A DNA stretch of 64,000 bases from an uncultured bacterium (lineage in GTDB: Bacteria > Verrucomicrobiota > Verrucomicrobiia > Verrucomicrobiales > DEV007). The notes below the pieces were generated by a model. The model was not told where the DNA came from. It saw only the letters and a list, made by a program, of their open reading frames with translations, and made no database searches. The translations under genes were made by a program, and so were the position numbers. Positions 1 through 64,000 of this stretch are shown piece after piece. The stretch is from the NCBI GenBank assembly GCA_963977015.1, contig CAXBMO010000012.1, forward strand, positions 96,001 through 160,000. Reading direction: 5' to 3'. Numbering within the stretch: the first letter of the stretch is position 1; each line of letters starts with the position of its first letter.

Positions 1-2
1 AT

Positions 3-3000
3 TCCCGCGTCAAAACGACTGCCGCCGGGTTCCTATCCGGAGCGGGTGCGGATAGCGATCACGACATCGTTTCCATGGTGACCGCCGCCATCGGCGATGA
101 CGCTACGGTTACCGCAAAAGGCGTCATGATGGATGCCGTCAACCTGATTGACAAGCCCGCGGTGGCTTCTTCGGGAAGTGCTGGAGACTCGAACCTCTAT
201 GGCACCGCGAAGGCGCTCGTGGCCGGGGCCGGGGCGGACAGCGATACCGATCTGAGTCTTGTCACCCACGTTAATATCGGAGACGACGCGTCTGTCACGG
301 TGGTTGGAGAGTCGAGCAATGACGACGTTTTCAACCTGCGTGCCTACAACCAGATCAATGCGCAGGATAAGGTTACGTTTGCGGCTTCCGGCCTCGCTGC
401 CGGCGCCAGTGCCACAACGACGATTCGAACTCTGGTTGATGAGGCCAAGATCGTGATTGGTGAAGGTGCTGAGTTGACCAGTTCGGGCCGGATTGAGATG
501 TCCGCTCGTGGCTCGGGCACGGTGGTGGTGAGAACCAACGCCGAAGGAAATGGCGGAGTGGGAGTTGTGGCAGGATCCTCGCGTGTCGATATCAAGCCGC
601 ACAATGAGGTGTCGATCGAAGCCGGAGCCCATTTGTTGGCGGATGGCGATATTCGCCTTTCTGCGGGACGAAGTGGAGATTTCGAATCTGATTTCTATAC
701 CCTGATTTCGCGTTTCGACTCCTATTCGTCCGCTGCCATTCCGGTGGATGACATCAACGCCTACTCGTTCATTCTTCAGGACAACCTGATTACGGTTGAT
801 ACGGGAGCGCTCCTCCAAACTGCGCGGGAAGCGCGGTTGCATGCGGAGCGGCTCGGCTTCAACAGCATGGAGGTCGGAGCCGTGGGCCATAGTTGGGCCG
901 CGAACGCCTTTAATGCGGCGCTTGCCTTTGACGATGGAGAATCGCACTCGGAAGCACATGCTACCGTGAGGATGGATGGAACGGTTGAGACGGGGATTCA
1001 ACGGATTCAGTCACTGACTCTGGACGGTTGGGACTCTGAAACCGGGGAGATCACGGATTCCACGGTTGTTGGAAATGTTAGTTTCACCGTATCTCAGGAA
1101 GTCTTGGAAAGTTCGTTGGTTCGGGAACTCCAGTTTGCCCAAGACCAGATTGCGCAATACCCGAACAACACGACGCTCGTGACGTTCTATCAGAGCGAGG
1201 TGAACCGGATTTCGGCGGAGTTGGCGAGTTTGGGATTGTTGGATCTGGATGCTCCGGAAGGCGTCATTTCGTCCAACGAACAGTATGTCATGACGGTGAC
1301 GGTTGATCCGGTTTATGCAGAGGCTGGCAAGATCGACATTCGCACGGACCAGACGACGGGAAGTGGAACGTGGATCGCTCCCGGTGACGCCAGTGTAACG
1401 ATCACGAACAACACGCCCGCCTTCCTGAAGATCAAAGGGGTCACTATTCCGGAAGAGAACGGGGGCCTCTTTATCAACGGTGAAGAGGTTGCCGATAACG
1501 ACGATATCGTGGATTGGAACAACCGCTCTGCGACTGACGATAATCTCTTCAACCAATTTGAGGGCAACGTCACGCCGGCGACGGCCACGTTTGCTGCCGT
1601 CCCGGACAATGAAGAATCGACGCCGACGATCACGATCGAGAATGCGTTGAACGTGAATACGGTGGAGACGACTGATGAGTCCTATCCCTGGCCGGATGTG
1701 ACGATTGTTGGAGCCAGTGAAGGTGGAATCGGGATTTCCGCTCCGCGAGCGCATCTGACGCTCTCAACCCACCCACTTCCCGGCAATGGGGATATTATCA
1801 TTAACAATGAAATCATCACCGCAACGCAAACCATCATTGCCGGTGGAACCCTGACCATTGATGGAGTTTCTCAGCAGAACGTCGAGGGCGCTCCTTACAC
1901 CGCCTGGGCTGCTGCGACGAATGGTCCTTACGGAGTCGATTCCGAAGGGCATGCGGCAGGCTACGCGGACTGGGTCACTGCAGCGAGCGGAACGGAAGTG
2001 GCCAGCGTCTTTGGTCAGGAGCCGAATTCGAACTTCGGCCTCTACGCCGACAAGATCTACATCCGGGCGGAATACTTGAACGTCAATGGAATCATCCAGA
2101 GCGGGTACGAGGATTTTTCGTTGACGTTGGATGGCGATACCGAGACGGAGATCGCGAGTCTTCGCAGTCAGGGTGGAGATCGGATCTACCTTCCGGATGC
2201 GTCTGCCGCCAGCAAGCACTTCTCCGTGTTCTATATCAAGTCGACCGACACGATCCAGGTTGAAGAACTTGTGGTGAGCGGTGGTTATATTGATCTGGAG
2301 GGTCACATCCTCAACACCGCGAATGGAAAGATTCGATTGCTGGGTGGATATGGAAAGATTGAGGTAACCAACAATACCGATCACAACCTGCAGATCGAGG
2401 AACTGGATGCCTCCAAGCGGGGCGCTGGAACCCTGATCATCAAGGACAAGGCGAAGGGAACTTCGTCGGATCCCCACGTTACCATCTATACCAAGGATGA
2501 GAACGGAATCACCGTTCAGCAGGACGATGGGAGCGTGGCCACGGGTAGCAGCCTCGCCAGCCTCACGGTGAGTGGCGGTGGAACCAGCGATTTCTCCCAG
2601 TACCAGACCGAAGGCGGTTGGCGCTTTGGTTGGGCGGTTGGTCTGACCCAGTTGGAAATCTCCCGTGCGGTGAAGAAGTCCAGCAGCTGGCTGTTTATTC
2701 CGCTTGGGTCCAGTTTCTCCGGGCCGTGGCAGTCGGTGGAAGTCGAGGGACAACCGACGTTGAAGGAACAGAGTGGTTACTTCTTCAGAGATACCGGTAT
2801 CACAGAAGCCTACACCTACGGCAAGGTAACGATCAATGATCCGCAGCCGGTCCAGATGACCCAGACCACCCATACGACGTGGTATGGCAAGAAGACGATC
2901 ACGGCTTATTACTCCCAGAAAGTCGGTCAGGATATTACCCACACCCACACGATCGATGCGGATCGCCCCATCGACATTGAGTTCATGGGGTATGATGAAG

Positions 3001-6000
3001 GTGAAGTGACCGTGACGTCGACCGGATCCGGTTCCGTGGATGTTCGCGGAGCGATTGCAAATGCGTCCGGTGAAACCACCATCACATCAGAAGGAGCCAT
3101 CACCACGACGGGGAGTGGTGCCTATATTGGGGGGCGTCGCGTCGAGCTCTCGGCAGAGACAGGGATTGGTGAGGCGGAAGAAGCTCCTTTGCAGACCCGG
3201 GTGACCGATACACCAAGCCAAAGTTTCAACGGAGGTCTGATCTTCGACTCCGTGGACAGCGGGTTGGATACCATTACCCGTGCGGGCAGTTGGTTGATCG
3301 ATGGCTTTGCTGCGGGGCAAACGCTGACCATTTCCGGCTCAAACCTGAATGACGGGATCTACACAATCGAAAGCGTAGCGGGAAGTATTCTCACCGTGGC
3401 AGCGGGGAATTCTCTCCAGGATGAATCAAACAGTGATGTGTCTGCCTTGGCGGTGGGAGATATTCCAGACAGCCTGCCTTCCAGTTTGAAAGCGACGACG
3501 ACCGAAGGTGGGATCTTCATCGCGGAACAGTTGGGAGACATCGCGATCGATCAGGTCGTGACGGGGTCCGGAAATGTTGTGATTCAATCCAATGGAGCGA
3601 TCACGGTTGGTAAACAGAACAGCAGCACGTTCTACGAAGGATTGGTCCAGGGGGATAGTGTGACGCTTGAAGCGGACAATGGTGGGGTCGGAAACGGAGA
3701 GGCCAGGCCATTGGTCATCGACTCCGCGATCTCAGGCGGGCTGAACGACAAGGTGAACGTCACCGCTGCGGACGATGTATTCCTCAAGGAAAAGTCTGGG
3801 GATCTCCGGATTGAGAAAATAACCTCGCAAGGGGATGTCTACCTGGAAGTCACGTCAGGGGACCTGGTGGATCTCAATGAAGATGAGACCCGCGATGAGC
3901 GAACCTACAATGAATTGAAGGGAGGCGTTTGGGCCGATCTTTCTCTGACGGCGGATGGAGGAGCGTTGGAGAAAATCGAAGCGGCGAAGGTGGAGCAGGC
4001 ATCCTTCCGGGAAAGCGAATACCGCACCTATTGGCAGTTCCGCGATACGCAGAGCGATTCCTCGACCTACGACGCAGCTCATGTCGTTTCCCTCACTGCG
4101 GAGGAAGATACCTTTTACCGCACGGAGTTGGGATATGACGATGCGGCGATCGAGACGTTAGAAAATTCGCGGACGACCCAGTATCATCAACTGAACGATT
4201 TTTATGGCGCGTTTGGAGACACCTTCGATGCTGACTTCACCTACACTCTGAGTGCTGCTGAAGATTCGGCATTGGAAAGCGGGTTCAAGGTCTGGACCGA
4301 GGAAGAGCTCCTTTACAGCATCAGCTCAGGACTTCTCAAGACCGTCACGGACACCACGGTCTCCGAAGAAGATCCCAACATCGTCGCCAACGACATCAAG
4401 CTGGTGGTCGGCGGTGGTGTGGGCCAAACCAATGGAACCATGGATATCGACATGGAAGTTCTGCGGACAGCTCCGGCAGAGGGCAGCATGTCGTTCTCCG
4501 GGGATACCCTCAGCTTTTCCGGAAGTTCGTGGGATGCGCTTGGGTTTGCCGTTGGTCAGCAAATTTTCATTGAAGGAAGCGATTCAAACAACGGCGCCTA
4601 CCTCATTGAGAGTGTCGCCGGCGATACCCTGAACCTGAACTACACCGATGATGATGGCGTGGTCCAGGATGCGAGTTTTACAGCTGAGACGGATGATCTT
4701 CGGGTAGCGATCACGCTGACGGATGAACAGCGCGTTACGCTCGCGGCTTCCGAGCGAACCGACGTCAGCTATCTGGCAAGCGCTCCGATCAATGCGGTGG
4801 TGACATTCGTTGCCAATTCCGGTTCGGGAGCAACCATCACCCGCGTCTCCGGCGAAGACTTCTCAGGATTCTCTGCGGGAGATGTGATTGCGATTAGTGG
4901 GAACTCCGGCAATTCGACGGAAGGTCTCCAGACCTATGAGATCGACAGCGTGGCGGGCGACGTGATCACCTTTGCCTCAGCCGTTGATTTCGTGGCGGAG
5001 AGTGCGGTTTCGATTGAAATGTCCAACATCATTCTCGATCCCGAAACGGATGGGGACTCGATCGCCATTGGCCGGATCAATCTGGTTGAGGACATCGATA
5101 TCCAGGCGTCGGGCACGGTCACGGTGGATGCCGATGAGCAGGTCTTCCTCGGATCGGAATCCAACGTCAGCGTGCAAAGCATCGAAGCTGGAGACGCCAC
5201 CACGGGTGACGAGATTCGAGTCAAGACGGGTCTCAGCATTCTTTCCGCAGATCAGAGCGTCACCAATGTTCGCGGTGGTGAGGTGATTCTGGAGGCTGCA
5301 GAAGGGGCAATTGGTGTGGAGGATGGAGAGGTTCGAACCAATCTTGTCGGAGATGGAAATCTCACGGCGAGAGCTTCGGAAGACATTCGCATCGTGGAAG
5401 TGGAAGGCGATCTGCCGGTCGGAAGTATCTACTCGAAAACCGGGGGCGCATATCTCCGCGCAACAGATGGTTCCATCATTGATGGGTATGACCATGAATT
5501 CACGAACATCCAATCGAATCTCGTGGAACTCAGCGCGAGCGAGGGCATTGGCGAGGAGGACAATTCACTGGATATCAACGTCGCTGTTTCTCCCGGCGAT
5601 ACGGTCGATGCGATCGGCACCGGAACGATCAAGGCAACTGCCGATTCGGATATTTACCTGACGGAGACCAACGGAAGTATGAATGTGCGGAACATTCTTT
5701 CCGAATCGGGTGACGTCGAGTTGCGGGCGGATGCCTTCATCGTCGATGCCGTCGATCTGGTGGACCCGAGCGATCCGGACTCGGCGCATGACGACGGTCC
5801 GGACAGCAATCCACGGGCTGACGTGATTGGTAACCATGTGACCTTGATCGCGGGATTGGGCGGCGCCGGCGGGATTGGAATCGCGGGCAACGATCTGGAT
5901 ATCGACACGTCGTATTCCGGAACCGGTTCGCTGACGGCTTCGAGTCAGCTCAACAATATTTACCTGATCGAAACGGCCGCAGACGGAGATGGCACGCTGG

Positions 6001-9000
6001 ATGAAGATCTCGTGCTTTACGAGATCGCTGCAAACGGAGTGGATACCGACGATTTTGTCGAAACCGCATTCATCACCGCGCCGCTTGGCCGCATTCTCAA
6101 CGGGAATCCCTCGGGAGCCAATGTGACGTCCGGCAAGATCTGGCTCTTCGCGACGATGGACGTAGGCGAAGTGGACAATCGGATCAGCACGGTCGCCCAG
6201 GCGATCGAAGGGAAGTCGACATCGGGTAGTTTCATTGTGAACAACACCGGCGCGATTGAGGTTGGCGGCGTCGTCAGCGGACCGGTGGCCGGCTACAGCG
6301 CTTCCGGCCTGGAAGCGGGCGGCTCGGTGCTCTTCACTGCGGCCAGTCCGGTGACGGTATCCGAGAACGTCACTGCAGGTGGGGAAATCATCATTGAAGC
6401 CCATGACGATGATGATGCCGAGGCCGATGACCTGACGGTTCAGGACGGCATTACGGTTTCGTCCACGGGGGATCGCGTTGTCCTGCGTGGTGGCGATGAC
6501 GTTCTGATCGAGGAAGGCGCCAGCATCAGTGCGTTCACCGGAATCGAGATTTACGGGGACTACGGCAACGCCGATGCCGGTGAAGGCAGCACGGTGCGAA
6601 TCGACGGTTCGCTCTCCGCGCCGACGATCCAGATTTCAGGCAATACCGATGACGACACCTTCAACTTCTCGCCGAGCACTTTGAGCGGCGATGTCACGAT
6701 TCTGGGTGGGGACGGTGTCGATCAGTTCCTGCTTCACGATCTGCCGAACCTGGACGTGGTGAACCGCAACGAGACTGACCGTCAGACCATCTCTCTGGAC
6801 GGTCAGGAAGGTTCCGATCAATACACCGTCAACCTGGTGGGTGAGGATGTTGATTATGTCATCAACGTCTCGGATTCCGGATCGGTCACGGATATCGATT
6901 CGATGATCATCAATGCCACCGACGAGGCGGACACGATCCTGCTGCGCAAGAACTTCGTCGCCTCGCTGAATGGGAATGCTGCGGATGGCTTCACCGACGA
7001 CGTGGAGCGAATCAACTATGATTCCACGATCAACGCGCGTCTCCGGATCAATCTGGCGGGCGGGGATGACAACTTTGTCAGCGACGACAACAGCACGCTC
7101 ACGACGGTCGATGGCGGCAGCGGCGCGGACACGTTCCAGATCGGTCAGGTGTTCGCCAACGACCGGGTTGCGCCGAACGTGGCGGCTGGCGATGAAATCG
7201 AGACGATCGAAGTGACGCGCGGATTCCTCACCAAAGGCATCTCGGTGCCGATGACAATTTACGGCGGCGACGGGGACGATGTTTTCTCGGTCTACAGCAA
7301 CCAGGCTCCGCTGCGGATGGAAGGGGAAGACGGGAACGACGAATTCATTATCCGCGCCTTTGTTCGGGCCGATGACGACAGCAGCACGTCCACGGAAGAG
7401 GCACTGGTCGAAGGTGGCGGCGGGGACGACCTGATCCACTACAACATCAACGCCAACGTCAGCATCAACGGTGGCACCGGCTTCGACAAGGTCGTCGCGA
7501 TTGGCACCGAACTTGCGGACCACTTCGTCATCACCGAGAACGGGATTTTCGGCGCGGGGCTGAACATCACGGTTTCCAACGTGGAGGAGGCGATTGAGGT
7601 CGACGGCCTGGAAGGCGACGATACGTTCTTCGTCCAGAGCACCGCGGCCGGCGTGGTCACCACCCTGATCGGCGGACTGGGTAGCGACACCTTCAACGTG
7701 ACCGGCGACGTCAATGCGACGATCCACGCAGCCGAAGCCGAGGGGCGCTCCGGCGTGATCAACCACGTGGCGGACAGTGACGATCCGTCTTACGAAGGGA
7801 TCGCCGCTCCCGGCATCCAGCTCAATGTGGCGGATTCCGCGACGACCAAGGTCGTGATCGAGAAATCCGGGTCTTCCACCACCGTTTCCGAGGACGTCGA
7901 TGGTTCGGTCGACACTTACGAGATTTACCTGAACGAGGCGCTCCCTGATGCCGGTGCTGAAGCTTCCATCACGGTTTCCGCAGCGCAGTCCGCGTCCAAG
8001 GAATTGGCCGAGGGCGGGCAGACCGTGGAGATTTCCACCGATGGCGTGAACTTTGCCGCCGCGCTGGTTCTCACCTTCAATGCGGGCAACTGGACGACTC
8101 ACCGCACCATCCATGTGCGGGCCGGGTCCGATACGGTGAAGGAGGGCGAGAAAAACGTCATCGTGAGTCACAGTATCGAGAGTAATCGCGATGTCTTGGA
8201 CGGAATTTCCATCGCCAACATGGAGGTTGCGGTGTTCGACGACGACAAGGACGAGCTCATCATCACGGAAAGCGGTCCATCGACCAGCGTGACCGAAAAT
8301 GGGGCGACCGACACCTACACCGTGGCCCTGACCCACGAACCTGCGCCGGGCGAAACCGTCACGGTGACGTTGAATCACGACGACACCCAACTGACGCTTT
8401 CGGACGATACCCTGACTTTCGGCGACGAGGATTCCGCGAACCCGTGGAACGTGCCGCAGACTGTGACGGTGACGGCGTTCAACGACGACGTGGTTGAGAA
8501 TACAATCCGGGAACTGATCACCCATGATGTGACCAGCACCGGAACGTTCAGCGTGAGCGAAGCGCCGACGATCAATGTGAGTGTGACCGATGACGACATT
8601 GGCGGAGTCATCGTGGAAGAGTCGGGCGGCTCGACCGTGGTGGTCGACGGCGGTGCGGGCGATAGCTACACGCTCCGCTTGAGCAAAGAACCGGAGAATC
8701 CGGTCACGGTCAATGTTCTGGCCGATGACCAGACCCTGGTTTCGAGCGCTGATGTCCGTTTCACGGCTGCCGTGGGCGACAACCCGCCGATGATCACCTT
8801 TGACCATACGAATTGGAATTTGGCGGTGACCGTCGATGTCGAGGCCAACCCGGATTTCGAAGGCGGCGATGCCCAGACGATCAAGTTCGCGGTTCAGCCG
8901 CACCTGACCAACCGGATTCAAGGACCGTTGGTGATCGAGGGAGGAACCGGCTCCGGACCGGACCGCACTCTGGCCATACCGGTGACGTTGCCGACCGAGG

Positions 9001-11849
9001 ACAACGCGCCGCCGGCTGATCTCGACCTGACCGAGGACGAATCGCTGAACCGCGATACCGTCAACGTCTTCAACGATGACAGCGTGGCCGACGACACTGG
9101 CGTCCTGACCGAAGACAACCTTTCCGGGCTCGGCATGGGGTCGGATTCGATCGTTGTTCCGGGGACTGGCGGGGGACCGGATGTAACCATCCAGGATGGG
9201 ATCACGTATCGCGATGTGGAGCAGCTCAATGTGAATCTGGGCAGCGGCAGCGACACCTTCACCATCAATTCGGTGGGCGCGGATCTGCTGCTCGATCTCG
9301 GCGACGGGGACGACCAGGTCGACATCCTCAACGACAGCGGCGCGATCACCGATTCAATCACGATTCTCGGCCAGGACGGCGACGACGACGTGATTGGCGA
9401 TACCGCGACGATGGTCGATACCTTCACCTTCGACGGCGGAGAGGGGATCGATGATCTGGAGCTGACCAACTTCACGATCACCGGAGCGGCCGGCGATGTG
9501 GACGAAGCGAGCGGCGACGGGATCTACGGATTGAATCTTCAAAACGTCACCATCACGGAAAGTTCCTTCAGCGAAAGCACGGTCGCCGGGATTCGGCTCG
9601 AAACGATCGGCGGCGACGTCGAGATCACCGATACCACGGTCGAGTTGAACGGCGAGCAGGGAATTTCGATGGAGGACGTTACCGGTGACGTGACCCTCAC
9701 CACGGTCCAGGCGCTGGAGAATGGCACGGCTCTGGAAGAGATGCGGAAGGACGGAGTTTACATCCTGAATCTGGACGGCACGTTGACGGTCGACGATAGC
9801 GAATTTTCGGACAACGAGGGCCACGGTCTCTACGTCGAGAATGGCACGTCCATCATCGTCTCAGGCACGCTTGCCTCTGGAAACGCCGAAGACGGGTTCA
9901 ACTTCCTGAACGTGGGGTCGGTTGAATTCGATACGGTCGAAACGCAGGGCAACCAGAACGGAGTTTACATCGAGAACGCCTCGTCGTTCCGCGATTCCAG
10001 CGGGCGCCACGATTCCAACCGGGAAGACGGCATCTCGCTGATGTCGGTCAGCGGTTCGGTTGCGTTCAACAACACCACCGCGTCCGGCAATTTGTCGAAC
10101 GGCGTTTACGCGACGAACGTGGGCGGCGTTAATCTTCAAGGCGTCACGTTGAGTGGGAACGGCAGCCGGGGCCTCCTCGTGGAAGGCGGCGGAAACGTGG
10201 ACATTTCCAAGAGCAGCGCCAGCGGCAATGGCGAAGTCGGGTTCGAACTGCAGGATGTCAGCGACATTACCCTCAAGAACGTGGAAGCGACGAAGAACGG
10301 CACCGGACTTCTCGTCGAGAGCGCGCGCTCGCTCGAGGACGTCGGAGGGAGCTATGAGGCGAACCGGAAAGACGGGATGAACCTGCGGAAGCTGCGGTCC
10401 GTGGAGCTGACCCAGACCACTGCGAGTGGCAATGGCGGCAACGGGATTCAGATCTCCAACCTCAGCGGTGATCTGACCGTGTTGCAGGGCACCTTTATCG
10501 GGAACAGCCTCACCGGCCTTGCCGTCAGTGGGGTTCGCGGGATTCGTATCTCCAATACCCAATCGACCGGCAACGGTTCGAAAGGCTACGATTTGGGGAA
10601 CGCAAGCAGCGTCAATCTGGTTAGTGTCGTCGGCAGTCAGAACGGTTATATCGGTCTCGTTGTTGAGAACGCGGGCAGCTTCTCCGACCTCAACGGTGAC
10701 TATAATTTCAACGGAGTCGGGGGCGTGTTCCTCATGAACATCCCGGTCGCGGATCTGACCGGAACGTCGTTCGTCGGCAATGGAGTCTTCCCGATTCAGA
10801 TGATTAACGTGGGGCTTGCCACCTTCCTCGACGTGGAGTGGGACGACGAACTGGAAGGCGCCAGGGTCGGCACCATCGTCCTGGGGCCGGGCGATTACCG
10901 GATCGAAGATTTTGAGAACGTCGGTGTCGATGAAATCGAGCTGCTGGATGGAGCGACGTTGCTCGGCAATGGTGAGACCAGCGCCACGATCACCACTCAC
11001 GAAGGTTCTCGTCTGGCGCCAGGAATTTACGAGCCGGGGATTATTCGTTCGCACGGCGTCACCTTTGAGAAAGGCTCCACCTTTGAAGTCCAGATTGGTG
11101 GGCTTACCGCCGGAGTTGGGGCAGGATTCCACGATCAACTTCAAGTGGTAGGTTCGGTCGTGATCGAGAACGCAACCCTCGAGCTGTTGGCCTTTGGTGG
11201 ATTCCAACCTTCGTTCGGACAGGATTACGTGATCATCGACAACGATGGCTCTGACGCTGTGAAGGGGAATTTCGAGGGACTTGAAGAAGGAGCCTCGATT
11301 TCGCAGTTCCTCGGATCGAGGATCAGTGCCCGAATCAGCTACGAAGGTGGCGACGGAAACGATGTCGTTGTTTCAACGCTCGTCCCCGGAGAGCTGATGC
11401 GTTATCTGGAGGAAGAAGGGTTTGATCGTTTCGATCTGTTGGGGAGAAATGATTTGCTGAGCGACCGCTGGATGTCCGGTAACATTTTTGCTGGATTTGC
11501 CGCTTACGGATCGCTTGGGATTCAATCTCCGCTCTTGGCTGGAGCGGTCGCTCCCGGCACCTCGGTATATATTACCCTTTACGGCGAAAATGGGATGATC
11601 GTGGGACAGCAGTTGGCGACGGCCGACGCTTCTGGAAACTGGGTTGCCGTGATGCATGGAGCAAACGTCTCCGGGCAGGTTACGAGAGCCTCGATTCAGA
11701 CGACTTCAGCCGATGGCGCCTTGGTCTACTTCGATTCTTACTTCGTGAATTTCGGGACGAACTCAAATGGATCGGCCTTCTCCGTGGGGGATCTGGATAT
11801 TACCGGAAGACTGGTGAGTCCAGTTGACCAGGCCCTCGATAACGGGTGA
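3..11849 (+). CDS. Giant acidic secreted/surface protein (adhesin-like; RTX-type Ca-binding motifs, Calx-beta-like repeats, parallel beta-helix); 5'-truncated by window edge
   Basis: Frame is open from nt 3 (SRVKTTAAGFLSGAGADSD...) into the 3924-aa ORF, so the true start is upstream. GGxGxD motifs (GGDGVD, GGSGAD, GGDGDD, GGLGSD) at ~6.7-7.7 kb; three Calx-beta-like units (V.E.G..DTY...L...LTF...NW...TV.V) at ~7.85-8.85 kb; beta-helix repeats (ASGN...G...) at ~9.45-10.8 kb; ends TGA TAG. Confidence 0.9.
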   Translation, partial: SRVKTTAAGFLSGAGADSDHDIVSMVTAAIGDDATVTAKGVMMDAVNLIDKPAVASSGSAGDSNLYGTAKALVAGAGADSDTDLSLVTHVNIGDDASVTVVGESSNDDVFNLRAYNQINAQDKVTFAASGLAAGASATTTIRTLVDEAKIVIGEGAELTSSGRIEMSARGSGTVVVRTNAEGNGGVGVVAGSSRVDIKPHNEVSIEAGAHLLADGDIRLSAGRSGDFESDFYTLISRFDSYSSAAIPVDDINAYSFILQDNLITVDTGALLQTAREARLHAERLGFNSMEVGAVGHSWAANAFNAALAFDDGESHSEAHATVRMDGTVETGIQRIQSLTLDGWDSETGEITDSTVVGNVSFTVSQEVLESSLVRELQFAQDQIAQYPNNTTLVTFYQSEVNRISAELASLGLLDLDAPEGVISSNEQYVMTVTVDPVYAEAGKIDIRTDQTTGSGTWIAPGDASVTITNNTPAFLKIKGVTIPEENGGLFINGEEVADNDDIVDWNNRSATDDNLFNQFEGNVTPATATFAAVPDNEESTPTITIENALNVNTVETTDESYPWPDVTIVGASEGGIGISAPRAHLTLSTHPLPGNGDIIINNEIITATQTIIAGGTLTIDGVSQQNVEGAPYTAWAAATNGPYGVDSEGHAAGYADWVTAASGTEVASVFGQEPNSNFGLYADKIYIRAEYLNVNGIIQSGYEDFSLTLDGDTETEIASLRSQGGDRIYLPDASAASKHFSVFYIKSTDTIQVEELVVSGGYIDLEGHILNTANGKIRLLGGYGKIEVTNNTDHNLQIEELDASKRGAGTLIIKDKAKGTSSDPHVTIYTKDENGITVQQDDGSVATGSSLASLTVSGGGTSDFSQYQTEGGWRFGWAVGLTQLEISRAVKKSSSWLFIPLGSSFSGPWQSVEVEGQPTLKEQSGYFFRDTGITEAYTYGKVTINDPQPVQMTQTTHTTWYGKKTITAYYSQKVGQDITHTHTIDADRPIDIEFMGYDEGEVTVTSTGSGSVDVRGAIANASGETTITSEGAITTTGSGAYIGGRRVELSAETGIGEAEEAPLQTRVTDTPSQSFNGGLIFDSVDSGLDTITRAGSWLIDGFAAGQTLTISGSNLNDGIYTIESVAGSILTVAAGNSLQDESNSDVSALAVGDIPDSLPSSLKATTTEGGIFIAEQLGDIAIDQVVTGSGNVVIQSNGAITVGKQNSSTFYEGLVQGDSVTLEADNGGVGNGEARPLVIDSAISGGLNDKVNVTAADDVFLKEKSGDLRIEKITSQGDVYLEVTSGDLVDLNEDETRDERTYNELKGGVWADLSLTADGGALEKIEAAKVEQASFRESEYRTYWQFRDTQSDSSTYDAAHVVSLTAEEDTFYRTELGYDDAAIETLENSRTTQYHQLNDFYGAFGDTFDADFTYTLSAAEDSALESGFKVWTEEELLYSISSGLLKTVTDTTVSEEDPNIVANDIKLVVGGGVGQTNGTMDIDMEVLRTAPAEGSMSFSGDTLSFSGSSWDALGFAVGQQIFIEGSDSNNGAYLIESVAGDTLNLNYTDDDGVVQDASFTAETDDLRVAITLTDEQRVTLAASERTDVSYLASAPINAVVTFVANSGSGATITRVSGEDFSGFSAGDVIAISGNSGNSTEGLQTYEIDSVAGDVITFASAVDFVAESAVSIEMSNIILDPETDGDSIAIGRINLVEDIDIQASGTVTVDADEQVFLGSESNVSVQSIEAGDATTGDEIRVKTGLSILSADQSVTNVRGGEVILEAAEGAIGVEDGEVRTNLVGDGNLTARASEDIRIVEVEGDLPVGSIYSKTGGAYLRATDGSIIDGYDHEFTNIQSNLVELSASEGIGEEDNSLDINVAVSPGDTVDAIGTGTIKATADSDIYLTETNGSMNVRNILSESGDVELRADAFIVDAVDLVDPSDPDSAHDDGPDSNPRADVIGNHVTLIAGLGGAGGIGIAGNDLDIDTSYSGTGSLTASSQLNNIYLIETAADGDGTLDEDLVLYEIAANGVDTDDFVETAFITAPLGRILNGNPSGANVTSGKIWLFATMDVGEVDNRISTVAQAIEGKSTSGSFIVNNTGAIEVGGVVSGPVAGYSASGLEAGGSVLFTAASPVTVSENVTAGGEIIIEAHDDDDAEADDLTVQDGITVSSTGDRVVLRGGDDVLIEEGASISAFTGIEIYGDYGNADAGEGSTVRIDGSLSAPTIQISGNTDDDTFNFSPSTLSGDVTILGGDGVDQFLLHDLPNLDVVNRNETDRQTISLDGQEGSDQYTVNLVGEDVDYVINVSDSGSVTDIDSMIINATDEADTILLRKNFVASLNGNAADGFTDDVERINYDSTINARLRINLAGGDDNFVSDDNSTLTTVDGGSGADTFQIGQVFANDRVAPNVAAGDEIETIEVTRGFLTKGISVPMTIYGGDGDDVFSVYSNQAPLRMEGEDGNDEFIIRAFVRADDDSSTSTEEALVEGGGGDDLIHYNINANVSINGGTGFDKVVAIGTELADHFVITENGIFGAGLNITVSNVEEAIEVDGLEGDDTFFVQSTAAGVVTTLIGGLGSDTFNVTGDVNATIHAAEAEGRSGVINHVADSDDPSYEGIAAPGIQLNVADSATTKVVIEKSGSSTTVSEDVDGSVDTYEIYLNEALPDAGAEASITVSAAQSASKELAEGGQTVEISTDGVNFAAALVLTFNAGNWTTHRTIHVRAGSDTVKEGEKNVIVSHSIESNRDVLDGISIANMEVAVFDDDKDELIITESGPSTSVTENGATDTYTVALTHEPAPGETVTVTLNHDDTQLTLSDDTLTFGDEDSANPWNVPQTVTVTAFNDDVVENTIRELITHDVTSTGTFSVSEAPTINVSVTDDDIGGVIVEESGGSTVVVDGGAGDSYTLRLSKEPENPVTVNVLADDQTLVSSADVRFTAAVGDNPPMITFDHTNWNLAVTVDVEANPDFEGGDAQTIKFAVQPHLTNRIQGPLVIEGGTGSGPDRTLAIPVTLPTEDNAPPADLDLTEDESLNRDTVNVFNDDSVADDTGVLTEDNLSGLGMGSDSIVVPGTGGGPDVTIQDGITYRDVEQLNVNLGSGSDTFTINSVGADLLLDLGDGDDQVDILNDSGAITDSITILGQDGDDDVIGDTATMVDTFTFDGGEGIDDLELTNFTITGAAGDVDEASGDGIYGLNLQNVTITESSFSESTVAGIRLETIGGDVEITDTTVELNGEQGISMEDVTGDVTLTTVQALENGTALEEMRKDGVYILNLDGTLTVDDSEFSDNEGHGLYVENGTSIIVSGTLASGNAEDGFNFLNVGSVEFDTVETQGNQNGVYIENASSFRDSSGRHDSNREDGISLMSVSGSVAFNNTTASGNLSNGVYATNVGGVNLQGVTLSGNGSRGLLVEGGGNVDISKSSASGNGEVGFELQDVSDITLKNVEATKNGTGLLVESARSLEDVGGSYEANRKDGMNLRKLRSVELTQTTASGNGGNGIQISNLSGDLTVLQGTFIGNSLTGLAVSGVRGIRISNTQSTGNGSKGYDLGNASSVNLVSVVGSQNGYIGLVVENAGSFSDLNGDYNFNGVGGVFLMNIPVADLTGTSFVGNGVFPIQMINVGLATFLDVEWDDELEGARVGTIVLGPGDYRIEDFENVGVDEIELLDGATLLGNGETSATITTHEGSRLAPGIYEPGIIRSHGVTFEKGSTFEVQIGGLTAGVGAGFHDQLQVVGSVVIENATLELLAFGGFQPSFGQDYVIIDNDGSDAVKGNFEGLEEGASISQFLGSRISARISYEGGDGNDVVVSTLVPGELMRYLEEEGFDRFDLLGRNDLLSDRWMSGNIFAGFAAYGSLGIQSPLLAGAVAPGTSVYITLYGENGMIVGQQLATADASGNWVAVMHGANVSGQVTRASIQTTSADGALVYFDSYFVNFGTNSNGSAFSVGDLDITGRLVSPVDQALDNG

Positions 11850-11861
11850 TAGGTGATCCTG

Positions 11862-12890
11862 ATGGAACACCCGTATCTCTGCGTTGATGAGTTTTTGACC
11901 GGTGTGGTCGAGACCAGAGCCCTCGTAACTGCATTTGAGGAGGGAGTGGTGGATGCGTTGGTGGCGAGCTCGCAACCCGTTCCTGTTGACGAACTGCGCC
12001 CCAGGAAACTGCGGGATCCGAAAGGGCTGGGTCTCTTGCTCGATATTTTGCGGGCAAATCGAGTGGTGACGATTGATTCCGATGGCGTAAGCCTGACGGC
12101 GTCGTTTCGCAACGCGTTGAAGTTTCGGGATCTCCTTGAGGTGAAAGCCGAATTTGCCCTCTTTTTTGCGTCGGACTGGGTCGACCGGTTTGATCTGCTT
12201 CTTGGCGATCCCGCAAAATTGATGGAGCAGTCTCAAGTGATGAAGCTTTTCGATTACGCAAAAGCCTTCAACGATACCCCGCAAAACTACGAGCACACCC
12301 GCCGCTGGATGCGGTTGACGACGACCCTGACACGCTACGAAGCTGAGGTGATCGCCCCAACCCTGGCCTTGGATTCCTTCCGTGAAATGCTCGATGTCGG
12401 GGGGAATAGCGGTGAATTTGCTCTTCGCTGCTGTAAGCGGGCCCCAACGCTGCGCGCCACGGTGTTTGACCTTCCCTTGGTCTGTCAGATCGGGAGGGAA
12501 CACGTTGCCCGCCATGAGGAGGCCGACCGGATCCAATTCCTCAACGCAAAGAGCCTGAGCGATTTGCGGCCGAAGCAATACGATCTGGTCACGTTCAAAT
12601 CGATGTTGCATGATTGGCCCAATGCGGAGGCAAAAGATTGGCTGCAAAGCGCGGTCGAATGCCTTCAGCCGGGTGGAACACTCCTCATCTTTGAGCGGGT
12701 TGCCTGGAATCTGGAGGCGCGGCACCTGGGGTTTTCCATGATCCCCATCCTGCTGTTTCATCGCTTTTATCGGGAGGCCACGTTTTACGAGGAATTTCTC
12801 GTCCAGCAAGGCTTGACGGACTTGGAATGCCGCATCGTGAATCTGGATACGCCTTTTCTGTGTCTTACGGCGAAAAAACAGGAAAACTAA
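11862..12890 (+). CDS. SAM-dependent O-methyltransferase (family 2-like, N-terminal dimerisation region)
   Basis: Motifs LDVGGNSG, VFDLP, KSMLHDW, LQPGG.LLI.E; AGGTGA RBS before ATG 11862, 12 nt after the giant gene stop. Confidence 0.85.
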   Translation: MEHPYLCVDEFLTGVVETRALVTAFEEGVVDALVASSQPVPVDELRPRKLRDPKGLGLLLDILRANRVVTIDSDGVSLTASFRNALKFRDLLEVKAEFALFFASDWVDRFDLLLGDPAKLMEQSQVMKLFDYAKAFNDTPQNYEHTRRWMRLTTTLTRYEAEVIAPTLALDSFREMLDVGGNSGEFALRCCKRAPTLRATVFDLPLVCQIGREHVARHEEADRIQFLNAKSLSDLRPKQYDLVTFKSMLHDWPNAEAKDWLQSAVECLQPGGTLLIFERVAWNLEARHLGFSMIPILLFHRFYREATFYEEFLVQQGLTDLECRIVNLDTPFLCLTAKKQEN

Positions 12891-13002
12891 AATCGTCATA
12901 AGTTTCATTTTTCCAATTTGGAGATTTGTTAGAAAGTCTCAGTTTCCCTGACTTGGTAAATGTTAGGGAATTCTTACGAATGCGATTGCATTTTGTGAAA
13001 AC

Positions 13003-15009
13003 ATGTTAGGGTGGCCCCAAAGCATGACAGCACGACAAAGGGTTCAACTTTGGAAGGCGGGCGATTTTTTCGTTGCCCTCCTGATTTTCCTAACACTATC
13101 AGTATCAACGCTGATGGCCGAGGAAGCGTCTACAAAGGCCGCTGCTTCTGAGGATCGGGGGCTTTCGGCGTGGATGGCAAAGCGATTTCAGCGAAAGGGC
13201 GGAGAATCTGCCCCAGCGACAGGGGAAACGGAAACACTCAAGGCGTCGGCAGAAGTTGAAGCCGTAGAACCGCCGCTTACCACCGAACTTTATCCGGCAA
13301 AACCATCGAGCACCAACTACAAGGGCACGCGATTCGAAAGGGACGTTGAAGAGGTTTTGGAAGGCCTGTATGAGGGGCTGGAAACCCGAGCGGAACAGAT
13401 CGATGATCCTGAGTTGCTGACTGGAAATTTGTCCGGCGTGTTGGATGAATCCGGCAAGTTTGACGCGGTTTGGAATGATCTTATCCGGCAGGGTTTTTGG
13501 CCGGCCCAGAAGCAGGTCACCCGAAGCGTTGACGAGACCTATGCCTTGTCTCTGCTTCACTCGAACCAGGTTCGATCCGCCACCAAGACTCCCTTGATCC
13601 GGGAAACCGCGTTGGTTGAGGCCGGGGAAACGTATGCCTTGGAGGCGTTCGCGGAAGGGGATATCCAACATTCCGACGAGCCAACGGGATCCTTGCTGTC
13701 GACTGGAAGCACCGGGCGGTTTGTTCAGGACGACAAGAATGGCGAAGTTGGCGTTCGAAAGCGGTTTTTGACGGGAACGGAACTTCGCCTCTCGAATCAA
13801 TTGGGCACGCTCGACAACAATTCTGACTTCTTGGATCCCAATCCCCAAACCAGCTCGGAAGTCGGGATTTCACTGATTCAGCCTATTTTTCGTGGGGGAG
13901 GCTACCAGTATCACCAGTCGATTTTCCGGCTCGCCGAGTTGGATAGTGAGGTTGCATCGGTCGGTTTTCTGCGTGGATTGGAAGGGCATTTACTGACGGT
14001 GAACCAAGCCTATTGGGGAGTCTATCTGGCTCGGGCCGCCTATCTCCAGCGAAAGGAGATGGTGAAGGAGACCCGGGACATTCTCGCGAAAATGGATGAT
14101 CGAGCGAGATTGGATGCCGACGCCACGGCTTCGGAACGGCTTCGTGCTCAAGCCACGTTGAAGAAGCGGGAAGCGGATTTGGCCCGCACCAAGATGCAGA
14201 TCAAGATTGCGGAGGAAAGGCTTCGTGCCCTCGTCAATGATCCTGACATGCCCATGGGATCCACCGGTGAAATGATTCCGGTGACTCGTCCTCAGCTGTC
14301 GCTTCCGCATGAAGACGTCCGTTTGGCGGTGGTCATGGCTCTCAACAATCGAGGAGAAGTCGTCCAAAGTGCGTTGGCGGTTCGCGCGGCCGTGATCCGA
14401 TGGAATCAAGCCGTCAAGGATCTCAAGCCTCAGCTGGATATCGTTGCTGAAGTCGGAGTCTCGGCATTGGATCGGGATCGAGATCTGGGAGGTGCCTATA
14501 GTGACCTCTCCGGACAGGATCCAGCCTGGAGGGCGGGGATTCGTTTCAGCCAGCCTCTGGAACGTCGATTTGTTCGCGCCAAGGTTCAACGCAGGGAGTT
14601 GGAATATCAGCAGGCGGTGGATAATTTCATGATTCGGGCCGACCAGATCATGTTGGAATCGTTGGTCAGCTATCGGGAAATGTTGGCCTCCTATCGTGAT
14701 ATGACAGGAAAATACGAGGCGGTAACGGCGTCTCGCGAAGACCTGCATCAACTGAGGGATCGTCTCAATATTGATGCCGATGGCAATCGCAACACGGTCT
14801 CCTATCAACTGCAATTGATCTTGGATGCAATGGACCGGAACAAGCAGGCTGAGGAAGAGTTCCTCGTCAGCGTCGTTACCTACAATACGGCTCTGGCTGC
14901 GTTGGAGCAGTCCAAAGGAACCTTTCTCCAATATAACAACGTCGAGATTTTGAGGGAAGAGACCGATGACGTGCTCGAGTCCGACTCCCTGAAGGTTCAG
15001 ATGCGTTAA
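13003..15009 (+). CDS. TolC-family outer membrane efflux/secretion channel
   Basis: N-terminal hydrophobic signal; two OEP-like halves (ISLIQPIFRGGG; V.QAYW; PQLDI...FSQPL; YNTALAALEQSKGT). Confidence 0.85.
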   Translation: MLGWPQSMTARQRVQLWKAGDFFVALLIFLTLSVSTLMAEEASTKAAASEDRGLSAWMAKRFQRKGGESAPATGETETLKASAEVEAVEPPLTTELYPAKPSSTNYKGTRFERDVEEVLEGLYEGLETRAEQIDDPELLTGNLSGVLDESGKFDAVWNDLIRQGFWPAQKQVTRSVDETYALSLLHSNQVRSATKTPLIRETALVEAGETYALEAFAEGDIQHSDEPTGSLLSTGSTGRFVQDDKNGEVGVRKRFLTGTELRLSNQLGTLDNNSDFLDPNPQTSSEVGISLIQPIFRGGGYQYHQSIFRLAELDSEVASVGFLRGLEGHLLTVNQAYWGVYLARAAYLQRKEMVKETRDILAKMDDRARLDADATASERLRAQATLKKREADLARTKMQIKIAEERLRALVNDPDMPMGSTGEMIPVTRPQLSLPHEDVRLAVVMALNNRGEVVQSALAVRAAVIRWNQAVKDLKPQLDIVAEVGVSALDRDRDLGGAYSDLSGQDPAWRAGIRFSQPLERRFVRAKVQRRELEYQQAVDNFMIRADQIMLESLVSYREMLASYRDMTGKYEAVTASREDLHQLRDRLNIDADGNRNTVSYQLQLILDAMDRNKQAEEEFLVSVVTYNTALAALEQSKGTFLQYNNVEILREETDDVLESDSLKVQMR

Positions 15010-15053
15010 TTGTTTTTAGCTGCGAAAGGTTTTTTTGAAGGTATGCTGGGCTG

Positions 15054-15974
15054 ATGGGATACTTCCGGCATGATGAGTATGTTGAACTGACAATGCACTT
15101 CAAATGCAATCTGAAGTGTGAGCATTGCATGATTGAAGGGACCATGAATTGGCTCAAACCGGAGTCGATTCAGCAGTTCCACTCGGTGTTGGAATTGAAC
15201 GCGCGCGAGAAGCGTTGGAAGGGAGTCATCTTTACCGGGGCAGAGGTCACGTTGTGCAAGGATCTGACGCAATGGGCTCGTCAGGCTCATCAAAACGGTT
15301 TTGAGAACGTCCGCATTCAAACGCATGGGATGAAATTGGCGGACCCGGACTACTGCGAGTCATTGGTCGATGCGGGGATCAATGAATATTTCATCAGCGT
15401 CACGGCTGCCGATGGTGAGACGCATGACGAAATCACCGGAGTTCCAGGTTCATGGGAAAAGACCATGGCAGGGATGGAGAATCTGAATCGATTCTCCGAT
15501 ATTGTGATGCACACCAACACGGTCATTACGCAACGCAGCTATCGTCAGCTTTCCCAGGTCATTCAGAGACTGCATCAATTGGAAAAGTTGGTTCAATTTG
15601 AGTTTTGGAACTATTGGCCCATGAGCGAATCGGATGGGAAGGATTTGATCGTGCCGCACGCGGAGGCGCTTCCCGAGATACGAAAAGCAATCCAACTGGC
15701 TGACCAATTAGGTAAAGAGATTGAAATTAAAAACTTTCCCGAATGCCTCTTGGGAAGGGACTCTGCGGCACTCAATAATTCGCAGCCCAAGCTGATCATC
15801 GATCCCGCCTTCTGGACGGAATTCAATCGCAATGGATTTCATCAATGCCGGCACCGCAGCTCCTGTCAAAGCACGCAGTGCCTCGGTCTCAATACGGCTT
15901 ATATAAATCGATATGGCTGGGAGGCTGATATGCTAACGCCAATCGCAGCGAAGGACGATGGAATCCCGTCTTGA
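15054..15974 (+). CDS. Radical SAM enzyme with Cys-rich C-terminal extension
   Basis: CxxxCxxC (CNLKCEHC), FTGAEVT (GGE-like), IQTHG..LAD, NFPECLL and C-terminal CRHRSSCQSTQCLG...Y...YG, reminiscent of HxsC-like maturases. Confidence 0.88.
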   Translation: MGYFRHDEYVELTMHFKCNLKCEHCMIEGTMNWLKPESIQQFHSVLELNAREKRWKGVIFTGAEVTLCKDLTQWARQAHQNGFENVRIQTHGMKLADPDYCESLVDAGINEYFISVTAADGETHDEITGVPGSWEKTMAGMENLNRFSDIVMHTNTVITQRSYRQLSQVIQRLHQLEKLVQFEFWNYWPMSESDGKDLIVPHAEALPEIRKAIQLADQLGKEIEIKNFPECLLGRDSAALNNSQPKLIIDPAFWTEFNRNGFHQCRHRSSCQSTQCLGLNTAYINRYGWEADMLTPIAAKDDGIPS

Positions 15975-16761
15975 GATTGAAGCTCCAAGCGGCACTCGGC
16001 GGTTATTCCAACGGATTGAATCGTTAGGAGTTCCGTTCATCCATGAGCGGTCGATTCGGTTTTCCCGAGGCTATATGGGGACCAAACGTTGCCTTTTGAG
16101 TATTGATCCGCAAAAGTTGGGGTCGCATTCCGGCGAAGTCATCCCGGCGGTTTGTCAGGAGCTGGGGATGCCGCATTCGCTTTCTGAAACGGTTCTTCAC
16201 TGGCTCCCGGAGGCAACGTTTGTCCATTTTGGGTTCGAAGATGACAGGAATCAATCCCGCTATAAAGTCTACTTTGAACAGCAGCGAAAACCGAATCAAG
16301 CCGGTGAACCGATCCTGCTTCATGTTGCTTTCAAGTGGAAGGTCCCATCATCCGAGCAATGGGTTGAATCCCGTTATTTTTGGTATCCGGACCAAACGCC
16401 GTCAGATCTCTGCCACAAGATCGGAGGCTACCATCGTGACCCTGAGAGCCCTTTGCTTGAGAGCATCAGAAGCATGATCAAACACGCTGGTTCGGCCGAA
16501 CTTCTGGAAGTCAGGGAGGAGAGGGGAGGGCGTTTTTCCTATGATCTCAATTTTTACGACAGCAATGTGGGAGTCCAATCCATTCGCGACGAGTTGGGAA
16601 TGGTGGGAGATTACTTCGGGATCCCGGAAGACGTAATCGAGACGTTGCTATCACGGATAGGGAGCGAAGATCTTGGGCATATTGCTAGCGGCCTGCATCG
16701 TGATGGAGAAGAGTTCCTTACTCTTTATTTTGGAGCGAGAATTCACCATGGACATTGTTGA
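15958..16761 (+). CDS. Hypothetical protein (aromatic-rich; possible ABBA/PatF-like barrel, speculative)
   Basis: 267 aa, overlaps radical SAM stop by 17 nt; motifs ERSIRF...RCLLSI, HFGFE, YKVYFE, SYDLNFY, LGHIASG, FLTLYF. Confidence 0.75.
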   Translation: MESRLEIEAPSGTRRLFQRIESLGVPFIHERSIRFSRGYMGTKRCLLSIDPQKLGSHSGEVIPAVCQELGMPHSLSETVLHWLPEATFVHFGFEDDRNQSRYKVYFEQQRKPNQAGEPILLHVAFKWKVPSSEQWVESRYFWYPDQTPSDLCHKIGGYHRDPESPLLESIRSMIKHAGSAELLEVREERGGRFSYDLNFYDSNVGVQSIRDELGMVGDYFGIPEDVIETLLSRIGSEDLGHIASGLHRDGEEFLTLYFGARIHHGHC

Positions 16762-17608
16762 ACAAGCCACCCCGCAGGACTATTACTACAACTACTGTTG
16801 GTGGCCGTATCAACCGCAGGCTCCGACTGATGGAAAGATTCGGGCATCAAGCCTGCTGTTTCATTCGTTTGCATTGACAGGCGTTTTTGCGCCAGCCCGG
16901 CAGATTTGCGAAACGATGCGCACCGAGATCGGCTGTTTTCGAACCGTGTATGGAGTAAAATGGGCCGAAGGAAAACTCTCCTGGGAATACTATCTCTATG
17001 ATTACAAACGGGAGAATCGTAACGTTTCGATGTCGCGAGTCTTTCAGGCCCTACAGCCTCATCTTGAATGTTCTGTTCCGTTCCCGGAAGATCGACCCTA
17101 TTTCATGTTCTCATTTGATCTTGATCCGGATCTCATGAAAACCACTCCGAGGGTCGACAAGGTCAATATGTACATCGGAAATCCGGGGAGTACGGTTTCA
17201 TCAGGAATCTCCTATGGATTAACGCCCGAAAAGACGGAGATGGAGAATCTCTACTTCTTTTTTGACGCGAGATCCCAGATGTCTGAGGTGCTTGAGAAGC
17301 TCAGGTGCTCCGCCTTTCATCGTGGCGATGATTTTGTGATCGAAAATGTACTACACAAGGAGCTTCGGAACTGCCACACCATTTGTCTCGCGAACAAGCG
17401 CAATCGCGATACGGTCTACTATTCAGGAGTGGGTGTACAGCAACTGCGCTGGTTTCTGGAAGCGTTCAACTATCCTGCCGAAATCACGGATTTCGTGGCG
17501 GCGCATCAACATCAGTTGGATCACCTTCTCTTTGACGTCGGCTTTGACTATCAGGTGGTTGATGGGCGGGCGAAGGCGGTCAAAAGTGGTTTCTACGCCG
17601 TTTTTTAA
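16748..17608 (+). CDS. Hypothetical protein (Tyr/Phe/Trp-rich)
   Basis: GGAG RBS before ATG 16748, overlapping upstream stop; motifs TVYGVK, WEYYLYDY, PYFMFSFD, YIGNPGS.VSSGISY, ICLANK, DVGFDY, KSGFY. Stop shares a TTAA with the convergent halogenase stop. Confidence 0.8.
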   Translation: MDIVEQATPQDYYYNYCWWPYQPQAPTDGKIRASSLLFHSFALTGVFAPARQICETMRTEIGCFRTVYGVKWAEGKLSWEYYLYDYKRENRNVSMSRVFQALQPHLECSVPFPEDRPYFMFSFDLDPDLMKTTPRVDKVNMYIGNPGSTVSSGISYGLTPEKTEMENLYFFFDARSQMSEVLEKLRCSAFHRGDDFVIENVLHKELRNCHTICLANKRNRDTVYYSGVGVQQLRWFLEAFNYPAEITDFVAAHQHQLDHLLFDVGFDYQVVDGRAKAVKSGFYAVF

Positions 17609-19128
17609 AGAGGAGGGCGGTGGATCGTTTCCAGCAGTTCCCGGTGAGTGGGGAGCGAATCGGCCAACGATTGATGACGCTGCCGAATTTGATCGAAGAT
17701 CGGCAGGACTTTCTCGAAGTTGGAAACATCAGCGCGAGTCGCGTGACGACGGGGAAGCTGGTCTGCGGCGGCGAAGAGAGAATACCACGTTGCGTCAGGA
17801 GCGAAGTCGCTCAAATGAGGTTCAATCCTTCCGTTCTCCAGATAGGTTTGCAGGCCCTGGTCCAGCGTGCTGGAAAGGGGCGCCTTTCGGCACTGTTCCC
17901 AGACGGCGCCTGGTCGGCGGCTCAAGCGATAGTGTGCCTGGGCAAAGTCGCGTGCCGCCTGGTAGGACTTTCCAACCATCTCATTGTATTGGGAAGAGAG
18001 CGTGGGATTGAATTCGCGGTCCGGAAAATAATCCAGCAGGAGGCCAAGACTTCGTTGTAACAACGAAACAGGAGGGCTGAGCAAGGGATCGATAAAACCG
18101 GCAGCGCTTCCGAGTGACACGCAATTGGCAGACCAAAACCGGGTTCGCCGACCGTTCTTATATTGGAAATGGATCGGCTCAGCACTTCGCCCCTTGATGG
18201 AGAAGTCCTGACTGACGTTCTCATGAAGAGCGGCAAACGTCTGGTCCGGCAGAGTGTGCTGGCTGGAGGTAAGGGATCCCCATTGAAGGCGATGACTGAG
18301 CGGCAACTTCCAGTCCCAACCCTCGTTGGTGGCCATGACGGTGGTAAAAGGAGGTGACTGCTCGTCGCGAGGCAACCGCAGAAAGACGGCCTGATCCAGA
18401 GGAAGGGCGTCGGACCAACTTTGCCAGGGATCTCCCAACGCTTTCTCAATCAAGGTGCCGGATGAACCTGTGCAATCGAGATACAGATCGGCGGTGAAGG
18501 TCCGGCCTTGAGAGGTTTGGACGCTTTCGATTGAGCCATTAGCTCGCAGAGTCGGCTCGACAACACTGTCAAAGACTTGCTCAACGCCTTCTCCAATGGC
18601 GAGGGTGGTGAGGAAGTTTTTGAAGGCGGTGACGTCGACGTGATAGGAGATGGCTCCGGATTGGATGACCGGTGACTCTCCTTGAAAGGGCCGCGGTGCC
18701 TTGGATTGTTCACAAAGCAGCGCGTGGAGCGAGTAGTCGGTATAGTTGCCTTTCGATTGGCCGCAATGCAGGGCTTTGAGCCAAAATTGAAAGAGGTCGA
18801 GCCCATCGATGGAACTATTGAGTCCTCCGATAGGCTCCCAGAATCGGGAACCGTCCTGGACCCAGTTTTGGAACTGGGTTGCGACCTTGTAGGTGGCGTT
18901 GGATTGGCGCATGAAATGCGCCTCATCCAATCGCATGGCGAAAAGATACTGAAGGAGCGGCGCGGAAGAGCAGACTTCATCCGGATCAGGCTCGACGGAG
19001 TCAAGCAGGGTGATCTGGCAGCCTGTTTTCCCCAGCGTACGATTCAAGTACGCCGCCGACATCCAGCCGGTCAGGCCGCCACCGGCGATCAGGATCTTTT
19101 CTATCCGGCCTGAAGTTTGCGTGGGCAA
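17605..19128 (-). CDS. Flavin-dependent tryptophan halogenase-family protein with atypical active site
   Basis: GGGLTGWMSAAYL FAD motif, NATYK, DLYLDCTG, GWDWKLPL (WxWxIP-like), HYRLSRR; canonical GVGEAT and EPLESTG motifs altered. TTG start 11 nt after the upstream DUF3467-like stop. Confidence 0.88.
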   Translation of the reverse strand: MPTQTSGRIEKILIAGGGLTGWMSAAYLNRTLGKTGCQITLLDSVEPDPDEVCSSAPLLQYLFAMRLDEAHFMRQSNATYKVATQFQNWVQDGSRFWEPIGGLNSSIDGLDLFQFWLKALHCGQSKGNYTDYSLHALLCEQSKAPRPFQGESPVIQSGAISYHVDVTAFKNFLTTLAIGEGVEQVFDSVVEPTLRANGSIESVQTSQGRTFTADLYLDCTGSSGTLIEKALGDPWQSWSDALPLDQAVFLRLPRDEQSPPFTTVMATNEGWDWKLPLSHRLQWGSLTSSQHTLPDQTFAALHENVSQDFSIKGRSAEPIHFQYKNGRRTRFWSANCVSLGSAAGFIDPLLSPPVSLLQRSLGLLLDYFPDREFNPTLSSQYNEMVGKSYQAARDFAQAHYRLSRRPGAVWEQCRKAPLSSTLDQGLQTYLENGRIEPHLSDFAPDATWYSLFAAADQLPRRHATRADVSNFEKVLPIFDQIRQRHQSLADSLPTHRELLETIHRPPL

Positions 19129-19139
19129 AGGCAGCGGTC

Positions 19140-19466
19140 CTATTCAGTCGCGGCGGGTTCCGCACTTTCCGAGCCACCAGCTCCTTTGCTGATCTGGCGC
19201 AGTACTCCGGCAAGGGTGTTTACCAGATTGGCGGCGCTACTCGGAGTCATCGCAATTCGTGATTGGATGGGCAGAACGTGATTGTTGCTGGACTGATCTG
19301 AAATGATTCCCGTCGAAAAATCGAGGATGATTTGGTCGCGTCCACTGTTGACGATGACCTGATTGGCAAAAACGGCAGAGGTTTCCTCATAAAGAATACG
19401 GACATTTGGTTTTCCGTGTTGTTCGAGTTGAACTGGATCAGTAGCAGGCGTGGTTGAATCACTCAT
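19140..19466 (-). CDS. DUF3467-like small protein (copy 1)
   Basis: VRILYEETSAVFANQVIVN...IILDFSTG...RIAMTP..A.NL...L pattern recalled as typical of DUF3467. Confidence 0.75.
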   Translation of the reverse strand: MSDSTTPATDPVQLEQHGKPNVRILYEETSAVFANQVIVNSGRDQIILDFSTGIISDQSSNNHVLPIQSRIAMTPSSAANLVNTLAGVLRQISKGAGGSESAEPAATE

Positions 19467-19513
19467 AATTGAATATAATAGAGAATATAATAAGGGAGTG
19501 TGATGGTAGATTG

Positions 19514-19894
19514 TTATTCCGTTTCAGAAGACGGTGGAGACAGAATTTGATGAAGGGTAGTAATAAGATTTTGAGCCGTCTGTGGAGTCATGGCTACGCG
19601 TTCCTGGATCGGAAGAATATGACTACCGGAACCATGATCGGAAATTAACCCGGTTGAAAAATCCAGGATGATCTGTCCCCCTCCGGCGTTGGCGATAAAA
19701 CGATTGGCAAAGAGCGCGGATGTCTTCTCATAGAGAATGCGGACATCCGGTTTGCTGTGTTGCTCCAGAACCGGTGGCTCGGCGATGGTTTCTGAAACGA
19801 CTTCACTGGTTGCTTCGGGCAACTCTGGAGTGGCTTCGATGGCGACTTCTGGTTCCTTCTTCGGCTTAGGGGCCGTCTTTTTCCTTCCAAACAT
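19514..19894 (-). CDS. DUF3467-like small protein (copy 2, Pro/Glu-rich N-terminal extension)
   Basis: Clear paralogue of 19140-19466 (LEQH.KP.VRILYE.TSA.FAN...QIILDFSTG.ISD..S..H.LPIQ.R.AMTP); ATG at 19894 preferred over the upstream start in the ORF track. Confidence 0.75.
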   Translation of the reverse strand: MFGRKKTAPKPKKEPEVAIEATPELPEATSEVVSETIAEPPVLEQHSKPDVRILYEKTSALFANRFIANAGGGQIILDFSTGLISDHGSGSHILPIQERVAMTPQTAQNLITTLHQILSPPSSETE

Positions 19895-20116
19895 GGGTCC
19901 AAGGTCAATGGCTGAGTAACATGGGCCAACAGCTTTGGCGAAGCGCAAGCTACTTTGTCGTTTTGTTAGGATTGTAGCTTTGGCGCACTGGTCGTCAAGC
20001 TTCACAATGGGATCTTTGTGGGCTTATTTGGCATCAATCCTTTGTTGCTTGTTTAAATATTATGAATATTATGCAAAAATTAACTAATTGGATGAAGTCC
20101 GCTTCATTCTGTTTTC

Positions 20117-21985
20117 ATGAGTACCACTTCCCTTCCCGCCGAATCCCATCTTCAGGCGTTGGGTGCATCCAATGCCCAACCGCAGGATTGGTCTGCTGAA
20201 ATTCAGTCGATCCTGGGACTTGGAAGTGATGATGAGTTTCTTGCCGCCGTCGTGTCGCTGGTGGCAAGTGTGACGAAAGCCGGTGGGAGTTTTCTGTTTG
20301 TTCCCAACGGTCCGGAGGGGCGGCCCCAGTGTGCCGTGAGCCGGATGTTGACCGGCGTAAGCCTTGAGTTGTTGAACTCCGAGCGGGTTCAGGGCGGGAT
20401 TTCTCAAACGATTCGAGATGGAAAGATTACGCAGATCGAAGTCGTCAATCACGGGAAGCCTTCGGTGTGGATCAATGTTCCGAGCCCAAGTCTCTCTACC
20501 GGCCGGTGGAGTTTGTCGGCATTGGTGGAGAATACCGATCGATCCCGGTTGGAGGACGCCACTTCGCTTTTGCAGATGGTGACGCTTTTGCTGGATCAAC
20601 GAAGGCGCTTGGGAAATACAGGAAAGCTGAAGGCCGGATTCAGCCAGGCCACTCTGTTTCTGGAGCTTTTGTGCCGGACCGGAACGGATGTGGAGTTGGA
20701 GCGCTCGGTGGCGACCCTCGCCAATGACCTGAAGGGGTTTGTCGACTGCCATCAGGTTGCCATTGGAATTGGGAACCGCCGAAGCTGCCGCGCCAGCGCA
20801 ATTTCAGGAGCGGGTCGATTCGATCGCCGTGCGCAACCGGCCATCCATCTTCGCGCCTTCATGGAGGAGGCGATCGGAGTGGATTCGGCAATCTGTTGGC
20901 CCTATACCAAAGATCTGCCCCGAGAGGTGATGGTGAGTGGAAATCACGATCGGTTGCTGGAGGTTCTGGACATCAAGTTTGCGATGGCGATTCCCCTCAA
21001 GACGGAAGAGGGCGATACCGTCGGGGCCGTGGTGTTTCTCGATCAGGCAGGGAGTTCATCACTGGTTCGACGTTGGGAACTTCTTCAGGCAATGTCGCCT
21101 CACGTCGCCGCCGTGACGCGGTTGATGGCGTCCAGTAAACCGCGCGGAAAATGGGCCGTGATCCGGCGGAAACTGAAAGAGAAATCCGGCGCGAAACGGT
21201 TGGTGATCGGGTTGTTGGTTGCCGCCTCGATGGCAGCCATGTGGATACCCGTTCCCTATTCCATTTCAGCAAGATGCCAGTTGGAACCTGTGGTGACCCG
21301 GCAGATTGCGGCTCCCTTTGACGGGGTGCTGGCTCGTCCCGAAGTGAAGCCTGGCGCGATGGTGGTGGAAGGCCAGTTGCTCGCAACGTTGGACGGAAAA
21401 GAGATTGGCTGGAGGCTGGCCGAAGCGGTGTCGAAACATGACATTGCCTTGAAACGCCGGGCCCAGGGAATTGCCAACGATGATATTCAATCCGCTCAAT
21501 TGGCGGATCTGGAGGTGAAGGCCAAGGCTCTTGAAGTCAAGATCTTGCGGCATCATCAGCTGAACCTTGAGGTCCTTGCCCCGATTGACGGCATGGTCCT
21601 CAGTGGCGATCTCAAGCAATCAGAGGGGGTGCCCGTTTCGAAGGGTCAACAGCTGTTCGAAATCGCAAAAATTGACCAGTTGCGGGTGGAGATCGGGGTC
21701 CCCGATTCCGAGGTCAGTCACATCCGTACCGGGATGAAGGTAAATCTCCGACTGGACTCCCAAGTGCAAAGTCATCTGGAGACGGAGGTGGACTCCATCA
21801 GCCCCGCCTCGACCGCAAAAGACAATCGCAATGTGTTCGTCTGTCATGCCTCAATCGGGAATGAAGCGGGATTGTTGCGACCTGGAATGCAGGGAAAGGC
21901 GAGGATCTGGTCCGATCATCGGAAGTTGGGCTGGATAGTCTTCCATAAACCCTGGGAAACGATTCGGCGCTACCTTTGGTTCTAA
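20117..21985 (+). CDS. GAF-domain-containing HlyD/efflux membrane fusion (adaptor) protein
   Basis: N-terminal GAF-like region (MEEAI...AIPL..EEG..VGAV), one TM (LVIGLLVAASMAAMWIPV), lipoyl halves (AAPFDGVL..VKPG..V..GQLL; LAPIDG.VLSGD), LRPGM.G.ARI. Confidence 0.85.
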   Translation: MSTTSLPAESHLQALGASNAQPQDWSAEIQSILGLGSDDEFLAAVVSLVASVTKAGGSFLFVPNGPEGRPQCAVSRMLTGVSLELLNSERVQGGISQTIRDGKITQIEVVNHGKPSVWINVPSPSLSTGRWSLSALVENTDRSRLEDATSLLQMVTLLLDQRRRLGNTGKLKAGFSQATLFLELLCRTGTDVELERSVATLANDLKGFVDCHQVAIGIGNRRSCRASAISGAGRFDRRAQPAIHLRAFMEEAIGVDSAICWPYTKDLPREVMVSGNHDRLLEVLDIKFAMAIPLKTEEGDTVGAVVFLDQAGSSSLVRRWELLQAMSPHVAAVTRLMASSKPRGKWAVIRRKLKEKSGAKRLVIGLLVAASMAAMWIPVPYSISARCQLEPVVTRQIAAPFDGVLARPEVKPGAMVVEGQLLATLDGKEIGWRLAEAVSKHDIALKRRAQGIANDDIQSAQLADLEVKAKALEVKILRHHQLNLEVLAPIDGMVLSGDLKQSEGVPVSKGQQLFEIAKIDQLRVEIGVPDSEVSHIRTGMKVNLRLDSQVQSHLETEVDSISPASTAKDNRNVFVCHASIGNEAGLLRPGMQGKARIWSDHRKLGWIVFHKPWETIRRYLWF

Positions 21986-21993
21986 GCAAAGCA

Positions 21994-24234
21994 ATGACCA
22001 CGGGAAAACCAGATTATGCCGTTCGAGATTGGATCGCGTCGAAACCCAGAATTCGGGACCAGGTTCGGTTTCATTATCAGGACGACAACGGAACGGCCAT
22101 TTACGTTTTAGAGGATCTCGTCAATCGCAGTTATATCCAGATTGGAGTTCCGGAATACCGATTTCTCCGTGGGCTTGATGGCAGCCGAACGGTGGCGCAA
22201 CTGCTTTCCAGCAGCGCCGGGAAACAGGGTGAGGAGGGATTGAGCGAGGACGATGTTTCCAGTTTGTTGCGGTGGCTTCTTGATCAACAGCTCCTCGAAC
22301 CTGAAGACGGTGAGCAGGGCGAACGCAGGTTTCTTCATCACGAAAGCCAGTCCTCTCCGCAACGAGGGAGCCCTCTCATGAAGCTGTTGTTTTGGAGGAT
22401 CTCGCTGGGGAGTCCTGATCGATTTTTCCATGCGTTAAACCGACTTTTTGGCTGGTTCTTTTCGCTTCCTGCCATGCTGGTCTGGTTGGGGACGATTGGC
22501 TACGCAGCGTACCTGGCGTCGACCCATTGGCGGGCGTTGGTGGATGCCGGGTCCAGGGCAGTCTTGCCGGGCAACTGGCTTTCTCTCATTTTGGTCTACG
22601 TGGTCCTGAAGGTGTTTCATGAGTTTGGTCATGGCATCGCGACGAAGCGGTTTCGCGGGGTTGTTCCGGAATGGGGAGTTCAACTGATCGCGTTTGTGAC
22701 TCCGTTGACGTATGTGGATGCAACCGCCAGTTGGGCGTTTCGCTCACGTCGGAAACGTCTGATCGTCGCGTTCGCGGGAATCTACGTGGAACTGTTTCTC
22801 GCTGCGATTGCGCTCTTTGTCTGGAGTCGAACGGATCCCGGAACCGTGCAAACCATGGCGGCCAATATCGCGATAGCGGCGTCGTCGATTACCCTCTTGT
22901 TTAATGCGAATCCGTTGATGCGTTTTGACGGATATTATATGCTCAGTGATCTGTTGGGTCTTCGCAATCTGGCTCCGCGGGGACAACAGTTGATGCAGTG
23001 GTTGGGGCGCAAAGTGTTTTTCGGGGCGAAAGGGCCGATGCCTCGTGGTACCCGCCGCCAGACCGGGATTCTCTTTTTCTACGGTTCCCTTGCCGCAATG
23101 TGGCGGGTTCTCATCTTTGTCGGGATCATGGCGTTGGTTAGTCAGATGTTCCAGGGCGCCGGTCTGCTGTTGGTGGGAATTGGAATCCTCATCGGCGTTG
23201 CGACGCTTCTTTATTCGTTGATCAAGCTCCTGATTGAGGATCATGCCACGTTCCTGAGAGCGGCGGTGAGGATGGTTGTGATTTTGGGGCTGGCCGGATG
23301 CGCCCTTTGGGTGGTTCAGGTTAGCCCTGCGCCGACCGCTCTGGCGTTGGTTGAATTTCCAGACAAGGCGATTCTTCGTGCCGAGGCACCCGGATTCGTT
23401 TCTCAGGTGCTCTGTCAAGATGGAGATCGCGTGGCCAAGGGAGACCTGCTGGCCATTCTGGAAAACGAGGAAGAAAAAGGATTGCTGGAGCAGTTGGAGT
23501 TGGATCTGAAACGCTCTCGACAGCAAGCGCTCCAGTATTTGGATCAGGAACAGGTATCCTCTTATCAAGCTGAATTGGACGTGCAAATGGGGTTGGAGGA
23601 GCGGTTGTCCACGCAGCGGCAGAGAGTTGCGTCCCTCGAGTTTCGTTCGCCCATAGCGGGAATTGTTCGCGAGGCGAAACTGGATTCAAAACCCGGGCGA
23701 TATTTGCGGACCGGCGAACGCTTTCTGTCGGTATATCCGGACGTGGCACCTCAGTTGCTGATCTCAGCCCGGCAAGATGATGCCGAGGCGTTGGGAGAGA
23801 CCGCGCCGCGGATTCGTTGCAGACTTCGAGGCCGCCCCAATGAGATGGTCGCCGTCATTCATCGAATCGAAAAGCGGGCAACGGTCGCGGTTCCACACTG
23901 GGCCCTGGCCGCGAGTTCGGGAGGTCCCCTTCCGGTTCGAGAGGTTTCTCAAGGGAATGAGAAGGAACAGGGGCTTGCGGCGAAGGCGTCAGGCAGTGAG
24001 GCCCTCAATCACTTTCGTGGAGTGCGCCCGGAAATGGAAGGGATGTCTCAAGAACTTTCTCGTCCCCGGATGGTCGCTTATGCAACGCTGGAATCCGTTC
24101 AGGAAGCCATGGCGCTTCGAGAAGGTGAGTGGGGCCACGCGAAGCTCACGCACGGAAATCGCGAGCGTCTGGGGAGTTGGATCTATCGGAAGACGTTCAA
24201 CTATCTGCGAAGCCGATTCGAACAGCGTATCTGA
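21994..24234 (+). CDS. Site-2 (M50) zinc metalloprotease fused to PqqD-like N-terminus and HlyD-like C-terminus
   Basis: HEFGH (HExxH) in a TM helix, FNANPLMRFDGYY (NxxPxxxxDG), several TM segments, N-terminal YVLED...Y.FL..LDG.RTV, C-terminal lipoyl/coiled coil (RAEAPGFV...GD.V..GD.L; RSPIAG). Confidence 0.88.
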   Translation: MTTGKPDYAVRDWIASKPRIRDQVRFHYQDDNGTAIYVLEDLVNRSYIQIGVPEYRFLRGLDGSRTVAQLLSSSAGKQGEEGLSEDDVSSLLRWLLDQQLLEPEDGEQGERRFLHHESQSSPQRGSPLMKLLFWRISLGSPDRFFHALNRLFGWFFSLPAMLVWLGTIGYAAYLASTHWRALVDAGSRAVLPGNWLSLILVYVVLKVFHEFGHGIATKRFRGVVPEWGVQLIAFVTPLTYVDATASWAFRSRRKRLIVAFAGIYVELFLAAIALFVWSRTDPGTVQTMAANIAIAASSITLLFNANPLMRFDGYYMLSDLLGLRNLAPRGQQLMQWLGRKVFFGAKGPMPRGTRRQTGILFFYGSLAAMWRVLIFVGIMALVSQMFQGAGLLLVGIGILIGVATLLYSLIKLLIEDHATFLRAAVRMVVILGLAGCALWVVQVSPAPTALALVEFPDKAILRAEAPGFVSQVLCQDGDRVAKGDLLAILENEEEKGLLEQLELDLKRSRQQALQYLDQEQVSSYQAELDVQMGLEERLSTQRQRVASLEFRSPIAGIVREAKLDSKPGRYLRTGERFLSVYPDVAPQLLISARQDDAEALGETAPRIRCRLRGRPNEMVAVIHRIEKRATVAVPHWALAASSGGPLPVREVSQGNEKEQGLAAKASGSEALNHFRGVRPEMEGMSQELSRPRMVAYATLESVQEAMALREGEWGHAKLTHGNRERLGSWIYRKTFNYLRSRFEQRI

Positions 24235-24247
24235 TCCCTTTTTGCCG

Positions 24248-26149
24248 ATGACGATGCTCACCAAATCTCCAGCCACCTCTCCACCGCTGCGCAGTCCTCG
24301 CCCCTACAAAAAGTGGCTTCTGGAGATCGACCGCCAAGGCCAGTGGATGGCGGATCAGTCGACCGAGGCATTGCGGGAAAAGGTGGCGGACTGGCAGGAA
24401 CAACTGCGCTTTCGGCGCATCTCGCGGGAACAAATCCGGATTCCCGCCTTCGCCCTGGCCCGGGAAGTTGCGTTTCGCACGACTGGTCTTCGAGCCTACC
24501 CGGAACAACTCTTCGGAGCACTGGCCTTGACGAAAGGGGCGGTTGCCGAATTGGCCACGGGAGAAGGAAAGACGTTGGTGGCGATGTTGGCGGCATTCCT
24601 GTTTGCGCTGGAGGGAAGGGGCGTTCATGTGGTGACGGTCAATTCCTATCTTGCCGAGCGCGACGAAGCCTTTGCCCGCTCTTTCTTCGATTCTCTGGGG
24701 TTGACGGTCGGGCTTTTACCGGAGCGGGGAAATCCCGCCGCGAAGCGGGAAGCCTATGGCAAGGATGTTACCTATGGGGTGGGTTATGAGTTTGGGTTCG
24801 ACTATCTACGGGATCAGTTGGCCTTGATCCGTCAGCCGAAATTGCGTCCCACAAAGAAGCTCGAGCGTCTGTTTCTGAATCAATCTGTCGTACAAGAGGT
24901 AACGGTGCAGCGTCGTCTTGCGTTTGCCATTATTGATGAGATTGACAGTGTGTTGATTGATGAGGCAGGGTCGCCACTTGTCGTGGCAGAGGCATCCCGG
25001 AACACAGGTGCATTGGCCCGGCCCTACGAATTGGCCCATCAGGTTGCCGGCCAATTGGAGAAGGGGATTCACTATCAGAATGGCAGTTCCGGCAGGACTC
25101 CAGCCTTCACCCGGGAAGGGAAACGACGCATTGACGAGGTTCCGGATGTTCCCTGGGATCTTCTGAAACGGCCCTGGCCTTACTATGTAGCGAATTCACT
25201 GGTTGCAAGGGAGGGATATCACAAGGAGGAGCATTATATTATTCAGGATGGCAAAATCGTGATCGTGGATGAATTCACCGGCCGGGCCCACGAAGAGCGT
25301 TCCTGGCAACGAGGCCTTCACCAAGCCGTCGAGGTCAAGGAGTCAGTCACCGTGCAACCGGAGATGGAGTCTGCCGCAAGCATTACCCGGCAACGGTGCT
25401 TTGGGCTCTATCAACAGATCTGCGGCTTGACCGGAACCGCGTCCGAATCGGCACATGAATTTCGCTATTTTTTCAAGCTCCCTGTTCTCCGGGTTCCCCT
25501 TCATCGCCCTAACCAACGTGAAAGCCTGAAGGATCGTGTCTTTGTGAACCAGGAAGCGATGTTGAATGCGGTCGTTGAGGAAATTGCGCAGCGTCACGCC
25601 ACCGGTCAACCGGTTCTTCTCGGAACACGGACGATCCAGGTGAGTCAGGAAATTTCGAAACGATTGACCGAACGACAGATCTCGCACCAGATTTTGACGG
25701 CGAAGCAGGACGAAGAGGAAAGTGCCATCGTTGAAAGTGCGGGGAGTCCGGGAAAGGTTTTGGTCGCGACAAATATGGCAGGGCGGGGCACCCACATTCC
25801 GGTTCCGCAGGAATCCCTGGAGCTGGGCGGCCTTCATGTCATCGGGGTTGAGCGAAATGAGTCCGTCCGGATCGATCGCCAATTGATCGGCCGGACGGCG
25901 CGTCAGGGGCAACCGGGTAGTTCGCAGTTTTTCATCAGTGCCGACGATGCCCTATTGACGGTCTTTGCGCCGCGCGTATCGGCGGAATGGAAGAACATGC
26001 CTTGCAAAGCAAACGGACAACTACCCGGCCATCTGGCGCGCATCTACCGCCAGGTTCAGCGCAAAGCGGAAAAGCAACGCTATCAGCAACGGATCCTGAC
26101 CGCGAAACGCGATGAATGGATCGATCAAACTCGCCGCATCCTGGGCTAA
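24248..26149 (+). CDS. secA: Accessory short SecA (SecA_DEAD-type ATPase lacking the C-terminal wing/scaffold region)
   Basis: ELATGEGKT (Walker A), VTVNSYLAERD, FGFDYLRD, IIDEIDSVLIDEA, VDEFTGR, GLHQAVEVKE, GLTGTA, ATNMAGRGT, RIDRQLIGR.ARQG.PG; ~633 aa from ATG 24248. The longer ORF-track start lies inside the M50 gene. Confidence 0.9.
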   Translation: MTMLTKSPATSPPLRSPRPYKKWLLEIDRQGQWMADQSTEALREKVADWQEQLRFRRISREQIRIPAFALAREVAFRTTGLRAYPEQLFGALALTKGAVAELATGEGKTLVAMLAAFLFALEGRGVHVVTVNSYLAERDEAFARSFFDSLGLTVGLLPERGNPAAKREAYGKDVTYGVGYEFGFDYLRDQLALIRQPKLRPTKKLERLFLNQSVVQEVTVQRRLAFAIIDEIDSVLIDEAGSPLVVAEASRNTGALARPYELAHQVAGQLEKGIHYQNGSSGRTPAFTREGKRRIDEVPDVPWDLLKRPWPYYVANSLVAREGYHKEEHYIIQDGKIVIVDEFTGRAHEERSWQRGLHQAVEVKESVTVQPEMESAASITRQRCFGLYQQICGLTGTASESAHEFRYFFKLPVLRVPLHRPNQRESLKDRVFVNQEAMLNAVVEEIAQRHATGQPVLLGTRTIQVSQEISKRLTERQISHQILTAKQDEEESAIVESAGSPGKVLVATNMAGRGTHIPVPQESLELGGLHVIGVERNESVRIDRQLIGRTARQGQPGSSQFFISADDALLTVFAPRVSAEWKNMPCKANGQLPGHLARIYRQVQRKAEKQRYQQRILTAKRDEWIDQTRRILG

Positions 26150-26164
26150 AACCACAACCATCCT

Positions 26165-26983
26165 ATGACTCGACTCCTTGTTGCCCTTTTCCTGTTCACC
26201 AGCCCCTTGATCGCTCAAGACGGCCATTTCGAAGTTCTCACGACCCTGCGACCTTACCAGAGTATTGAACTTTCGACGACCGAACGCGGCGTGATTCGTG
26301 AAATCCTGGCTCAACCGGGTGACGAGGTCGTGGCTGGCCAGGTTCTCATCAAGTTGAATGCGGAAACCATCGCTGCGCGATTGGCTCAAGCCAAGATTCA
26401 AGCCAAGCACAGCGGTCTCGTTGTCGCTGCAGAAGCCGGATACAATCTCTCCAAAGACCGGTTCGAAATTGTTTCTCAACTCAAGAAGCGAGGAACCGCG
26501 AATGCCGCTGAACTGGATCGGGAGTTGGCGACGTTCAAGGCGCGCGAAGGCGAGTTGATGGCGGCCCGTGAACAGCAGGAGCTTTTCGGGTATCAAGTTC
26601 AACAGATTGAGGCGGAGCTGGAACAGCGATTTTTGCGAAGCCCGATCGATGGTGTGGTCACCGATGTCGCGAAGGATGTTGCTGAAGCCGTCGGGCAGAA
26701 CCTGGCGTCTGAGTCGCCCTATCTGATTCGTGTTGTGAATCTCGACCAGCTCTCGTCCAAAGCTCACATCCCCTATGTTCACGCTCAAAATCTCCAACTC
26801 GGTCAGGTCCTCAAAATCCGCCTGGAAGACGGGAGGCAGACCGAGGCCGAGGCGGAAATTGAATTCATTTCCCCAATTGTTGAGCCGGCCACCGGAACCG
26901 TTGAGGTTCGGCTGGTGGTGCAGAATCTGGAGCGCAGGTATGTCAGTGGACTTCCGTCCAGGTTGCTCGTTCCCATCAAGTAA
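26165..26983 (+). CDS. Efflux RND/T1SS periplasmic adaptor subunit
   Basis: Signal peptide; G.I.EI..QPGD.V..GQVL, coiled coil, LRSPIDGVV, FISPIVEPATGT.EVR. Confidence 0.88.
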   Translation: MTRLLVALFLFTSPLIAQDGHFEVLTTLRPYQSIELSTTERGVIREILAQPGDEVVAGQVLIKLNAETIAARLAQAKIQAKHSGLVVAAEAGYNLSKDRFEIVSQLKKRGTANAAELDRELATFKAREGELMAAREQQELFGYQVQQIEAELEQRFLRSPIDGVVTDVAKDVAEAVGQNLASESPYLIRVVNLDQLSSKAHIPYVHAQNLQLGQVLKIRLEDGRQTEAEAEIEFISPIVEPATGTVEVRLVVQNLERRYVSGLPSRLLVPIK

Positions 26984-27077
26984 ACCTGGTTGCGGCGAAT
27001 CTGGAACATCGGGAGGAACTTTTGGGGGTGATGAGAATGTTCATTGGAAGGATTGAGGTTTTGGTGCGTGTTCAAAA

Positions 27078-27809
27078 GTGGTGACCCCATTCCGGCAATT
27101 CCCAATTTCAGATGCAGCTTCAGCGACCCTTTTTGTGTTGGGCCTCGCTGTGTTCGGGATGGGGTCCGCTTTTGCGGAAGAACGTGCCGATGGGCTGGCT
27201 TCCGGACTGGCGGCGTCTGCGTTTGCTCCGGAGCCGGTCACAGAGGAGGATTTTGCGGAGTTGAAAGAGCATTCGCCCTTTCTCCGTCCCCTCGATCTCT
27301 CGCAATCATTGGTCCTCACGGGATTGGCTGAGGTTGATGGGAAGCTGATCGCGACCCTCCGCCACCGCAAAACCAAGGAAACCCACGTCGTTTCAGGTTC
27401 GAGCAGTGCCAACGCACTTGGCTGGCAACTGGTCGGCGTTGAAGGGGATCAGAACGATCTCCAGACCCTGAGTGCCCGGATTTCGGTTGGGAGAGGGGAG
27501 GTCGTTTCGATCGGTTTCGATGATCAGCAGCTTCGTCCCCGCACCGTCCTGATCGGGCCGAAGGTCCCTGCTTCCGAAGCCAAGAGGATCGCGAAAGAGG
27601 CGCAGAATTATCGAAGGGGGATCTCGGCAGACGGCTTTTCGGGGGCGCCCCCACGGGAGTTGGCGGACAAGCTGTCGAGGTTGAGCGAAGAACAGCGTGG
27701 TCGTCTTATCTACCAAGTTAGTGAGATGCGAAAGAAGGGGGTGAGCAGCGAGGAACGCCGCAAGGTTTTTGTTCGCATGGTGGATCAGGCGCTACCCAAA
27801 GGACGGTAG
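27078..27809 (+). CDS. Hypothetical exported protein
   Basis: 243-aa ORF with signal-like hydrophobic segment (LFVLGLAVFGMGSAFA); start uncertain. Confidence 0.6.
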   Translation: MVTPFRQFPISDAASATLFVLGLAVFGMGSAFAEERADGLASGLAASAFAPEPVTEEDFAELKEHSPFLRPLDLSQSLVLTGLAEVDGKLIATLRHRKTKETHVVSGSSSANALGWQLVGVEGDQNDLQTLSARISVGRGEVVSIGFDDQQLRPRTVLIGPKVPASEAKRIAKEAQNYRRGISADGFSGAPPRELADKLSRLSEEQRGRLIYQVSEMRKKGVSSEERRKVFVRMVDQALPKGR

Positions 27810-27828
27810 CCACTTTTTACCGGGCCGC

Positions 27829-28326
27829 CTACTCCCGTTCGAACTTCACAAAACCCTTCAACGTGGTTTGGCCGAGGGCGCTCACGAACTCGAAGTTGAC
27901 CTCGTAGATGTCACCACGAATCGCCTTTTGCAATCGGATGAGGGTTCCGCCGGGGAACGGTTCGAGCGTGGCTGTGAGAGCGGCTTGATCGATGCTGACT
28001 TGAAACTCGGACACGTTTTCGGGCGAAGATGCCGTGACGTATTCTCCCCGATACAGTCCCTCCAGCTCGTGGGCAGTGTAGGTCCAGGAATACTCGACGG
28101 GATTGTCATTCGCCACGAGGTTTCCCTGGATCGTGAAAACATCTCCTTCGCTGGAAAAGGACGCCACGATCCGGTTGGTGAGCTGGGCGGTTTCGAAGTT
28201 GGCGTCGGTCATTTCTCCGGCGCCAGTCCAGGTTCCCTCCAGCGCTTTAAAAAACGCGTTCTCCCGCAGATCCTCCGCGAAGGTTGGCAGGAGTAAGGCA
28301 AGCCAGATCAGTAGAACCCGATTCAT
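27829..28326 (-). CDS. Hypothetical exported beta-rich protein
   Basis: Signal peptide, then LEGTWTG.G motif typical of small beta-barrel (DUF1579-like) proteins. Confidence 0.65.
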   Translation of the reverse strand: MNRVLLIWLALLLPTFAEDLRENAFFKALEGTWTGAGEMTDANFETAQLTNRIVASFSSEGDVFTIQGNLVANDNPVEYSWTYTAHELEGLYRGEYVTASSPENVSEFQVSIDQAALTATLEPFPGGTLIRLQKAIRGDIYEVNFEFVSALGQTTLKGFVKFERE

Positions 28327-28459
28327 TGCTTCATCCTATCATTTCGAAGGCTCTGACCAAGCTTAAGTTGCTCGCAACGCAATTCCGCAGCGCAAGTGAT
28401 GACGCCGCGATTGACAAGCCAAGCCATGGTTCCTAAGCTGCGCCTCGTTGAAAACCCCC

Positions 28460-29392
28460 ATGAAAAAGACCCTCATCCTGGCCTTCATTTTTGCCAATAG
28501 CATCAGTTGGCTCACCGCCCAGCAGGAAGAAACTGCGCCGGCTCCCGAGCCGCCCACTCACGCCGATGTCGCCTACGGTCCACACACGCCCAACGTGCTC
28601 GACATCTGGATCGCCGAAGGCGAAGGACCGCGGCCGCTTCACGTTTACATTCATGGCGGCGGCTGGACTAGCGGCGACAAGTTCAAGAAAGGAAATCCTC
28701 AGAACGCGTGGCTCGCCAAGGGCATTTCCTATGCGGCCATCAACTATCGTCACACGCCTGGGGCTCCACTCCCGGCCCCGGTTCACGACGCGGCCCGCGC
28801 CATCCAGTTTCTTCGCTCCAACGCAGAAGCGTGGAACATCGACAAGGAGAAAATCTGTCTCAGCGGGGGAAGCGCCGGGGCCTGCACCTCCATGTGGTTG
28901 CTCACCCATGACGATCTCGCCGACTCCGACGCCGAAGATCCGGTGATGCGCGAATCGACCCGGGTTTCGGGCGCCGCCGTCTCCTCGGGACAGACCTCCA
29001 TCGATCCCAAGCAGATCGAGCCTTGGCTGGGGCCCATGGTGCTCCAGCATCGAATGATCAATATGGCCGTTGGTGAGGAGACGATCGAGGGTGCGTTGAA
29101 GAACTACGAAACCCACAAGGCCCTGTATCAGGAATTTTCGGCCTACAATCACGTTAGCAAAGACGATCCGCCGCTCTTCATGACCTACGGCAGAGACATG
29201 ACGCTCCCTTCCAAGAGTGCCGGTCACGGGATTCATCACCCGGTCTACGGCGTGAAAATGAAAGAGAAAGCCGACCGTGTGGGGATGGAATGCCATCTCC
29301 TCATCGGCGGTGGCACCGTCTCCAAGTCTGAAACATACAAGAACGCGGACGCGTTTATCACCGCGATCCTGTTGGGGACTGACGAATCCTAG
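28460..29392 (+). CDS. Alpha/beta hydrolase (esterase/lipase)
   Basis: Signal peptide; HGGGW oxyanion motif, INYR, GGSAG nucleophile motif, GIHHP. Confidence 0.88.
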   Translation: MKKTLILAFIFANSISWLTAQQEETAPAPEPPTHADVAYGPHTPNVLDIWIAEGEGPRPLHVYIHGGGWTSGDKFKKGNPQNAWLAKGISYAAINYRHTPGAPLPAPVHDAARAIQFLRSNAEAWNIDKEKICLSGGSAGACTSMWLLTHDDLADSDAEDPVMRESTRVSGAAVSSGQTSIDPKQIEPWLGPMVLQHRMINMAVGEETIEGALKNYETHKALYQEFSAYNHVSKDDPPLFMTYGRDMTLPSKSAGHGIHHPVYGVKMKEKADRVGMECHLLIGGGTVSKSETYKNADAFITAILLGTDES

Positions 29393-29458
29393 CCGGGCAT
29401 CGAATTTTCCGCCCCATACGCGGGGTTGCGTTTCCACCGTCCTGCGGGTTAGTCGGCC

Positions 29459-31213
29459 ATGCTCCTCCGATTAACCCCCGCTCTTCTCTGCGCACTCTTC
29501 GGAGCGTCGCACCTCGCGAACGCCGACGTTCTTGAAGTCCTCGGCACGCCGTGCCAGGTGCTGCCATCCTCTCAACAAGTCTCGATCCAGCCCGAATCGG
29601 ATTCCGTCGTCGGGGTCACCACAGCGCCGGGCAAGGACGGCTATCCCGGTGTTCGCATTGGTCCCGGCAACGGCAAAACTCTCGATGCGTCCGCCTTCAG
29701 CCACCTGGCGGCGACGGTTCGCAACACCGGCGCTGAGCCGTTCACCATTCACCTGCGCATCGACAATCCGGGTGATTGGAGAAAGTCGCCGTGGAATGTC
29801 GAAAAACTGCGCGTTGAGCCCGGCGAAGCTGCCGTCGTGCGAACCTTTTTCGGGTATCAGCACGGGTTCAAGAAAGGCTATGCCCTCGACCCCGCCCGCA
29901 TTTCGGAGATCCAACTCTTCACCGGCAAAGCCGACGAAACCCCCATCAGCTTTCGCCTCGAATCCCTCTCCGCCGCCGGAACTCCGGGAGAGTCGCCGCG
30001 TCTCGCCGAGGCGATCCTCAACACGATTGAACCGCAGGACGGAATTCTCTATCAAGCCGGCGTCACCGATCCAAACCAAGTCAACATCACCCGATCTGGT
30101 GAGCAATTTCAGGTCCGACCCGTCGAGGGACAATGGAACCTGCGCAACTACAACCAGATCACCGTCACCCTGCGCGATGGAACGCAGGTGAACGTCCGCG
30201 CCATCGACCACGGAAATCGCGGCACCGCCTTGATGCCATCCCCCGTGCTCTTTCGTCGCGACGAAGTCTGGCACGGACACATCGGCAAGGGGGCTTCCGA
30301 ATCGCATCCCGTCTTCGACAGCCGCCGTGTCAAAGCGATCGAAATCAGTGGCGGCCCGAACGGAGCCGAAATCGAATCCATCATCGCCGGTGTCCACGTT
30401 TTTCAACGTCCCGACTGGTTCGGCAAACGACCCCCCATTCCCGGCGAATGGAAACTCACCCTCGAAGACGAATTCGACCAACCTGCGATCGACGCCCGAA
30501 CCTGGAACGTCGCCGGTCCCAACTACTGGGGCGCCAAAGAACTCACCCATTGGAGCCGCGAAAACGTCATCCTCAAAGACGGCACCGCTTCGCTCTGCAT
30601 GGAAAAGAAATTCGGCCATCACAACGACGACACCAGCCAACACACCAGTCCCTACACCGGCGGCTACCTCGATACCTACGACAACTGGCGCCAACGCTAC
30701 GGCTACTTCGAGGCCCGTATGAAACTTCCCACCGCCGACGGACTCTGGCCCGCCTTCTGGCTCATGCCCGACGCCGGTCGCGAACTCGGCCCCATGTGGA
30801 AACGCCAGAAGACCGAACCGCACGGCATGGAATTCGACATCCTCGAGCATCTCACCGGCTGGGGCCCCTACCGCTACCACATCGCCATGCACTGGGATGG
30901 CTACGGCAAAAACCATCAATCCACCGGCGCCTCCAGCATCTACTTCTCGCCGGATGAAGACGGCTTCGTCACCTCCGGCCTTTTGTGGGAACCCGGCCGC
31001 GCCGTCTACTACGTCAACGGTCGCGAAATTGGCCGTGTTGAAAGCGATCGCATCTCCGACATCCCCGGCATGATCATCTTCACCCTCCCCATTGGTGGCT
31101 GGGACAATCGCCCCCTCAACGACGCCCAACTCCCCGCCCACTTCACCATCGACTACGTCAGAGTCTGGCAACGAAACGACCTCGCCTCCGAGGCCGATGG
31201 CCACTACGAGTGA
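29459..31213 (+). CDS. Glycoside hydrolase family 16 with N-terminal carbohydrate-binding-like domain
   Basis: Signal peptide; WKLTLEDEF, YGYFEARMK, WPAFWL, catalytic EFDILE (ExDxxE), IDYVRVWQ. Confidence 0.9.
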   Translation: MLLRLTPALLCALFGASHLANADVLEVLGTPCQVLPSSQQVSIQPESDSVVGVTTAPGKDGYPGVRIGPGNGKTLDASAFSHLAATVRNTGAEPFTIHLRIDNPGDWRKSPWNVEKLRVEPGEAAVVRTFFGYQHGFKKGYALDPARISEIQLFTGKADETPISFRLESLSAAGTPGESPRLAEAILNTIEPQDGILYQAGVTDPNQVNITRSGEQFQVRPVEGQWNLRNYNQITVTLRDGTQVNVRAIDHGNRGTALMPSPVLFRRDEVWHGHIGKGASESHPVFDSRRVKAIEISGGPNGAEIESIIAGVHVFQRPDWFGKRPPIPGEWKLTLEDEFDQPAIDARTWNVAGPNYWGAKELTHWSRENVILKDGTASLCMEKKFGHHNDDTSQHTSPYTGGYLDTYDNWRQRYGYFEARMKLPTADGLWPAFWLMPDAGRELGPMWKRQKTEPHGMEFDILEHLTGWGPYRYHIAMHWDGYGKNHQSTGASSIYFSPDEDGFVTSGLLWEPGRAVYYVNGREIGRVESDRISDIPGMIIFTLPIGGWDNRPLNDAQLPAHFTIDYVRVWQRNDLASEADGHYE

Positions 31214-31240
31214 CCGGTTGGGGAACCGCAGATGGGAATC

Positions 31241-31290
31241 TTTGGACTGCGGAAGCCTGCTGCCGCTATTTCAGAAAGCAGCCCTGCTGC
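31241..31290 (+). repeat. REP-like element, left of RAYT-1
   Basis: TTTGGACTGCGGAAGCCTGCTGCCGC...GCAGCCCTGCTGC; GC-rich hairpin; imperfect inverted copy at 31961-32010. Confidence 0.8.
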
Positions 31291-31348
31291 TGGACCAATT
31301 CCAAATACGGATTCAACTTCTGACAACGTAAAACGGCCCCTTATCCCG

Positions 31349-31942
31349 ATGATTAACCAGCCTGCTTCACTTCCAACGAATGAACAATCAGGCACGGGTT
31401 CCCGCGATTGGCCTCACGCCCCACCACATCGATTGGGTGGAGCCGGCGTTTACTTTGTGACGGCTCGCGCCCGCGATCAGCGTCATATCCTCGCTGATGA
31501 CACGATGAAATCCTGGTTTCAGAAACTCCTGTTTGTCGTGGTTGATGAGTTTGGTTGGAAACTTGAGGTATGGGCCATTCTATCCAATCACTATCACTTC
31601 GTTGCGCATAGTCCCGAGAATGGAGAGGATGGTAAAACGCTGAGCCCGTGCCTGCGAAAGCTTCATAGCCTGACGACGAAGGAGTTGAACCGTCGAGAGA
31701 ACCAGTCAGGCCGAACTCGCCTTTGGCAGAACTACCGCGAAACTCACCTGACGTATCAACGAAGTTATCTGGCGCGGTTGAATTATGTCCACCAAAACGC
31801 GGTTCATCACGGTTTGGTGACGGACGGGATTGACTATCCGTGGTGCAGTGCCGCGAAGTTTATGGATTCAGTGACTCCCGCCTGGAGCAAAACCGTTGCG
31901 AGTTTTAGGTATGATGAAATTGCGAAGGAGGACGGCGAGTAA
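31349..31942 (+). mobile_element. REP-associated tyrosine transposase (RAYT, IS200-like Y1 HUH family), copy 1
   Basis: WPHAPPH, YFVT, HUH motif SNHYHFV, LWQNY, NYVHQNAV.HGLV, YPWCSA; flanked by inverted REP-like repeats. Confidence 0.88.
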
Positions 31943-31960
31943 GGCTTGCCCTGATGGGGC

Positions 31961-32010
31961 GGCAGCAGGGCTGCCTGCTTGAAGGCGGCAGCAGGCTGCA
32001 GCAGTCCAAA
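31961..32010 (-). repeat. REP-like element, right of RAYT-1 (inverted)
   Basis: Reverse complement TTTGGACTGCTGCAGCCTGCTGCCGCCTTCAAGCAGGCAGCCCTGCTGCC aligns with 31241-31290. Confidence 0.8.
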
Positions 32011-32020
32011 AGCAGACAGG

Positions 32021-32932
32021 CTAACCCAAATGAGCCGTGAAAAACTCCACCGTCCGCTTCCAAGCCAGCTCCGCCTGTTCCTCATCGTAGCGGCTCGTTG
32101 AATCATTGTGGAAGCCGTGGTTCGCGGCTGGATACATGTGCATCGTGTAAGGCACATCGTTCGCCTTCAAATCCGCCTCATACTCCGGCCACGTCCCATT
32201 CACCCGCTTGTCCAGCTCCGCCAACTGAATCATCAACGGCCCCTTGATGTTCTTGCGCAGCTCCTTCGCCGCTGGAGTCCCGTAAAACGGCACTCCCGCA
32301 TCCAGCACATCCGGAATCGCCGCCGCCAGCATGTTCACCACATACCCGCCATAACAAAAGCCCACCGCACCCAATTTTTCCGTCGTCGACTCCAGCGCGT
32401 TCACATATTTCGCCGCTGCGATGAAGTCCTGCTCCAGCTTCGCCGCATCCATCGACTTCTGCATCGCGCGTCCCTCGTCATCATTCCCCGGATATCCGCC
32501 TAACGGATGCAACGCATCCGGAGCAAACGCCACAAAGCCCGCCTTCGCCGCCCGCCGCGCCACATCCTTCACATACGGATTCAGCCCGCGATTCTCATGC
32601 ACCACCAGCACCGCCGGCAACTTGCCTTCCACCGCCGTTGGTGTCACCAGGTAACCACGACCCTCGCCATGGCCATTGGGCGAATCAAACAACGCATACT
32701 GCGCCTTGATGTCGGGATCATTGAAACTCACCTGCTCGGCTTGCGCATAATTCGGCATCAGCGCACCCATCAACGTCCCCATCGTCAGTCCCCCAACCGT
32801 CAGCGTCGAAAGGCGATTTAGAAACGTGCGCCGGTCAATGATGCCGTGGGCATACTCATCATACCAATCGAAAGCTTCTTGTGGGATTGGCTGGGTGGCG
32901 GGTGATTCGGGAGAGAAAGTTGGAGTCATCAT
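32021..32932 (-). CDS. Dienelactone hydrolase family protein (YghX-like)
   Basis: YDEYAHG.IDRRTFL twin-Arg-like leader, HENRGLN, GFCYGG nucleophile, HGFHND. Confidence 0.9.
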   Translation of the reverse strand: MMTPTFSPESPATQPIPQEAFDWYDEYAHGIIDRRTFLNRLSTLTVGGLTMGTLMGALMPNYAQAEQVSFNDPDIKAQYALFDSPNGHGEGRGYLVTPTAVEGKLPAVLVVHENRGLNPYVKDVARRAAKAGFVAFAPDALHPLGGYPGNDDEGRAMQKSMDAAKLEQDFIAAAKYVNALESTTEKLGAVGFCYGGYVVNMLAAAIPDVLDAGVPFYGTPAAKELRKNIKGPLMIQLAELDKRVNGTWPEYEADLKANDVPYTMHMYPAANHGFHNDSTSRYDEEQAELAWKRTVEFFTAHLG

Positions 32933-33188
32933 GAAAGGGGTTGAGATTCGGCATTCACCTTCCAACTCCTTTGCCGAACCTCAAGCAAAACCTGACGAAC
33001 CAACCTTCGCTGGAAGGAGACCGCCGATGACGCACCTTGGACGGCTCGAAAGGTGCCCCGTTGGAACCTTGGGCAACTCATTCTCGATGACAAAGCGAGT
33101 CTATCCGTCGGAGTTTCTACACCGATTGATGATGCCAACCGTGGTGAAGAACTTCATCAAATAGGGCCACCCGTGACCATGAAATCGG

Positions 33189-35486
33189 TTACTTCGCGGC
33201 CAGGCCGGGATCCTTGCCTGCGGCGGCTTTTTTGAAGGCGGCGATGACCTGGCCGGGAGTGATGACCTCGTCGAGGAAGAGGATCGGTCCTTCCGGTGGG
33301 ATCACCATGTAATAGGGAATGGTGGGGTGATCGAAGTGATGGAGAATCTCATCGACGACTTTGTTCGGCTTGGTGATATCGGCGAGCATCGGAACGATGT
33401 TGCGCGCTTCAATTTCGGTGCGGACTTGGCTGGAATTTACGAAGACAACTGTCTCGTTTTGTTTGCAGGTCAGTCACCAATCTGCGGTGAAGTCGATGAA
33501 GACGGTTCGTTTCTTACTTCGATGTTGAACGATTTGGACCGGGTTGATTTCGTCCCAGAGAATCCCGTACTTCACGATCTTGTCGGCGACGGCTTTCGGT
33601 TTGGAGGCGAGGAGCGCTTCGGCTTCCTGACCCTTTTTGAAGCCGGTTTGGGTCAGGAAGATGAAGAGGCCGGCAAGGGCGATGGCGGCGATGCGACCCA
33701 TCCACTGGGTTTTGACGGATTTGTAGGGCAGGACGTAGCGCCCATAAATCCAGACGGCCATGGCGAGAATGACGAGGCCGTAGAGAAAGTAGCTGAGGGC
33801 GTCGCGACCCGCGAGCTTGGCATAGACGCTGGTGAGCCAGACGACGGTCGCGAACATGGGGAAAGACATGAACTGTTTGAACGTCTCCATCCACGCGCCC
33901 GGTTTGGGGAGCTTCTTGATGAGGGCGGGGATGTAACTGAGCAGGACGTAGGGAAAGGCGAGGCCGAGGCCGAGCGCGGTGAAGATGGCGAACGAGGCAA
34001 TGGCGGGAGCGCTGAGCGCATAGCTGAGGGCCGAAGCCATGAACGGGCCGGTGCAGGGCGTGGCGATAATGACGGCGAGGACACCGGAGAAAAAGGAGCC
34101 GGAGTAGCCTTCCTTGCTCTGCAGTCCCTGACCCGCACCCGTGAGGGAGGTGCCGAATTCGAAAACACCGGCGAGATTGAGGCCGAAGACGAAGAGAATG
34201 ACGACCATCGAGACGACGAAGAGGGGATTCTGCAATTGGAAGCCCCAGAGGATGTTGTTCCCGGCCAGTTTAATGGCGACGACAATCGCGGCGAGAATCC
34301 AGAGCGATACAAGCACGCCCAAGCCGAAGACGAGTCCGTGTTTGCGCACTTTCGCTTGGTCTTCCCCACTTTGCTGGACGAAGCCCATGATTTTGATGCC
34401 GAGGACGGGAAAGACGCAGGGCATGAGGTTGAGGATCATGCCGCCGAGGAAGGCGAAGACGAAGAGTGCGGGGAAGGGCAGGGGACCCGCCTTGGTGTCG
34501 GAGGTAGAGCCGGCTTCGACGGCGCCCCAGCTGAGCATGGTTTGGACCGCTTCCTGTTGAGCGGCGAAGTCGGGCTTGGGAGCGGCGGCTTCCGGAGTTT
34601 CGGATGGGGTTTCCGTTTCGGCGATGGAAGCGGGTTTGGGTTCGGTTTCGGCTGACGAATCGGTGGAGACGAGGAAAACCTGACCGGAGGCGGATTTGAA
34701 GAGGGCGTTGAACCCGGCCGGAACTGCATCGACACCGCTGGCGATGGGCTGCGTGAAGGTGATAGTTGAACCGGAGACGGCAACGGTTTGGGGCTGATCC
34801 GCATCAACGATCCCCGATTCGGTGGGCCAGAGGAGAAGATCTTTGGGGCTTGAAGCGGCGGAGGCGAGATCGAGCGAAGCGACGAGGTTGCCGTTTTCGA
34901 TCGCGGCGCTGAACTGGTAGGAATCGGGAACTGCGGGAAGTTTGGCGATCGCAGCCTGAATCGCGGGAGACGCAGGCGACGGCGCGGCGGGTTCCGCCTT
35001 GATCGGCAAGTCGAGCGTTGCGGCCTGGTTCTTCGGACTGAGACAGGACTTGTCGTCGCAACTGAGCCAGCTTGCGGTGGCCGAAAGGTTGGCGGTGCCG
35101 CCGGGAGCGAGATCCGGTGAAACCTGGATTTCCGTAAGGATCCAGGCCTCGGACTCGTAGCCGTAACCGATCTGGCCGGCCGTCGTGAACTGCTTGGGCG
35201 TGGAATATCGGCTTTGCCCGGCGGTGAATCCTTCGGGGAGATCCAGATTCACCGTGGTTGGCAATCCGCTGACGCCGGGGTTGGTCCAATAAATGTGCCA
35301 GGGCTCGTCGATGGTGATGTGGACGGCGAGTTGAAAGCTGCTGCCAGGCTGGACCGAGGCGACGTCCGCTTTGAGGAATGGGGTGGCGGGCTCCATTCCT
35401 CCGAGAAACTGGGCCTGCAGATGGGCGGGCTGGAGCAGGGCGAAAGCGGCCAGGAGCGTGAAAGGAAGAAAGCGGAGGTTCATCAT
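33189..35486 (-). CDS. dsbD: Thiol:disulfide interchange protein DsbD with in-frame TGA at the thioredoxin active site (probable selenocysteine, UxxC)
   Basis: nDsbD (WHIYW.NPG, CDDKSC), TM domain (NLMPCVFP, ATPCTGPF), then FTADW-TGA-LTCKQNE; the frame stays open 94 more codons through ADIT and PTIPYY to TAA at 33189, joining ORF 33189-33389. Confidence 0.85.
33439..33457 (-). promoter_or_regulatory. Candidate bacterial SECIS hairpin
   Basis: Starts 17 nt 3' of the UGA: ACGAGAC-AGUU-GUC(U)UCGU, a stem with one bulged U and a G in the second loop position; folded by eye. Confidence 0.5.
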
Positions 35487-35599
35487 CAAATCAGATCGGC
35501 AAACGTGGGAAAGTGAGCTTCGACAAGAATGCTTTCCGGGTTGGTCTAACTGCTGGACGGATCCTTACGATTCGCAAGAAAAATGCTGCGGATGGGGAT

Positions 35600-36001
35600 T
35601 CAAGGCTTGGCCACGTTGGCGCTCGATTCGTCGTCGTCCGTCCCCAGTTTTCCGTCTTTGCCCGCTCCGATTACGGAAATCGTTCCATTTTCATTCGCGT
35701 TGAACTCCAGGGGGTGGCCGTAGCTGTCGACGAACTTGCCGCCGCCCCGGGTGATCACCATTTTGACCAAGGCGGGGTTGGGGATTCCCGAACCGTCTGA
35801 TGTCAGGGCCTTGGCCCAGGCTTCGTTGCTGGTTTCGACCTGTTCATCCGGGTTGTTTTTCTGGTAAATGGCGACCCACGTCTCAACCTGCTTGATGAGG
35901 GGGGCATTTCCGACACGGTGCTGCCAGATATAGCCGCCGATCCCGCAAAGCACGATCAGCACAGCAATAACAGTAGAGGCGACGATGCAACCTTTCTTCA
36001 T
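35600..36001 (-). CDS. Small membrane-anchored protein with GspG/T2SS-G-like C-terminal motif
   Basis: N-terminal TM; DSYGHPL...ISVIGAGKDGKLGTDDD resembles the GspG C-terminal D.WG..Y...S.G.DG..G..DD pattern. Confidence 0.65.
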   Translation of the reverse strand: MKKGCIVASTVIAVLIVLCGIGGYIWQHRVGNAPLIKQVETWVAIYQKNNPDEQVETSNEAWAKALTSDGSGIPNPALVKMVITRGGGKFVDSYGHPLEFNANENGTISVIGAGKDGKLGTDDDESSANVAKP

Positions 36002-36192
36002 GGCAAGGTCGATCAAAGGGAAGAGGTAGGGTTAGGGCAAGCCAAAAACTTGCAAACTCCGCCCGGCAATGAATGGTCCGTCATTCGAATTCGCGGGGAC
36101 GGCTTCACCATGGTGAATACGATCCCCAAACAACCGCTGAATCTTCATTGTTCGCCCGCGTCAAACGCCCTAAAATCGCCCGGATGTCACGC

Positions 36193-36927
36193 ATGCTCAA
36201 ATTGCCCGGTTTCGTGCTGCTTCTTCACGTCGCGCTGCTGCTCAGCGTTGACGCGAAGCCCACCGAGTGGCCGTTGAAGGACGGAAACAGCTATTTTGGC
36301 GAGGCGGTGAGCTACAGTTTCACCACGAAGCAGGTCGGCCTGCGCAAGGCGGATGGCAAGGAGCACCTGTTTCCCGCAAAGGAACTCGCGATTTCCGGCA
36401 AGTTGCAGTTGATGGGTTCCCCGGCGTTCGGCGAGGCGCTCAAGGGATACAAGCCGCCCTTTATTCCCACGCTCGTCTGGATTTTCGGGAGTCTGCTTGC
36501 CCTGTGTTTCCCGGTCATTGTCGGGCTGTGGGGCAGTGCTCATGTCTTGGGAGCGGTCAGCACCATGCCTCGTCATCTGATTGGAGTGGGCAAACTCGTG
36601 TTGCTCGTGGTGATTCAGGTCGTGGGATGGCTGGTTCTTTCGATCGTGCTCGACTCCGAGCGTCCGATTATTCCCGACAAAAACGCGGATATCGTCCTGT
36701 TGATCACGGTGGGGATTTTGGGCCTGATTGTGACCTCGGTGGTGCTTTCCCTGCATTATCACCTGCGATTCATGAAGGGAATGGCGATTGCGCTGCTTTC
36801 CGGCGTTTTCGGCGGGATTGTGGCGACGGCGATGCTTCTCGGCGGCCTGTTTTTGGTCACGCGGATGGAGACGCCGATGGAGACATTGGCAACAAAACTT
36901 GTTTTTGAGCCGTTTGGATGGTTTTAA
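36193..36927 (+). CDS. Membrane protein with N-terminal SHD1-like domain
   Basis: Signal peptide, W.LKDG......V.L.K.DG......L pattern, then 4-5 TM helices; start may be 36184. Confidence 0.6.
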   Translation: MLKLPGFVLLLHVALLLSVDAKPTEWPLKDGNSYFGEAVSYSFTTKQVGLRKADGKEHLFPAKELAISGKLQLMGSPAFGEALKGYKPPFIPTLVWIFGSLLALCFPVIVGLWGSAHVLGAVSTMPRHLIGVGKLVLLVVIQVVGWLVLSIVLDSERPIIPDKNADIVLLITVGILGLIVTSVVLSLHYHLRFMKGMAIALLSGVFGGIVATAMLLGGLFLVTRMETPMETLATKLVFEPFGWF

Positions 36928-36936
36928 TCAGGCGCC

Positions 36937-37257
36937 ATGGACGCGCTGCTCACCGATGTTTGGGATCTCTTCCTGTTTTTGTTTAAGAACAACGGCTCAC
37001 TGCTGCTGACCTTGGTCGGACTATCGGGCCTCTACCTTTGTCGCAAACATCATGACCGGATGCCGCGGGTTTCGCGTCGTGTCAGCGTGGCCAGCTTCAT
37101 CCTGCTGCTGCGGAGCGTCTTCATCCCGTTCATCATTTTCTATATTCCGGTGACGATGCAGTTCACCGGCTTTGAGCAGCTCTACAAGCTGATCTATCTC
37201 ATTCTCGAGGCGATCGCCTTCTGGCTCATCATGTCGGTCGCCTTTCGCGATCAATAA
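36937..37257 (+). CDS. Small hypothetical membrane protein
   Basis: 106 aa, three hydrophobic segments, 9 nt after the upstream gene. Confidence 0.55.
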   Translation: MDALLTDVWDLFLFLFKNNGSLLLTLVGLSGLYLCRKHHDRMPRVSRRVSVASFILLLRSVFIPFIIFYIPVTMQFTGFEQLYKLIYLILEAIAFWLIMSVAFRDQ

Positions 37258-37275
37258 CCGGCGCAAACATCGTTC

Positions 37276-37701
37276 TTACTCGTTCGCTCTGAGGGCTTTG
37301 AGGAACTGCTGATCTTCCCGCGACAGGTCGTTGATTTCGTAGCGATATTCGTTTCCGCCCGCCTCCAGGCGAACCTGGGTTTCCGACATTCCGCGGAGAA
37401 TCGCCGTAATCTTCTGGCCCTTCCGATTGGTGAAAACGCGCTCAATGTTGTAGGCGGAATAGCCTTCGGTCATGCCTTTGTGCCCCTCCTTTTCCGGCAT
37501 GGTTCCCGGTTTCCAGAAGCCGACTTCATCGCGGTTCCTATCGGCGGCGATCGCGCGCTCCAACTCGACGTCCCGCGTTTTGTTCGCTTCGTGCGCGGCA
37601 AGTTGAGTGTCGACTCCCTCGGAGAAAAACACCGAGAACGCGTAAAAAGCTCCCAAAACGAGAAGCCCGAGGATGACAGCGCCTCCGATGATCTCTTTCA
37701 T
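37276..37701 (-). CDS. SHD1 (SLA1 homology domain 1)-like protein
   Basis: N-terminal TM; RVFTNRKGQKITA...VRL...INDLSREDQQFL. Confidence 0.7.
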   Translation of the reverse strand: MKEIIGGAVILGLLVLGAFYAFSVFFSEGVDTQLAAHEANKTRDVELERAIAADRNRDEVGFWKPGTMPEKEGHKGMTEGYSAYNIERVFTNRKGQKITAILRGMSETQVRLEAGGNEYRYEINDLSREDQQFLKALRANE

Positions 37702-37953
37702 GGCGATAGTCTGCCTGTCATTGACCTGCGTTGGCAACCCTGAATCAGCTCTGCCCTATCAAGTTGCCGGGTTTCCTGATGCTCGTCGATTTCATCCAGG
37801 GTTGCGGCCAGAAGTCGCTACTTGCGGCGAAGGAAGCGGCTGATGGTCCCGTCCAAGCCTGGGAGAACACCCCAAAGTTCAACTTGGTACTTGCAAGGTT
37901 CTTCGAAAAGTAGCAATCTCCGGCGTACTTTCGTTAATCTCTCCTAAATTTCC

Positions 37954-39087
37954 ATGTCGGAAACGTCAAAATCTCTCAAACAGAAGAGTCGCGAGAAAGT
38001 GGCTCAGTGGAAAAAACTGGTCGCCGAATTCCAAAAGTCCTGTCCGAAAAAGGCTTCCTGGCAACTGGTCAATACCCTGGGTTCCTACGTCGCGCTTTGG
38101 ACGCTGATGTATTTCGCGCTCAAGGTTTCCTGGTGGCTCGCCATTCCCCTCGCGATTGTCGCAGGCGGCATCGTGATTCGCGCCTTCATCATTTTGCACG
38201 ACTGCGGGCACGGCTCCTTCTTCAAATCCAAACAGGCGAACGACTTCTGGGGCGCGGTCTGTGGGTTCATCACCTTCACTCCCTACCATCACTGGCGCTG
38301 GGAACACAGTATCCATCATGCCACTTCGGGCGATCTCGATCGCCGGGGCGTCGGCGATATCTGGACCATGACGGTGGAAGAGTACAAGGAATCCTCCAAA
38401 TTGCTTCAGTTCGGTTATCGGCTGGTCCGCAACCCCATCGTTCTCTTTGTGATCGGGCCGATCTATCTCTTTGTCCTGCGGGAACGCTTTCCTCAGTCGA
38501 GAGCGGGTATTCAGCAGCGGAATTCCGTGTATTTCACCAATATCGCCCTGCTCTGCATCGCGATTGCCTTGAGTTTGACCTTCGGGCTCTGGACGTATCT
38601 CATTCTTCAATTCATCATCATCGCGGTTGCGAGTGCCTCCGGTGTTTGGCTCTTTTATGTTCAGCACCAGTTTGAGGATGCCTATTGGGAGAACTCCGAA
38701 AATTGGGACTACACCGAAGCGGCGATCAAAGGCAGTTCGTTCTACAAGCTTCCCAGGGTTCTCCAGTGGTTCTCCGGAAACATCGGTTTTCACCACATTC
38801 ATCACCTCAGCCCGGGAATTCCCAATTACAATCTGGAGCGGTGTCACCATTCCGACCCAATGTTCAAGAACGTCAAGCCGCTCACGTTCTTCAAGAGTTT
38901 CAAGTCGATGACCTATCGTCTCTGGGACGAGGCTGGGAAGAAGCTCATCACCTTCCAGGAATTCCGGAATCTTCGGAAAGAGGAGATCAAGACTCAAAAG
39001 GAAGAGGCGGAAAAAGCTGCCCGCCTTCGCAAAGAGCGCGCGGAAGAGGATGTTGCGGTGGGAAGAGCCCATCGCGACCTCATGTAG
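37954..39087 (+). CDS. Membrane fatty acid desaturase
   Basis: Three His boxes HDCGH, HSIHH, HHIHH; FYVQHQFE; TM segments. Confidence 0.92.
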   Translation: MSETSKSLKQKSREKVAQWKKLVAEFQKSCPKKASWQLVNTLGSYVALWTLMYFALKVSWWLAIPLAIVAGGIVIRAFIILHDCGHGSFFKSKQANDFWGAVCGFITFTPYHHWRWEHSIHHATSGDLDRRGVGDIWTMTVEEYKESSKLLQFGYRLVRNPIVLFVIGPIYLFVLRERFPQSRAGIQQRNSVYFTNIALLCIAIALSLTFGLWTYLILQFIIIAVASASGVWLFYVQHQFEDAYWENSENWDYTEAAIKGSSFYKLPRVLQWFSGNIGFHHIHHLSPGIPNYNLERCHHSDPMFKNVKPLTFFKSFKSMTYRLWDEAGKKLITFQEFRNLRKEEIKTQKEEAEKAARLRKERAEEDVAVGRAHRDLM

Positions 39088-39114
39088 AATTATTTCTTCT
39101 GCAGCAGCCTGCCA

Positions 39115-40833
39115 ATGCCCAAGAAGCCCGAAGAGCTCCGCAGCTATCGCTGGTTCGGTCCCGATGACCTTCGGTCCTTCGGTCACCGTTCCCGAGCCAA
39201 GCAAATGGGGTATTCCCGCGAGGATTACCAAGGCAAGCCGGTCATCGGCATTCTCAACACCTGGAGCGATCTTCAGACCTGTCACACCCATTTTCGCGAC
39301 CGGGCGGAAGAGGTAAAACGCGGCGTTTGGCAATCCGGCGGGTTTCCGCTCGAGGTGCCGATCATGACGTTGAGTGAAACCTACATGAAGCCGACGTCGA
39401 TGTATTTTCGCAATCTGGTGGCGATGGAAGTGGAGGAGACGCTGCGGTGTTATCCGCTCGACGGTGCGATTTTGATGGGCGGCTGCGACAAAACCGTGCC
39501 CGCCCTGCTCATGGGAGCGTTGAGCGCGGATTTGCCGAGCATCTTTCTGCCCTGCGGCCCGATGCTGAAAGGTGGCTGGAAGGGCAACACGCTCGGAAGC
39601 GGCAGTGACGTTTGGAAATATTGGGCCGAGCGCTGTGCCGGGAATCTTTGCGAAGACGCCTGGCGCGAGCTGGAAGACGGCATCGCGCGGTCGCCGGGCC
39701 ATTGCATGACGATGGGAACCGCTTCGACCATGGGCGCGGTGGCCGAGACGCTGGGATTTTGCCTTCCGGGATCGACATCCATTCCCGCCGTTCATTCGGA
39801 ACACGCAGCGATGGCAACGCGTTGTGGTCGTCGCATCGTGGAAATGGTCTGGGAAGACCTGAAGCCGTCGCAAATTGCCACGAAGGAAGCATTTGATAAC
39901 GCGATTCGCGCGGACATGGCAATTGGCGGTTCCACCAACGCCATTGTTCACCTCATCGCGATGGCCGGTCGCGCCAACGTCAAACTGACGATTGATCGGT
40001 TCGACGAGATTTCACATCAAATCCAGGTGTTGGCCAATCTCCGTCCCAATGGCGAATTTTTGATGGAGGATTTCTACGACGCGGGCGGTCTTCGCGCCCT
40101 GCTCGACCGGATTCGCAATCACCTCGATCTCGATTGCCTCACCATCACCGGAAAAACGCTCGGCGAGAATCTGGAAGGCGCCGAAGTTTACAACGAAGAC
40201 GTGATTCGTCCGACGGATCGTCCCATTTCCAAGGCCGGCGCCACCTTCGTCCTGCGCGGCAACCTCGCGCCGGATGGTTGCGTCATCAAGCCCACTGCCG
40301 CTGAACCACATCTCCTCAAGCACCGCGGTCCCGCCGTCGTCTTCGCCAATTACGCCGATCTCAAGGCTCGGATTGACGAGCCCGATCTCGAAGTGACCAA
40401 GGATTCCGTCATCGTCCTACAAAGCGCCGGGCCGCTCGGCGCGGGAATGCCCGAATGGGGCATGCTCCCGATTCCGAAGAAGCTGCTCGAGCAAGGCGTT
40501 CGCGACATGGTCCGCATCTCCGACAGTCGGATGAGCGGGACGAGTTACGGCACCTGCGTTCTTCACGTTTCGCCGGAAAGCCACATCGGCGGCCCGCTCG
40601 CGTTTGTCCAGACCGGCGATTTCATCGAGCTCGACGTCGAAGCCCGCAAGATCCACCTCGACGTCAGCGACGAAGAGTTGGAGAAGCGCAAAGCCGCCTG
40701 GACCGCCCCCGAACGCAAGTTCAACCGAGGCTACGGCAAACTCTTCGCCGAAGAGATCACCCAAGCTCACGAAGGCTGCGACTTCCGCTTCCTCCACGGG
40801 CAGACTCCGGATGCGGAGCCGGATATTTATTGA
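39115..40833 (+). CDS. araD: IlvD/Edd-family sugar-acid dehydratase (L-arabinonate dehydratase-like)
   Basis: LRS.RWFG.DDLRSFGHRSR N-terminus, GGCDKT, GHCMTMGTAS, GGSTNA, GMPE, SDSRMSGTSYG. Confidence 0.85.
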   Translation: MPKKPEELRSYRWFGPDDLRSFGHRSRAKQMGYSREDYQGKPVIGILNTWSDLQTCHTHFRDRAEEVKRGVWQSGGFPLEVPIMTLSETYMKPTSMYFRNLVAMEVEETLRCYPLDGAILMGGCDKTVPALLMGALSADLPSIFLPCGPMLKGGWKGNTLGSGSDVWKYWAERCAGNLCEDAWRELEDGIARSPGHCMTMGTASTMGAVAETLGFCLPGSTSIPAVHSEHAAMATRCGRRIVEMVWEDLKPSQIATKEAFDNAIRADMAIGGSTNAIVHLIAMAGRANVKLTIDRFDEISHQIQVLANLRPNGEFLMEDFYDAGGLRALLDRIRNHLDLDCLTITGKTLGENLEGAEVYNEDVIRPTDRPISKAGATFVLRGNLAPDGCVIKPTAAEPHLLKHRGPAVVFANYADLKARIDEPDLEVTKDSVIVLQSAGPLGAGMPEWGMLPIPKKLLEQGVRDMVRISDSRMSGTSYGTCVLHVSPESHIGGPLAFVQTGDFIELDVEARKIHLDVSDEELEKRKAAWTAPERKFNRGYGKLFAEEITQAHEGCDFRFLHGQTPDAEPDIY

Positions 40834-40940
40834 TCAATTTGCGTCGGGATACGCGTTATCCTGAGCCATTTCAAATAGGGGCTACCGTTGGTCGTAATTT
40901 CCCAGTCCTGTAAGGACGCTCGAAGGTTTCTGGCATCCTT

Positions 40941-43900
40941 CTACTGATCAACCGTCTCCTTCTTGCCATCATCATCCACACTCGTCTCGACATTCCAAAG
41001 CCGGATAGTGTTGTCGTCTGAAGCACTCGCGAGTCGCGTCCCGTCCGGGCTCCAGGCCACGCTCATGACTGAATTGGAGTGGCCTGTGAGGGGGGCGCCG
41101 ATGGCATCCCCACTAACTGCGTCCCAGAGCCGGATCGTCTCATCGTCCGAAGCGCTGGCGAGCCGGGTTCCGTCCGGGCTCCATGCCACGCTGTTGACCG
41201 AATCGGAGTGACCGGTGAGAGGGTCGCCGATCGCGGCCCCGCTGGCCGCGTCCCAGAGCCGGATCGTGTTATCTACTGAACCGCTCACGAACCGGGTTCC
41301 GTCCGGACTCCAAGCCACGCTCATGACCCAAAAGGAGTGGCCGGTGAAGGGCTCGCCGATGGCGGCCCCGCTAGCTGCGTCCCAAAGCCGGATCGTGTTA
41401 TCACGTGAAGCGCTCACGAGTCGGTTCCCGTTCGGGCTCCAAGCCACGCTCATGACTGAATCGGAGTGGCCGGTGAGGGGTTCGCCGATCGGGTCGCCGC
41501 TCGCTGTGTCCCAGAGCCGGATCGTGTTATCACGTGAAGCGCTGGCGAGCTGTCTCCCATCTGGGCTCCAAGCCACGCTCATGACCCAAAAGTGGCCGGT
41601 GAGGGGCTCGCCAATCGCAGTCCCGCTCGCTGCGTTCCACAGCCGGATCGTGTCATCAACTGAACCACTCACGAGCCGGGTCCCATCCGGGCTCCAGGCC
41701 ACGCTTTTGACCCAGAAGGAGTGGCCGGTGAGGGGCTCGCCAATCGCGGCCCCGCTCGCTGCGTCCCAGAGCCGGATCGTCCCATCGTCTGAGGTGCTGG
41801 CAAGGCGGGTCCCGTCCGGGCTCCAAGCCACGCTGTTGACCGAACTGACGTGGCCGCTGAGGTGCAATGAGAAGCTTCGAAAATTTATCCCTGAATTCGT
41901 AGAGAGGAATTGGGCGAAATTCCCGCGTATGACCAGTTCCGAACCGTTCGGCGAAAATTGCATGTCGTCGCCCCTCCCATAGACCTCTGATTGCACCAAG
42001 TGATCTCCCGCCGGCGTCCAGAAACTCAAACTGCCGACCGCTTGCTCATTCTTGGCTTGTTTTGCATAGACTGCAAATACCGTCGGCGAACGGCTTGTAA
42101 AGGCCAGATTAACTGCCTTCCTGGTAGGGTCTTGATTCAGTTCTTCGAGAAAAGAAGGCAGTTCCCGTTCCCGAAGCTGCCCTCCTGGTTCCTTCTCAGG
42201 GTTCGGGGTGTGGAAAAACTGAACATCTCCGCCTTCGTCCAGGCTCGCTAGGAAATCTTCCTCAGGATAATGCGGTATCGGCCGATCTCCTGCAAAAGAA
42301 CGAGCTCTCGCTCGGAAATCGTCCTCAGGATAAAAAGCGATCTTCTTCACCGGTTTGCGGTGCGCCCGGGAAATCGCAACCGGCTTCCGGATATCGGTAT
42401 TCCATACCTGGATGACCCGATTCTCCAGTCCCACTGCAACGAGAGGAAGCCGAGGATGGAATGCCAGGCAGCGTACCGGTTGGCGGCTGAGGCGGAACTT
42501 TTGCAGTTGGCTTCCGGTCTCGATGTTCCAGAGGACGAAGAAACCGTTCATGGTCCCTCCCGCCAACTGGGTTGCGTTGCTATTGATGGCGACCGCGGAA
42601 AGTTCGCCGGCCGGACTTTTCAGAACTTGGCGCAGGCGCAACTGACCTTCCGGCGTTTCTAGATCGAAAACGGAAATGATCTGGTAATCGCGAACCGCCG
42701 CCAGTATCGCCTGCCTTGGAGGCCCCGCAGCAACGAAATTCCAGGTCTTGTCTGGAGCGGTCAATTCGCTGAGAAATTCGAACGATTCCAAATCCCAGAG
42801 CTTGATCCTCCCATTGTCAACGGCCACGAACTGCGAGTTGCCTTGTCCATCCGGTTTTGGAACCACGAAGGCCGTGTTCTCGGCGACATTGGCCTTCGGA
42901 ATTCTGATGAATTCCTGGTAAATAAAGAGAGTCAGCAAAAAGACGACACCTCCGAGGAATGCAAAGGAAAGCGCGTCGAGGTTGAGGCGGGCCAGCCTGC
43001 CCCGCCGTGCACCACGGCTGGCCCTTAAGACAGGACGAAAAGCGAGGAAAGTAGCGACGAGCGTTGCGATAAAGCCCCCCAAGATAACCAGGTCCGAGGA
43101 CCCGGAGAATCCCCAAACGATACTACCGATTCCGCCACTAAATAGAAGCGGAGTGACGAATGCGAGCCGATTTCCTTCGCCAAGCTTTGGTAGACTCAGC
43201 GTCGCGATCCGGGAACTCTTCCGAGCCTGCGCTTCGACATTTTTGCGGTGGTCCTCCAACCAGGATGCTCCCGCCTGCGATGAATCGAGGAATTCTACTT
43301 CTTCAACTTTTTTGGTCCGGTTGGGTTGAATCCGGGTAAGGACATCGTGGGCTTCTTGCAGAGGCGAGAACGCCTTGTAAAAGCCAAAGAGGACTCCCAA
43401 CAGAGTGAAAAACAACAATGTGAAGAATGGTGTGTCTTCGCTTGGCAGGAGGAAGTCGGAAGCCCAGGTCAAGCCAATCAGCAGTGCCAATCCCGCCCAT
43501 CCTAGGGTGCTCGCTCCGAGCGGATGTTCGGTGGCGCGGGTCAGGCTGAGGGCAAAAAAAATGGCCGTGGCGCTGAGGAAGACGGCGAAAACCAGGGCCG
43601 GATGGGCGAACGGCGAATCCCCCGCCCAAATGTCCTCTAGCAGCGGGATGGCCCGGGACTGATGCGAAAAGAAGCCGTAAAACCCGGCCAGAACAATGAC
43701 GGAAAGGCCGAGCAACTCGGTGCCCCAGAGGTTTTTTCGGCTTCGGGCCGGGTCCCGAAAGCGCAGCGGCCCCAACATCATCGCCAGGCCGGTGAGCGCC
43801 AACGCCGGAGAGAGGACATAGGTGGGATTTTCTTCCACTTCCACCCTAAACATTGCCAATCCACTGAAGAGCAATCCAGTGATGAACCACCCAGCCCGCT

Positions 43901-45623
43901 TCAAACCGCTGAGGAGGTTTCGCTTCCACGGAACGTTTGCGGCATCGCGCTCTGCACCTTCATCCTCCGCCAGGCGCTTCGCGGAAGTGGTGACGTGGAG
44001 GCTGAGCAGCTCGCGAACCGGTTCCTTCTCGAAATAAGAGGTGTGGATCAGCTCGTCGCCCCGCAGCTCGTCCTGGACGCTGTGGACGACGGCGGACAAC
44101 TCCGAGGCGCCCCAGGCCAGTTGGGAGAGCTCGGCCCGGGTTTTGGCGAGGATTTCGGTGGAGCGGCGCCCGATCGCTTCGTTGGCCGAGTCGATCATTT
44201 CCTGGTTCACTTCTTTGGGCAGCGGTGGGTAGCGGTAGCCTTCGACCACGACGGGTCCTTCGGTTACGTCGACCAAGTCGCATCCCAGCCGATTGTGCCC
44301 CTGGGCGCCTTTGGCGACGCGGGAGAGGAGATAGCCGTCGAGCCGCGGGCTGAGAAAACGATTTACCAACGGGGCGAGGAGCATCCGGACGAAGAAGCGG
44401 TAAAACCGGATGAAGCGGTCTGATTCGAAGACTGTTTCCGTGGGAATGGTGAGCCGGGGGACGATTTGTGCTTTGGTGATTTTGGTGGTGCCGCGTAGAC
44501 CGCTGATGGCTTCGTCCTGTGTGCACCAGAGCCCGAGCCAGCGGTCGCCAAACTCAAGCATGGCCTGGTTTTTGGCCCGGATTTCGCGATAGACGTTCCG
44601 GGCCTCGGTGCGGACGGCTCGGGTGAAGAGGTAAACGGCGACAAATGGCACCAAAAGAAGCAACACAGCGAAAAATAATTGTGCAATAGCCCAGAATTTA
44701 TCCAGCGGTGTCGCCGGATCGATGGTTCCCGGCTTAGTGCTGCCGAGGGCGGCTCGGGCCATTTCCCCGACCGATATTCGGAGGTTATCCAATGGGTTTG
44801 TTCCAGTCTGGAGCTTTCCAGCTGGCCCCGGTAGCTTGGTGTCCCTTGCTGATCGGGAACGGAGAATTTCGGATTCGGGATCTCGTTCGAAGGCGGATGG
44901 AGTGGAGTAGTTCGTGGATTCGGAAGGGACCCCGATGGTCTGGACCCATTTGAAGACGGGATTGCTTTCGTCGGTCCACCGCTGGAGTTGCCACCAACCG
45001 ATGAGAACGCTGACGAGGAGGCTGACGATGAGCGCCAGGATGGTGGCGGATTTGCCATACCAACTCCCGATTTTTGCGCCTTCGAAGTGGAGGAAAGGCG
45101 TGCCAACCGTGGACCAGGATTTGAGGTGCTTCAGCTTGAGCTGATCCGCGTTTTTGGCCGATTTCCAGCGGCGAAGAACGGATTGTTGCAAGGCATGCCA
45201 TATGGCGGACCCGCCGTGGCTATGGCCGATGAGGTGGTATTCCCGCCCTTCCTTTTCCAGTTCGATGAGCCGGTCAAGGAGGTCGATGCCAGCCTTGTAG
45301 CGCTCGCGTTCGGTGTTCTCGCTGGACCACTTGAAAGTGCGGAGATGCGGCTTTATCTGGCCATTTTCGTCGAGAGCGTCAGGTTCGTTGGCGAACGCTT
45401 TCTCGTCCCCACCCATGACGTAGCCTTCGGGCTCCAGCCTTTGTTTGAGATCACTCCAAACCGGACTCTTGACCTGCCACCAATCGTTTCCCTCGTCATT
45501 GGTTTCCGGAGCACGAACTCCTTGTTCCTGCCCGTTATTGTCATCCAGGTTCGAAAACGTTCCGTGGATGAGGAGGACGATCGGCTTCTTCGAGTTCGGG
45601 ATTGGTTCCTGTTGCGCTGCCAC
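40941..45623 (-). CDS. Multidomain protein: alpha/beta-hydrolase-like N-terminus, multiple TM helices, C-terminal WD40 propellers
   Basis: LLIHGTF, FKWS..N, GHSHGG (GxSxG), TVGTPF, IHTSYF; about ten hydrophobic segments; degenerate WD40s followed by seven near-identical WD40 repeats. Confidence 0.85.
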   Translation of the reverse strand: MAAQQEPIPNSKKPIVLLIHGTFSNLDDNNGQEQGVRAPETNDEGNDWWQVKSPVWSDLKQRLEPEGYVMGGDEKAFANEPDALDENGQIKPHLRTFKWSSENTERERYKAGIDLLDRLIELEKEGREYHLIGHSHGGSAIWHALQQSVLRRWKSAKNADQLKLKHLKSWSTVGTPFLHFEGAKIGSWYGKSATILALIVSLLVSVLIGWWQLQRWTDESNPVFKWVQTIGVPSESTNYSTPSAFERDPESEILRSRSARDTKLPGPAGKLQTGTNPLDNLRISVGEMARAALGSTKPGTIDPATPLDKFWAIAQLFFAVLLLLVPFVAVYLFTRAVRTEARNVYREIRAKNQAMLEFGDRWLGLWCTQDEAISGLRGTTKITKAQIVPRLTIPTETVFESDRFIRFYRFFVRMLLAPLVNRFLSPRLDGYLLSRVAKGAQGHNRLGCDLVDVTEGPVVVEGYRYPPLPKEVNQEMIDSANEAIGRRSTEILAKTRAELSQLAWGASELSAVVHSVQDELRGDELIHTSYFEKEPVRELLSLHVTTSAKRLAEDEGAERDAANVPWKRNLLSGLKRAGWFITGLLFSGLAMFRVEVEENPTYVLSPALALTGLAMMLGPLRFRDPARSRKNLWGTELLGLSVIVLAGFYGFFSHQSRAIPLLEDIWAGDSPFAHPALVFAVFLSATAIFFALSLTRATEHPLGASTLGWAGLALLIGLTWASDFLLPSEDTPFFTLLFFTLLGVLFGFYKAFSPLQEAHDVLTRIQPNRTKKVEEVEFLDSSQAGASWLEDHRKNVEAQARKSSRIATLSLPKLGEGNRLAFVTPLLFSGGIGSIVWGFSGSSDLVILGGFIATLVATFLAFRPVLRASRGARRGRLARLNLDALSFAFLGGVVFLLTLFIYQEFIRIPKANVAENTAFVVPKPDGQGNSQFVAVDNGRIKLWDLESFEFLSELTAPDKTWNFVAAGPPRQAILAAVRDYQIISVFDLETPEGQLRLRQVLKSPAGELSAVAINSNATQLAGGTMNGFFVLWNIETGSQLQKFRLSRQPVRCLAFHPRLPLVAVGLENRVIQVWNTDIRKPVAISRAHRKPVKKIAFYPEDDFRARARSFAGDRPIPHYPEEDFLASLDEGGDVQFFHTPNPEKEPGGQLRERELPSFLEELNQDPTRKAVNLAFTSRSPTVFAVYAKQAKNEQAVGSLSFWTPAGDHLVQSEVYGRGDDMQFSPNGSELVIRGNFAQFLSTNSGINFRSFSLHLSGHVSSVNSVAWSPDGTRLASTSDDGTIRLWDAASGAAIGEPLTGHSFWVKSVAWSPDGTRLVSGSVDDTIRLWNAASGTAIGEPLTGHFWVMSVAWSPDGRQLASASRDNTIRLWDTASGDPIGEPLTGHSDSVMSVAWSPNGNRLVSASRDNTIRLWDAASGAAIGEPFTGHSFWVMSVAWSPDGTRFVSGSVDNTIRLWDAASGAAIGDPLTGHSDSVNSVAWSPDGTRLASASDDETIRLWDAVSGDAIGAPLTGHSNSVMSVAWSPDGTRLASASDDNTIRLWNVETSVDDDGKKETVDQ
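40993..41855 (-). repeat. Seven tandem 129-bp (43-aa) WD40 coding repeats
   Basis: Unit GH..V.SVAWSPDGTRL.S.S.D.TIRLWDAASG..IG.PLT repeated 7 times; unit 3 lacks one codon. Confidence 0.92.
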
Positions 45624-45824
45624 GAAAGCATCCCAATCGAATCAACCGGCCCTTGCAAGTGTAAAAGATGGTTCGGGGAGAGTCAAGGGACTCCTTGGAA
45701 TCTAGTAGCACGAGAGGAATATGGGTAGCGAAGGATTGGCATCAATTTCATTCAGACCCTTCAGCCATGGTAGTCCACTGAGCCTGTCACTTGCAGAGCT
45801 CTGTGCGTCCATCTACGGTCGTTC

Positions 45825-48305
45825 ATGCATGCTGTGAAATCCCTTTCCCTGTCGATCTTCCTCATTGCGTTTTCCCTTTCGGCGTCCGCTCAGGAAGACC
45901 TGGCGAAACGGATGGAGGATGCGATCGCGCTGATGCGTTCCAGCGGTCAGGCCCAACCGCAAATTCTGGTGCCGATGCTGACTTCGTGCGCGGAGGGTTA
46001 CATCCAGAAGAAGGAATTCAAGACGGCGCTGGCGCGAGTCGAGGAGGCGTTGGGGCTCGCGCTCAAACACGATATCGATCCGACATCGACGTTCTTCACG
46101 GCATCCAAGATTCTCAATACCGTCGATGATGAGCTTGCGACGCAGTTCCTCCAGAAGCAACTCGAAGCCCCGAACGCATCGAACCAATATAAGAAGGGTG
46201 TGCTGAAGGCGCTGGACCTGCATTTGGCGATCAACGGGGATCAAAAGCTGGCGATCCAGGCCGGCTACCAGTTGTGGCGCATCACCGCGGAGGAGAATCC
46301 GGGTAGCGAGGAAGAATTCTGGGCCAGGTTCAAATTTGGGAACCATTGTCTGACGGGAAAGCTTTTTGATGTGGCGATGCCGACGTTGAAGGAGGTGCGA
46401 ACGATGGCGCTGGAGATGAAGCGGCCGGATCTGGCGGCGCACTGTTCTCGCGCCTTTGGTTTTGCGCTCGCGGCGGAAGGCGAATACGAACAGGCGCTGG
46501 ATTTATTTCAGGAGGTTGTGACGTTCACCCAGGGTTCTCAGAATGAGCAGGCGATGATGGGCTTCGAGTTGGGAAACGTCGCCACGGTCCAGCTTCAGCT
46601 CAATCAGCTCGATGCGGCCGAAGAAACGATCAAGAAGATCCAGTCGCTGGCCCGGAATGAGATCGAAGAAGGCATCTCTGCTTCCATGGTGGCGGCGCTG
46701 GAACTGAAACGCGCATTGGCGCAGGCGGGGAGAAGGGGGCCCGATCTCAAGGCCGCGATCGCAGCTCAGGAGAAAGCGGTAGCCGCGAAACTCAAGAACA
46801 ACGCTGCGGGCGAAGCCTTCGCGCTGCTTGGCGCCACCCAGGATCATGTGGCGCTGGCGGCGATGCGGCTCTTGGCGAACGACCTGGACGGAGCGGAAGC
46901 CGCTCTCAAGATGGCTGCGAAAGGGGCCGACGCGTGGGAAGAAAATTCGCGCGATGCGCAAAAGGCCGCTGTTTTCAGCGCGGACCGGGTCAACCTGTCG
47001 ATGGGGGATCTCCGCGCCGCGATCTATGAGTTTCAGCAGCAGATCGAGATTCGCCGCAAGGATGTGGTGCAGGCGTTGGTGACCGCGGAGAACGGTCGTG
47101 GAGCTGCCCAGGCGGAATTGCTCAAGGAGAAGCTGGGGCTCGCGCCGTCTGAGCGCGTCGTCAAGCAATACACGACGAAGGACATCGGTCAGGTTGCCAA
47201 AGATCACCGCACCACGCTTGTGGTTTATTCGTTGGCCCACGTTCTGGCGCCCGACACCCGGCGCTTCTTCACTCCGCAAGACCGGGTTCAACATCCGCAG
47301 AATTTGCTGACTTGGATCATTCAACCGGACGGAAAGCTGACGTTTCATTCGACCGAATTAACCGGTCCGATCTCCACGCTTGTCGAATTGGCTCGGGCCC
47401 AAATCACCGCGCCAGACGACAAGAAACCGGAGGGCGATCCCTTGCGCGATCTCGCCAAACTGCTCATCGATCCCATCCGAAAGCAGTTGCCCAAGCAAGA
47501 AAACTCCCTCGTGACCTTCATTCCGCAGGGCGAACTGTTCCTTGTGCCGTTCGCTGCGTTGCCCGACAAGAATGGCGAATCACTCATCGACCGCTATGTG
47601 ATTGGCATGTCGCCTTCGATCGAGCTGCTCAACCTCGCCGCGATCCAGAAACAGGCCGTTGCCAAAGTCGGGAATCAGGAGATTCTCATCGTCGGCAATC
47701 CCAAAATGCCGGGCTACAAGAGTCGTCCGGATCGCGAGGCTCACGAGCTCAGCCCTTTGCCGGGCGCGGAGCGCGAAGCCAAATTTCTAGCCAACGGGTT
47801 GGGTGTCGAGCCGCTCATTGGCGATGCTGCCACTGAAGTCGCGGTTGCCGCCCGCATGGGATCGGCGCGCTTTCTCCATTTCGCCACTCACGGGCTGCTC
47901 GAAGCTGGTAACGCCTACAATCAGCCCTTTCTCTCCGCGCTCGCCTTCGCCGCTGGTGAGGGTGAAGACGGTTTCCTCACGGTCAAAGAAACTTCGCGCA
48001 TGAAACTCCACGCGGAACTCGCCGTTCTCAGCGCCTGCGACACCGGTCGGGGCCGAATCAGCGGCGACGGGGTGATTGGCCTTTCACGCGGCTACATTAC
48101 CGCCGGTGTTCCCTCGGTGGTTGTTTCCCTCTGGCCAGTCAACGACCAGGCGACTGCCATTCTCATGGCCAACTACTACAAATCGATGATGGCCGACAAT
48201 CTTCCCAAAGCCGCTGCCCTTCGCCAAGCCATCCTCCAAGTGAAAGAGCAGTATCCGGACCCCAAGCTTTGGGCTCCGTTCGTTCACTACGGGTTGGCGT
48301 ATTAG
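45825..48305 (+). CDS. Exported TPR + CHAT (caspase-like) domain protein
   Basis: Signal peptide (…AFSLSASA-Q), TPR-like helices, PFAAL, LPGAEREA, catalytic HFATHG and LSACDTG, SLWPVND, P.LWAPF. Confidence 0.9.
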   Translation: MHAVKSLSLSIFLIAFSLSASAQEDLAKRMEDAIALMRSSGQAQPQILVPMLTSCAEGYIQKKEFKTALARVEEALGLALKHDIDPTSTFFTASKILNTVDDELATQFLQKQLEAPNASNQYKKGVLKALDLHLAINGDQKLAIQAGYQLWRITAEENPGSEEEFWARFKFGNHCLTGKLFDVAMPTLKEVRTMALEMKRPDLAAHCSRAFGFALAAEGEYEQALDLFQEVVTFTQGSQNEQAMMGFELGNVATVQLQLNQLDAAEETIKKIQSLARNEIEEGISASMVAALELKRALAQAGRRGPDLKAAIAAQEKAVAAKLKNNAAGEAFALLGATQDHVALAAMRLLANDLDGAEAALKMAAKGADAWEENSRDAQKAAVFSADRVNLSMGDLRAAIYEFQQQIEIRRKDVVQALVTAENGRGAAQAELLKEKLGLAPSERVVKQYTTKDIGQVAKDHRTTLVVYSLAHVLAPDTRRFFTPQDRVQHPQNLLTWIIQPDGKLTFHSTELTGPISTLVELARAQITAPDDKKPEGDPLRDLAKLLIDPIRKQLPKQENSLVTFIPQGELFLVPFAALPDKNGESLIDRYVIGMSPSIELLNLAAIQKQAVAKVGNQEILIVGNPKMPGYKSRPDREAHELSPLPGAEREAKFLANGLGVEPLIGDAATEVAVAARMGSARFLHFATHGLLEAGNAYNQPFLSALAFAAGEGEDGFLTVKETSRMKLHAELAVLSACDTGRGRISGDGVIGLSRGYITAGVPSVVVSLWPVNDQATAILMANYYKSMMADNLPKAAALRQAILQVKEQYPDPKLWAPFVHYGLAY

Positions 48306-48311
48306 CCTCAA

Positions 48312-48656
48312 TCAGTCCTTCACAATCTTCCCACCAATTCCGAGCACCGTCGCATTCTGCTTCGCGGCTTCGGCTTCCGCGATTTGGCCGTCCTGCACGT
48401 ACATCTGGGAAAGCGCGGTCCACGCCAACTGATCGTTGGGGCAGAGGGTCGTTGCCTGGAGGGCGGCGCCGATTGCGGGCTTGATCTGGTCGGCCTTCAT
48501 CAAGGCCATGCCGAGGGCGTGCCAGCCGTCGAAAAACTCGGGATCAAGCTCGACGCATTTCCGATACTTCTCGATCGCGGCTTCGAGATCGCCGACCGCG
48601 AGATCACCGTTCGCATCGTCGAACAGATCGTCACGCTCTGAGGTATCGTTGCTCAT
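48312..48656 (-). CDS. Small TPR protein
   Basis: AIEKYRKCVELDPEFFDGWHALG and LCPNDQLAWTALS TPR motifs. Confidence 0.85.
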   Translation of the reverse strand: MSNDTSERDDLFDDANGDLAVGDLEAAIEKYRKCVELDPEFFDGWHALGMALMKADQIKPAIGAALQATTLCPNDQLAWTALSQMYVQDGQIAEAEAAKQNATVLGIGGKIVKD

Positions 48657-48661
48657 GAACT

Positions 48662-50251
48662 TCAGCCTCGGGCGAACTCTTCCAAGCTCATCGCTTCAAG
48701 CTCGCCGTCTGGTCCCTTCATCATGGGAGGGGTTGGGTTTGCGGCCTCAACCCGCGCCTGGAACCAAGCGCGGAAGGCCTGCTCCGAGGAAAAGGCGTCC
48801 ATGCTGTCGGCGATGCGCTGACGATCTTCCGGCTCGGTTTCGCGCGCTGGCAGGCTCCGGTCGGCGAGGTAGGCGAGCAACACTCCGTCGACCAGTGATT
48901 CCGGCTCGGAAAGCTCACCCGCTTCGAGATCGAAGGCGACGCGCGCCAGGGTCGAGGCAAAATCCGTGCCTTCCGGCGATTCGGTCCGGCTGAACGGCTT
49001 GGGGCTGACCACTTCGTAACCGGCGGCCTTGGCTGCGGTTGGGAAATCGGTGCCTTCCTTGAGGTTTGCGAGAATTTTTTTACGCGCTTCCGCCGCTGCA
49101 TTGTCGAGGCGGGAGTTGATTTCCTGCTCGGTCAGCGTTTGAACGATTTCGTCCTTCGCGTCTTCGAGCGTCTTCTGCGCGCGATCGACAACATCGACGA
49201 TCCAGAACATGTAGATCGCCTTTTCTTCGTCAGCCGCCAACAACTTGTCGGCTCCGTCGGCTTCGGGATCCGCGGAAAACGCAGCCCGAACCAACTCCGG
49301 ATGTTCGATCAACTCTTCCGGAGGATCAAGCTGGGCAAAGGCCGCGACCGTCTTCACCTTGTCGCCCTGGGTTGCGACCGCCTCTTCAAAGGTCTTTCCT
49401 TCATCGTCCATTTCCGCGACCAACATCTTGTAGGTCTCGTTGAACTCCTTGGCTTTCTCGTTGCGGCGCGCCTCAAACTCTTCGTCGGTTTCCTCTTCCT
49501 TCTTCTCTTCCTTGGCGAACTTGATGTAGGCGATCGAGCGCTTGGGATCGGAGAACAGGCTGTCCCGATTCTCGTCGTAGTAGGCCTGGATCGCTTCATC
49601 GGTGATTTCGATTCCGTCGGTGTAATCGTCCCGCTTCAGAACGACCTGATGAGCGGTGAACGTCTCGTATTGAGCCTCGTAAATCTGATCGATCTCCCAC
49701 TTCGTCGGGCGATGACCAGAGGCGACCAGCTCGCGCAACTTGTTGTATTTGATGGAATCACCAACAATGGCGTAGAGATCCGATTCGGTCTTGGAATAGC
49801 GGCCCAGCTCGTTGGTGAGGTAATTCTGGTAGAATGTGGGGTCGAACTGATTGGTGGCCGGGTTCTGGAATTTGGGCAGTGACCGAATCACGTCCTGAAT
49901 TTCCTTGGCCGAGGGTTCGATGCCCAATCGCTTGGCCTCGTTGCGAAGAACGATCAAGTTGGCCACAAACTGGGTGCGATCGGACGTATTGCCCGAAAGC
50001 GCTGCGGCAAATTCACCGAGCGGACTGGGCTGATACATGGAGGCGCCCATGCCGAGGTCGTAACGGGCAATGTTGAAATTGGTCGCGATGCGGAGCGCAT
50101 CGGGGATGCGGTAGGTGACGCCATCGACGGTCATCTTTGCGGCGCTCGTTGCCGGCTCATAACGGTTGTAGAGCCAGGCGAAGGCAACACAGATGATTGC
50201 CGTAACGATGACAAGAACGACTTTTTGGACTTTGCGGATGGACGTGAGCAT
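48662..50251 (-). CDS. SurA-N/PpiD-like periplasmic chaperone
   Basis: N-terminal TM after MLTSIRK; EAKRLGI.PS.EI...I...P.FQ...FD, ITDEAIQAYYDEN...F..P..R, AFDL..GELS.P. Confidence 0.8.
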   Translation of the reverse strand: MLTSIRKVQKVVLVIVTAIICVAFAWLYNRYEPATSAAKMTVDGVTYRIPDALRIATNFNIARYDLGMGASMYQPSPLGEFAAALSGNTSDRTQFVANLIVLRNEAKRLGIEPSAKEIQDVIRSLPKFQNPATNQFDPTFYQNYLTNELGRYSKTESDLYAIVGDSIKYNKLRELVASGHRPTKWEIDQIYEAQYETFTAHQVVLKRDDYTDGIEITDEAIQAYYDENRDSLFSDPKRSIAYIKFAKEEKKEEETDEEFEARRNEKAKEFNETYKMLVAEMDDEGKTFEEAVATQGDKVKTVAAFAQLDPPEELIEHPELVRAAFSADPEADGADKLLAADEEKAIYMFWIVDVVDRAQKTLEDAKDEIVQTLTEQEINSRLDNAAAEARKKILANLKEGTDFPTAAKAAGYEVVSPKPFSRTESPEGTDFASTLARVAFDLEAGELSEPESLVDGVLLAYLADRSLPARETEPEDRQRIADSMDAFSSEQAFRAWFQARVEAANPTPPMMKGPDGELEAMSLEEFARG

Positions 50252-50362
50252 GTTCGCGAATGCGGGGTAAGGGCTGAGCCGTTTACTGACGGAAGAAAAC
50301 GACGGAACTCAACCGGAAATTGGTGTTGTTCTGGCGAAATCGCCCCCTCGTAGGGGGCTGGA

Positions 50363-51805
50363 CTAGGCCTTGGGCTTCTTTGGGCTCCGCTTCCCGACTA
50401 CTGTGGCGCGTTTGGGATCAAAGTTGGGGTTTTCGGTCGGCATTTGGGCAGCGACGTCGATTCGCCACTGCTTGAGTTTCTGGTGAAGCTCGCTCGCGAC
50501 TTCGGGGCGTTGCGCCGCGAGATTGGTGGATTCGCCGGGATCGGTGGCCAGATCGTAGAGCTCCAGATCGCCGGTTTCGTGAAACTCAACGAGGCGATAG
50601 TTCTTCGAGCGAACCGTGCTGTAAGGACTGTCGCCACCGGCGTGGTAATGCGGAAAATGCCAATAGAGCTCGCGATTGAACTTCGTATCCGGCTTGCGGA
50701 AGAGGGGCGTGAGACTGACGCCGTCGATGGACGCATTGTGGTTGGCGTCTCCCTCAATCCCGGCGATTTCGAGCAGGGTGGGGTAGAAGTCGATCCCCAT
50801 GACGGGTTCGTCGCAAACGCTGCCGGCTGGTGTGACGCCCGGCCACTTGACGATGAGTGGCACCCGGACGCCGCCTTCGTAAGCCGAGCCTTTTCCGCGC
50901 CGGAGCGGCAGGTTCTCGGTGAAGTTGTCGTGAACGCCATAGCGTTGGGTGAGACCGCCGTTGTCCGAGGTGAAGATGACGATGGTTTCGTCGGCGATTC
51001 CTTGTGCTTCCAACGCGTCGAGAACGCGGCCCACCGCCAGATCCATGCTCTTGACCATCGCGGCGTAAACCGGATTGCGATGCACCGCGTCGGGATCGAC
51101 TTTCCTCTCGAAGTCGGCGACGAGGTCGTCCCGGCCCTGGATCGGTGTGTGGGGAACGTGAAACGCGAAGTAGAGGAAGAACGGATCGTCGCTCGGCTTC
51201 GAGATCTGCTCGACGGCGAGATCCGCGAGGTGATCGGTCAGGTAATTCGTTTTCTTGCCGAGCTTCTTCACCACATCCTCGGCAAGGTAGTAACCCTTGG
51301 TCCTGGGAGGTTTGTCTTCGCTGGAATCAAAGCCGTGCCGCGTGGGATCGGCAGGTTTCCCAGGATAATTGAGGTGCCATTTGCCGACGTGAAGCGTGCG
51401 ATAGCCGCCTTGCTTCAGCGCCTCGGCCACGGTGGTGAGATTCGGATCGAGCCCCTTGTTCCAATCAGGGATGTTCATCCGGGCGAACGGTCGATCCTGA
51501 CCCGGAATGAAGCTGGTGAGGTGAAGTCTGGCCGGATACATCCCGGTCATGAGAGCGGCCCGAGAAGGAGAGCAAACGGTGCAGGCGGCATACGCATCGG
51601 TGAACTTCATGCCGTCTTCGGCGAGCCGATCGAGGTTCGGGGTTTCGTAAAAATCGCTACCGAAACAGCGTAAGCCGGTCCAGCCGAGGTCATCGGCGAG
51701 AAAGAGCACGACGTTCGGGCGATCGCCGGCCGTCGCGGTAACGATGGGCAGGGTTGCCAGCGCCCAGACTGCGACCGCCAGGGCGAAAAGGGGTTGGGGT
51801 TTCAT
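50363..51805 (-). CDS. Sulfatase (formylglycine-dependent, S1)
   Basis: Signal peptide; PNVVLFLADDLG, CSPSRA, GKWH, FTSDNGG, ELYDL..DPGE. Confidence 0.92.
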   Translation of the reverse strand: MKPQPLFALAVAVWALATLPIVTATAGDRPNVVLFLADDLGWTGLRCFGSDFYETPNLDRLAEDGMKFTDAYAACTVCSPSRAALMTGMYPARLHLTSFIPGQDRPFARMNIPDWNKGLDPNLTTVAEALKQGGYRTLHVGKWHLNYPGKPADPTRHGFDSSEDKPPRTKGYYLAEDVVKKLGKKTNYLTDHLADLAVEQISKPSDDPFFLYFAFHVPHTPIQGRDDLVADFERKVDPDAVHRNPVYAAMVKSMDLAVGRVLDALEAQGIADETIVIFTSDNGGLTQRYGVHDNFTENLPLRRGKGSAYEGGVRVPLIVKWPGVTPAGSVCDEPVMGIDFYPTLLEIAGIEGDANHNASIDGVSLTPLFRKPDTKFNRELYWHFPHYHAGGDSPYSTVRSKNYRLVEFHETGDLELYDLATDPGESTNLAAQRPEVASELHQKLKQWRIDVAAQMPTENPNFDPKRATVVGKRSPKKPKA

Positions 51806-51931
51806 GGTTCCCATGGTTGGGGCAGCCGAAAGATTGGGCAAGTGTTTTGCGCCGGCGGGAACGGGCGCGACCGCAAGAAAGTGCAAAAAGAGTTGGCCAG
51901 AGCGGCCGCATTCTGGCGTAACAAGGGGACC

Positions 51932-53479
51932 ATGTTCAAAAACCTCCCAAACGCCGTGGTCCTCCTCGGTTGTCTGTCTGCGATTCTGGCTCAGGCAACG
52001 CTCGGAGCGCAGGACCGCCCCAACGTCATCCTCATTTTTGCCGACGATTTGGGATCGGGGATGCTGGGAAGCCAGGGGCAGAAAATCGTTACGACCCCTC
52101 ACCTCGACCAACTCGCGGCCGAAGGGATTACCTTCACCAACTACTACGGCGGCGTGTTTTGCGCGCCCTCGCGCTGGACCTTGCACACCGGGATGCACGA
52201 TGGTCGAATCGGCGGTTGGAGCCACAACCAATCCGGTCTGCTGATCCGCAATGACAAGGCAGGCGTGTCCGCTGAAGAATCCCTGAAGCTGCTCAACGAG
52301 TTCGTTCCCAAATCTTCCGCGCCAATTCCGGACCATGAGGTTTTTCTGGCTCAGGTGGCTCGGAACGCCGGCTACCGCACCGCTCAATTCGGAAAGCTCG
52401 ACGTCGGGTTTCTCACCAATCACGACCGAATCAAACGGTTCGGTTGGGATCACTACGAGGGCTACTACAGCCACTCGCGTTGTCACGGATTCTACCCACC
52501 TTACCTGTGGCGCAACGGAGAGAAATTTTTCCTCGAAGGCAACACCCGGCCCGACTGCGGAAAAATGTCGGAAAAGGGCGACGAACCGGTCGGCGAAGGC
52601 GGCCAAACCTACTCGCAAAACGTCTTCATCGCGGGAATCCTGGACTACCTTCGCGAGAACAAGGACGAGCCCTTTTTTCTCGCGCACCCGACCCAGTTGC
52701 CACACGGGCCGGTCGCCATTCCTGAACTGCATCCCGACTTTGCCGAGGATCCGGGTTTGTCCCTCGCCGAGAAAAAATACGCCTCCATGGTCAAAATGCT
52801 GGATGACCACGTGGGTTTGATCATGAACGAGTTGAAAACCCTGGGGATCGATGACCAGACCCTCGTCGTGTTCACTTCCGACAACGGGCACGAACTCTAC
52901 TACGGCCCCAAGGGAACCTTCGCAAAACGCTTCCCGGACGGCACCCCCGCCAATCTCACCGACAAGAAATGGCGCACCTCGGAATGCGGCGACGTTTTTG
53001 ATGGGGCGGGAGGAAGAGCCGGGCTCAAGCGCTCCGGTTATCAGGGCGGGATGCAGTGTCCGCTGATTGCGCGTTGGCCGGGCAAGATTGCGCCGGGCGG
53101 GAAGACCGATCATCTCAGCGCCCACTACGACTTCATGGCGACGCTTGCCGAGGTGGTTGGTGGCGAAATTCCTTCCGGCAAAGACAGCATCTCCTACCTG
53201 CCGGTCTTGTTGGGCAAGGAACAGGCGGAGGTGCATGATCACGTCGTCGTGAACAACAACTTCTCGAGAATGGGACGCAGCGCATTGATCACGAACGAGG
53301 GTTGGAAGTTGATCGAGATTGATCGCGGGAAAAATCACTATCAATTGTACAACCTCCGTGAAGACAATGAGGAACGGTTCGATCTTGCATCCACCCATCC
53401 CGAACGGGTTGCGAGTTTGAAGAAGGTGCTTCTCGGTGAACTGGGCTCGCCTCGGCCTGACTTGGATGTGAGTCGCTGA
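51932..53479 (+). CDS. Sulfatase (S1)
   Basis: PNVILIFADDLG, CAPSR, FTSDNG, QLYNL.ED..E. Confidence 0.92.
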   Translation: MFKNLPNAVVLLGCLSAILAQATLGAQDRPNVILIFADDLGSGMLGSQGQKIVTTPHLDQLAAEGITFTNYYGGVFCAPSRWTLHTGMHDGRIGGWSHNQSGLLIRNDKAGVSAEESLKLLNEFVPKSSAPIPDHEVFLAQVARNAGYRTAQFGKLDVGFLTNHDRIKRFGWDHYEGYYSHSRCHGFYPPYLWRNGEKFFLEGNTRPDCGKMSEKGDEPVGEGGQTYSQNVFIAGILDYLRENKDEPFFLAHPTQLPHGPVAIPELHPDFAEDPGLSLAEKKYASMVKMLDDHVGLIMNELKTLGIDDQTLVVFTSDNGHELYYGPKGTFAKRFPDGTPANLTDKKWRTSECGDVFDGAGGRAGLKRSGYQGGMQCPLIARWPGKIAPGGKTDHLSAHYDFMATLAEVVGGEIPSGKDSISYLPVLLGKEQAEVHDHVVVNNNFSRMGRSALITNEGWKLIEIDRGKNHYQLYNLREDNEERFDLASTHPERVASLKKVLLGELGSPRPDLDVSR

Positions 53480-53509
53480 GCCGTCGAATCGGTTGCCGCG
53501 ATCCACCTG

Positions 53510-53772
53510 CGCGTCAGCGTCCGGGAGTGCGGAGGCAAGCGCTAGCGCCGACTCCGCTTTCGAACGGCTCCCAAAACGTGGAACGCCAAACCCCTCCTCT
53601 GGTCCTGGAATCTTGCGCCACCATCCCGAAGCGGCGCCCCCGAGAAACGCTGCCGCTCTGAAGTCTGGCCAGGGTGCCATCGGAGGAGCGATGAGAATAT
53701 TCGCAACTTCTTCCTCGCCACGTAAGCGGAGTCGGCGCGTTGCTTGCCTCCGCACTCCCGGACGCTGGCGCG
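53510..53772. repeat. REPIN: two inverted ~50-bp REP elements (53510-53559 and 53724-53772)
   Basis: CGCGTCAGCGTCCGGGAGTGCGGAGGCAAGCGCTAGCGCCGACTCCGCTT vs reverse complement CGCGCCAGCGTCCGGGAGTGCGGAGGCAAGCAACGCGCCGACTCCGCTT; each has GGAG followed by a GCGGAG...CTCCGC stem. Confidence 0.88.
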
Positions 53773-53792
53773 AATCATGAGGCGCTTTATCG

Positions 53793-54368
53793 TCATCCGC
53801 GATAGACGTCGAAGTCGTCTTCGGCCTCAAGCCGGTCGGTCTTGAAACGGTAGATCGAGGTGACCATGGCGGGGGAGGCGGTTCGCTCGAACCACGATGC
53901 CGAGCACCAGGGGTATTGATTCGCGACCGGAACGAGTTCGTGTTTCACGGCGTTGTGATGCACGTAGTTGAGCCGGGCGAGGTAGGAGCGCTGCCGGGTG
54001 AGCCGCAACTCCCAGTAGTTGTGCCAGACCTGGCGACCCGGGGTGTCATCCAGCAGGTTCATCGCTTCCGCGGTGCCCGAATGGAGTTGCCCGAGGAACG
54101 TTGGGAGCGATTCAGCGCCGGATTCCGCCTTCGGCGAGTGCGCCACAAAGTGGTAGTGGTTGGAAAAGACAGCCCACGCTTCCAGTTGCCAGCCAAAGTG
54201 GCTCGCCTTCTCCAGCAAGGCATGGTGGAGGATGCGCAGGCGCTTCCGGCTGCGAAAAACATGGGTATGGTTGAGGGTCGCGGCCGTGATGTAGTAGGTG
54301 CCCGCTTCCTGAAGCACATGAAGCGGCGCATGAGGCCAGGGCAGCGTTTCTGATTCCTCCTCCGGCAT
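53793..54368 (-). mobile_element. REP-associated tyrosine transposase (RAYT), copy 2
   Basis: WPHAPLH, YYIT, SNHYHFVAHSP, VWHNYW, RSYLARLNYVHHNAVKH, YPWCSA; REPIN directly downstream. Confidence 0.88.
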
Positions 54369-54453
54369 GGGGAAGGGTGGGGAGGTGATTCAGGGTTGTC
54401 AATCCGCGCATTGACAGGCCTCATCCAAAACGCTCAGATAGGTCACCCCACCG

Positions 54454-55887
54454 ATGATCAAAACCCTCTCCTTCTTTCTGCTGCTCTGTGGCTGCAGTCT
54501 TGTCTCTGCCAATGACGAACGCCTGAATGTTGTCTGGATCATTTCCGATGATCTGGGGCCTGAGTTGGGCTGTTACGGGTATCCGGAGGTTGCGACTCCC
54601 AATCTGGATCGGCTTGCCGCGGAGGGAACTCGCTTCACCCGTGCGTTTTCGACGGCGCCGGTGTGTTCCTCTTCGCGAACCGCGTTTCAGACGGGGCAGT
54701 ATCAAACGACGGTGGGTGGGCATCATCACAATACCCGCGACAAGCGGGAACTCCCTGACGCGTATTCGACGATCACGGAGGTGATGCAGGACGGCGGATA
54801 TTTTGTGAGCAATGGGAGAGGGCTGGCGACGCCGGACAAGAAGCTCGCCAAATCCCACTTCAATTTCGTGTATGATGCGCGGGAGTTTTTTGATGGCGCG
54901 GATTGGACGCAGCGAGCCGAGGGACAGCCGTTTTTCGCCCAGGTTCAGATCAAGGAACCGCATCGGCCGTTTGTGAAAGACAGTCGACCTCGCCCGGATG
55001 CGCCGATTCCTCCGTATTACCCGGAACATCCGGTGACCCGCGCGGATTGGGCGAATTATCTGGCCAGCATCGAGGTGCTGGATCGAAAGGTCGGGGCGGT
55101 GTTGGACCGGCTCGATGCCGAAGGATTGGCGGAGAACACGTTGGTGATCTTTTTTGGCGATCACGGCCGTCCGCATGTTCGCGGGAAACAGTGGCTTTAC
55201 GATGGCGGGCTCCACACGCCGTTGATCATGCGTTGGCCGGGAACAATTAAGGCGGGCCAGGTGGATGACCGCTTGGTTTCGTTGATCGATCTGATGCCGA
55301 CGACGATAGCGGCGACCGGTGTCGAGGCGATGGAGTTACCCGGAGGTGATCTGCTCGATCCGGAATGGGGCGGTCACGAAATGCTGTTCGCGGCGCGCGA
55401 TCGTTGTGGTGACGCTGCGGACCGGATTCGTTCGGTCAGGACGAGCGAGTTCAAATACATTCGCAACTTCCATCCCGAGCTTCCCTATCTTCAGCACAGC
55501 GGTTACAAAAAGCTCTCGTATCCGACGGAGACGGTGATGAAGCAGTTGCATGCCGAAGGCAAATGGGACTCGCCGTTCATGGCGCAAACGCGCCCGAAAG
55601 AGGAACTCTACGATCTGACGCGCGATCCGCATGAAATGACGAATTTGGCTGAGGATCCGAAGTATGCGGAGCAGTTGGCGGCGTTGCGCGATGCGGTGAA
55701 TCAGTGGATCGAAGCTTCCGGTGACATGGGGCGAATCGATGAGCGCGAGACGGTGAATCTGGAAGGCGTCATGGCCGAGAAATGGCAGTGGTATGAAAAA
55801 TCGATGCGGAAACGGGGGCTGGATCCCGATGCGTCCGATGCCGAATATTTGAAATGGTGGGAACGCGAATTGGGTGTCGCTCCGTGA
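54454..55887 (+). CDS. Sulfatase (S1, CSSSR variant)
   Basis: NVVWIISDDLG, PVCSSSRT, FGDHG, EELYDL..DPHE. Confidence 0.9.
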   Translation: MIKTLSFFLLLCGCSLVSANDERLNVVWIISDDLGPELGCYGYPEVATPNLDRLAAEGTRFTRAFSTAPVCSSSRTAFQTGQYQTTVGGHHHNTRDKRELPDAYSTITEVMQDGGYFVSNGRGLATPDKKLAKSHFNFVYDAREFFDGADWTQRAEGQPFFAQVQIKEPHRPFVKDSRPRPDAPIPPYYPEHPVTRADWANYLASIEVLDRKVGAVLDRLDAEGLAENTLVIFFGDHGRPHVRGKQWLYDGGLHTPLIMRWPGTIKAGQVDDRLVSLIDLMPTTIAATGVEAMELPGGDLLDPEWGGHEMLFAARDRCGDAADRIRSVRTSEFKYIRNFHPELPYLQHSGYKKLSYPTETVMKQLHAEGKWDSPFMAQTRPKEELYDLTRDPHEMTNLAEDPKYAEQLAALRDAVNQWIEASGDMGRIDERETVNLEGVMAEKWQWYEKSMRKRGLDPDASDAEYLKWWERELGVAP

Positions 55888-55955
55888 GCGGCTCCCCAGG
55901 ACAACTCGAACGAAATTTCTCGCGCAAACCCCATCGCTCTAGCAAACTCCCTTTT

Positions 55956-57515
55956 ATGAAAAACCTCCTCCTGTTTCTTCTCCTCGCAACATTGGCCAAT
56001 TGGGCCGTTGCCGGTGACGCCAAGGGTTCTCGCCCCAACATCGTCTTCATTCTGTCCGATGACATGGGCTGGGGGCAACCCGGGTTTCATGGGGGAAACC
56101 CGGAGCTGACTCCGAACCTGGATGCGCTGGCGGGTGAGGGGATGCGGCTGAACGAGTATTATACCCACAGCGTGTGCGCGCCAACGCGAGCCGCGTTCTT
56201 GACGGGGCGCTACGCGTTTCGAACCTGGAGTGATTGGCGGTCCGAGGATTTTGGGAAGCCGAGTTATTTGGCGAAGCTGGGGCTCGAGTTGGCGCATAAC
56301 GAGCGCGGAGAGCCGACCCGCCGGATTCACGCGCTGGATACGGAGGAACGCACCGTCGCGGAGGCGCTCCAGGATGCCGGGTATTTCACCTCGCTCATCG
56401 GCAAGTGGCACCTGGGCGAGTGGCTTCCCGAGCACCTCCCGATGGGGCAGGGGTTTGAGCATCAATACGGGCACTACGCGTGGGGAATCGATTACTACAA
56501 CAAGACGATTGTCCACAATGCGCCGGCCCGATTTGCGGTTTACGACTGGCATCGCAACCAGAAACCGATTCAGGAGGACGGGTATGCGACGGACCTGATC
56601 GCGGCGGAAACCGAGCGCGTGATTACGGCGCGGAAGGACGACGATCGTCCGTTCTTCATCTACGTTGCGTTTAACGCGGTTCATGGGCCGCTGAATCCGC
56701 CGCCGGGATTTGCGGGTGACGCGGATGATCCGCTCGCGATTCGCGATGCGATGCTGGCGAGCCTCGATCAGGCGGTTGGCCGGATCAAACGTGCGGTGGA
56801 TGACAACGGGTTTCGCGACAACACGCTCTTCATCTTTTCCAATGACAACGGGCCCGTGCTTGAGGAGATGAGCAAGCCGTTCCGGGGAACGAAGAACACC
56901 ACGTTCGAAGGCGGGGTTCGGCAGCCGGCGATACTTCGGTGGCCGGGATACGTCGAGGCCGGAAGCGCCAAGGATGGGCTCGTGTTCATCACGGATTTTT
57001 TCCCGACGTTCATCACCCTGGCCGAAGGATCACACGAGCAGGAACGGGCGATTGACGGAATCGACATGACCGAAATGCTGTTCGGTGGCGCCAAGAGCGA
57101 GCGGACCGAGATCGTTTATGACGTTGCCGGTAGTGTGCGGCTTCCCACGATTCGGCAGGGCGATTTCAAACTGATGGGCGACGTGCTCTACAATGTCGCG
57201 GCTGATCCCGGTGAGCAGACCGACGTGGCCAAGCAACACCCGGAGTTGGTCCAGAAACTCAAGGCGCGAATCGATGCGGTTGGGAACGAGCGTCCGCCGC
57301 TTGGAGATAAGCCGCTCTTGATGGATCCGCCCTTGCCTTATGTCTATGGGCTGGAAGAACAGGCGGACGTTCCAGCCTGGTTGGTCGAAGCCGTGGACGC
57401 CATCCGCGCAACTCAGCCGCAGGAATGGGCACCCGGAGAGACCCCCTGGCCCAAGGCACCACAGGGAGCGAGTGCGAGCAAGATGGATGGATTGCGCGAC
57501 GAGGTGACCAAGTAG
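55956..57515 (+). CDS. Arylsulfatase (S1)
   Basis: Signal peptide; PNIVFILSDDMG, CAPTRA, GKWHLG, FSNDNG. Confidence 0.92.
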   Translation: MKNLLLFLLLATLANWAVAGDAKGSRPNIVFILSDDMGWGQPGFHGGNPELTPNLDALAGEGMRLNEYYTHSVCAPTRAAFLTGRYAFRTWSDWRSEDFGKPSYLAKLGLELAHNERGEPTRRIHALDTEERTVAEALQDAGYFTSLIGKWHLGEWLPEHLPMGQGFEHQYGHYAWGIDYYNKTIVHNAPARFAVYDWHRNQKPIQEDGYATDLIAAETERVITARKDDDRPFFIYVAFNAVHGPLNPPPGFAGDADDPLAIRDAMLASLDQAVGRIKRAVDDNGFRDNTLFIFSNDNGPVLEEMSKPFRGTKNTTFEGGVRQPAILRWPGYVEAGSAKDGLVFITDFFPTFITLAEGSHEQERAIDGIDMTEMLFGGAKSERTEIVYDVAGSVRLPTIRQGDFKLMGDVLYNVAADPGEQTDVAKQHPELVQKLKARIDAVGNERPPLGDKPLLMDPPLPYVYGLEEQADVPAWLVEAVDAIRATQPQEWAPGETPWPKAPQGASASKMDGLRDEVTK

Positions 57516-57526
57516 GCAACGAAGCC

Positions 57527-58387
57527 TCAGCGGTTCATGACCTCGATCTGTTGAATACCGGTCCAGGTTTCGCCGGGCGCCAGCGTGCGTCGGGATTCCA
57601 CTTGAGCGGGCTCGATGCAGACGAAGCGTCGCCAGTCATCCGTCGGCATGTCGCCGATTCCATGTTCCGGGCCGGGATTCCAGACGACGAGGTCGGGGAA
57701 GTGCTCCGACGTGATGCGGAGGTTCACGGCTTCGTCCGCGAGAATTACTTCTTGGGAGCCGGCACCGAAATACCCCCGGTCGATTTCCTCGCCGAACGTG
57801 ATTTCGGCCTTGGGATCCGTTTCACGTTGCTTCGTTACCTCGTTGACGAATTCCCGTCCAGCCAAGCCGCGAACGACGGAGGTTTCCACGTTGCTGACTT
57901 GAAGGTAGGTATGTAGCGCGGCGTGAAACTCGAACGATTTCGAACCGAGATTCTGCACGGTCATCTGAATCTGAAGGTCGGAATTCCCCAGCACGACACC
58001 GATCTCAAGCGCAGTTTCGTAGGGCCACTCCGGTTGGCTGGAGGTCGTCGTCTGCAACTTCAGGGTTCCGCTCTCCAAATTGGCTTCCCACTCCGCCTTG
58101 CGGGCAAAACCGTGACGCCCGAGCGGGCCGTGATCGCTGAATTGGGGGAAAATCACCGGGACTCCGCCTCGGATCGCTTTTCCGGTTCCGTAGTCGGCCG
58201 TTTCGCTGAGATAAAGGCGTTCCTGACCGTCCGCCGTTTTCCACGAAATCAGATGCCCGCCGTGTTGCGCAAAGGTCGCCTCAGCGCCGGATTCGTGCGT
58301 CAACTGATAGCACGCGATTCCTTGAGGACCGGACGTCGGGGAAAGCTGATGAGCAGGCGGGTTTTCGGGAGAGAGATTCGTGTCCAT
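57527..58387 (-). CDS. D-hexose-6-phosphate mutarotase (YeaD-like)
   Basis: AIRGGVPVIFPQF, HGFAR, ALHTYL, VVWNPG, FVCIE. Confidence 0.9.
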   Translation of the reverse strand: MDTNLSPENPPAHQLSPTSGPQGIACYQLTHESGAEATFAQHGGHLISWKTADGQERLYLSETADYGTGKAIRGGVPVIFPQFSDHGPLGRHGFARKAEWEANLESGTLKLQTTTSSQPEWPYETALEIGVVLGNSDLQIQMTVQNLGSKSFEFHAALHTYLQVSNVETSVVRGLAGREFVNEVTKQRETDPKAEITFGEEIDRGYFGAGSQEVILADEAVNLRITSEHFPDLVVWNPGPEHGIGDMPTDDWRRFVCIEPAQVESRRTLAPGETWTGIQQIEVMNR

Positions 58388-58471
58388 GGCCAGATAATCA
58401 TAAAAATGGACTAGCTGACCCTAGAATCCAGACTTTTTCTCGGGTCAAGTTGGGCTCAAGATTGCTCTGCC

Positions 58472-59611
58472 ATGACAACCCCACTTGCAAAACCCCGCAT
58501 CGCCATCATCGGCCTCGGCTTCGGAGCCGAATTCATCCCGATCTACCAACGCCATCCGAATGCCGAAATTACCGCCGTTTGTCAGCGCAACCCGGATTCC
58601 CTCAAGGAGATCGCCGACAAGTTTGGCGTCGAAAGGCGCTTCACGGATTACGATGAGCTTCTCGCCGATCCCGAGATCGACGCCGTTCATATCAACACGC
58701 CGATTCCGGATCATGCGGAACACACGCTCAAGGCAATGCGGGCGGGCAAGCACGTCGCCTGCACCGTTCCGATGGCGACGAGCGAGGCAGACTGCAAGGC
58801 GATCGTCGAGTTGAGCGCCGAAACGGGGCTGCGCTACATGATGATGGAGACGGTCGTTTACGCGCGCGAATTCCTCTACATGAAGGAGCTTTTCGATACC
58901 GGTGAACTCGGGAAGCTGCAGTTTCTCAAGGCGAGTCATCAGCAGGACATGGATGGTTGGCCCGGATATTGGCCCGGCCTTCCTCCGATGCATTACGCGA
59001 CCCATTGCGTTGGTCCAGTGTTGGGTCTCGCCCGCAACGAGGCGGAATACGTGAGTTGTTTTCCGAGCGGCACGATTCGGGAGGAGATGCATGGATGCTA
59101 CGGTTCGCCGTTCGCGGTGGAGACGACCCATATCAAATTTGCGGACAGCGACCTCAGCGCGCAGGTTTATCGTTCGCTCTTTGATGTCGCTCGCCAGTAT
59201 CGCGAGAGCTTCGAGGTCTACGGTTCAAAGAAGGCGGTTGAATGGCCGTTGATCGAGGGAGAGCCGCTGGTGGTTCATACCGCGAAAAAGCCTGAGCCTG
59301 AGATTCCCGAGAAGCAGGAGTGTCCGGACTACGGCCATCTTCTGCCGGACGAAATTGCGCCGTTTACCCAGGGCGGCGTTTATGGTGGTGAGGAAGGGGA
59401 AGAGCACCTCAGCTTTACCCAGGGGGCCGGGCATGGCGGATCTCACCCGCATCTCGTTCATCAATTCGTCGAGCTTTTGCGGGGAACTGGTGAAGGGTAT
59501 CCGAATGCGGTGCAATCCGCGAACATCACCCTCACCGGCATTCTTTCCCATGAAAGCGCGCTCGAGGGTGGTGCGCTGAAGCGACTCCCGAAGTGGAGCC
59601 TTTCCTCCTGA
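58472..59611 (+). CDS. Gfo/Idh/MocA family oxidoreductase
   Basis: IIGLGFG Rossmann motif, INTP..DH, GKHVACTVPM (variant of EKP), HGGSH. Confidence 0.88.
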   Translation: MTTPLAKPRIAIIGLGFGAEFIPIYQRHPNAEITAVCQRNPDSLKEIADKFGVERRFTDYDELLADPEIDAVHINTPIPDHAEHTLKAMRAGKHVACTVPMATSEADCKAIVELSAETGLRYMMMETVVYAREFLYMKELFDTGELGKLQFLKASHQQDMDGWPGYWPGLPPMHYATHCVGPVLGLARNEAEYVSCFPSGTIREEMHGCYGSPFAVETTHIKFADSDLSAQVYRSLFDVARQYRESFEVYGSKKAVEWPLIEGEPLVVHTAKKPEPEIPEKQECPDYGHLLPDEIAPFTQGGVYGGEEGEEHLSFTQGAGHGGSHPHLVHQFVELLRGTGEGYPNAVQSANITLTGILSHESALEGGALKRLPKWSLSS

Positions 59612-59639
59612 GTTTCCCCATTCTGACCCCTGTAGAGAA

Positions 59640-62600
59640 ATGAAAACCCCCTTCATTGTCCTCCTGGCGATCCCTTCGCTCCTGGTTGCCGAAAGTTCGT
59701 GGAAAACCACGCCCTTGATCGGCGACTTCCATGCGGAAGGTGCGGGAGTCGGTGACATCAACGGGGATGGCAACCCTGACATCGCCTACGGTCCGTTCTG
59801 GTTCGCTGGCCCGGATTTCTCGAAACAGAATCGCTTTGCGGATGGAGATCCTTTCGATGGCGGAACCGGGTATTCCGACAATTTTTTCAGCTTTGTCAGG
59901 GATTTCAACGGCGATGGGAAGAACGACATTCTCGTGTTCGGATTTCCCGGAAAGTCAGCGCGGCTTTATCTGAACAGCGCTGCGGAACGTTGGGAAATGA
60001 TCGAAGTCGCCGATCAGGTTGCGAATGAATCTCCCCATCTCATCGATCTGATTCCGGGAGGGGTTCCCGAAATCGTGTGTGCCCGCAGCAAGACCTACGG
60101 CTATTACGAGGCGGGTGAGGATGCGACGAAACCCTGGACCTGGCACACGGTCTCCGGTCCCAACGAAGCGGCGACGCCGTTTGGTCATGGACTTGGGGTT
60201 GGCGATATCAACGGGGACGGGCGGGCGGACGTCGTCGAACGGATGCACTGGTATGAGCAACCGGCCAATCCCGGCGATGGCCCGTGGAAGAAACACAACT
60301 GGGCCATGGTTCCCTACGGCGGCGGTGGCGCGCAAATGCTGGTTGATGATGTTGATGGCGATGGCGACAACGACATCATCACCTCCCTGAATGCGCACGC
60401 CTATGGAATTGCCTGGTTCGAGCAGGTGTCGCCGGGCAAGTTTGCGCGTCACAACATCGTTGGGCAAACCTCGACCGAGAATCGGCATGGTGTTGCGTTT
60501 TCCCAACCCCATGCGCTCGCCCTGGCCGACATGGACGGCGATGGCCGGAACGATTTTGTGACCGGGAAACGCTACTTTGCGCACAAGGGCCGGGATCCGG
60601 GAGGATTGCAGGATGCGGTGCTTTACTGGTTTCGGAACACCGTTCGTGGCGGCGAGATTGAGTTTGTGCCTCACCTGGTCGATGATGACTCCGGCGTTGG
60701 AGTCGAGGTGAAGGTGGTGGATCTGAATGGGGACGAGAGGCCTGACATTGTCACCAGCAGCAAGAAGGGGCTGATCGTTCATACGCAGACCGGGGCGGGG
60801 CATGCGGCGATGGAGTCCTGGAAGGAGGAGTCGCGCAGAACCCAGGATACCTACGGAACGAAACTTTCGCCCGAAGCGGCTCGGGATCAGACGGATGTTC
60901 CCGATGGCTTCTCGCTCGATCTGATTGCGGCGGAACCGAACGTCACCCAGCCGATTGCGATGACGTTCGACGCCCGTGGCCGCATCTGGGTGATTGAAGG
61001 TCACACGTATCCGCAACGGGCTCCCGAAGGGGAGGGGCGGGACCGCATCATCATTCTGGAAGACCGCAATGCGGACGGCAGCTTTGAAACGAGGAAGGTT
61101 TTTGCCGAGAACCTCAACCTTGCGAGCGGGATTGAGATTGGGTTCGGGGGCGTCTATGTCGGCGCGGCGCCCTATTTGCTTTTCTTTCCCGACAAGAATC
61201 AGGACGATGTGCCTGACGGAGAACCTGAGATCCTCCTCGACGGCTGGGGATATCAGGATACCCACGAAACGCTCAATGCCTTCACCTGGGGGCCGGATGG
61301 TTGGCTTTATGGATGTCACGGCGTTTTCACCCATTCCAAAGTCGGCAAGCCGGGAACTCCCAATGATGAACGGACGCGGATCAATGCCGGAGTCTGGCGG
61401 TTTCATCCCGTCAGCAGGCAGTTCGAAGTTTACGCGCATGGCACGAGCAATCCCTGGGGCGTCGACTTCAATGAATACGGCGACTGGTTTGTCAGCGCCT
61501 GTGTCATCCCGCATTTCTATCATCTCAGTCACGGAGGGCGTTACCAGAGACAGGCGGGACAGCATTTTGATCCGTTCACGTTTGATGACATCAAGACGAT
61601 CGCAGACCACGTGCACTACCTCGGAAATATTCGGGCGCTCAAGGATGTCCGCGGGGGCCGCCTTTCGGAAGAGCAGGCCGATACGGCCGCGTTGGGTGGT
61701 GGCCATGCCCACTGTGGGCTGGCGATCTACGATGCGCCCGAGTTTCCCGCAGCGTTCCGTGGTGAAGCGTTTTTTCACAATCTTCACGGGCATCGCCTGG
61801 TCCGGGAACAACTGGGTCACGACGGTTCGGGGTATCTCGCCAGGCATCGTCCGGATTTTGTGCTGACCAACAATCATGACTTTGTCGGCGTGGGCGTGAT
61901 GCAGGGGCCGGACGGCGCGCTGTATTATTCGGACTGGGTCGATCCACAAACCTGTCATCACCGGGATGTCGAAGTTTGGGATCGGGCGAATGGGCGCATT
62001 TTTCGGGTTCGATACGGCGAGGCGAAAACGACGGTCACCAACCTGCTGGTCCAGTCCGACGTGGAATTGGTGGCGACATTGGGGCATGCGAACTCGTTTT
62101 TCGCGCGCCAGGCCCAGCGTCTGCTTCAAGAGCGGGCGGCCGCCGGGACTTTGGATGGGGAAGCGGTCGATTTGGCCCTGACACAGTTCGAAAGCCGTCA
62201 CTCGGGCGATGTCCCGATGCGCCTGCGGGCGTTGTGGGCCCGCCACGTCACCGGCCTGCTCAGCGGGGAGCTCCTGATGGCGGCGCTTGCCGACCCGAGC
62301 GAACATGTTCGCGGCTGGGCCGTGCAGTTGGCTCAGCCCAACACAGCGATTCTCACTCAACTCGCCACCCTGGCGAAGCATGATGATTCATTGATCGTGC
62401 GCCGTTATCTTGCATCCAAACTGCAGTTCCTGCCGCTCGATGATCGTTGGGACATCGCCCGGGGCCTCATCGCGCATTCCCGCAGTCAATTTGATCGCAA
62501 TATTCCGTTTCTCGCCTGGTACGGAATTGCGCCGCTGGTCGAGGCGGACCCTGCCAGCGCGCTTCAACTGGTTGGTCAGACCCCGTGGCCGCAGCTCAAG

Positions 62601-64000
62601 GATTTCATCACCCGGCGTGCTGCCGTTTTCCCGGAAGGTCGAACGGCGATCACGGTTTCGCTCTCGAGGGCTCCCAATGCCAAAGCCTTCAGTGCCCAGT
62701 CCAATCAGCTTCTGCTCGCGCTTTCCAACTTGCCTCCGGTCGAAACTCCGGATGCCTGGGACAAGGCCAAAGCGAAGGGAAAATCGTTTGGGAAGAATGC
62801 GCAGGTTGAGGCGGTTCTCAGCCGTATGGGGGCTCGGTTTGGAGATGAGGAATTCTTTCCCCAGTGGCGTCGCGTGGCGAGAAATAGTAAGCAGAAGATG
62901 GAGGCGCGGATTGAGGCCTTGAAGTTGCTGACCGTGGGCAAGGATCCCGAGATCGGAACACTCGCCCGCGAAGTTCTGAGTGTGCCAGCTCTTCGGCCCG
63001 TCGCCATCGCCGCACTTCGTCAGGATCCCGGCAAAGAGACGGCGGACGCATTGGTGAGACTGGTTCCGAATCTCTCATTAAAGATGCGCAACGAGGCGAT
63101 CAATCTTCTCGGGACGAGACCGGAGATGGCGTTGGTTCTCCTGCGGGCGGTTGATGAAAAGCGCCTGGAGGCGTCCTTGATTTCTCCGGTGATGTTGGAT
63201 CAATTCGACCGATTCGAGAACGAGGAAATTGATGCGATTCTGGATCGGAACTGGGTGCGAGGAGGTGGGGGGATTGATTTGGCCCAACTCACCGTGGCGA
63301 TTGGCCAATGGAGGAAAAAGCTCAATCCGAGAGTCATGGCAAGGGCGAACGCGCAACGTGGTCGGCAGACCTACGTCATGACCTGTGGCACCTGTCATCA
63401 GCTCTTTGGCGAAGGAATCGCGTTGGGGCCGGACCTGACCGGATCGAATCGTGCGGACCTGGGCTACATTCTCGAGAACGTTCTCGCGCCAAGCGCCGTG
63501 GTGGGGAAAGACTACCTTCTGAACATCTTTACGTTGAAGGATGGATCAACCGTCAGTGGAATGATCGAGAAGGAGACTCCGGAGTTCATTCAAGTCTCGA
63601 TGGCGGGAGGCACGAAAACCGATGTTCAGGTTACCGAAATCAAGGAACGCCAGGAAGTCGCGCAGTCGCTCATGCCTGCCGGTCTCTTTGATGCGCTGCC
63701 GCTGGGGCAGGTTGCGGATTTGGTGGCTTATCTGGCTAGTCCGACTCAGGTTTCCCCAACGGGGAGAGGGAACGTCGCGGCTTCTCCCCAGAGCGCAGTT
63801 CCTGCTCCAGGCAACGGTGTCATGCGAATCGAGGCGGAGGATCTTGCCGCGAAATATCAGCCTCAGGGTGGAAACGGGAAGCCGCAGAATATGGAACACT
63901 TTCAGGATGCGTGGTCCGAAAATCGGCAGTTGTGGTGGGTCGGCGGAAAGCCCGGTGAGGTCTATACGTTGAAGCTGGATGGCGTGGGACCGGGGATGAA
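59640..64000 (+). CDS. FG-GAP-repeat + PVC-type membrane-bound dehydrogenase / CxxCH heme-binding protein; 3'-truncated
   Basis: Absent from the ORF track, consistent with no stop before the window end. Segments translated by hand: MKTPFIVLLAIPSLLVA signal, GDINGDGNPD FG-GAP repeats, VPDGFSLDLIAAEP..QPIAMTFDARGRIWV, CGTCH at 63384-63398 in frame, GPDLTG, SLMPAGL. Confidence 0.88.
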   Translation, partial: MKTPFIVLLAIPSLLVAESSWKTTPLIGDFHAEGAGVGDINGDGNPDIAYGPFWFAGPDFSKQNRFADGDPFDGGTGYSDNFFSFVRDFNGDGKNDILVFGFPGKSARLYLNSAAERWEMIEVADQVANESPHLIDLIPGGVPEIVCARSKTYGYYEAGEDATKPWTWHTVSGPNEAATPFGHGLGVGDINGDGRADVVERMHWYEQPANPGDGPWKKHNWAMVPYGGGGAQMLVDDVDGDGDNDIITSLNAHAYGIAWFEQVSPGKFARHNIVGQTSTENRHGVAFSQPHALALADMDGDGRNDFVTGKRYFAHKGRDPGGLQDAVLYWFRNTVRGGEIEFVPHLVDDDSGVGVEVKVVDLNGDERPDIVTSSKKGLIVHTQTGAGHAAMESWKEESRRTQDTYGTKLSPEAARDQTDVPDGFSLDLIAAEPNVTQPIAMTFDARGRIWVIEGHTYPQRAPEGEGRDRIIILEDRNADGSFETRKVFAENLNLASGIEIGFGGVYVGAAPYLLFFPDKNQDDVPDGEPEILLDGWGYQDTHETLNAFTWGPDGWLYGCHGVFTHSKVGKPGTPNDERTRINAGVWRFHPVSRQFEVYAHGTSNPWGVDFNEYGDWFVSACVIPHFYHLSHGGRYQRQAGQHFDPFTFDDIKTIADHVHYLGNIRALKDVRGGRLSEEQADTAALGGGHAHCGLAIYDAPEFPAAFRGEAFFHNLHGHRLVREQLGHDGSGYLARHRPDFVLTNNHDFVGVGVMQGPDGALYYSDWVDPQTCHHRDVEVWDRANGRIFRVRYGEAKTTVTNLLVQSDVELVATLGHANSFFARQAQRLLQERAAAGTLDGEAVDLALTQFESRHSGDVPMRLRALWARHVTGLLSGELLMAALADPSEHVRGWAVQLAQPNTAILTQLATLAKHDDSLIVRRYLASKLQFLPLDDRWDIARGLIAHSRSQFDRNIPFLAWYGIAPLVEADPASALQLVGQTPWPQLKDFITRRAAVFPEGRTAITVSLSRAPNAKAFSAQSNQLLLALSNLPPVETPDAWDKAKAKGKSFGKNAQVEAVLSRMGARFGDEEFFPQWRRVARNSKQKMEARIEALKLLTVGKDPEIGTLAREVLSVPALRPVAIAALRQDPGKETADALVRLVPNLSLKMRNEAINLLGTRPEMALVLLRAVDEKRLEASLISPVMLDQFDRFENEEIDAILDRNWVRGGGGIDLAQLTVAIGQWRKKLNPRVMARANAQRGRQTYVMTCGTCHQLFGEGIALGPDLTGSNRADLGYILENVLAPSAVVGKDYLLNIFTLKDGSTVSGMIEKETPEFIQVSMAGGTKTDVQVTEIKERQEVAQSLMPAGLFDALPLGQVADLVAYLASPTQVSPTGRGNVAASPQSAVPAPGNGVMRIEAEDLAAKYQPQGGNGKPQNMEHFQDAWSENRQLWWVGGKPGEVYTLKLDGVGPGM

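Follow-up and report, generated by a model that had tools for sequence, protein, structure and literature searches.

A full-length, three-domain reductase of the DsbD superfamily is in all likelihood encoded on the minus strand of the 64,000-nucleotide stretch of Verrucomicrobiales DNA analyzed here (the window), with its codon 672, a UGA, being decoded as selenocysteine (Sec) through SelA, SelB, SelD, and tRNA-Sec under the guidance of a small hairpin. The first-pass annotation of this DNA had proposed a Sec-containing periplasmic DsbD domain that automated pipelines would split or call a pseudogene. The first of these ideas is supported by the presence of the Sec machinery, by the recurrence of TGA at the same alignment column in related genomes, and by its co-occurrence with selA, from which we infer that selenium is inserted at this codon; the second is borne out by the public protein call for the gene, which is 670 aa long and lacks the thioredoxin domain. 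Because the UGA is almost certainly read as Sec, gene callers therefore cut a real full-length protein short.

The mechanical open reading frame (ORF) on the minus strand spans 33474-35489 and ends with FIDFTADW followed by the TGA at 33474-33476, which is the only in-frame TGA of the gene and occupies the first position of a thioredoxin W-C-x-x-C motif. Beyond it, the frame runs on through L-T-C-K-Q-N-E, ADIT, and PTIPYY for 94 codons up to the TAA, exactly as had been described from the letters alone (Table 1). The cysteine content of the protein comprises exactly C144, C149, C358, C479, and C675 in addition to codon U672, and the four DsbD cysteines outside the thioredoxin motif are thus intact, as had been claimed. 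It was equally correct that other genes in the vicinity use TGA as an ordinary stop, given that it ends 12 other long mechanical ORFs in the window (13 of 28 when the DsbD-type ORF is included). The hydrophobic leader at the N-terminus is probably a signal peptide, judging from its sequence and hydropathy. With a membrane core, an N-terminal cysteine pair, and a C-terminal thioredoxin fold, the protein has all the features that define three-domain reductases of the DsbD superfamily, its gamma motif being UxxC. Pfam searches with seven neighboring ORFs identified a dienelactone hydrolase on the downstream side and, at a greater distance, a GH16 enzyme, while five ORFs had no match; no redox partner was found among these seven, and the genomic context gives no functional hint.

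Table 1. Coordinates of the DsbD-type gene, its domains, and its active-site residues within the window.
Feature	Position	Strand	Details
DsbD-type reductase, complete read-through gene	33189..35489	minus	766 codons; TTG start; in-frame TGA at codon 672; TAA stop 33189-33191
Candidate signal peptide (hydrophobic N-terminal leader), residues 1-26	35412..35489	minus	sequence and hydropathy peak at residues 1-19
DsbD_N (alpha) domain, residues 38-159	35013..35378	minus	Pfam PF11412, 47.9 bits (cut-off 25)
Alpha-domain Cys pair	C144 (35058-35060), C149 (35043-35045)	minus	
DsbD_TM (beta) membrane domain, residues 343-554	33828..34463	minus	Pfam PF02683, 62.6 bits (cut-off 27.1)
Membrane-domain Cys	C358 (34416-34418), C479 (34053-34055)	minus	C358 in LMPCVFP; C479 in ATPCTGP
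Thioredoxin-like (gamma) domain core, residues 655-732	33294..33527	minus	both sides of the TGA; Pfam PF13899 (Thioredoxin_7), 37.5 bits (cut-off 27)
UGA codon 672 (U672)	33474..33476	minus	counterpart of the attacking Cys461 in E. coli DsbD
Cys675, second (resolving) residue of the U-L-T-C motif	33465..33467	minus	invariant alignment column C49
94 post-UGA codons finishing the thioredoxin fold	33192..33473	minus	with invariant Asn, Asp, and cis-Pro columns
Candidate bacterial SECIS hairpin	33440..33456	minus	5' arm 33456-33451; AGUU loop 33450-33447; 3' arm 33446-33440 with bulged U

An alignment-based AF2 model of the gamma domain reached a pLDDT of 90.0 and places the U (residue 46 of the model) directly before a helix formed by residues 47-58, and the best fold matches of this model in the PDB are C-terminal domains of DsbD (2fwe, 1uc7, and 2fwf). 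A single-sequence AF2 prediction of the C-terminal 163 residues was discarded at a pLDDT of 39.7. The proposal that the UGA sits at the attacking cysteine of the thioredoxin motif is confirmed by a phmmer alignment in which ADW[U]LTCK is paired with ADWCVACK of the gamma domain of E. coli DsbD (4ip6_A) so that U672 corresponds to the first Cys, and the same alignment contains counterparts of Asp455 and Glu468 of E. coli DsbD in the form of D666 and E679.

A search of the same genome for selA, selB, selC, and selD, which the first-pass annotation had named as a check, found all of them above curated cut-offs. These are selA with 498 bits (cut-off 268), selB with 293 bits (cut-off 242), selD with 376 bits (cut-off 125), and tRNA-Sec (selC) with 61.8 bits for the Rfam model (gathering score 47) and a CUUCAAA anticodon loop. 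ARAGORN called no gene at the tRNA-Sec locus, and we kept the Rfam call over this blank because of the score of its match. The selD gene has an in-frame TGA of its own, in ...SCAG-U-ASK.

To follow the TGA through related bacteria, we used a set of 61 genomes including the window's own, of which 18 have TGA at the DsbD column and 37 have Cys or no stop, the remaining 6 being without a state call. The Sec state follows the presence of selA, which was found above its cut-off in 18/18 genomes with TGA as opposed to 9/37 genomes with Cys or no stop, though the genomes compared are kin and not independent, so that this and other contrasts between Sec and Cys forms overstate significance. Among 28 loci of other relatives that cover the column, TGA was found in 15 and TGC or TGT in 13; 5 further places examined in relatives yielded 2 more TGA, and among wider genome contigs TGA was present in 9 of the best 80 loci. 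Leaving the window's genome aside, the TGA recurs in 17 members of the relatives set and in 4 genome records besides these (21 altogether), and because of this recurrence its position is beyond chance. Together, the survey of 28 loci and that of the best 80 gave 20 distinct Sec sequences with TGA and 82 distinct Cys sequences with TGC or TGT, so that the homologues are by no means all of the Cys type.

In a FastTree phylogeny with 104 rows, the 20 Sec forms all fall into one clade of 24 rows (support 96) that encloses a clade of 16 rows composed entirely of Sec forms (support 98). Among the genomes sampled, the TGA form occurs only in the window's own family (16 of 36 other genomes as well as the window's own) and in one genome of a neighboring family. 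Of 300 other genomes sampled evenly across the phylum, 108 contained a match, and none of these has TGA at the column. Ten of these phylum-wide matches that had been flagged with "1 TGA" were rejected as Sec forms, since all of these codons are terminal stops and the column holds Cys; extra stops in the matches of five relatives are terminal as well and were rejected as further Sec codons.

The SECIS-like hairpin that the first-pass annotation had drawn downstream of the UGA (CGAGAC-AGUU-GUC(U)UCG) is present as described, beginning 17 nt past the UGA with its first loop base as the 24th nucleotide after it. The published bSECIS consensus model, as given in PMC13188914, comprises a loop of 3-9 nt with a G in its first two bases, a stem of 4-16 bp, a spacing of 16-37 nt, and a minimum free energy (MFE) of at most -7.5 kcal/mol. 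The window's hairpin agrees with this model in its 4-nt AGUU loop, its stem of 6-7 bp with one bulge, and its spacing of 23 nt, but at -5.3 kcal/mol lies above the energy limit. The fold of an 81-nt segment is unexceptional when compared to shuffled sequences (z = -0.57; 56/200 shuffles fold at least as well). The hairpin, though real, is thus weak by itself and not beyond chance, and the support for it comes from its conserved position. When we required a stem of at least 5 bp, a loop start 22-25 nt after the codon, and a G in the first two loop bases, a qualifying hairpin was found in 17/20 Sec but only 11/82 Cys sequences, compared to 70/608 arbitrary in-frame anchors of the same genes (about 12%). 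In these 17 Sec genes, the G-containing loop of the hairpin sits 23-24 nt after the UGA, and around 10 different stem sequences retain the hairpin.

A generic scan that applied the loop-length, loop-G, and spacing criteria of the bSECIS model did not separate the two forms, with structures at or below -7.5 kcal/mol in 6/16 Sec and 7/13 Cys sequences. Neither test of covariation was positive: Counting pairs at fixed columns of a gapless alignment gave 67.7% paired versus 65.3% in shuffles, which is not significant (107/500 shuffles were as high), and RNAalifold predicted no consensus pairs. These two null results are likely due to differences in register between the stems, which have a bulge or none and loops of 3-5 nt. 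Shuffling synonymous codons retained a qualifying hairpin in 445/1200 trials, and the stem therefore owes its existence largely to the choice of amino acids in N-E-x-x-x-F and not to silent sites; since pairing in the stem involves mostly the first and second bases of codons, this shuffle is an unsuitable null. The 23-24 nt hairpin is absent from 3 of the 20 Sec genes. A sister subclade of Sec genes without it has a much stronger hairpin (-12 to -18 kcal/mol) that is formed by codons for L-P-G-S-G and whose GUU loop, 43 nt past the UGA, lies outside of the published 16-37 nt range.

Could the TGA be a nonsense mutation that left behind a pseudogene or a truncated alpha-beta protein, with the 94 downstream codons as decaying remnants? 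Such a view would agree with the behavior of gene callers, which stop at the TGA and have populated public protein sets with a 670-aa product without PF13899, and with a hairpin that by itself is no better than chance. We nevertheless regard it as very improbable, because the identical TGA column in so many other genomes, the restriction of TGA forms to genomes with selA, and the occurrence of these forms in a deep clade with gamma-domain identities down to about 27-35% all speak against it. Furthermore, the frame past the TGA is open for 70-130 codons in 19/19 other Sec loci tested, and the fold-defining post-UGA columns N52, D78, and P99 are invariant in an alignment of 55 Sec and Cys sequences. 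That the TGA is a misread or misassembled TGC or TGT would be conceivable insofar as metagenome-assembled genomes carry errors and one of the sequenced runs may be the window's source sample, yet the likelihood of this is close to nil: A 906-nt contig from one public run represents a variant strain that shows 12 differences along the stretch but no listed difference at the TGA, the codon is also spanned by an exactly matching 151-nt contig from a second run that belongs to a different study, and independent assemblies of the 21 other genomes show TGA at the same column. Judged by these contigs, the base check suggested along with the first-pass annotation has therefore come out in favor of TGA. 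All of the runs used here are represented by contigs, and no RNA run was among the sequencing runs listed for the stretch.

It also has to be considered that the UGA might be read through, or mostly terminated, without selenium (by near-cognate Trp, by Cys via the Sec pathway, or with a mix of products), in which case Sec would not be the main functional residue. Bacterial Sec insertion competes with termination, the support for selenium incorporation at this codon is sequence based, and the candidate SECIS is short and fails the published energy limit. However, read-through independent of SelB would leave the strict co-occurrence with selA unexplained, and likewise the positionally conserved, G-containing loop of the Sec genes. 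A Trp in place of the attacking residue of CxxC would moreover be redox-dead, yet the domain is conserved, and overall we judge decoding without selenium to be improbable.

If the UGA is decoded as Sec, then Sec would take the first place of the CxxC motif in the gamma domain, with the hairpin whose loop begins 24 nt past the UGA guiding its insertion. By analogy with E. coli DsbD, electrons would pass from cytoplasmic thioredoxin via C358/C479 to U672/C675 and from there via C144/C149 to envelope substrates, and the redox cycle of the gamma domain would involve a selenenylsulfide in place of a disulfide. Work on the E. coli protein described in PMC2631958 reported that Cys461 attacks and reduces the Cys103-Cys109 disulfide of the alpha domain, and that this residue, whose pKa of 10.5 is unusually high, acts poorly as a nucleophile until it has docked on the alpha domain. 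At physiological pH, a selenol would exist mostly in its deprotonated form, and Sec may therefore be expected to be the faster attacking and leaving group at the alpha-reduction step.

The protein shares with E. coli DsbD (C-terminal domain structures 2fwe, 1uc7, 4ip6, and 1vrs) an architecture of three domains that each have their own redox pair, the gamma domain being the best structural match, but differs from it by having Sec in place of Cys461. Its N-terminal periplasmic region is also distinct, with around 330 residues, roughly 170 of them beyond the DsbD_N match, and an alpha pair of the type Cx4C. With the NCBIfam model for the DsbD subfamily (NF001419), it scores 126.9 bits and thus falls below the cut-off of 330 for E. 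coli-type DsbD. Distant relatives are named "suppressor for copper-sensitivity B" or COG4233+COG4232 in their sources. The ScsB class of the DsbD superfamily is described by Cho and colleagues (2012, PMC3322552) as three-domain reductases with an alpha domain of the COG4233 type that is larger than that of DsbD; the protein from the window shares the three-domain organization and an alpha domain larger than in DsbD, whereas the description of ScsB in that article, as far as it is used here, makes no mention of a Sec form. A phmmer search with the N-terminal 303 residues against PDB sequences gave nothing significant, with only gingipain fragments at E ~0.9, and favors neither the ScsB nor the DsbD type of alpha domain.

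UxxC proteins with a thioredoxin fold are the commonest class of selenoproteins, and among the conserved domain models we take cd02953 to be that of the DsbD gamma domain. Under the name "Trx-like 2" (cd02953, UxxC) and annotated as thiol:disulfide interchange protein, the GOS selenoprotein table of 2008 counts 22 Sec sequences from 13 samples alongside 2,098 Cys homologues. Both this entry and our protein have UxxC in a thioredoxin-like domain, and the fold of the latter is nearest to DsbD gamma, the link between the two being made by a table row and the presumed identity of cd02953. As listed, "Trx-like 2" is one row derived from short reads without architecture, organism, or SECIS, whereas a whole alpha-beta-gamma gene with its host lineage in the Verrucomicrobiales, its spread, and its hairpin is available here. 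A "thiol:disulfide interchange protein" of Deltaproteobacteria appears as a UxxC selenoprotein with PF13098 in Table 1 of PMC13188914, and those of Geobacter and Syntrophus are tabulated in PMC1794560. Compared by these table descriptions, they are like our protein thioredoxin-fold envelope thiol:disulfide proteins with UxxC and have been catalogued since the mid-2000s, but PF13098 is not among the Pfam families found in the protein from the window. TsoB, a rhodanese/DsbD fusion-like selenoprotein according to the same Table 1 of PMC13188914, has two Sec residues in UxxxxU of its rhodanese domain and shares with our protein the DsbD-type membrane core and a thioredoxin domain. Its model (NF045694) is the best NCBIfam match by E-value, but membership was rejected in view of a score of 126.5 bits that lies far below the cut-off of 805, of the lack of a rhodanese domain in Pfam, and of the single U in UxxC.

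The kind of protein is thus not new, since a DsbD-gamma-type entry (assuming our reading of cd02953) has existed in the GOS table since 2008. DsbD is the hub through which reducing power crosses the membrane. For the window's gene and three relatives, public protein calls end at 650-670 aa without the thioredoxin domain, so that any census built on them would count these bacteria among those with a defective envelope reductase and overlook the selenoprotein. We find it conceivable, though at present rather doubtful, that the SECIS was replaced within one orthologous family, with the 23-24 nt hairpin on one side and the +43 GUU hairpin on the other, and that Sec at the Cys461-equivalent position may also lift the high-pKa gate and thereby make the envelope reductase constitutively reactive in about half of this family of Verrucomicrobiales. 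If both hairpins are functional, the family would provide a natural example of a SECIS that turns over while the Sec codon stays in place. Selenium at the attacking residue of DsbD is relevant to the long-standing question of what advantage Sec has over Cys, for which the pKa of 10.5 of E. coli Cys461 serves as a reference value, and the Sec and Cys orthologues found side by side in a single bacterial family are natural pairs for biochemical comparison.

The minus-strand DsbD-type reductase gene of the window appears truncated when its in-frame TGA is read as a stop, but the frame continues past this codon with L-T-C-K-Q-N-E-T-V-V-F..., and the Thioredoxin_7 match of the read-through protein lies on both sides of it (see table). 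Besides the TGA codon, the 766-residue protein has exactly five cysteines, and in a phmmer search of PDB sequences its ADW[U]LTCK falls opposite ADWCVACK in 4ip6, the C-terminal domain of E. coli DsbD. The first-pass annotation, which had proposed a selenocysteine (Sec) at the attacking position of the thioredoxin motif followed by a SECIS-like hairpin, described the sequence correctly in all details, hairpin included; its observation is confirmed and the Sec reading supported. Judged from sequence data, codon 672 is very probably a genuine selenocysteine codon. Other genes here had been said to stop at TGA, and indeed this codon terminates 13 of 28 long, mutually non-overlapping mechanical ORFs in the window (the DsbD ORF counted), so that TGA is not a general sense codon in this organism.

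All four components of the Sec pathway were detected in the window's genome (6.9 Mb, 51 contigs, 95% complete), each above its threshold in the search for selA, selB, selC and selD that had been suggested along with the original observation. ARAGORN made no tRNA-Sec call at the locus matched by the Rfam model. The selD gene itself has an in-frame TGA (...SCAG-U-ASK), which fits the UxxK motif given for SelD in Table 1 of a 2026 review cataloguing 119 prokaryotic selenoprotein families (PMC13188914). It lies around 6.6 kb from the tRNA-Sec gene, while selA and selB sit on other contigs.

Features of the DsbD-type gene, its protein, its surroundings and the Sec machinery (window coordinates unless a residue range or a contig, C1 or C5, of the window's genome is given)
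Feature	Location	Strand	Details
ORF up to the TGA	35489 to TGA at 33474-33476	minus	C-terminal residues ...RTVFIDFTADW
Frame past the TGA	to TAA at 33189-33191	minus	94 codons
DsbD_N	residues 38-159		Pfam 47.9 bits, cut-off 25
DsbD_TM	residues 343-554		Pfam 62.6 bits, cut-off 27.1
Thioredoxin_7	residues 655-732		Pfam 37.5 bits, cut-off 27
C144, C149	N-terminal domain
C358, C479	membrane domain		LMPCVFP, ATPCTGP
U672 (putative), C675	W-U-L-T-C motif
tRNA-Sec	C5, 263260-263354	minus	CUUCAAA anticodon loop; Rfam 61.8 bits, gathering threshold 47
selD	C5, 255715-256644	minus	376 bits, threshold 125
selA			498 bits, threshold 268
selB			293 bits, threshold 242
Second, separate DsbD_N-like match	C1, 377795-378259	plus	E 9.5e-21 to residues 10-166
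Very long mechanical ORF	75-11849	plus	3924 aa, ends TGA
Flanking ORF	28433-29437	minus	no Pfam family at E <= 0.001
236-aa ORF	31232-31942	plus	no Pfam match at E <= 0.001; contains ...WAILSNHYHFVAH...; presumably resembles IS200/REP-associated tyrosine transposase-like proteins
Dienelactone hydrolase	32021-32965	minus	directly downstream of the DsbD gene; YqhI-like N-terminus
Flanking ORF	35600-36016	minus	no Pfam family at E <= 0.001
Flanking ORF	36073-36927	plus	no Pfam family at E <= 0.001
Flanking ORF	37966-39951	minus	no Pfam family at E <= 0.001

Two alternatives are a misread base and a chance nonsense mutation. Confirmation of the base had been called for, and among Logan contigs of four public runs compared over 33100-33900 the codon is TGA, not TGC or TGT, in two: a 906-nt contig of one run extends over this entire region and shows 12 differences, of which none is listed at 33474-33476, and a 151-nt contig of another bridges the codon with zero differences. 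These two runs come from separate studies, one of which may be the source sample of the window.

A nonsense mutation would not be expected to follow the distribution of the Sec pathway. Six-frame searches found a homologue in 60 of 60 relatives, and the predicted pairing of TGA with Cys was indeed seen, the same column being TGA in some homologues and Cys in others: 15 TGA and 13 TGC/TGT among 28 other loci that cover it, plus two TGA and three Cys at five further places with a TGA within the match. Across these relatives and the window's own genome, 18 of 61 genomes have TGA (17 from the window's family, own genome counted, and one from a neighbouring family), 37 are Cys or stop-free across the column (16 verified by codon, 21 inferred from a match with no stops inside), and six remain unassigned as the match falls short of it. 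Of the 31 genomes with selA over the cut-off, 18 are the TGA genomes, all of which have it, versus 9 of the 37 Cys-state genomes; these are counts only, and relatedness would inflate a formal test. Named genome records were scanned separately; of the 80 best loci, 9 had TGA and 71 had Cys. The records nearest to the window carry Verrucomicrobiales MAG titles, and the Cys forms come mostly from Opitutaceae. Of 300 other genomes sampled evenly from the phylum, 108 had a match and none had TGA at the column (in 10 matches with an internal TGA the column is Cys and the TGA a terminal stop), so that among the genomes searched the Sec form was not found beyond the window's family and one neighbour.

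Coding past the UGA likewise argues for a Sec codon. All 19 other Sec loci tested have a frame that is open from 45 codons upstream of the TGA and reaches its stop 70-130 codons downstream. We aligned the gamma (C-terminal thioredoxin-like) domain in 55 rows, comprising 20 Sec forms (window included) and 35 of the 83 usable Cys forms, chosen by keeping every second one in order of identity; D40, A43, W45, the U/C column, C49, N52, D78 and P99 are invariant, with three invariant columns downstream of the UGA. AlphaFold2 with this alignment predicted a thioredoxin fold (pLDDT 90.0, pTM 0.83) in which residue 46 (U) directly precedes helix 47-58 and the part downstream of the UGA supplies two strands and two helices; the single-sequence model was poor (pLDDT 39.7). 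The top Foldseek matches in the PDB were DsbD C-terminal domains (2fwe, 1uc7, 2fwf), and according to the model a product cut at W671 would stop midway through the fold.

Pooling the 28-locus and best-80 sets and dropping duplicates left 20 Sec and 82 Cys sequences. In a FastTree phylogeny of 104 distinct sequences (membrane and gamma region, Sec column treated as gap), all 20 Sec forms fall within one 24-row clade (support 96) together with four Cys forms of the neighbouring family, and a 16-row all-Sec clade is nested inside it (support 98). The tree requires at least three Sec/Cys state changes, though with local support values and several long branches its topology should be taken as no more than indicative. 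Among Sec forms, identity to the window in the gamma domain goes down to 27-35%, so the codon has been retained across deep divergence.

Evidence on the proposed SECIS hairpin is mixed. The element (CGAGAC-AGUU-GUC(U)UCG, starting 17 nt 3' of the UGA, U bulged) has the geometry, bulged U and position first described, but its energy is weak. At -5.3 kcal/mol it lies above the limit of -7.5 kcal/mol of the consensus model in section 5 of PMC13188914, the 81-nt fold did not beat shuffled sequences (z = -0.57), and a generic scan with published bSECIS criteria passed 6 of 16 Sec and 7 of 13 Cys sequences. Fixed-column pair counts gave no significance and RNAalifold found nothing. Under a position-specific definition (a stem of at least 5 bp whose loop begins 22-25 nt past the codon and has G as one of its first two bases), the hairpin is present in 17 of 20 distinct Sec versus 11 of 82 distinct Cys sequences and at 70 of 608 other in-frame anchors in 16 Sec genes. 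Its loops read AGUU, AGGU, GGUC, GGUCU, GGUCA, AGUUG, CGUGU or GUU, and pairing is preserved by around ten different stems (e.g., GAGAC/GUCUU, GAAGC/GCUUC, GAGGC/GCCUU, GAACG/CGUUC). In 445 of 1200 trials, synonymous shuffling left a qualifying hairpin in place, but silent-site shuffling is a poor null because the stem is built on codons for N-E-x-x-x-F whose x residues covary (T with V, A with C or A, R with A). In our reading the hairpin is real and under selection at both the amino-acid and nucleotide level; that of the window gene, taken alone, would prove nothing. After UxxC most Sec forms have N-E and most Opitutaceae-type Cys forms N-K; this E corresponds to Glu468 of E. coli DsbD, and since its codon gives half of the stem (33456-33440), RNA and protein constraints are entangled there.

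A sister subclade comprises three Sec genes without this hairpin and one found later, all in genomes other than the window's. Three of these four have a far stronger hairpin on L-P-G-S-G codons, 30-65 nt after the UGA, with a GUU loop at 43 nt (L048, -18.2 kcal/mol and 12 bp; L141, -15.0 kcal/mol; L037, -12.3 kcal/mol); the fourth, L036, shows the same motif with one mismatch by hand pairing only, as RNAfold did not return it. The consensus model in PMC13188914 allows a spacing of 16-37 nt, which the 43 nt here exceed. A Cys form of the same subclade (L045) has a weaker hairpin at the same position (-6.2 kcal/mol, GCUC loop, around 38-63 nt after its TGC), which may be a remnant of an ancestral Sec form.

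In E. coli DsbD, as described in PMC2631958, electrons pass from cytoplasmic thioredoxin via the membrane Cys pair and the gamma-domain CxxC to the pair of the N-terminal alpha domain; in the last internal step, Cys461 attacks the Cys103-Cys109 disulfide. According to the same source, Asp455 and Glu468 raise the pKa of Cys461, which is 10.5 and makes this residue a poor nucleophile before domain docking. Our reading of the 4ip6 alignment places D666 and E679 of the window protein as equivalents of these two residues. The intrinsic pKa of a selenol is far below that of a thiol, so that U672 would be mostly ionised even beside D666/E679, and selenenylsulfide exchange outpaces disulfide exchange in both directions. 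The gamma domain would then cycle via a U672-C675 selenenylsulfide and might pass electrons faster or with less gating.

Among ocean metagenome selenoproteins, the "Trx-like 2" row of the GOS set has UxxC and cd02953, which we take to be the DsbD-gamma domain model. Since the mid-2000s, a "thiol:disulfide interchange protein" selenoprotein has been on record for Geobacter and Syntrophus (PMC1794560, tables). The whole of Table 1 in PMC13188914 contains no DsbD gamma-domain Sec entry, its sole DsbD-related one being TsoB (NF045694) with UxxxxU in a rhodanese domain. The window protein is not a TsoB member (126.5 bits, cut-off 805) and also falls short of the E. coli-type DsbD subfamily (126.9 bits, cut-off 330). 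The alpha domain may be of the ScsB type (COG4233), a class defined in PMC3322552, since sources give that name to distant relatives. Many relatives also encode stand-alone DsbD_N-like copies of around 300 aa, which may be free alpha-domain proteins like the ScsB ones described there.

As anticipated for automated pipelines, the public gene call is truncated: in a collection of 5.8 billion proteins the window's product is 670 aa long with PF02683 and PF11412 only. Three relatives, which over the queried region are 82%, 59% and 48% identical, have lengths of 670, 651 and 651 aa and no PF13899, and homologues with Cys reach full length and include PF13899. The position of the SECIS candidates may deserve follow-up, and the gene is a well-documented case whose distribution among lineages is clear and whose mis-annotation is worth correcting.
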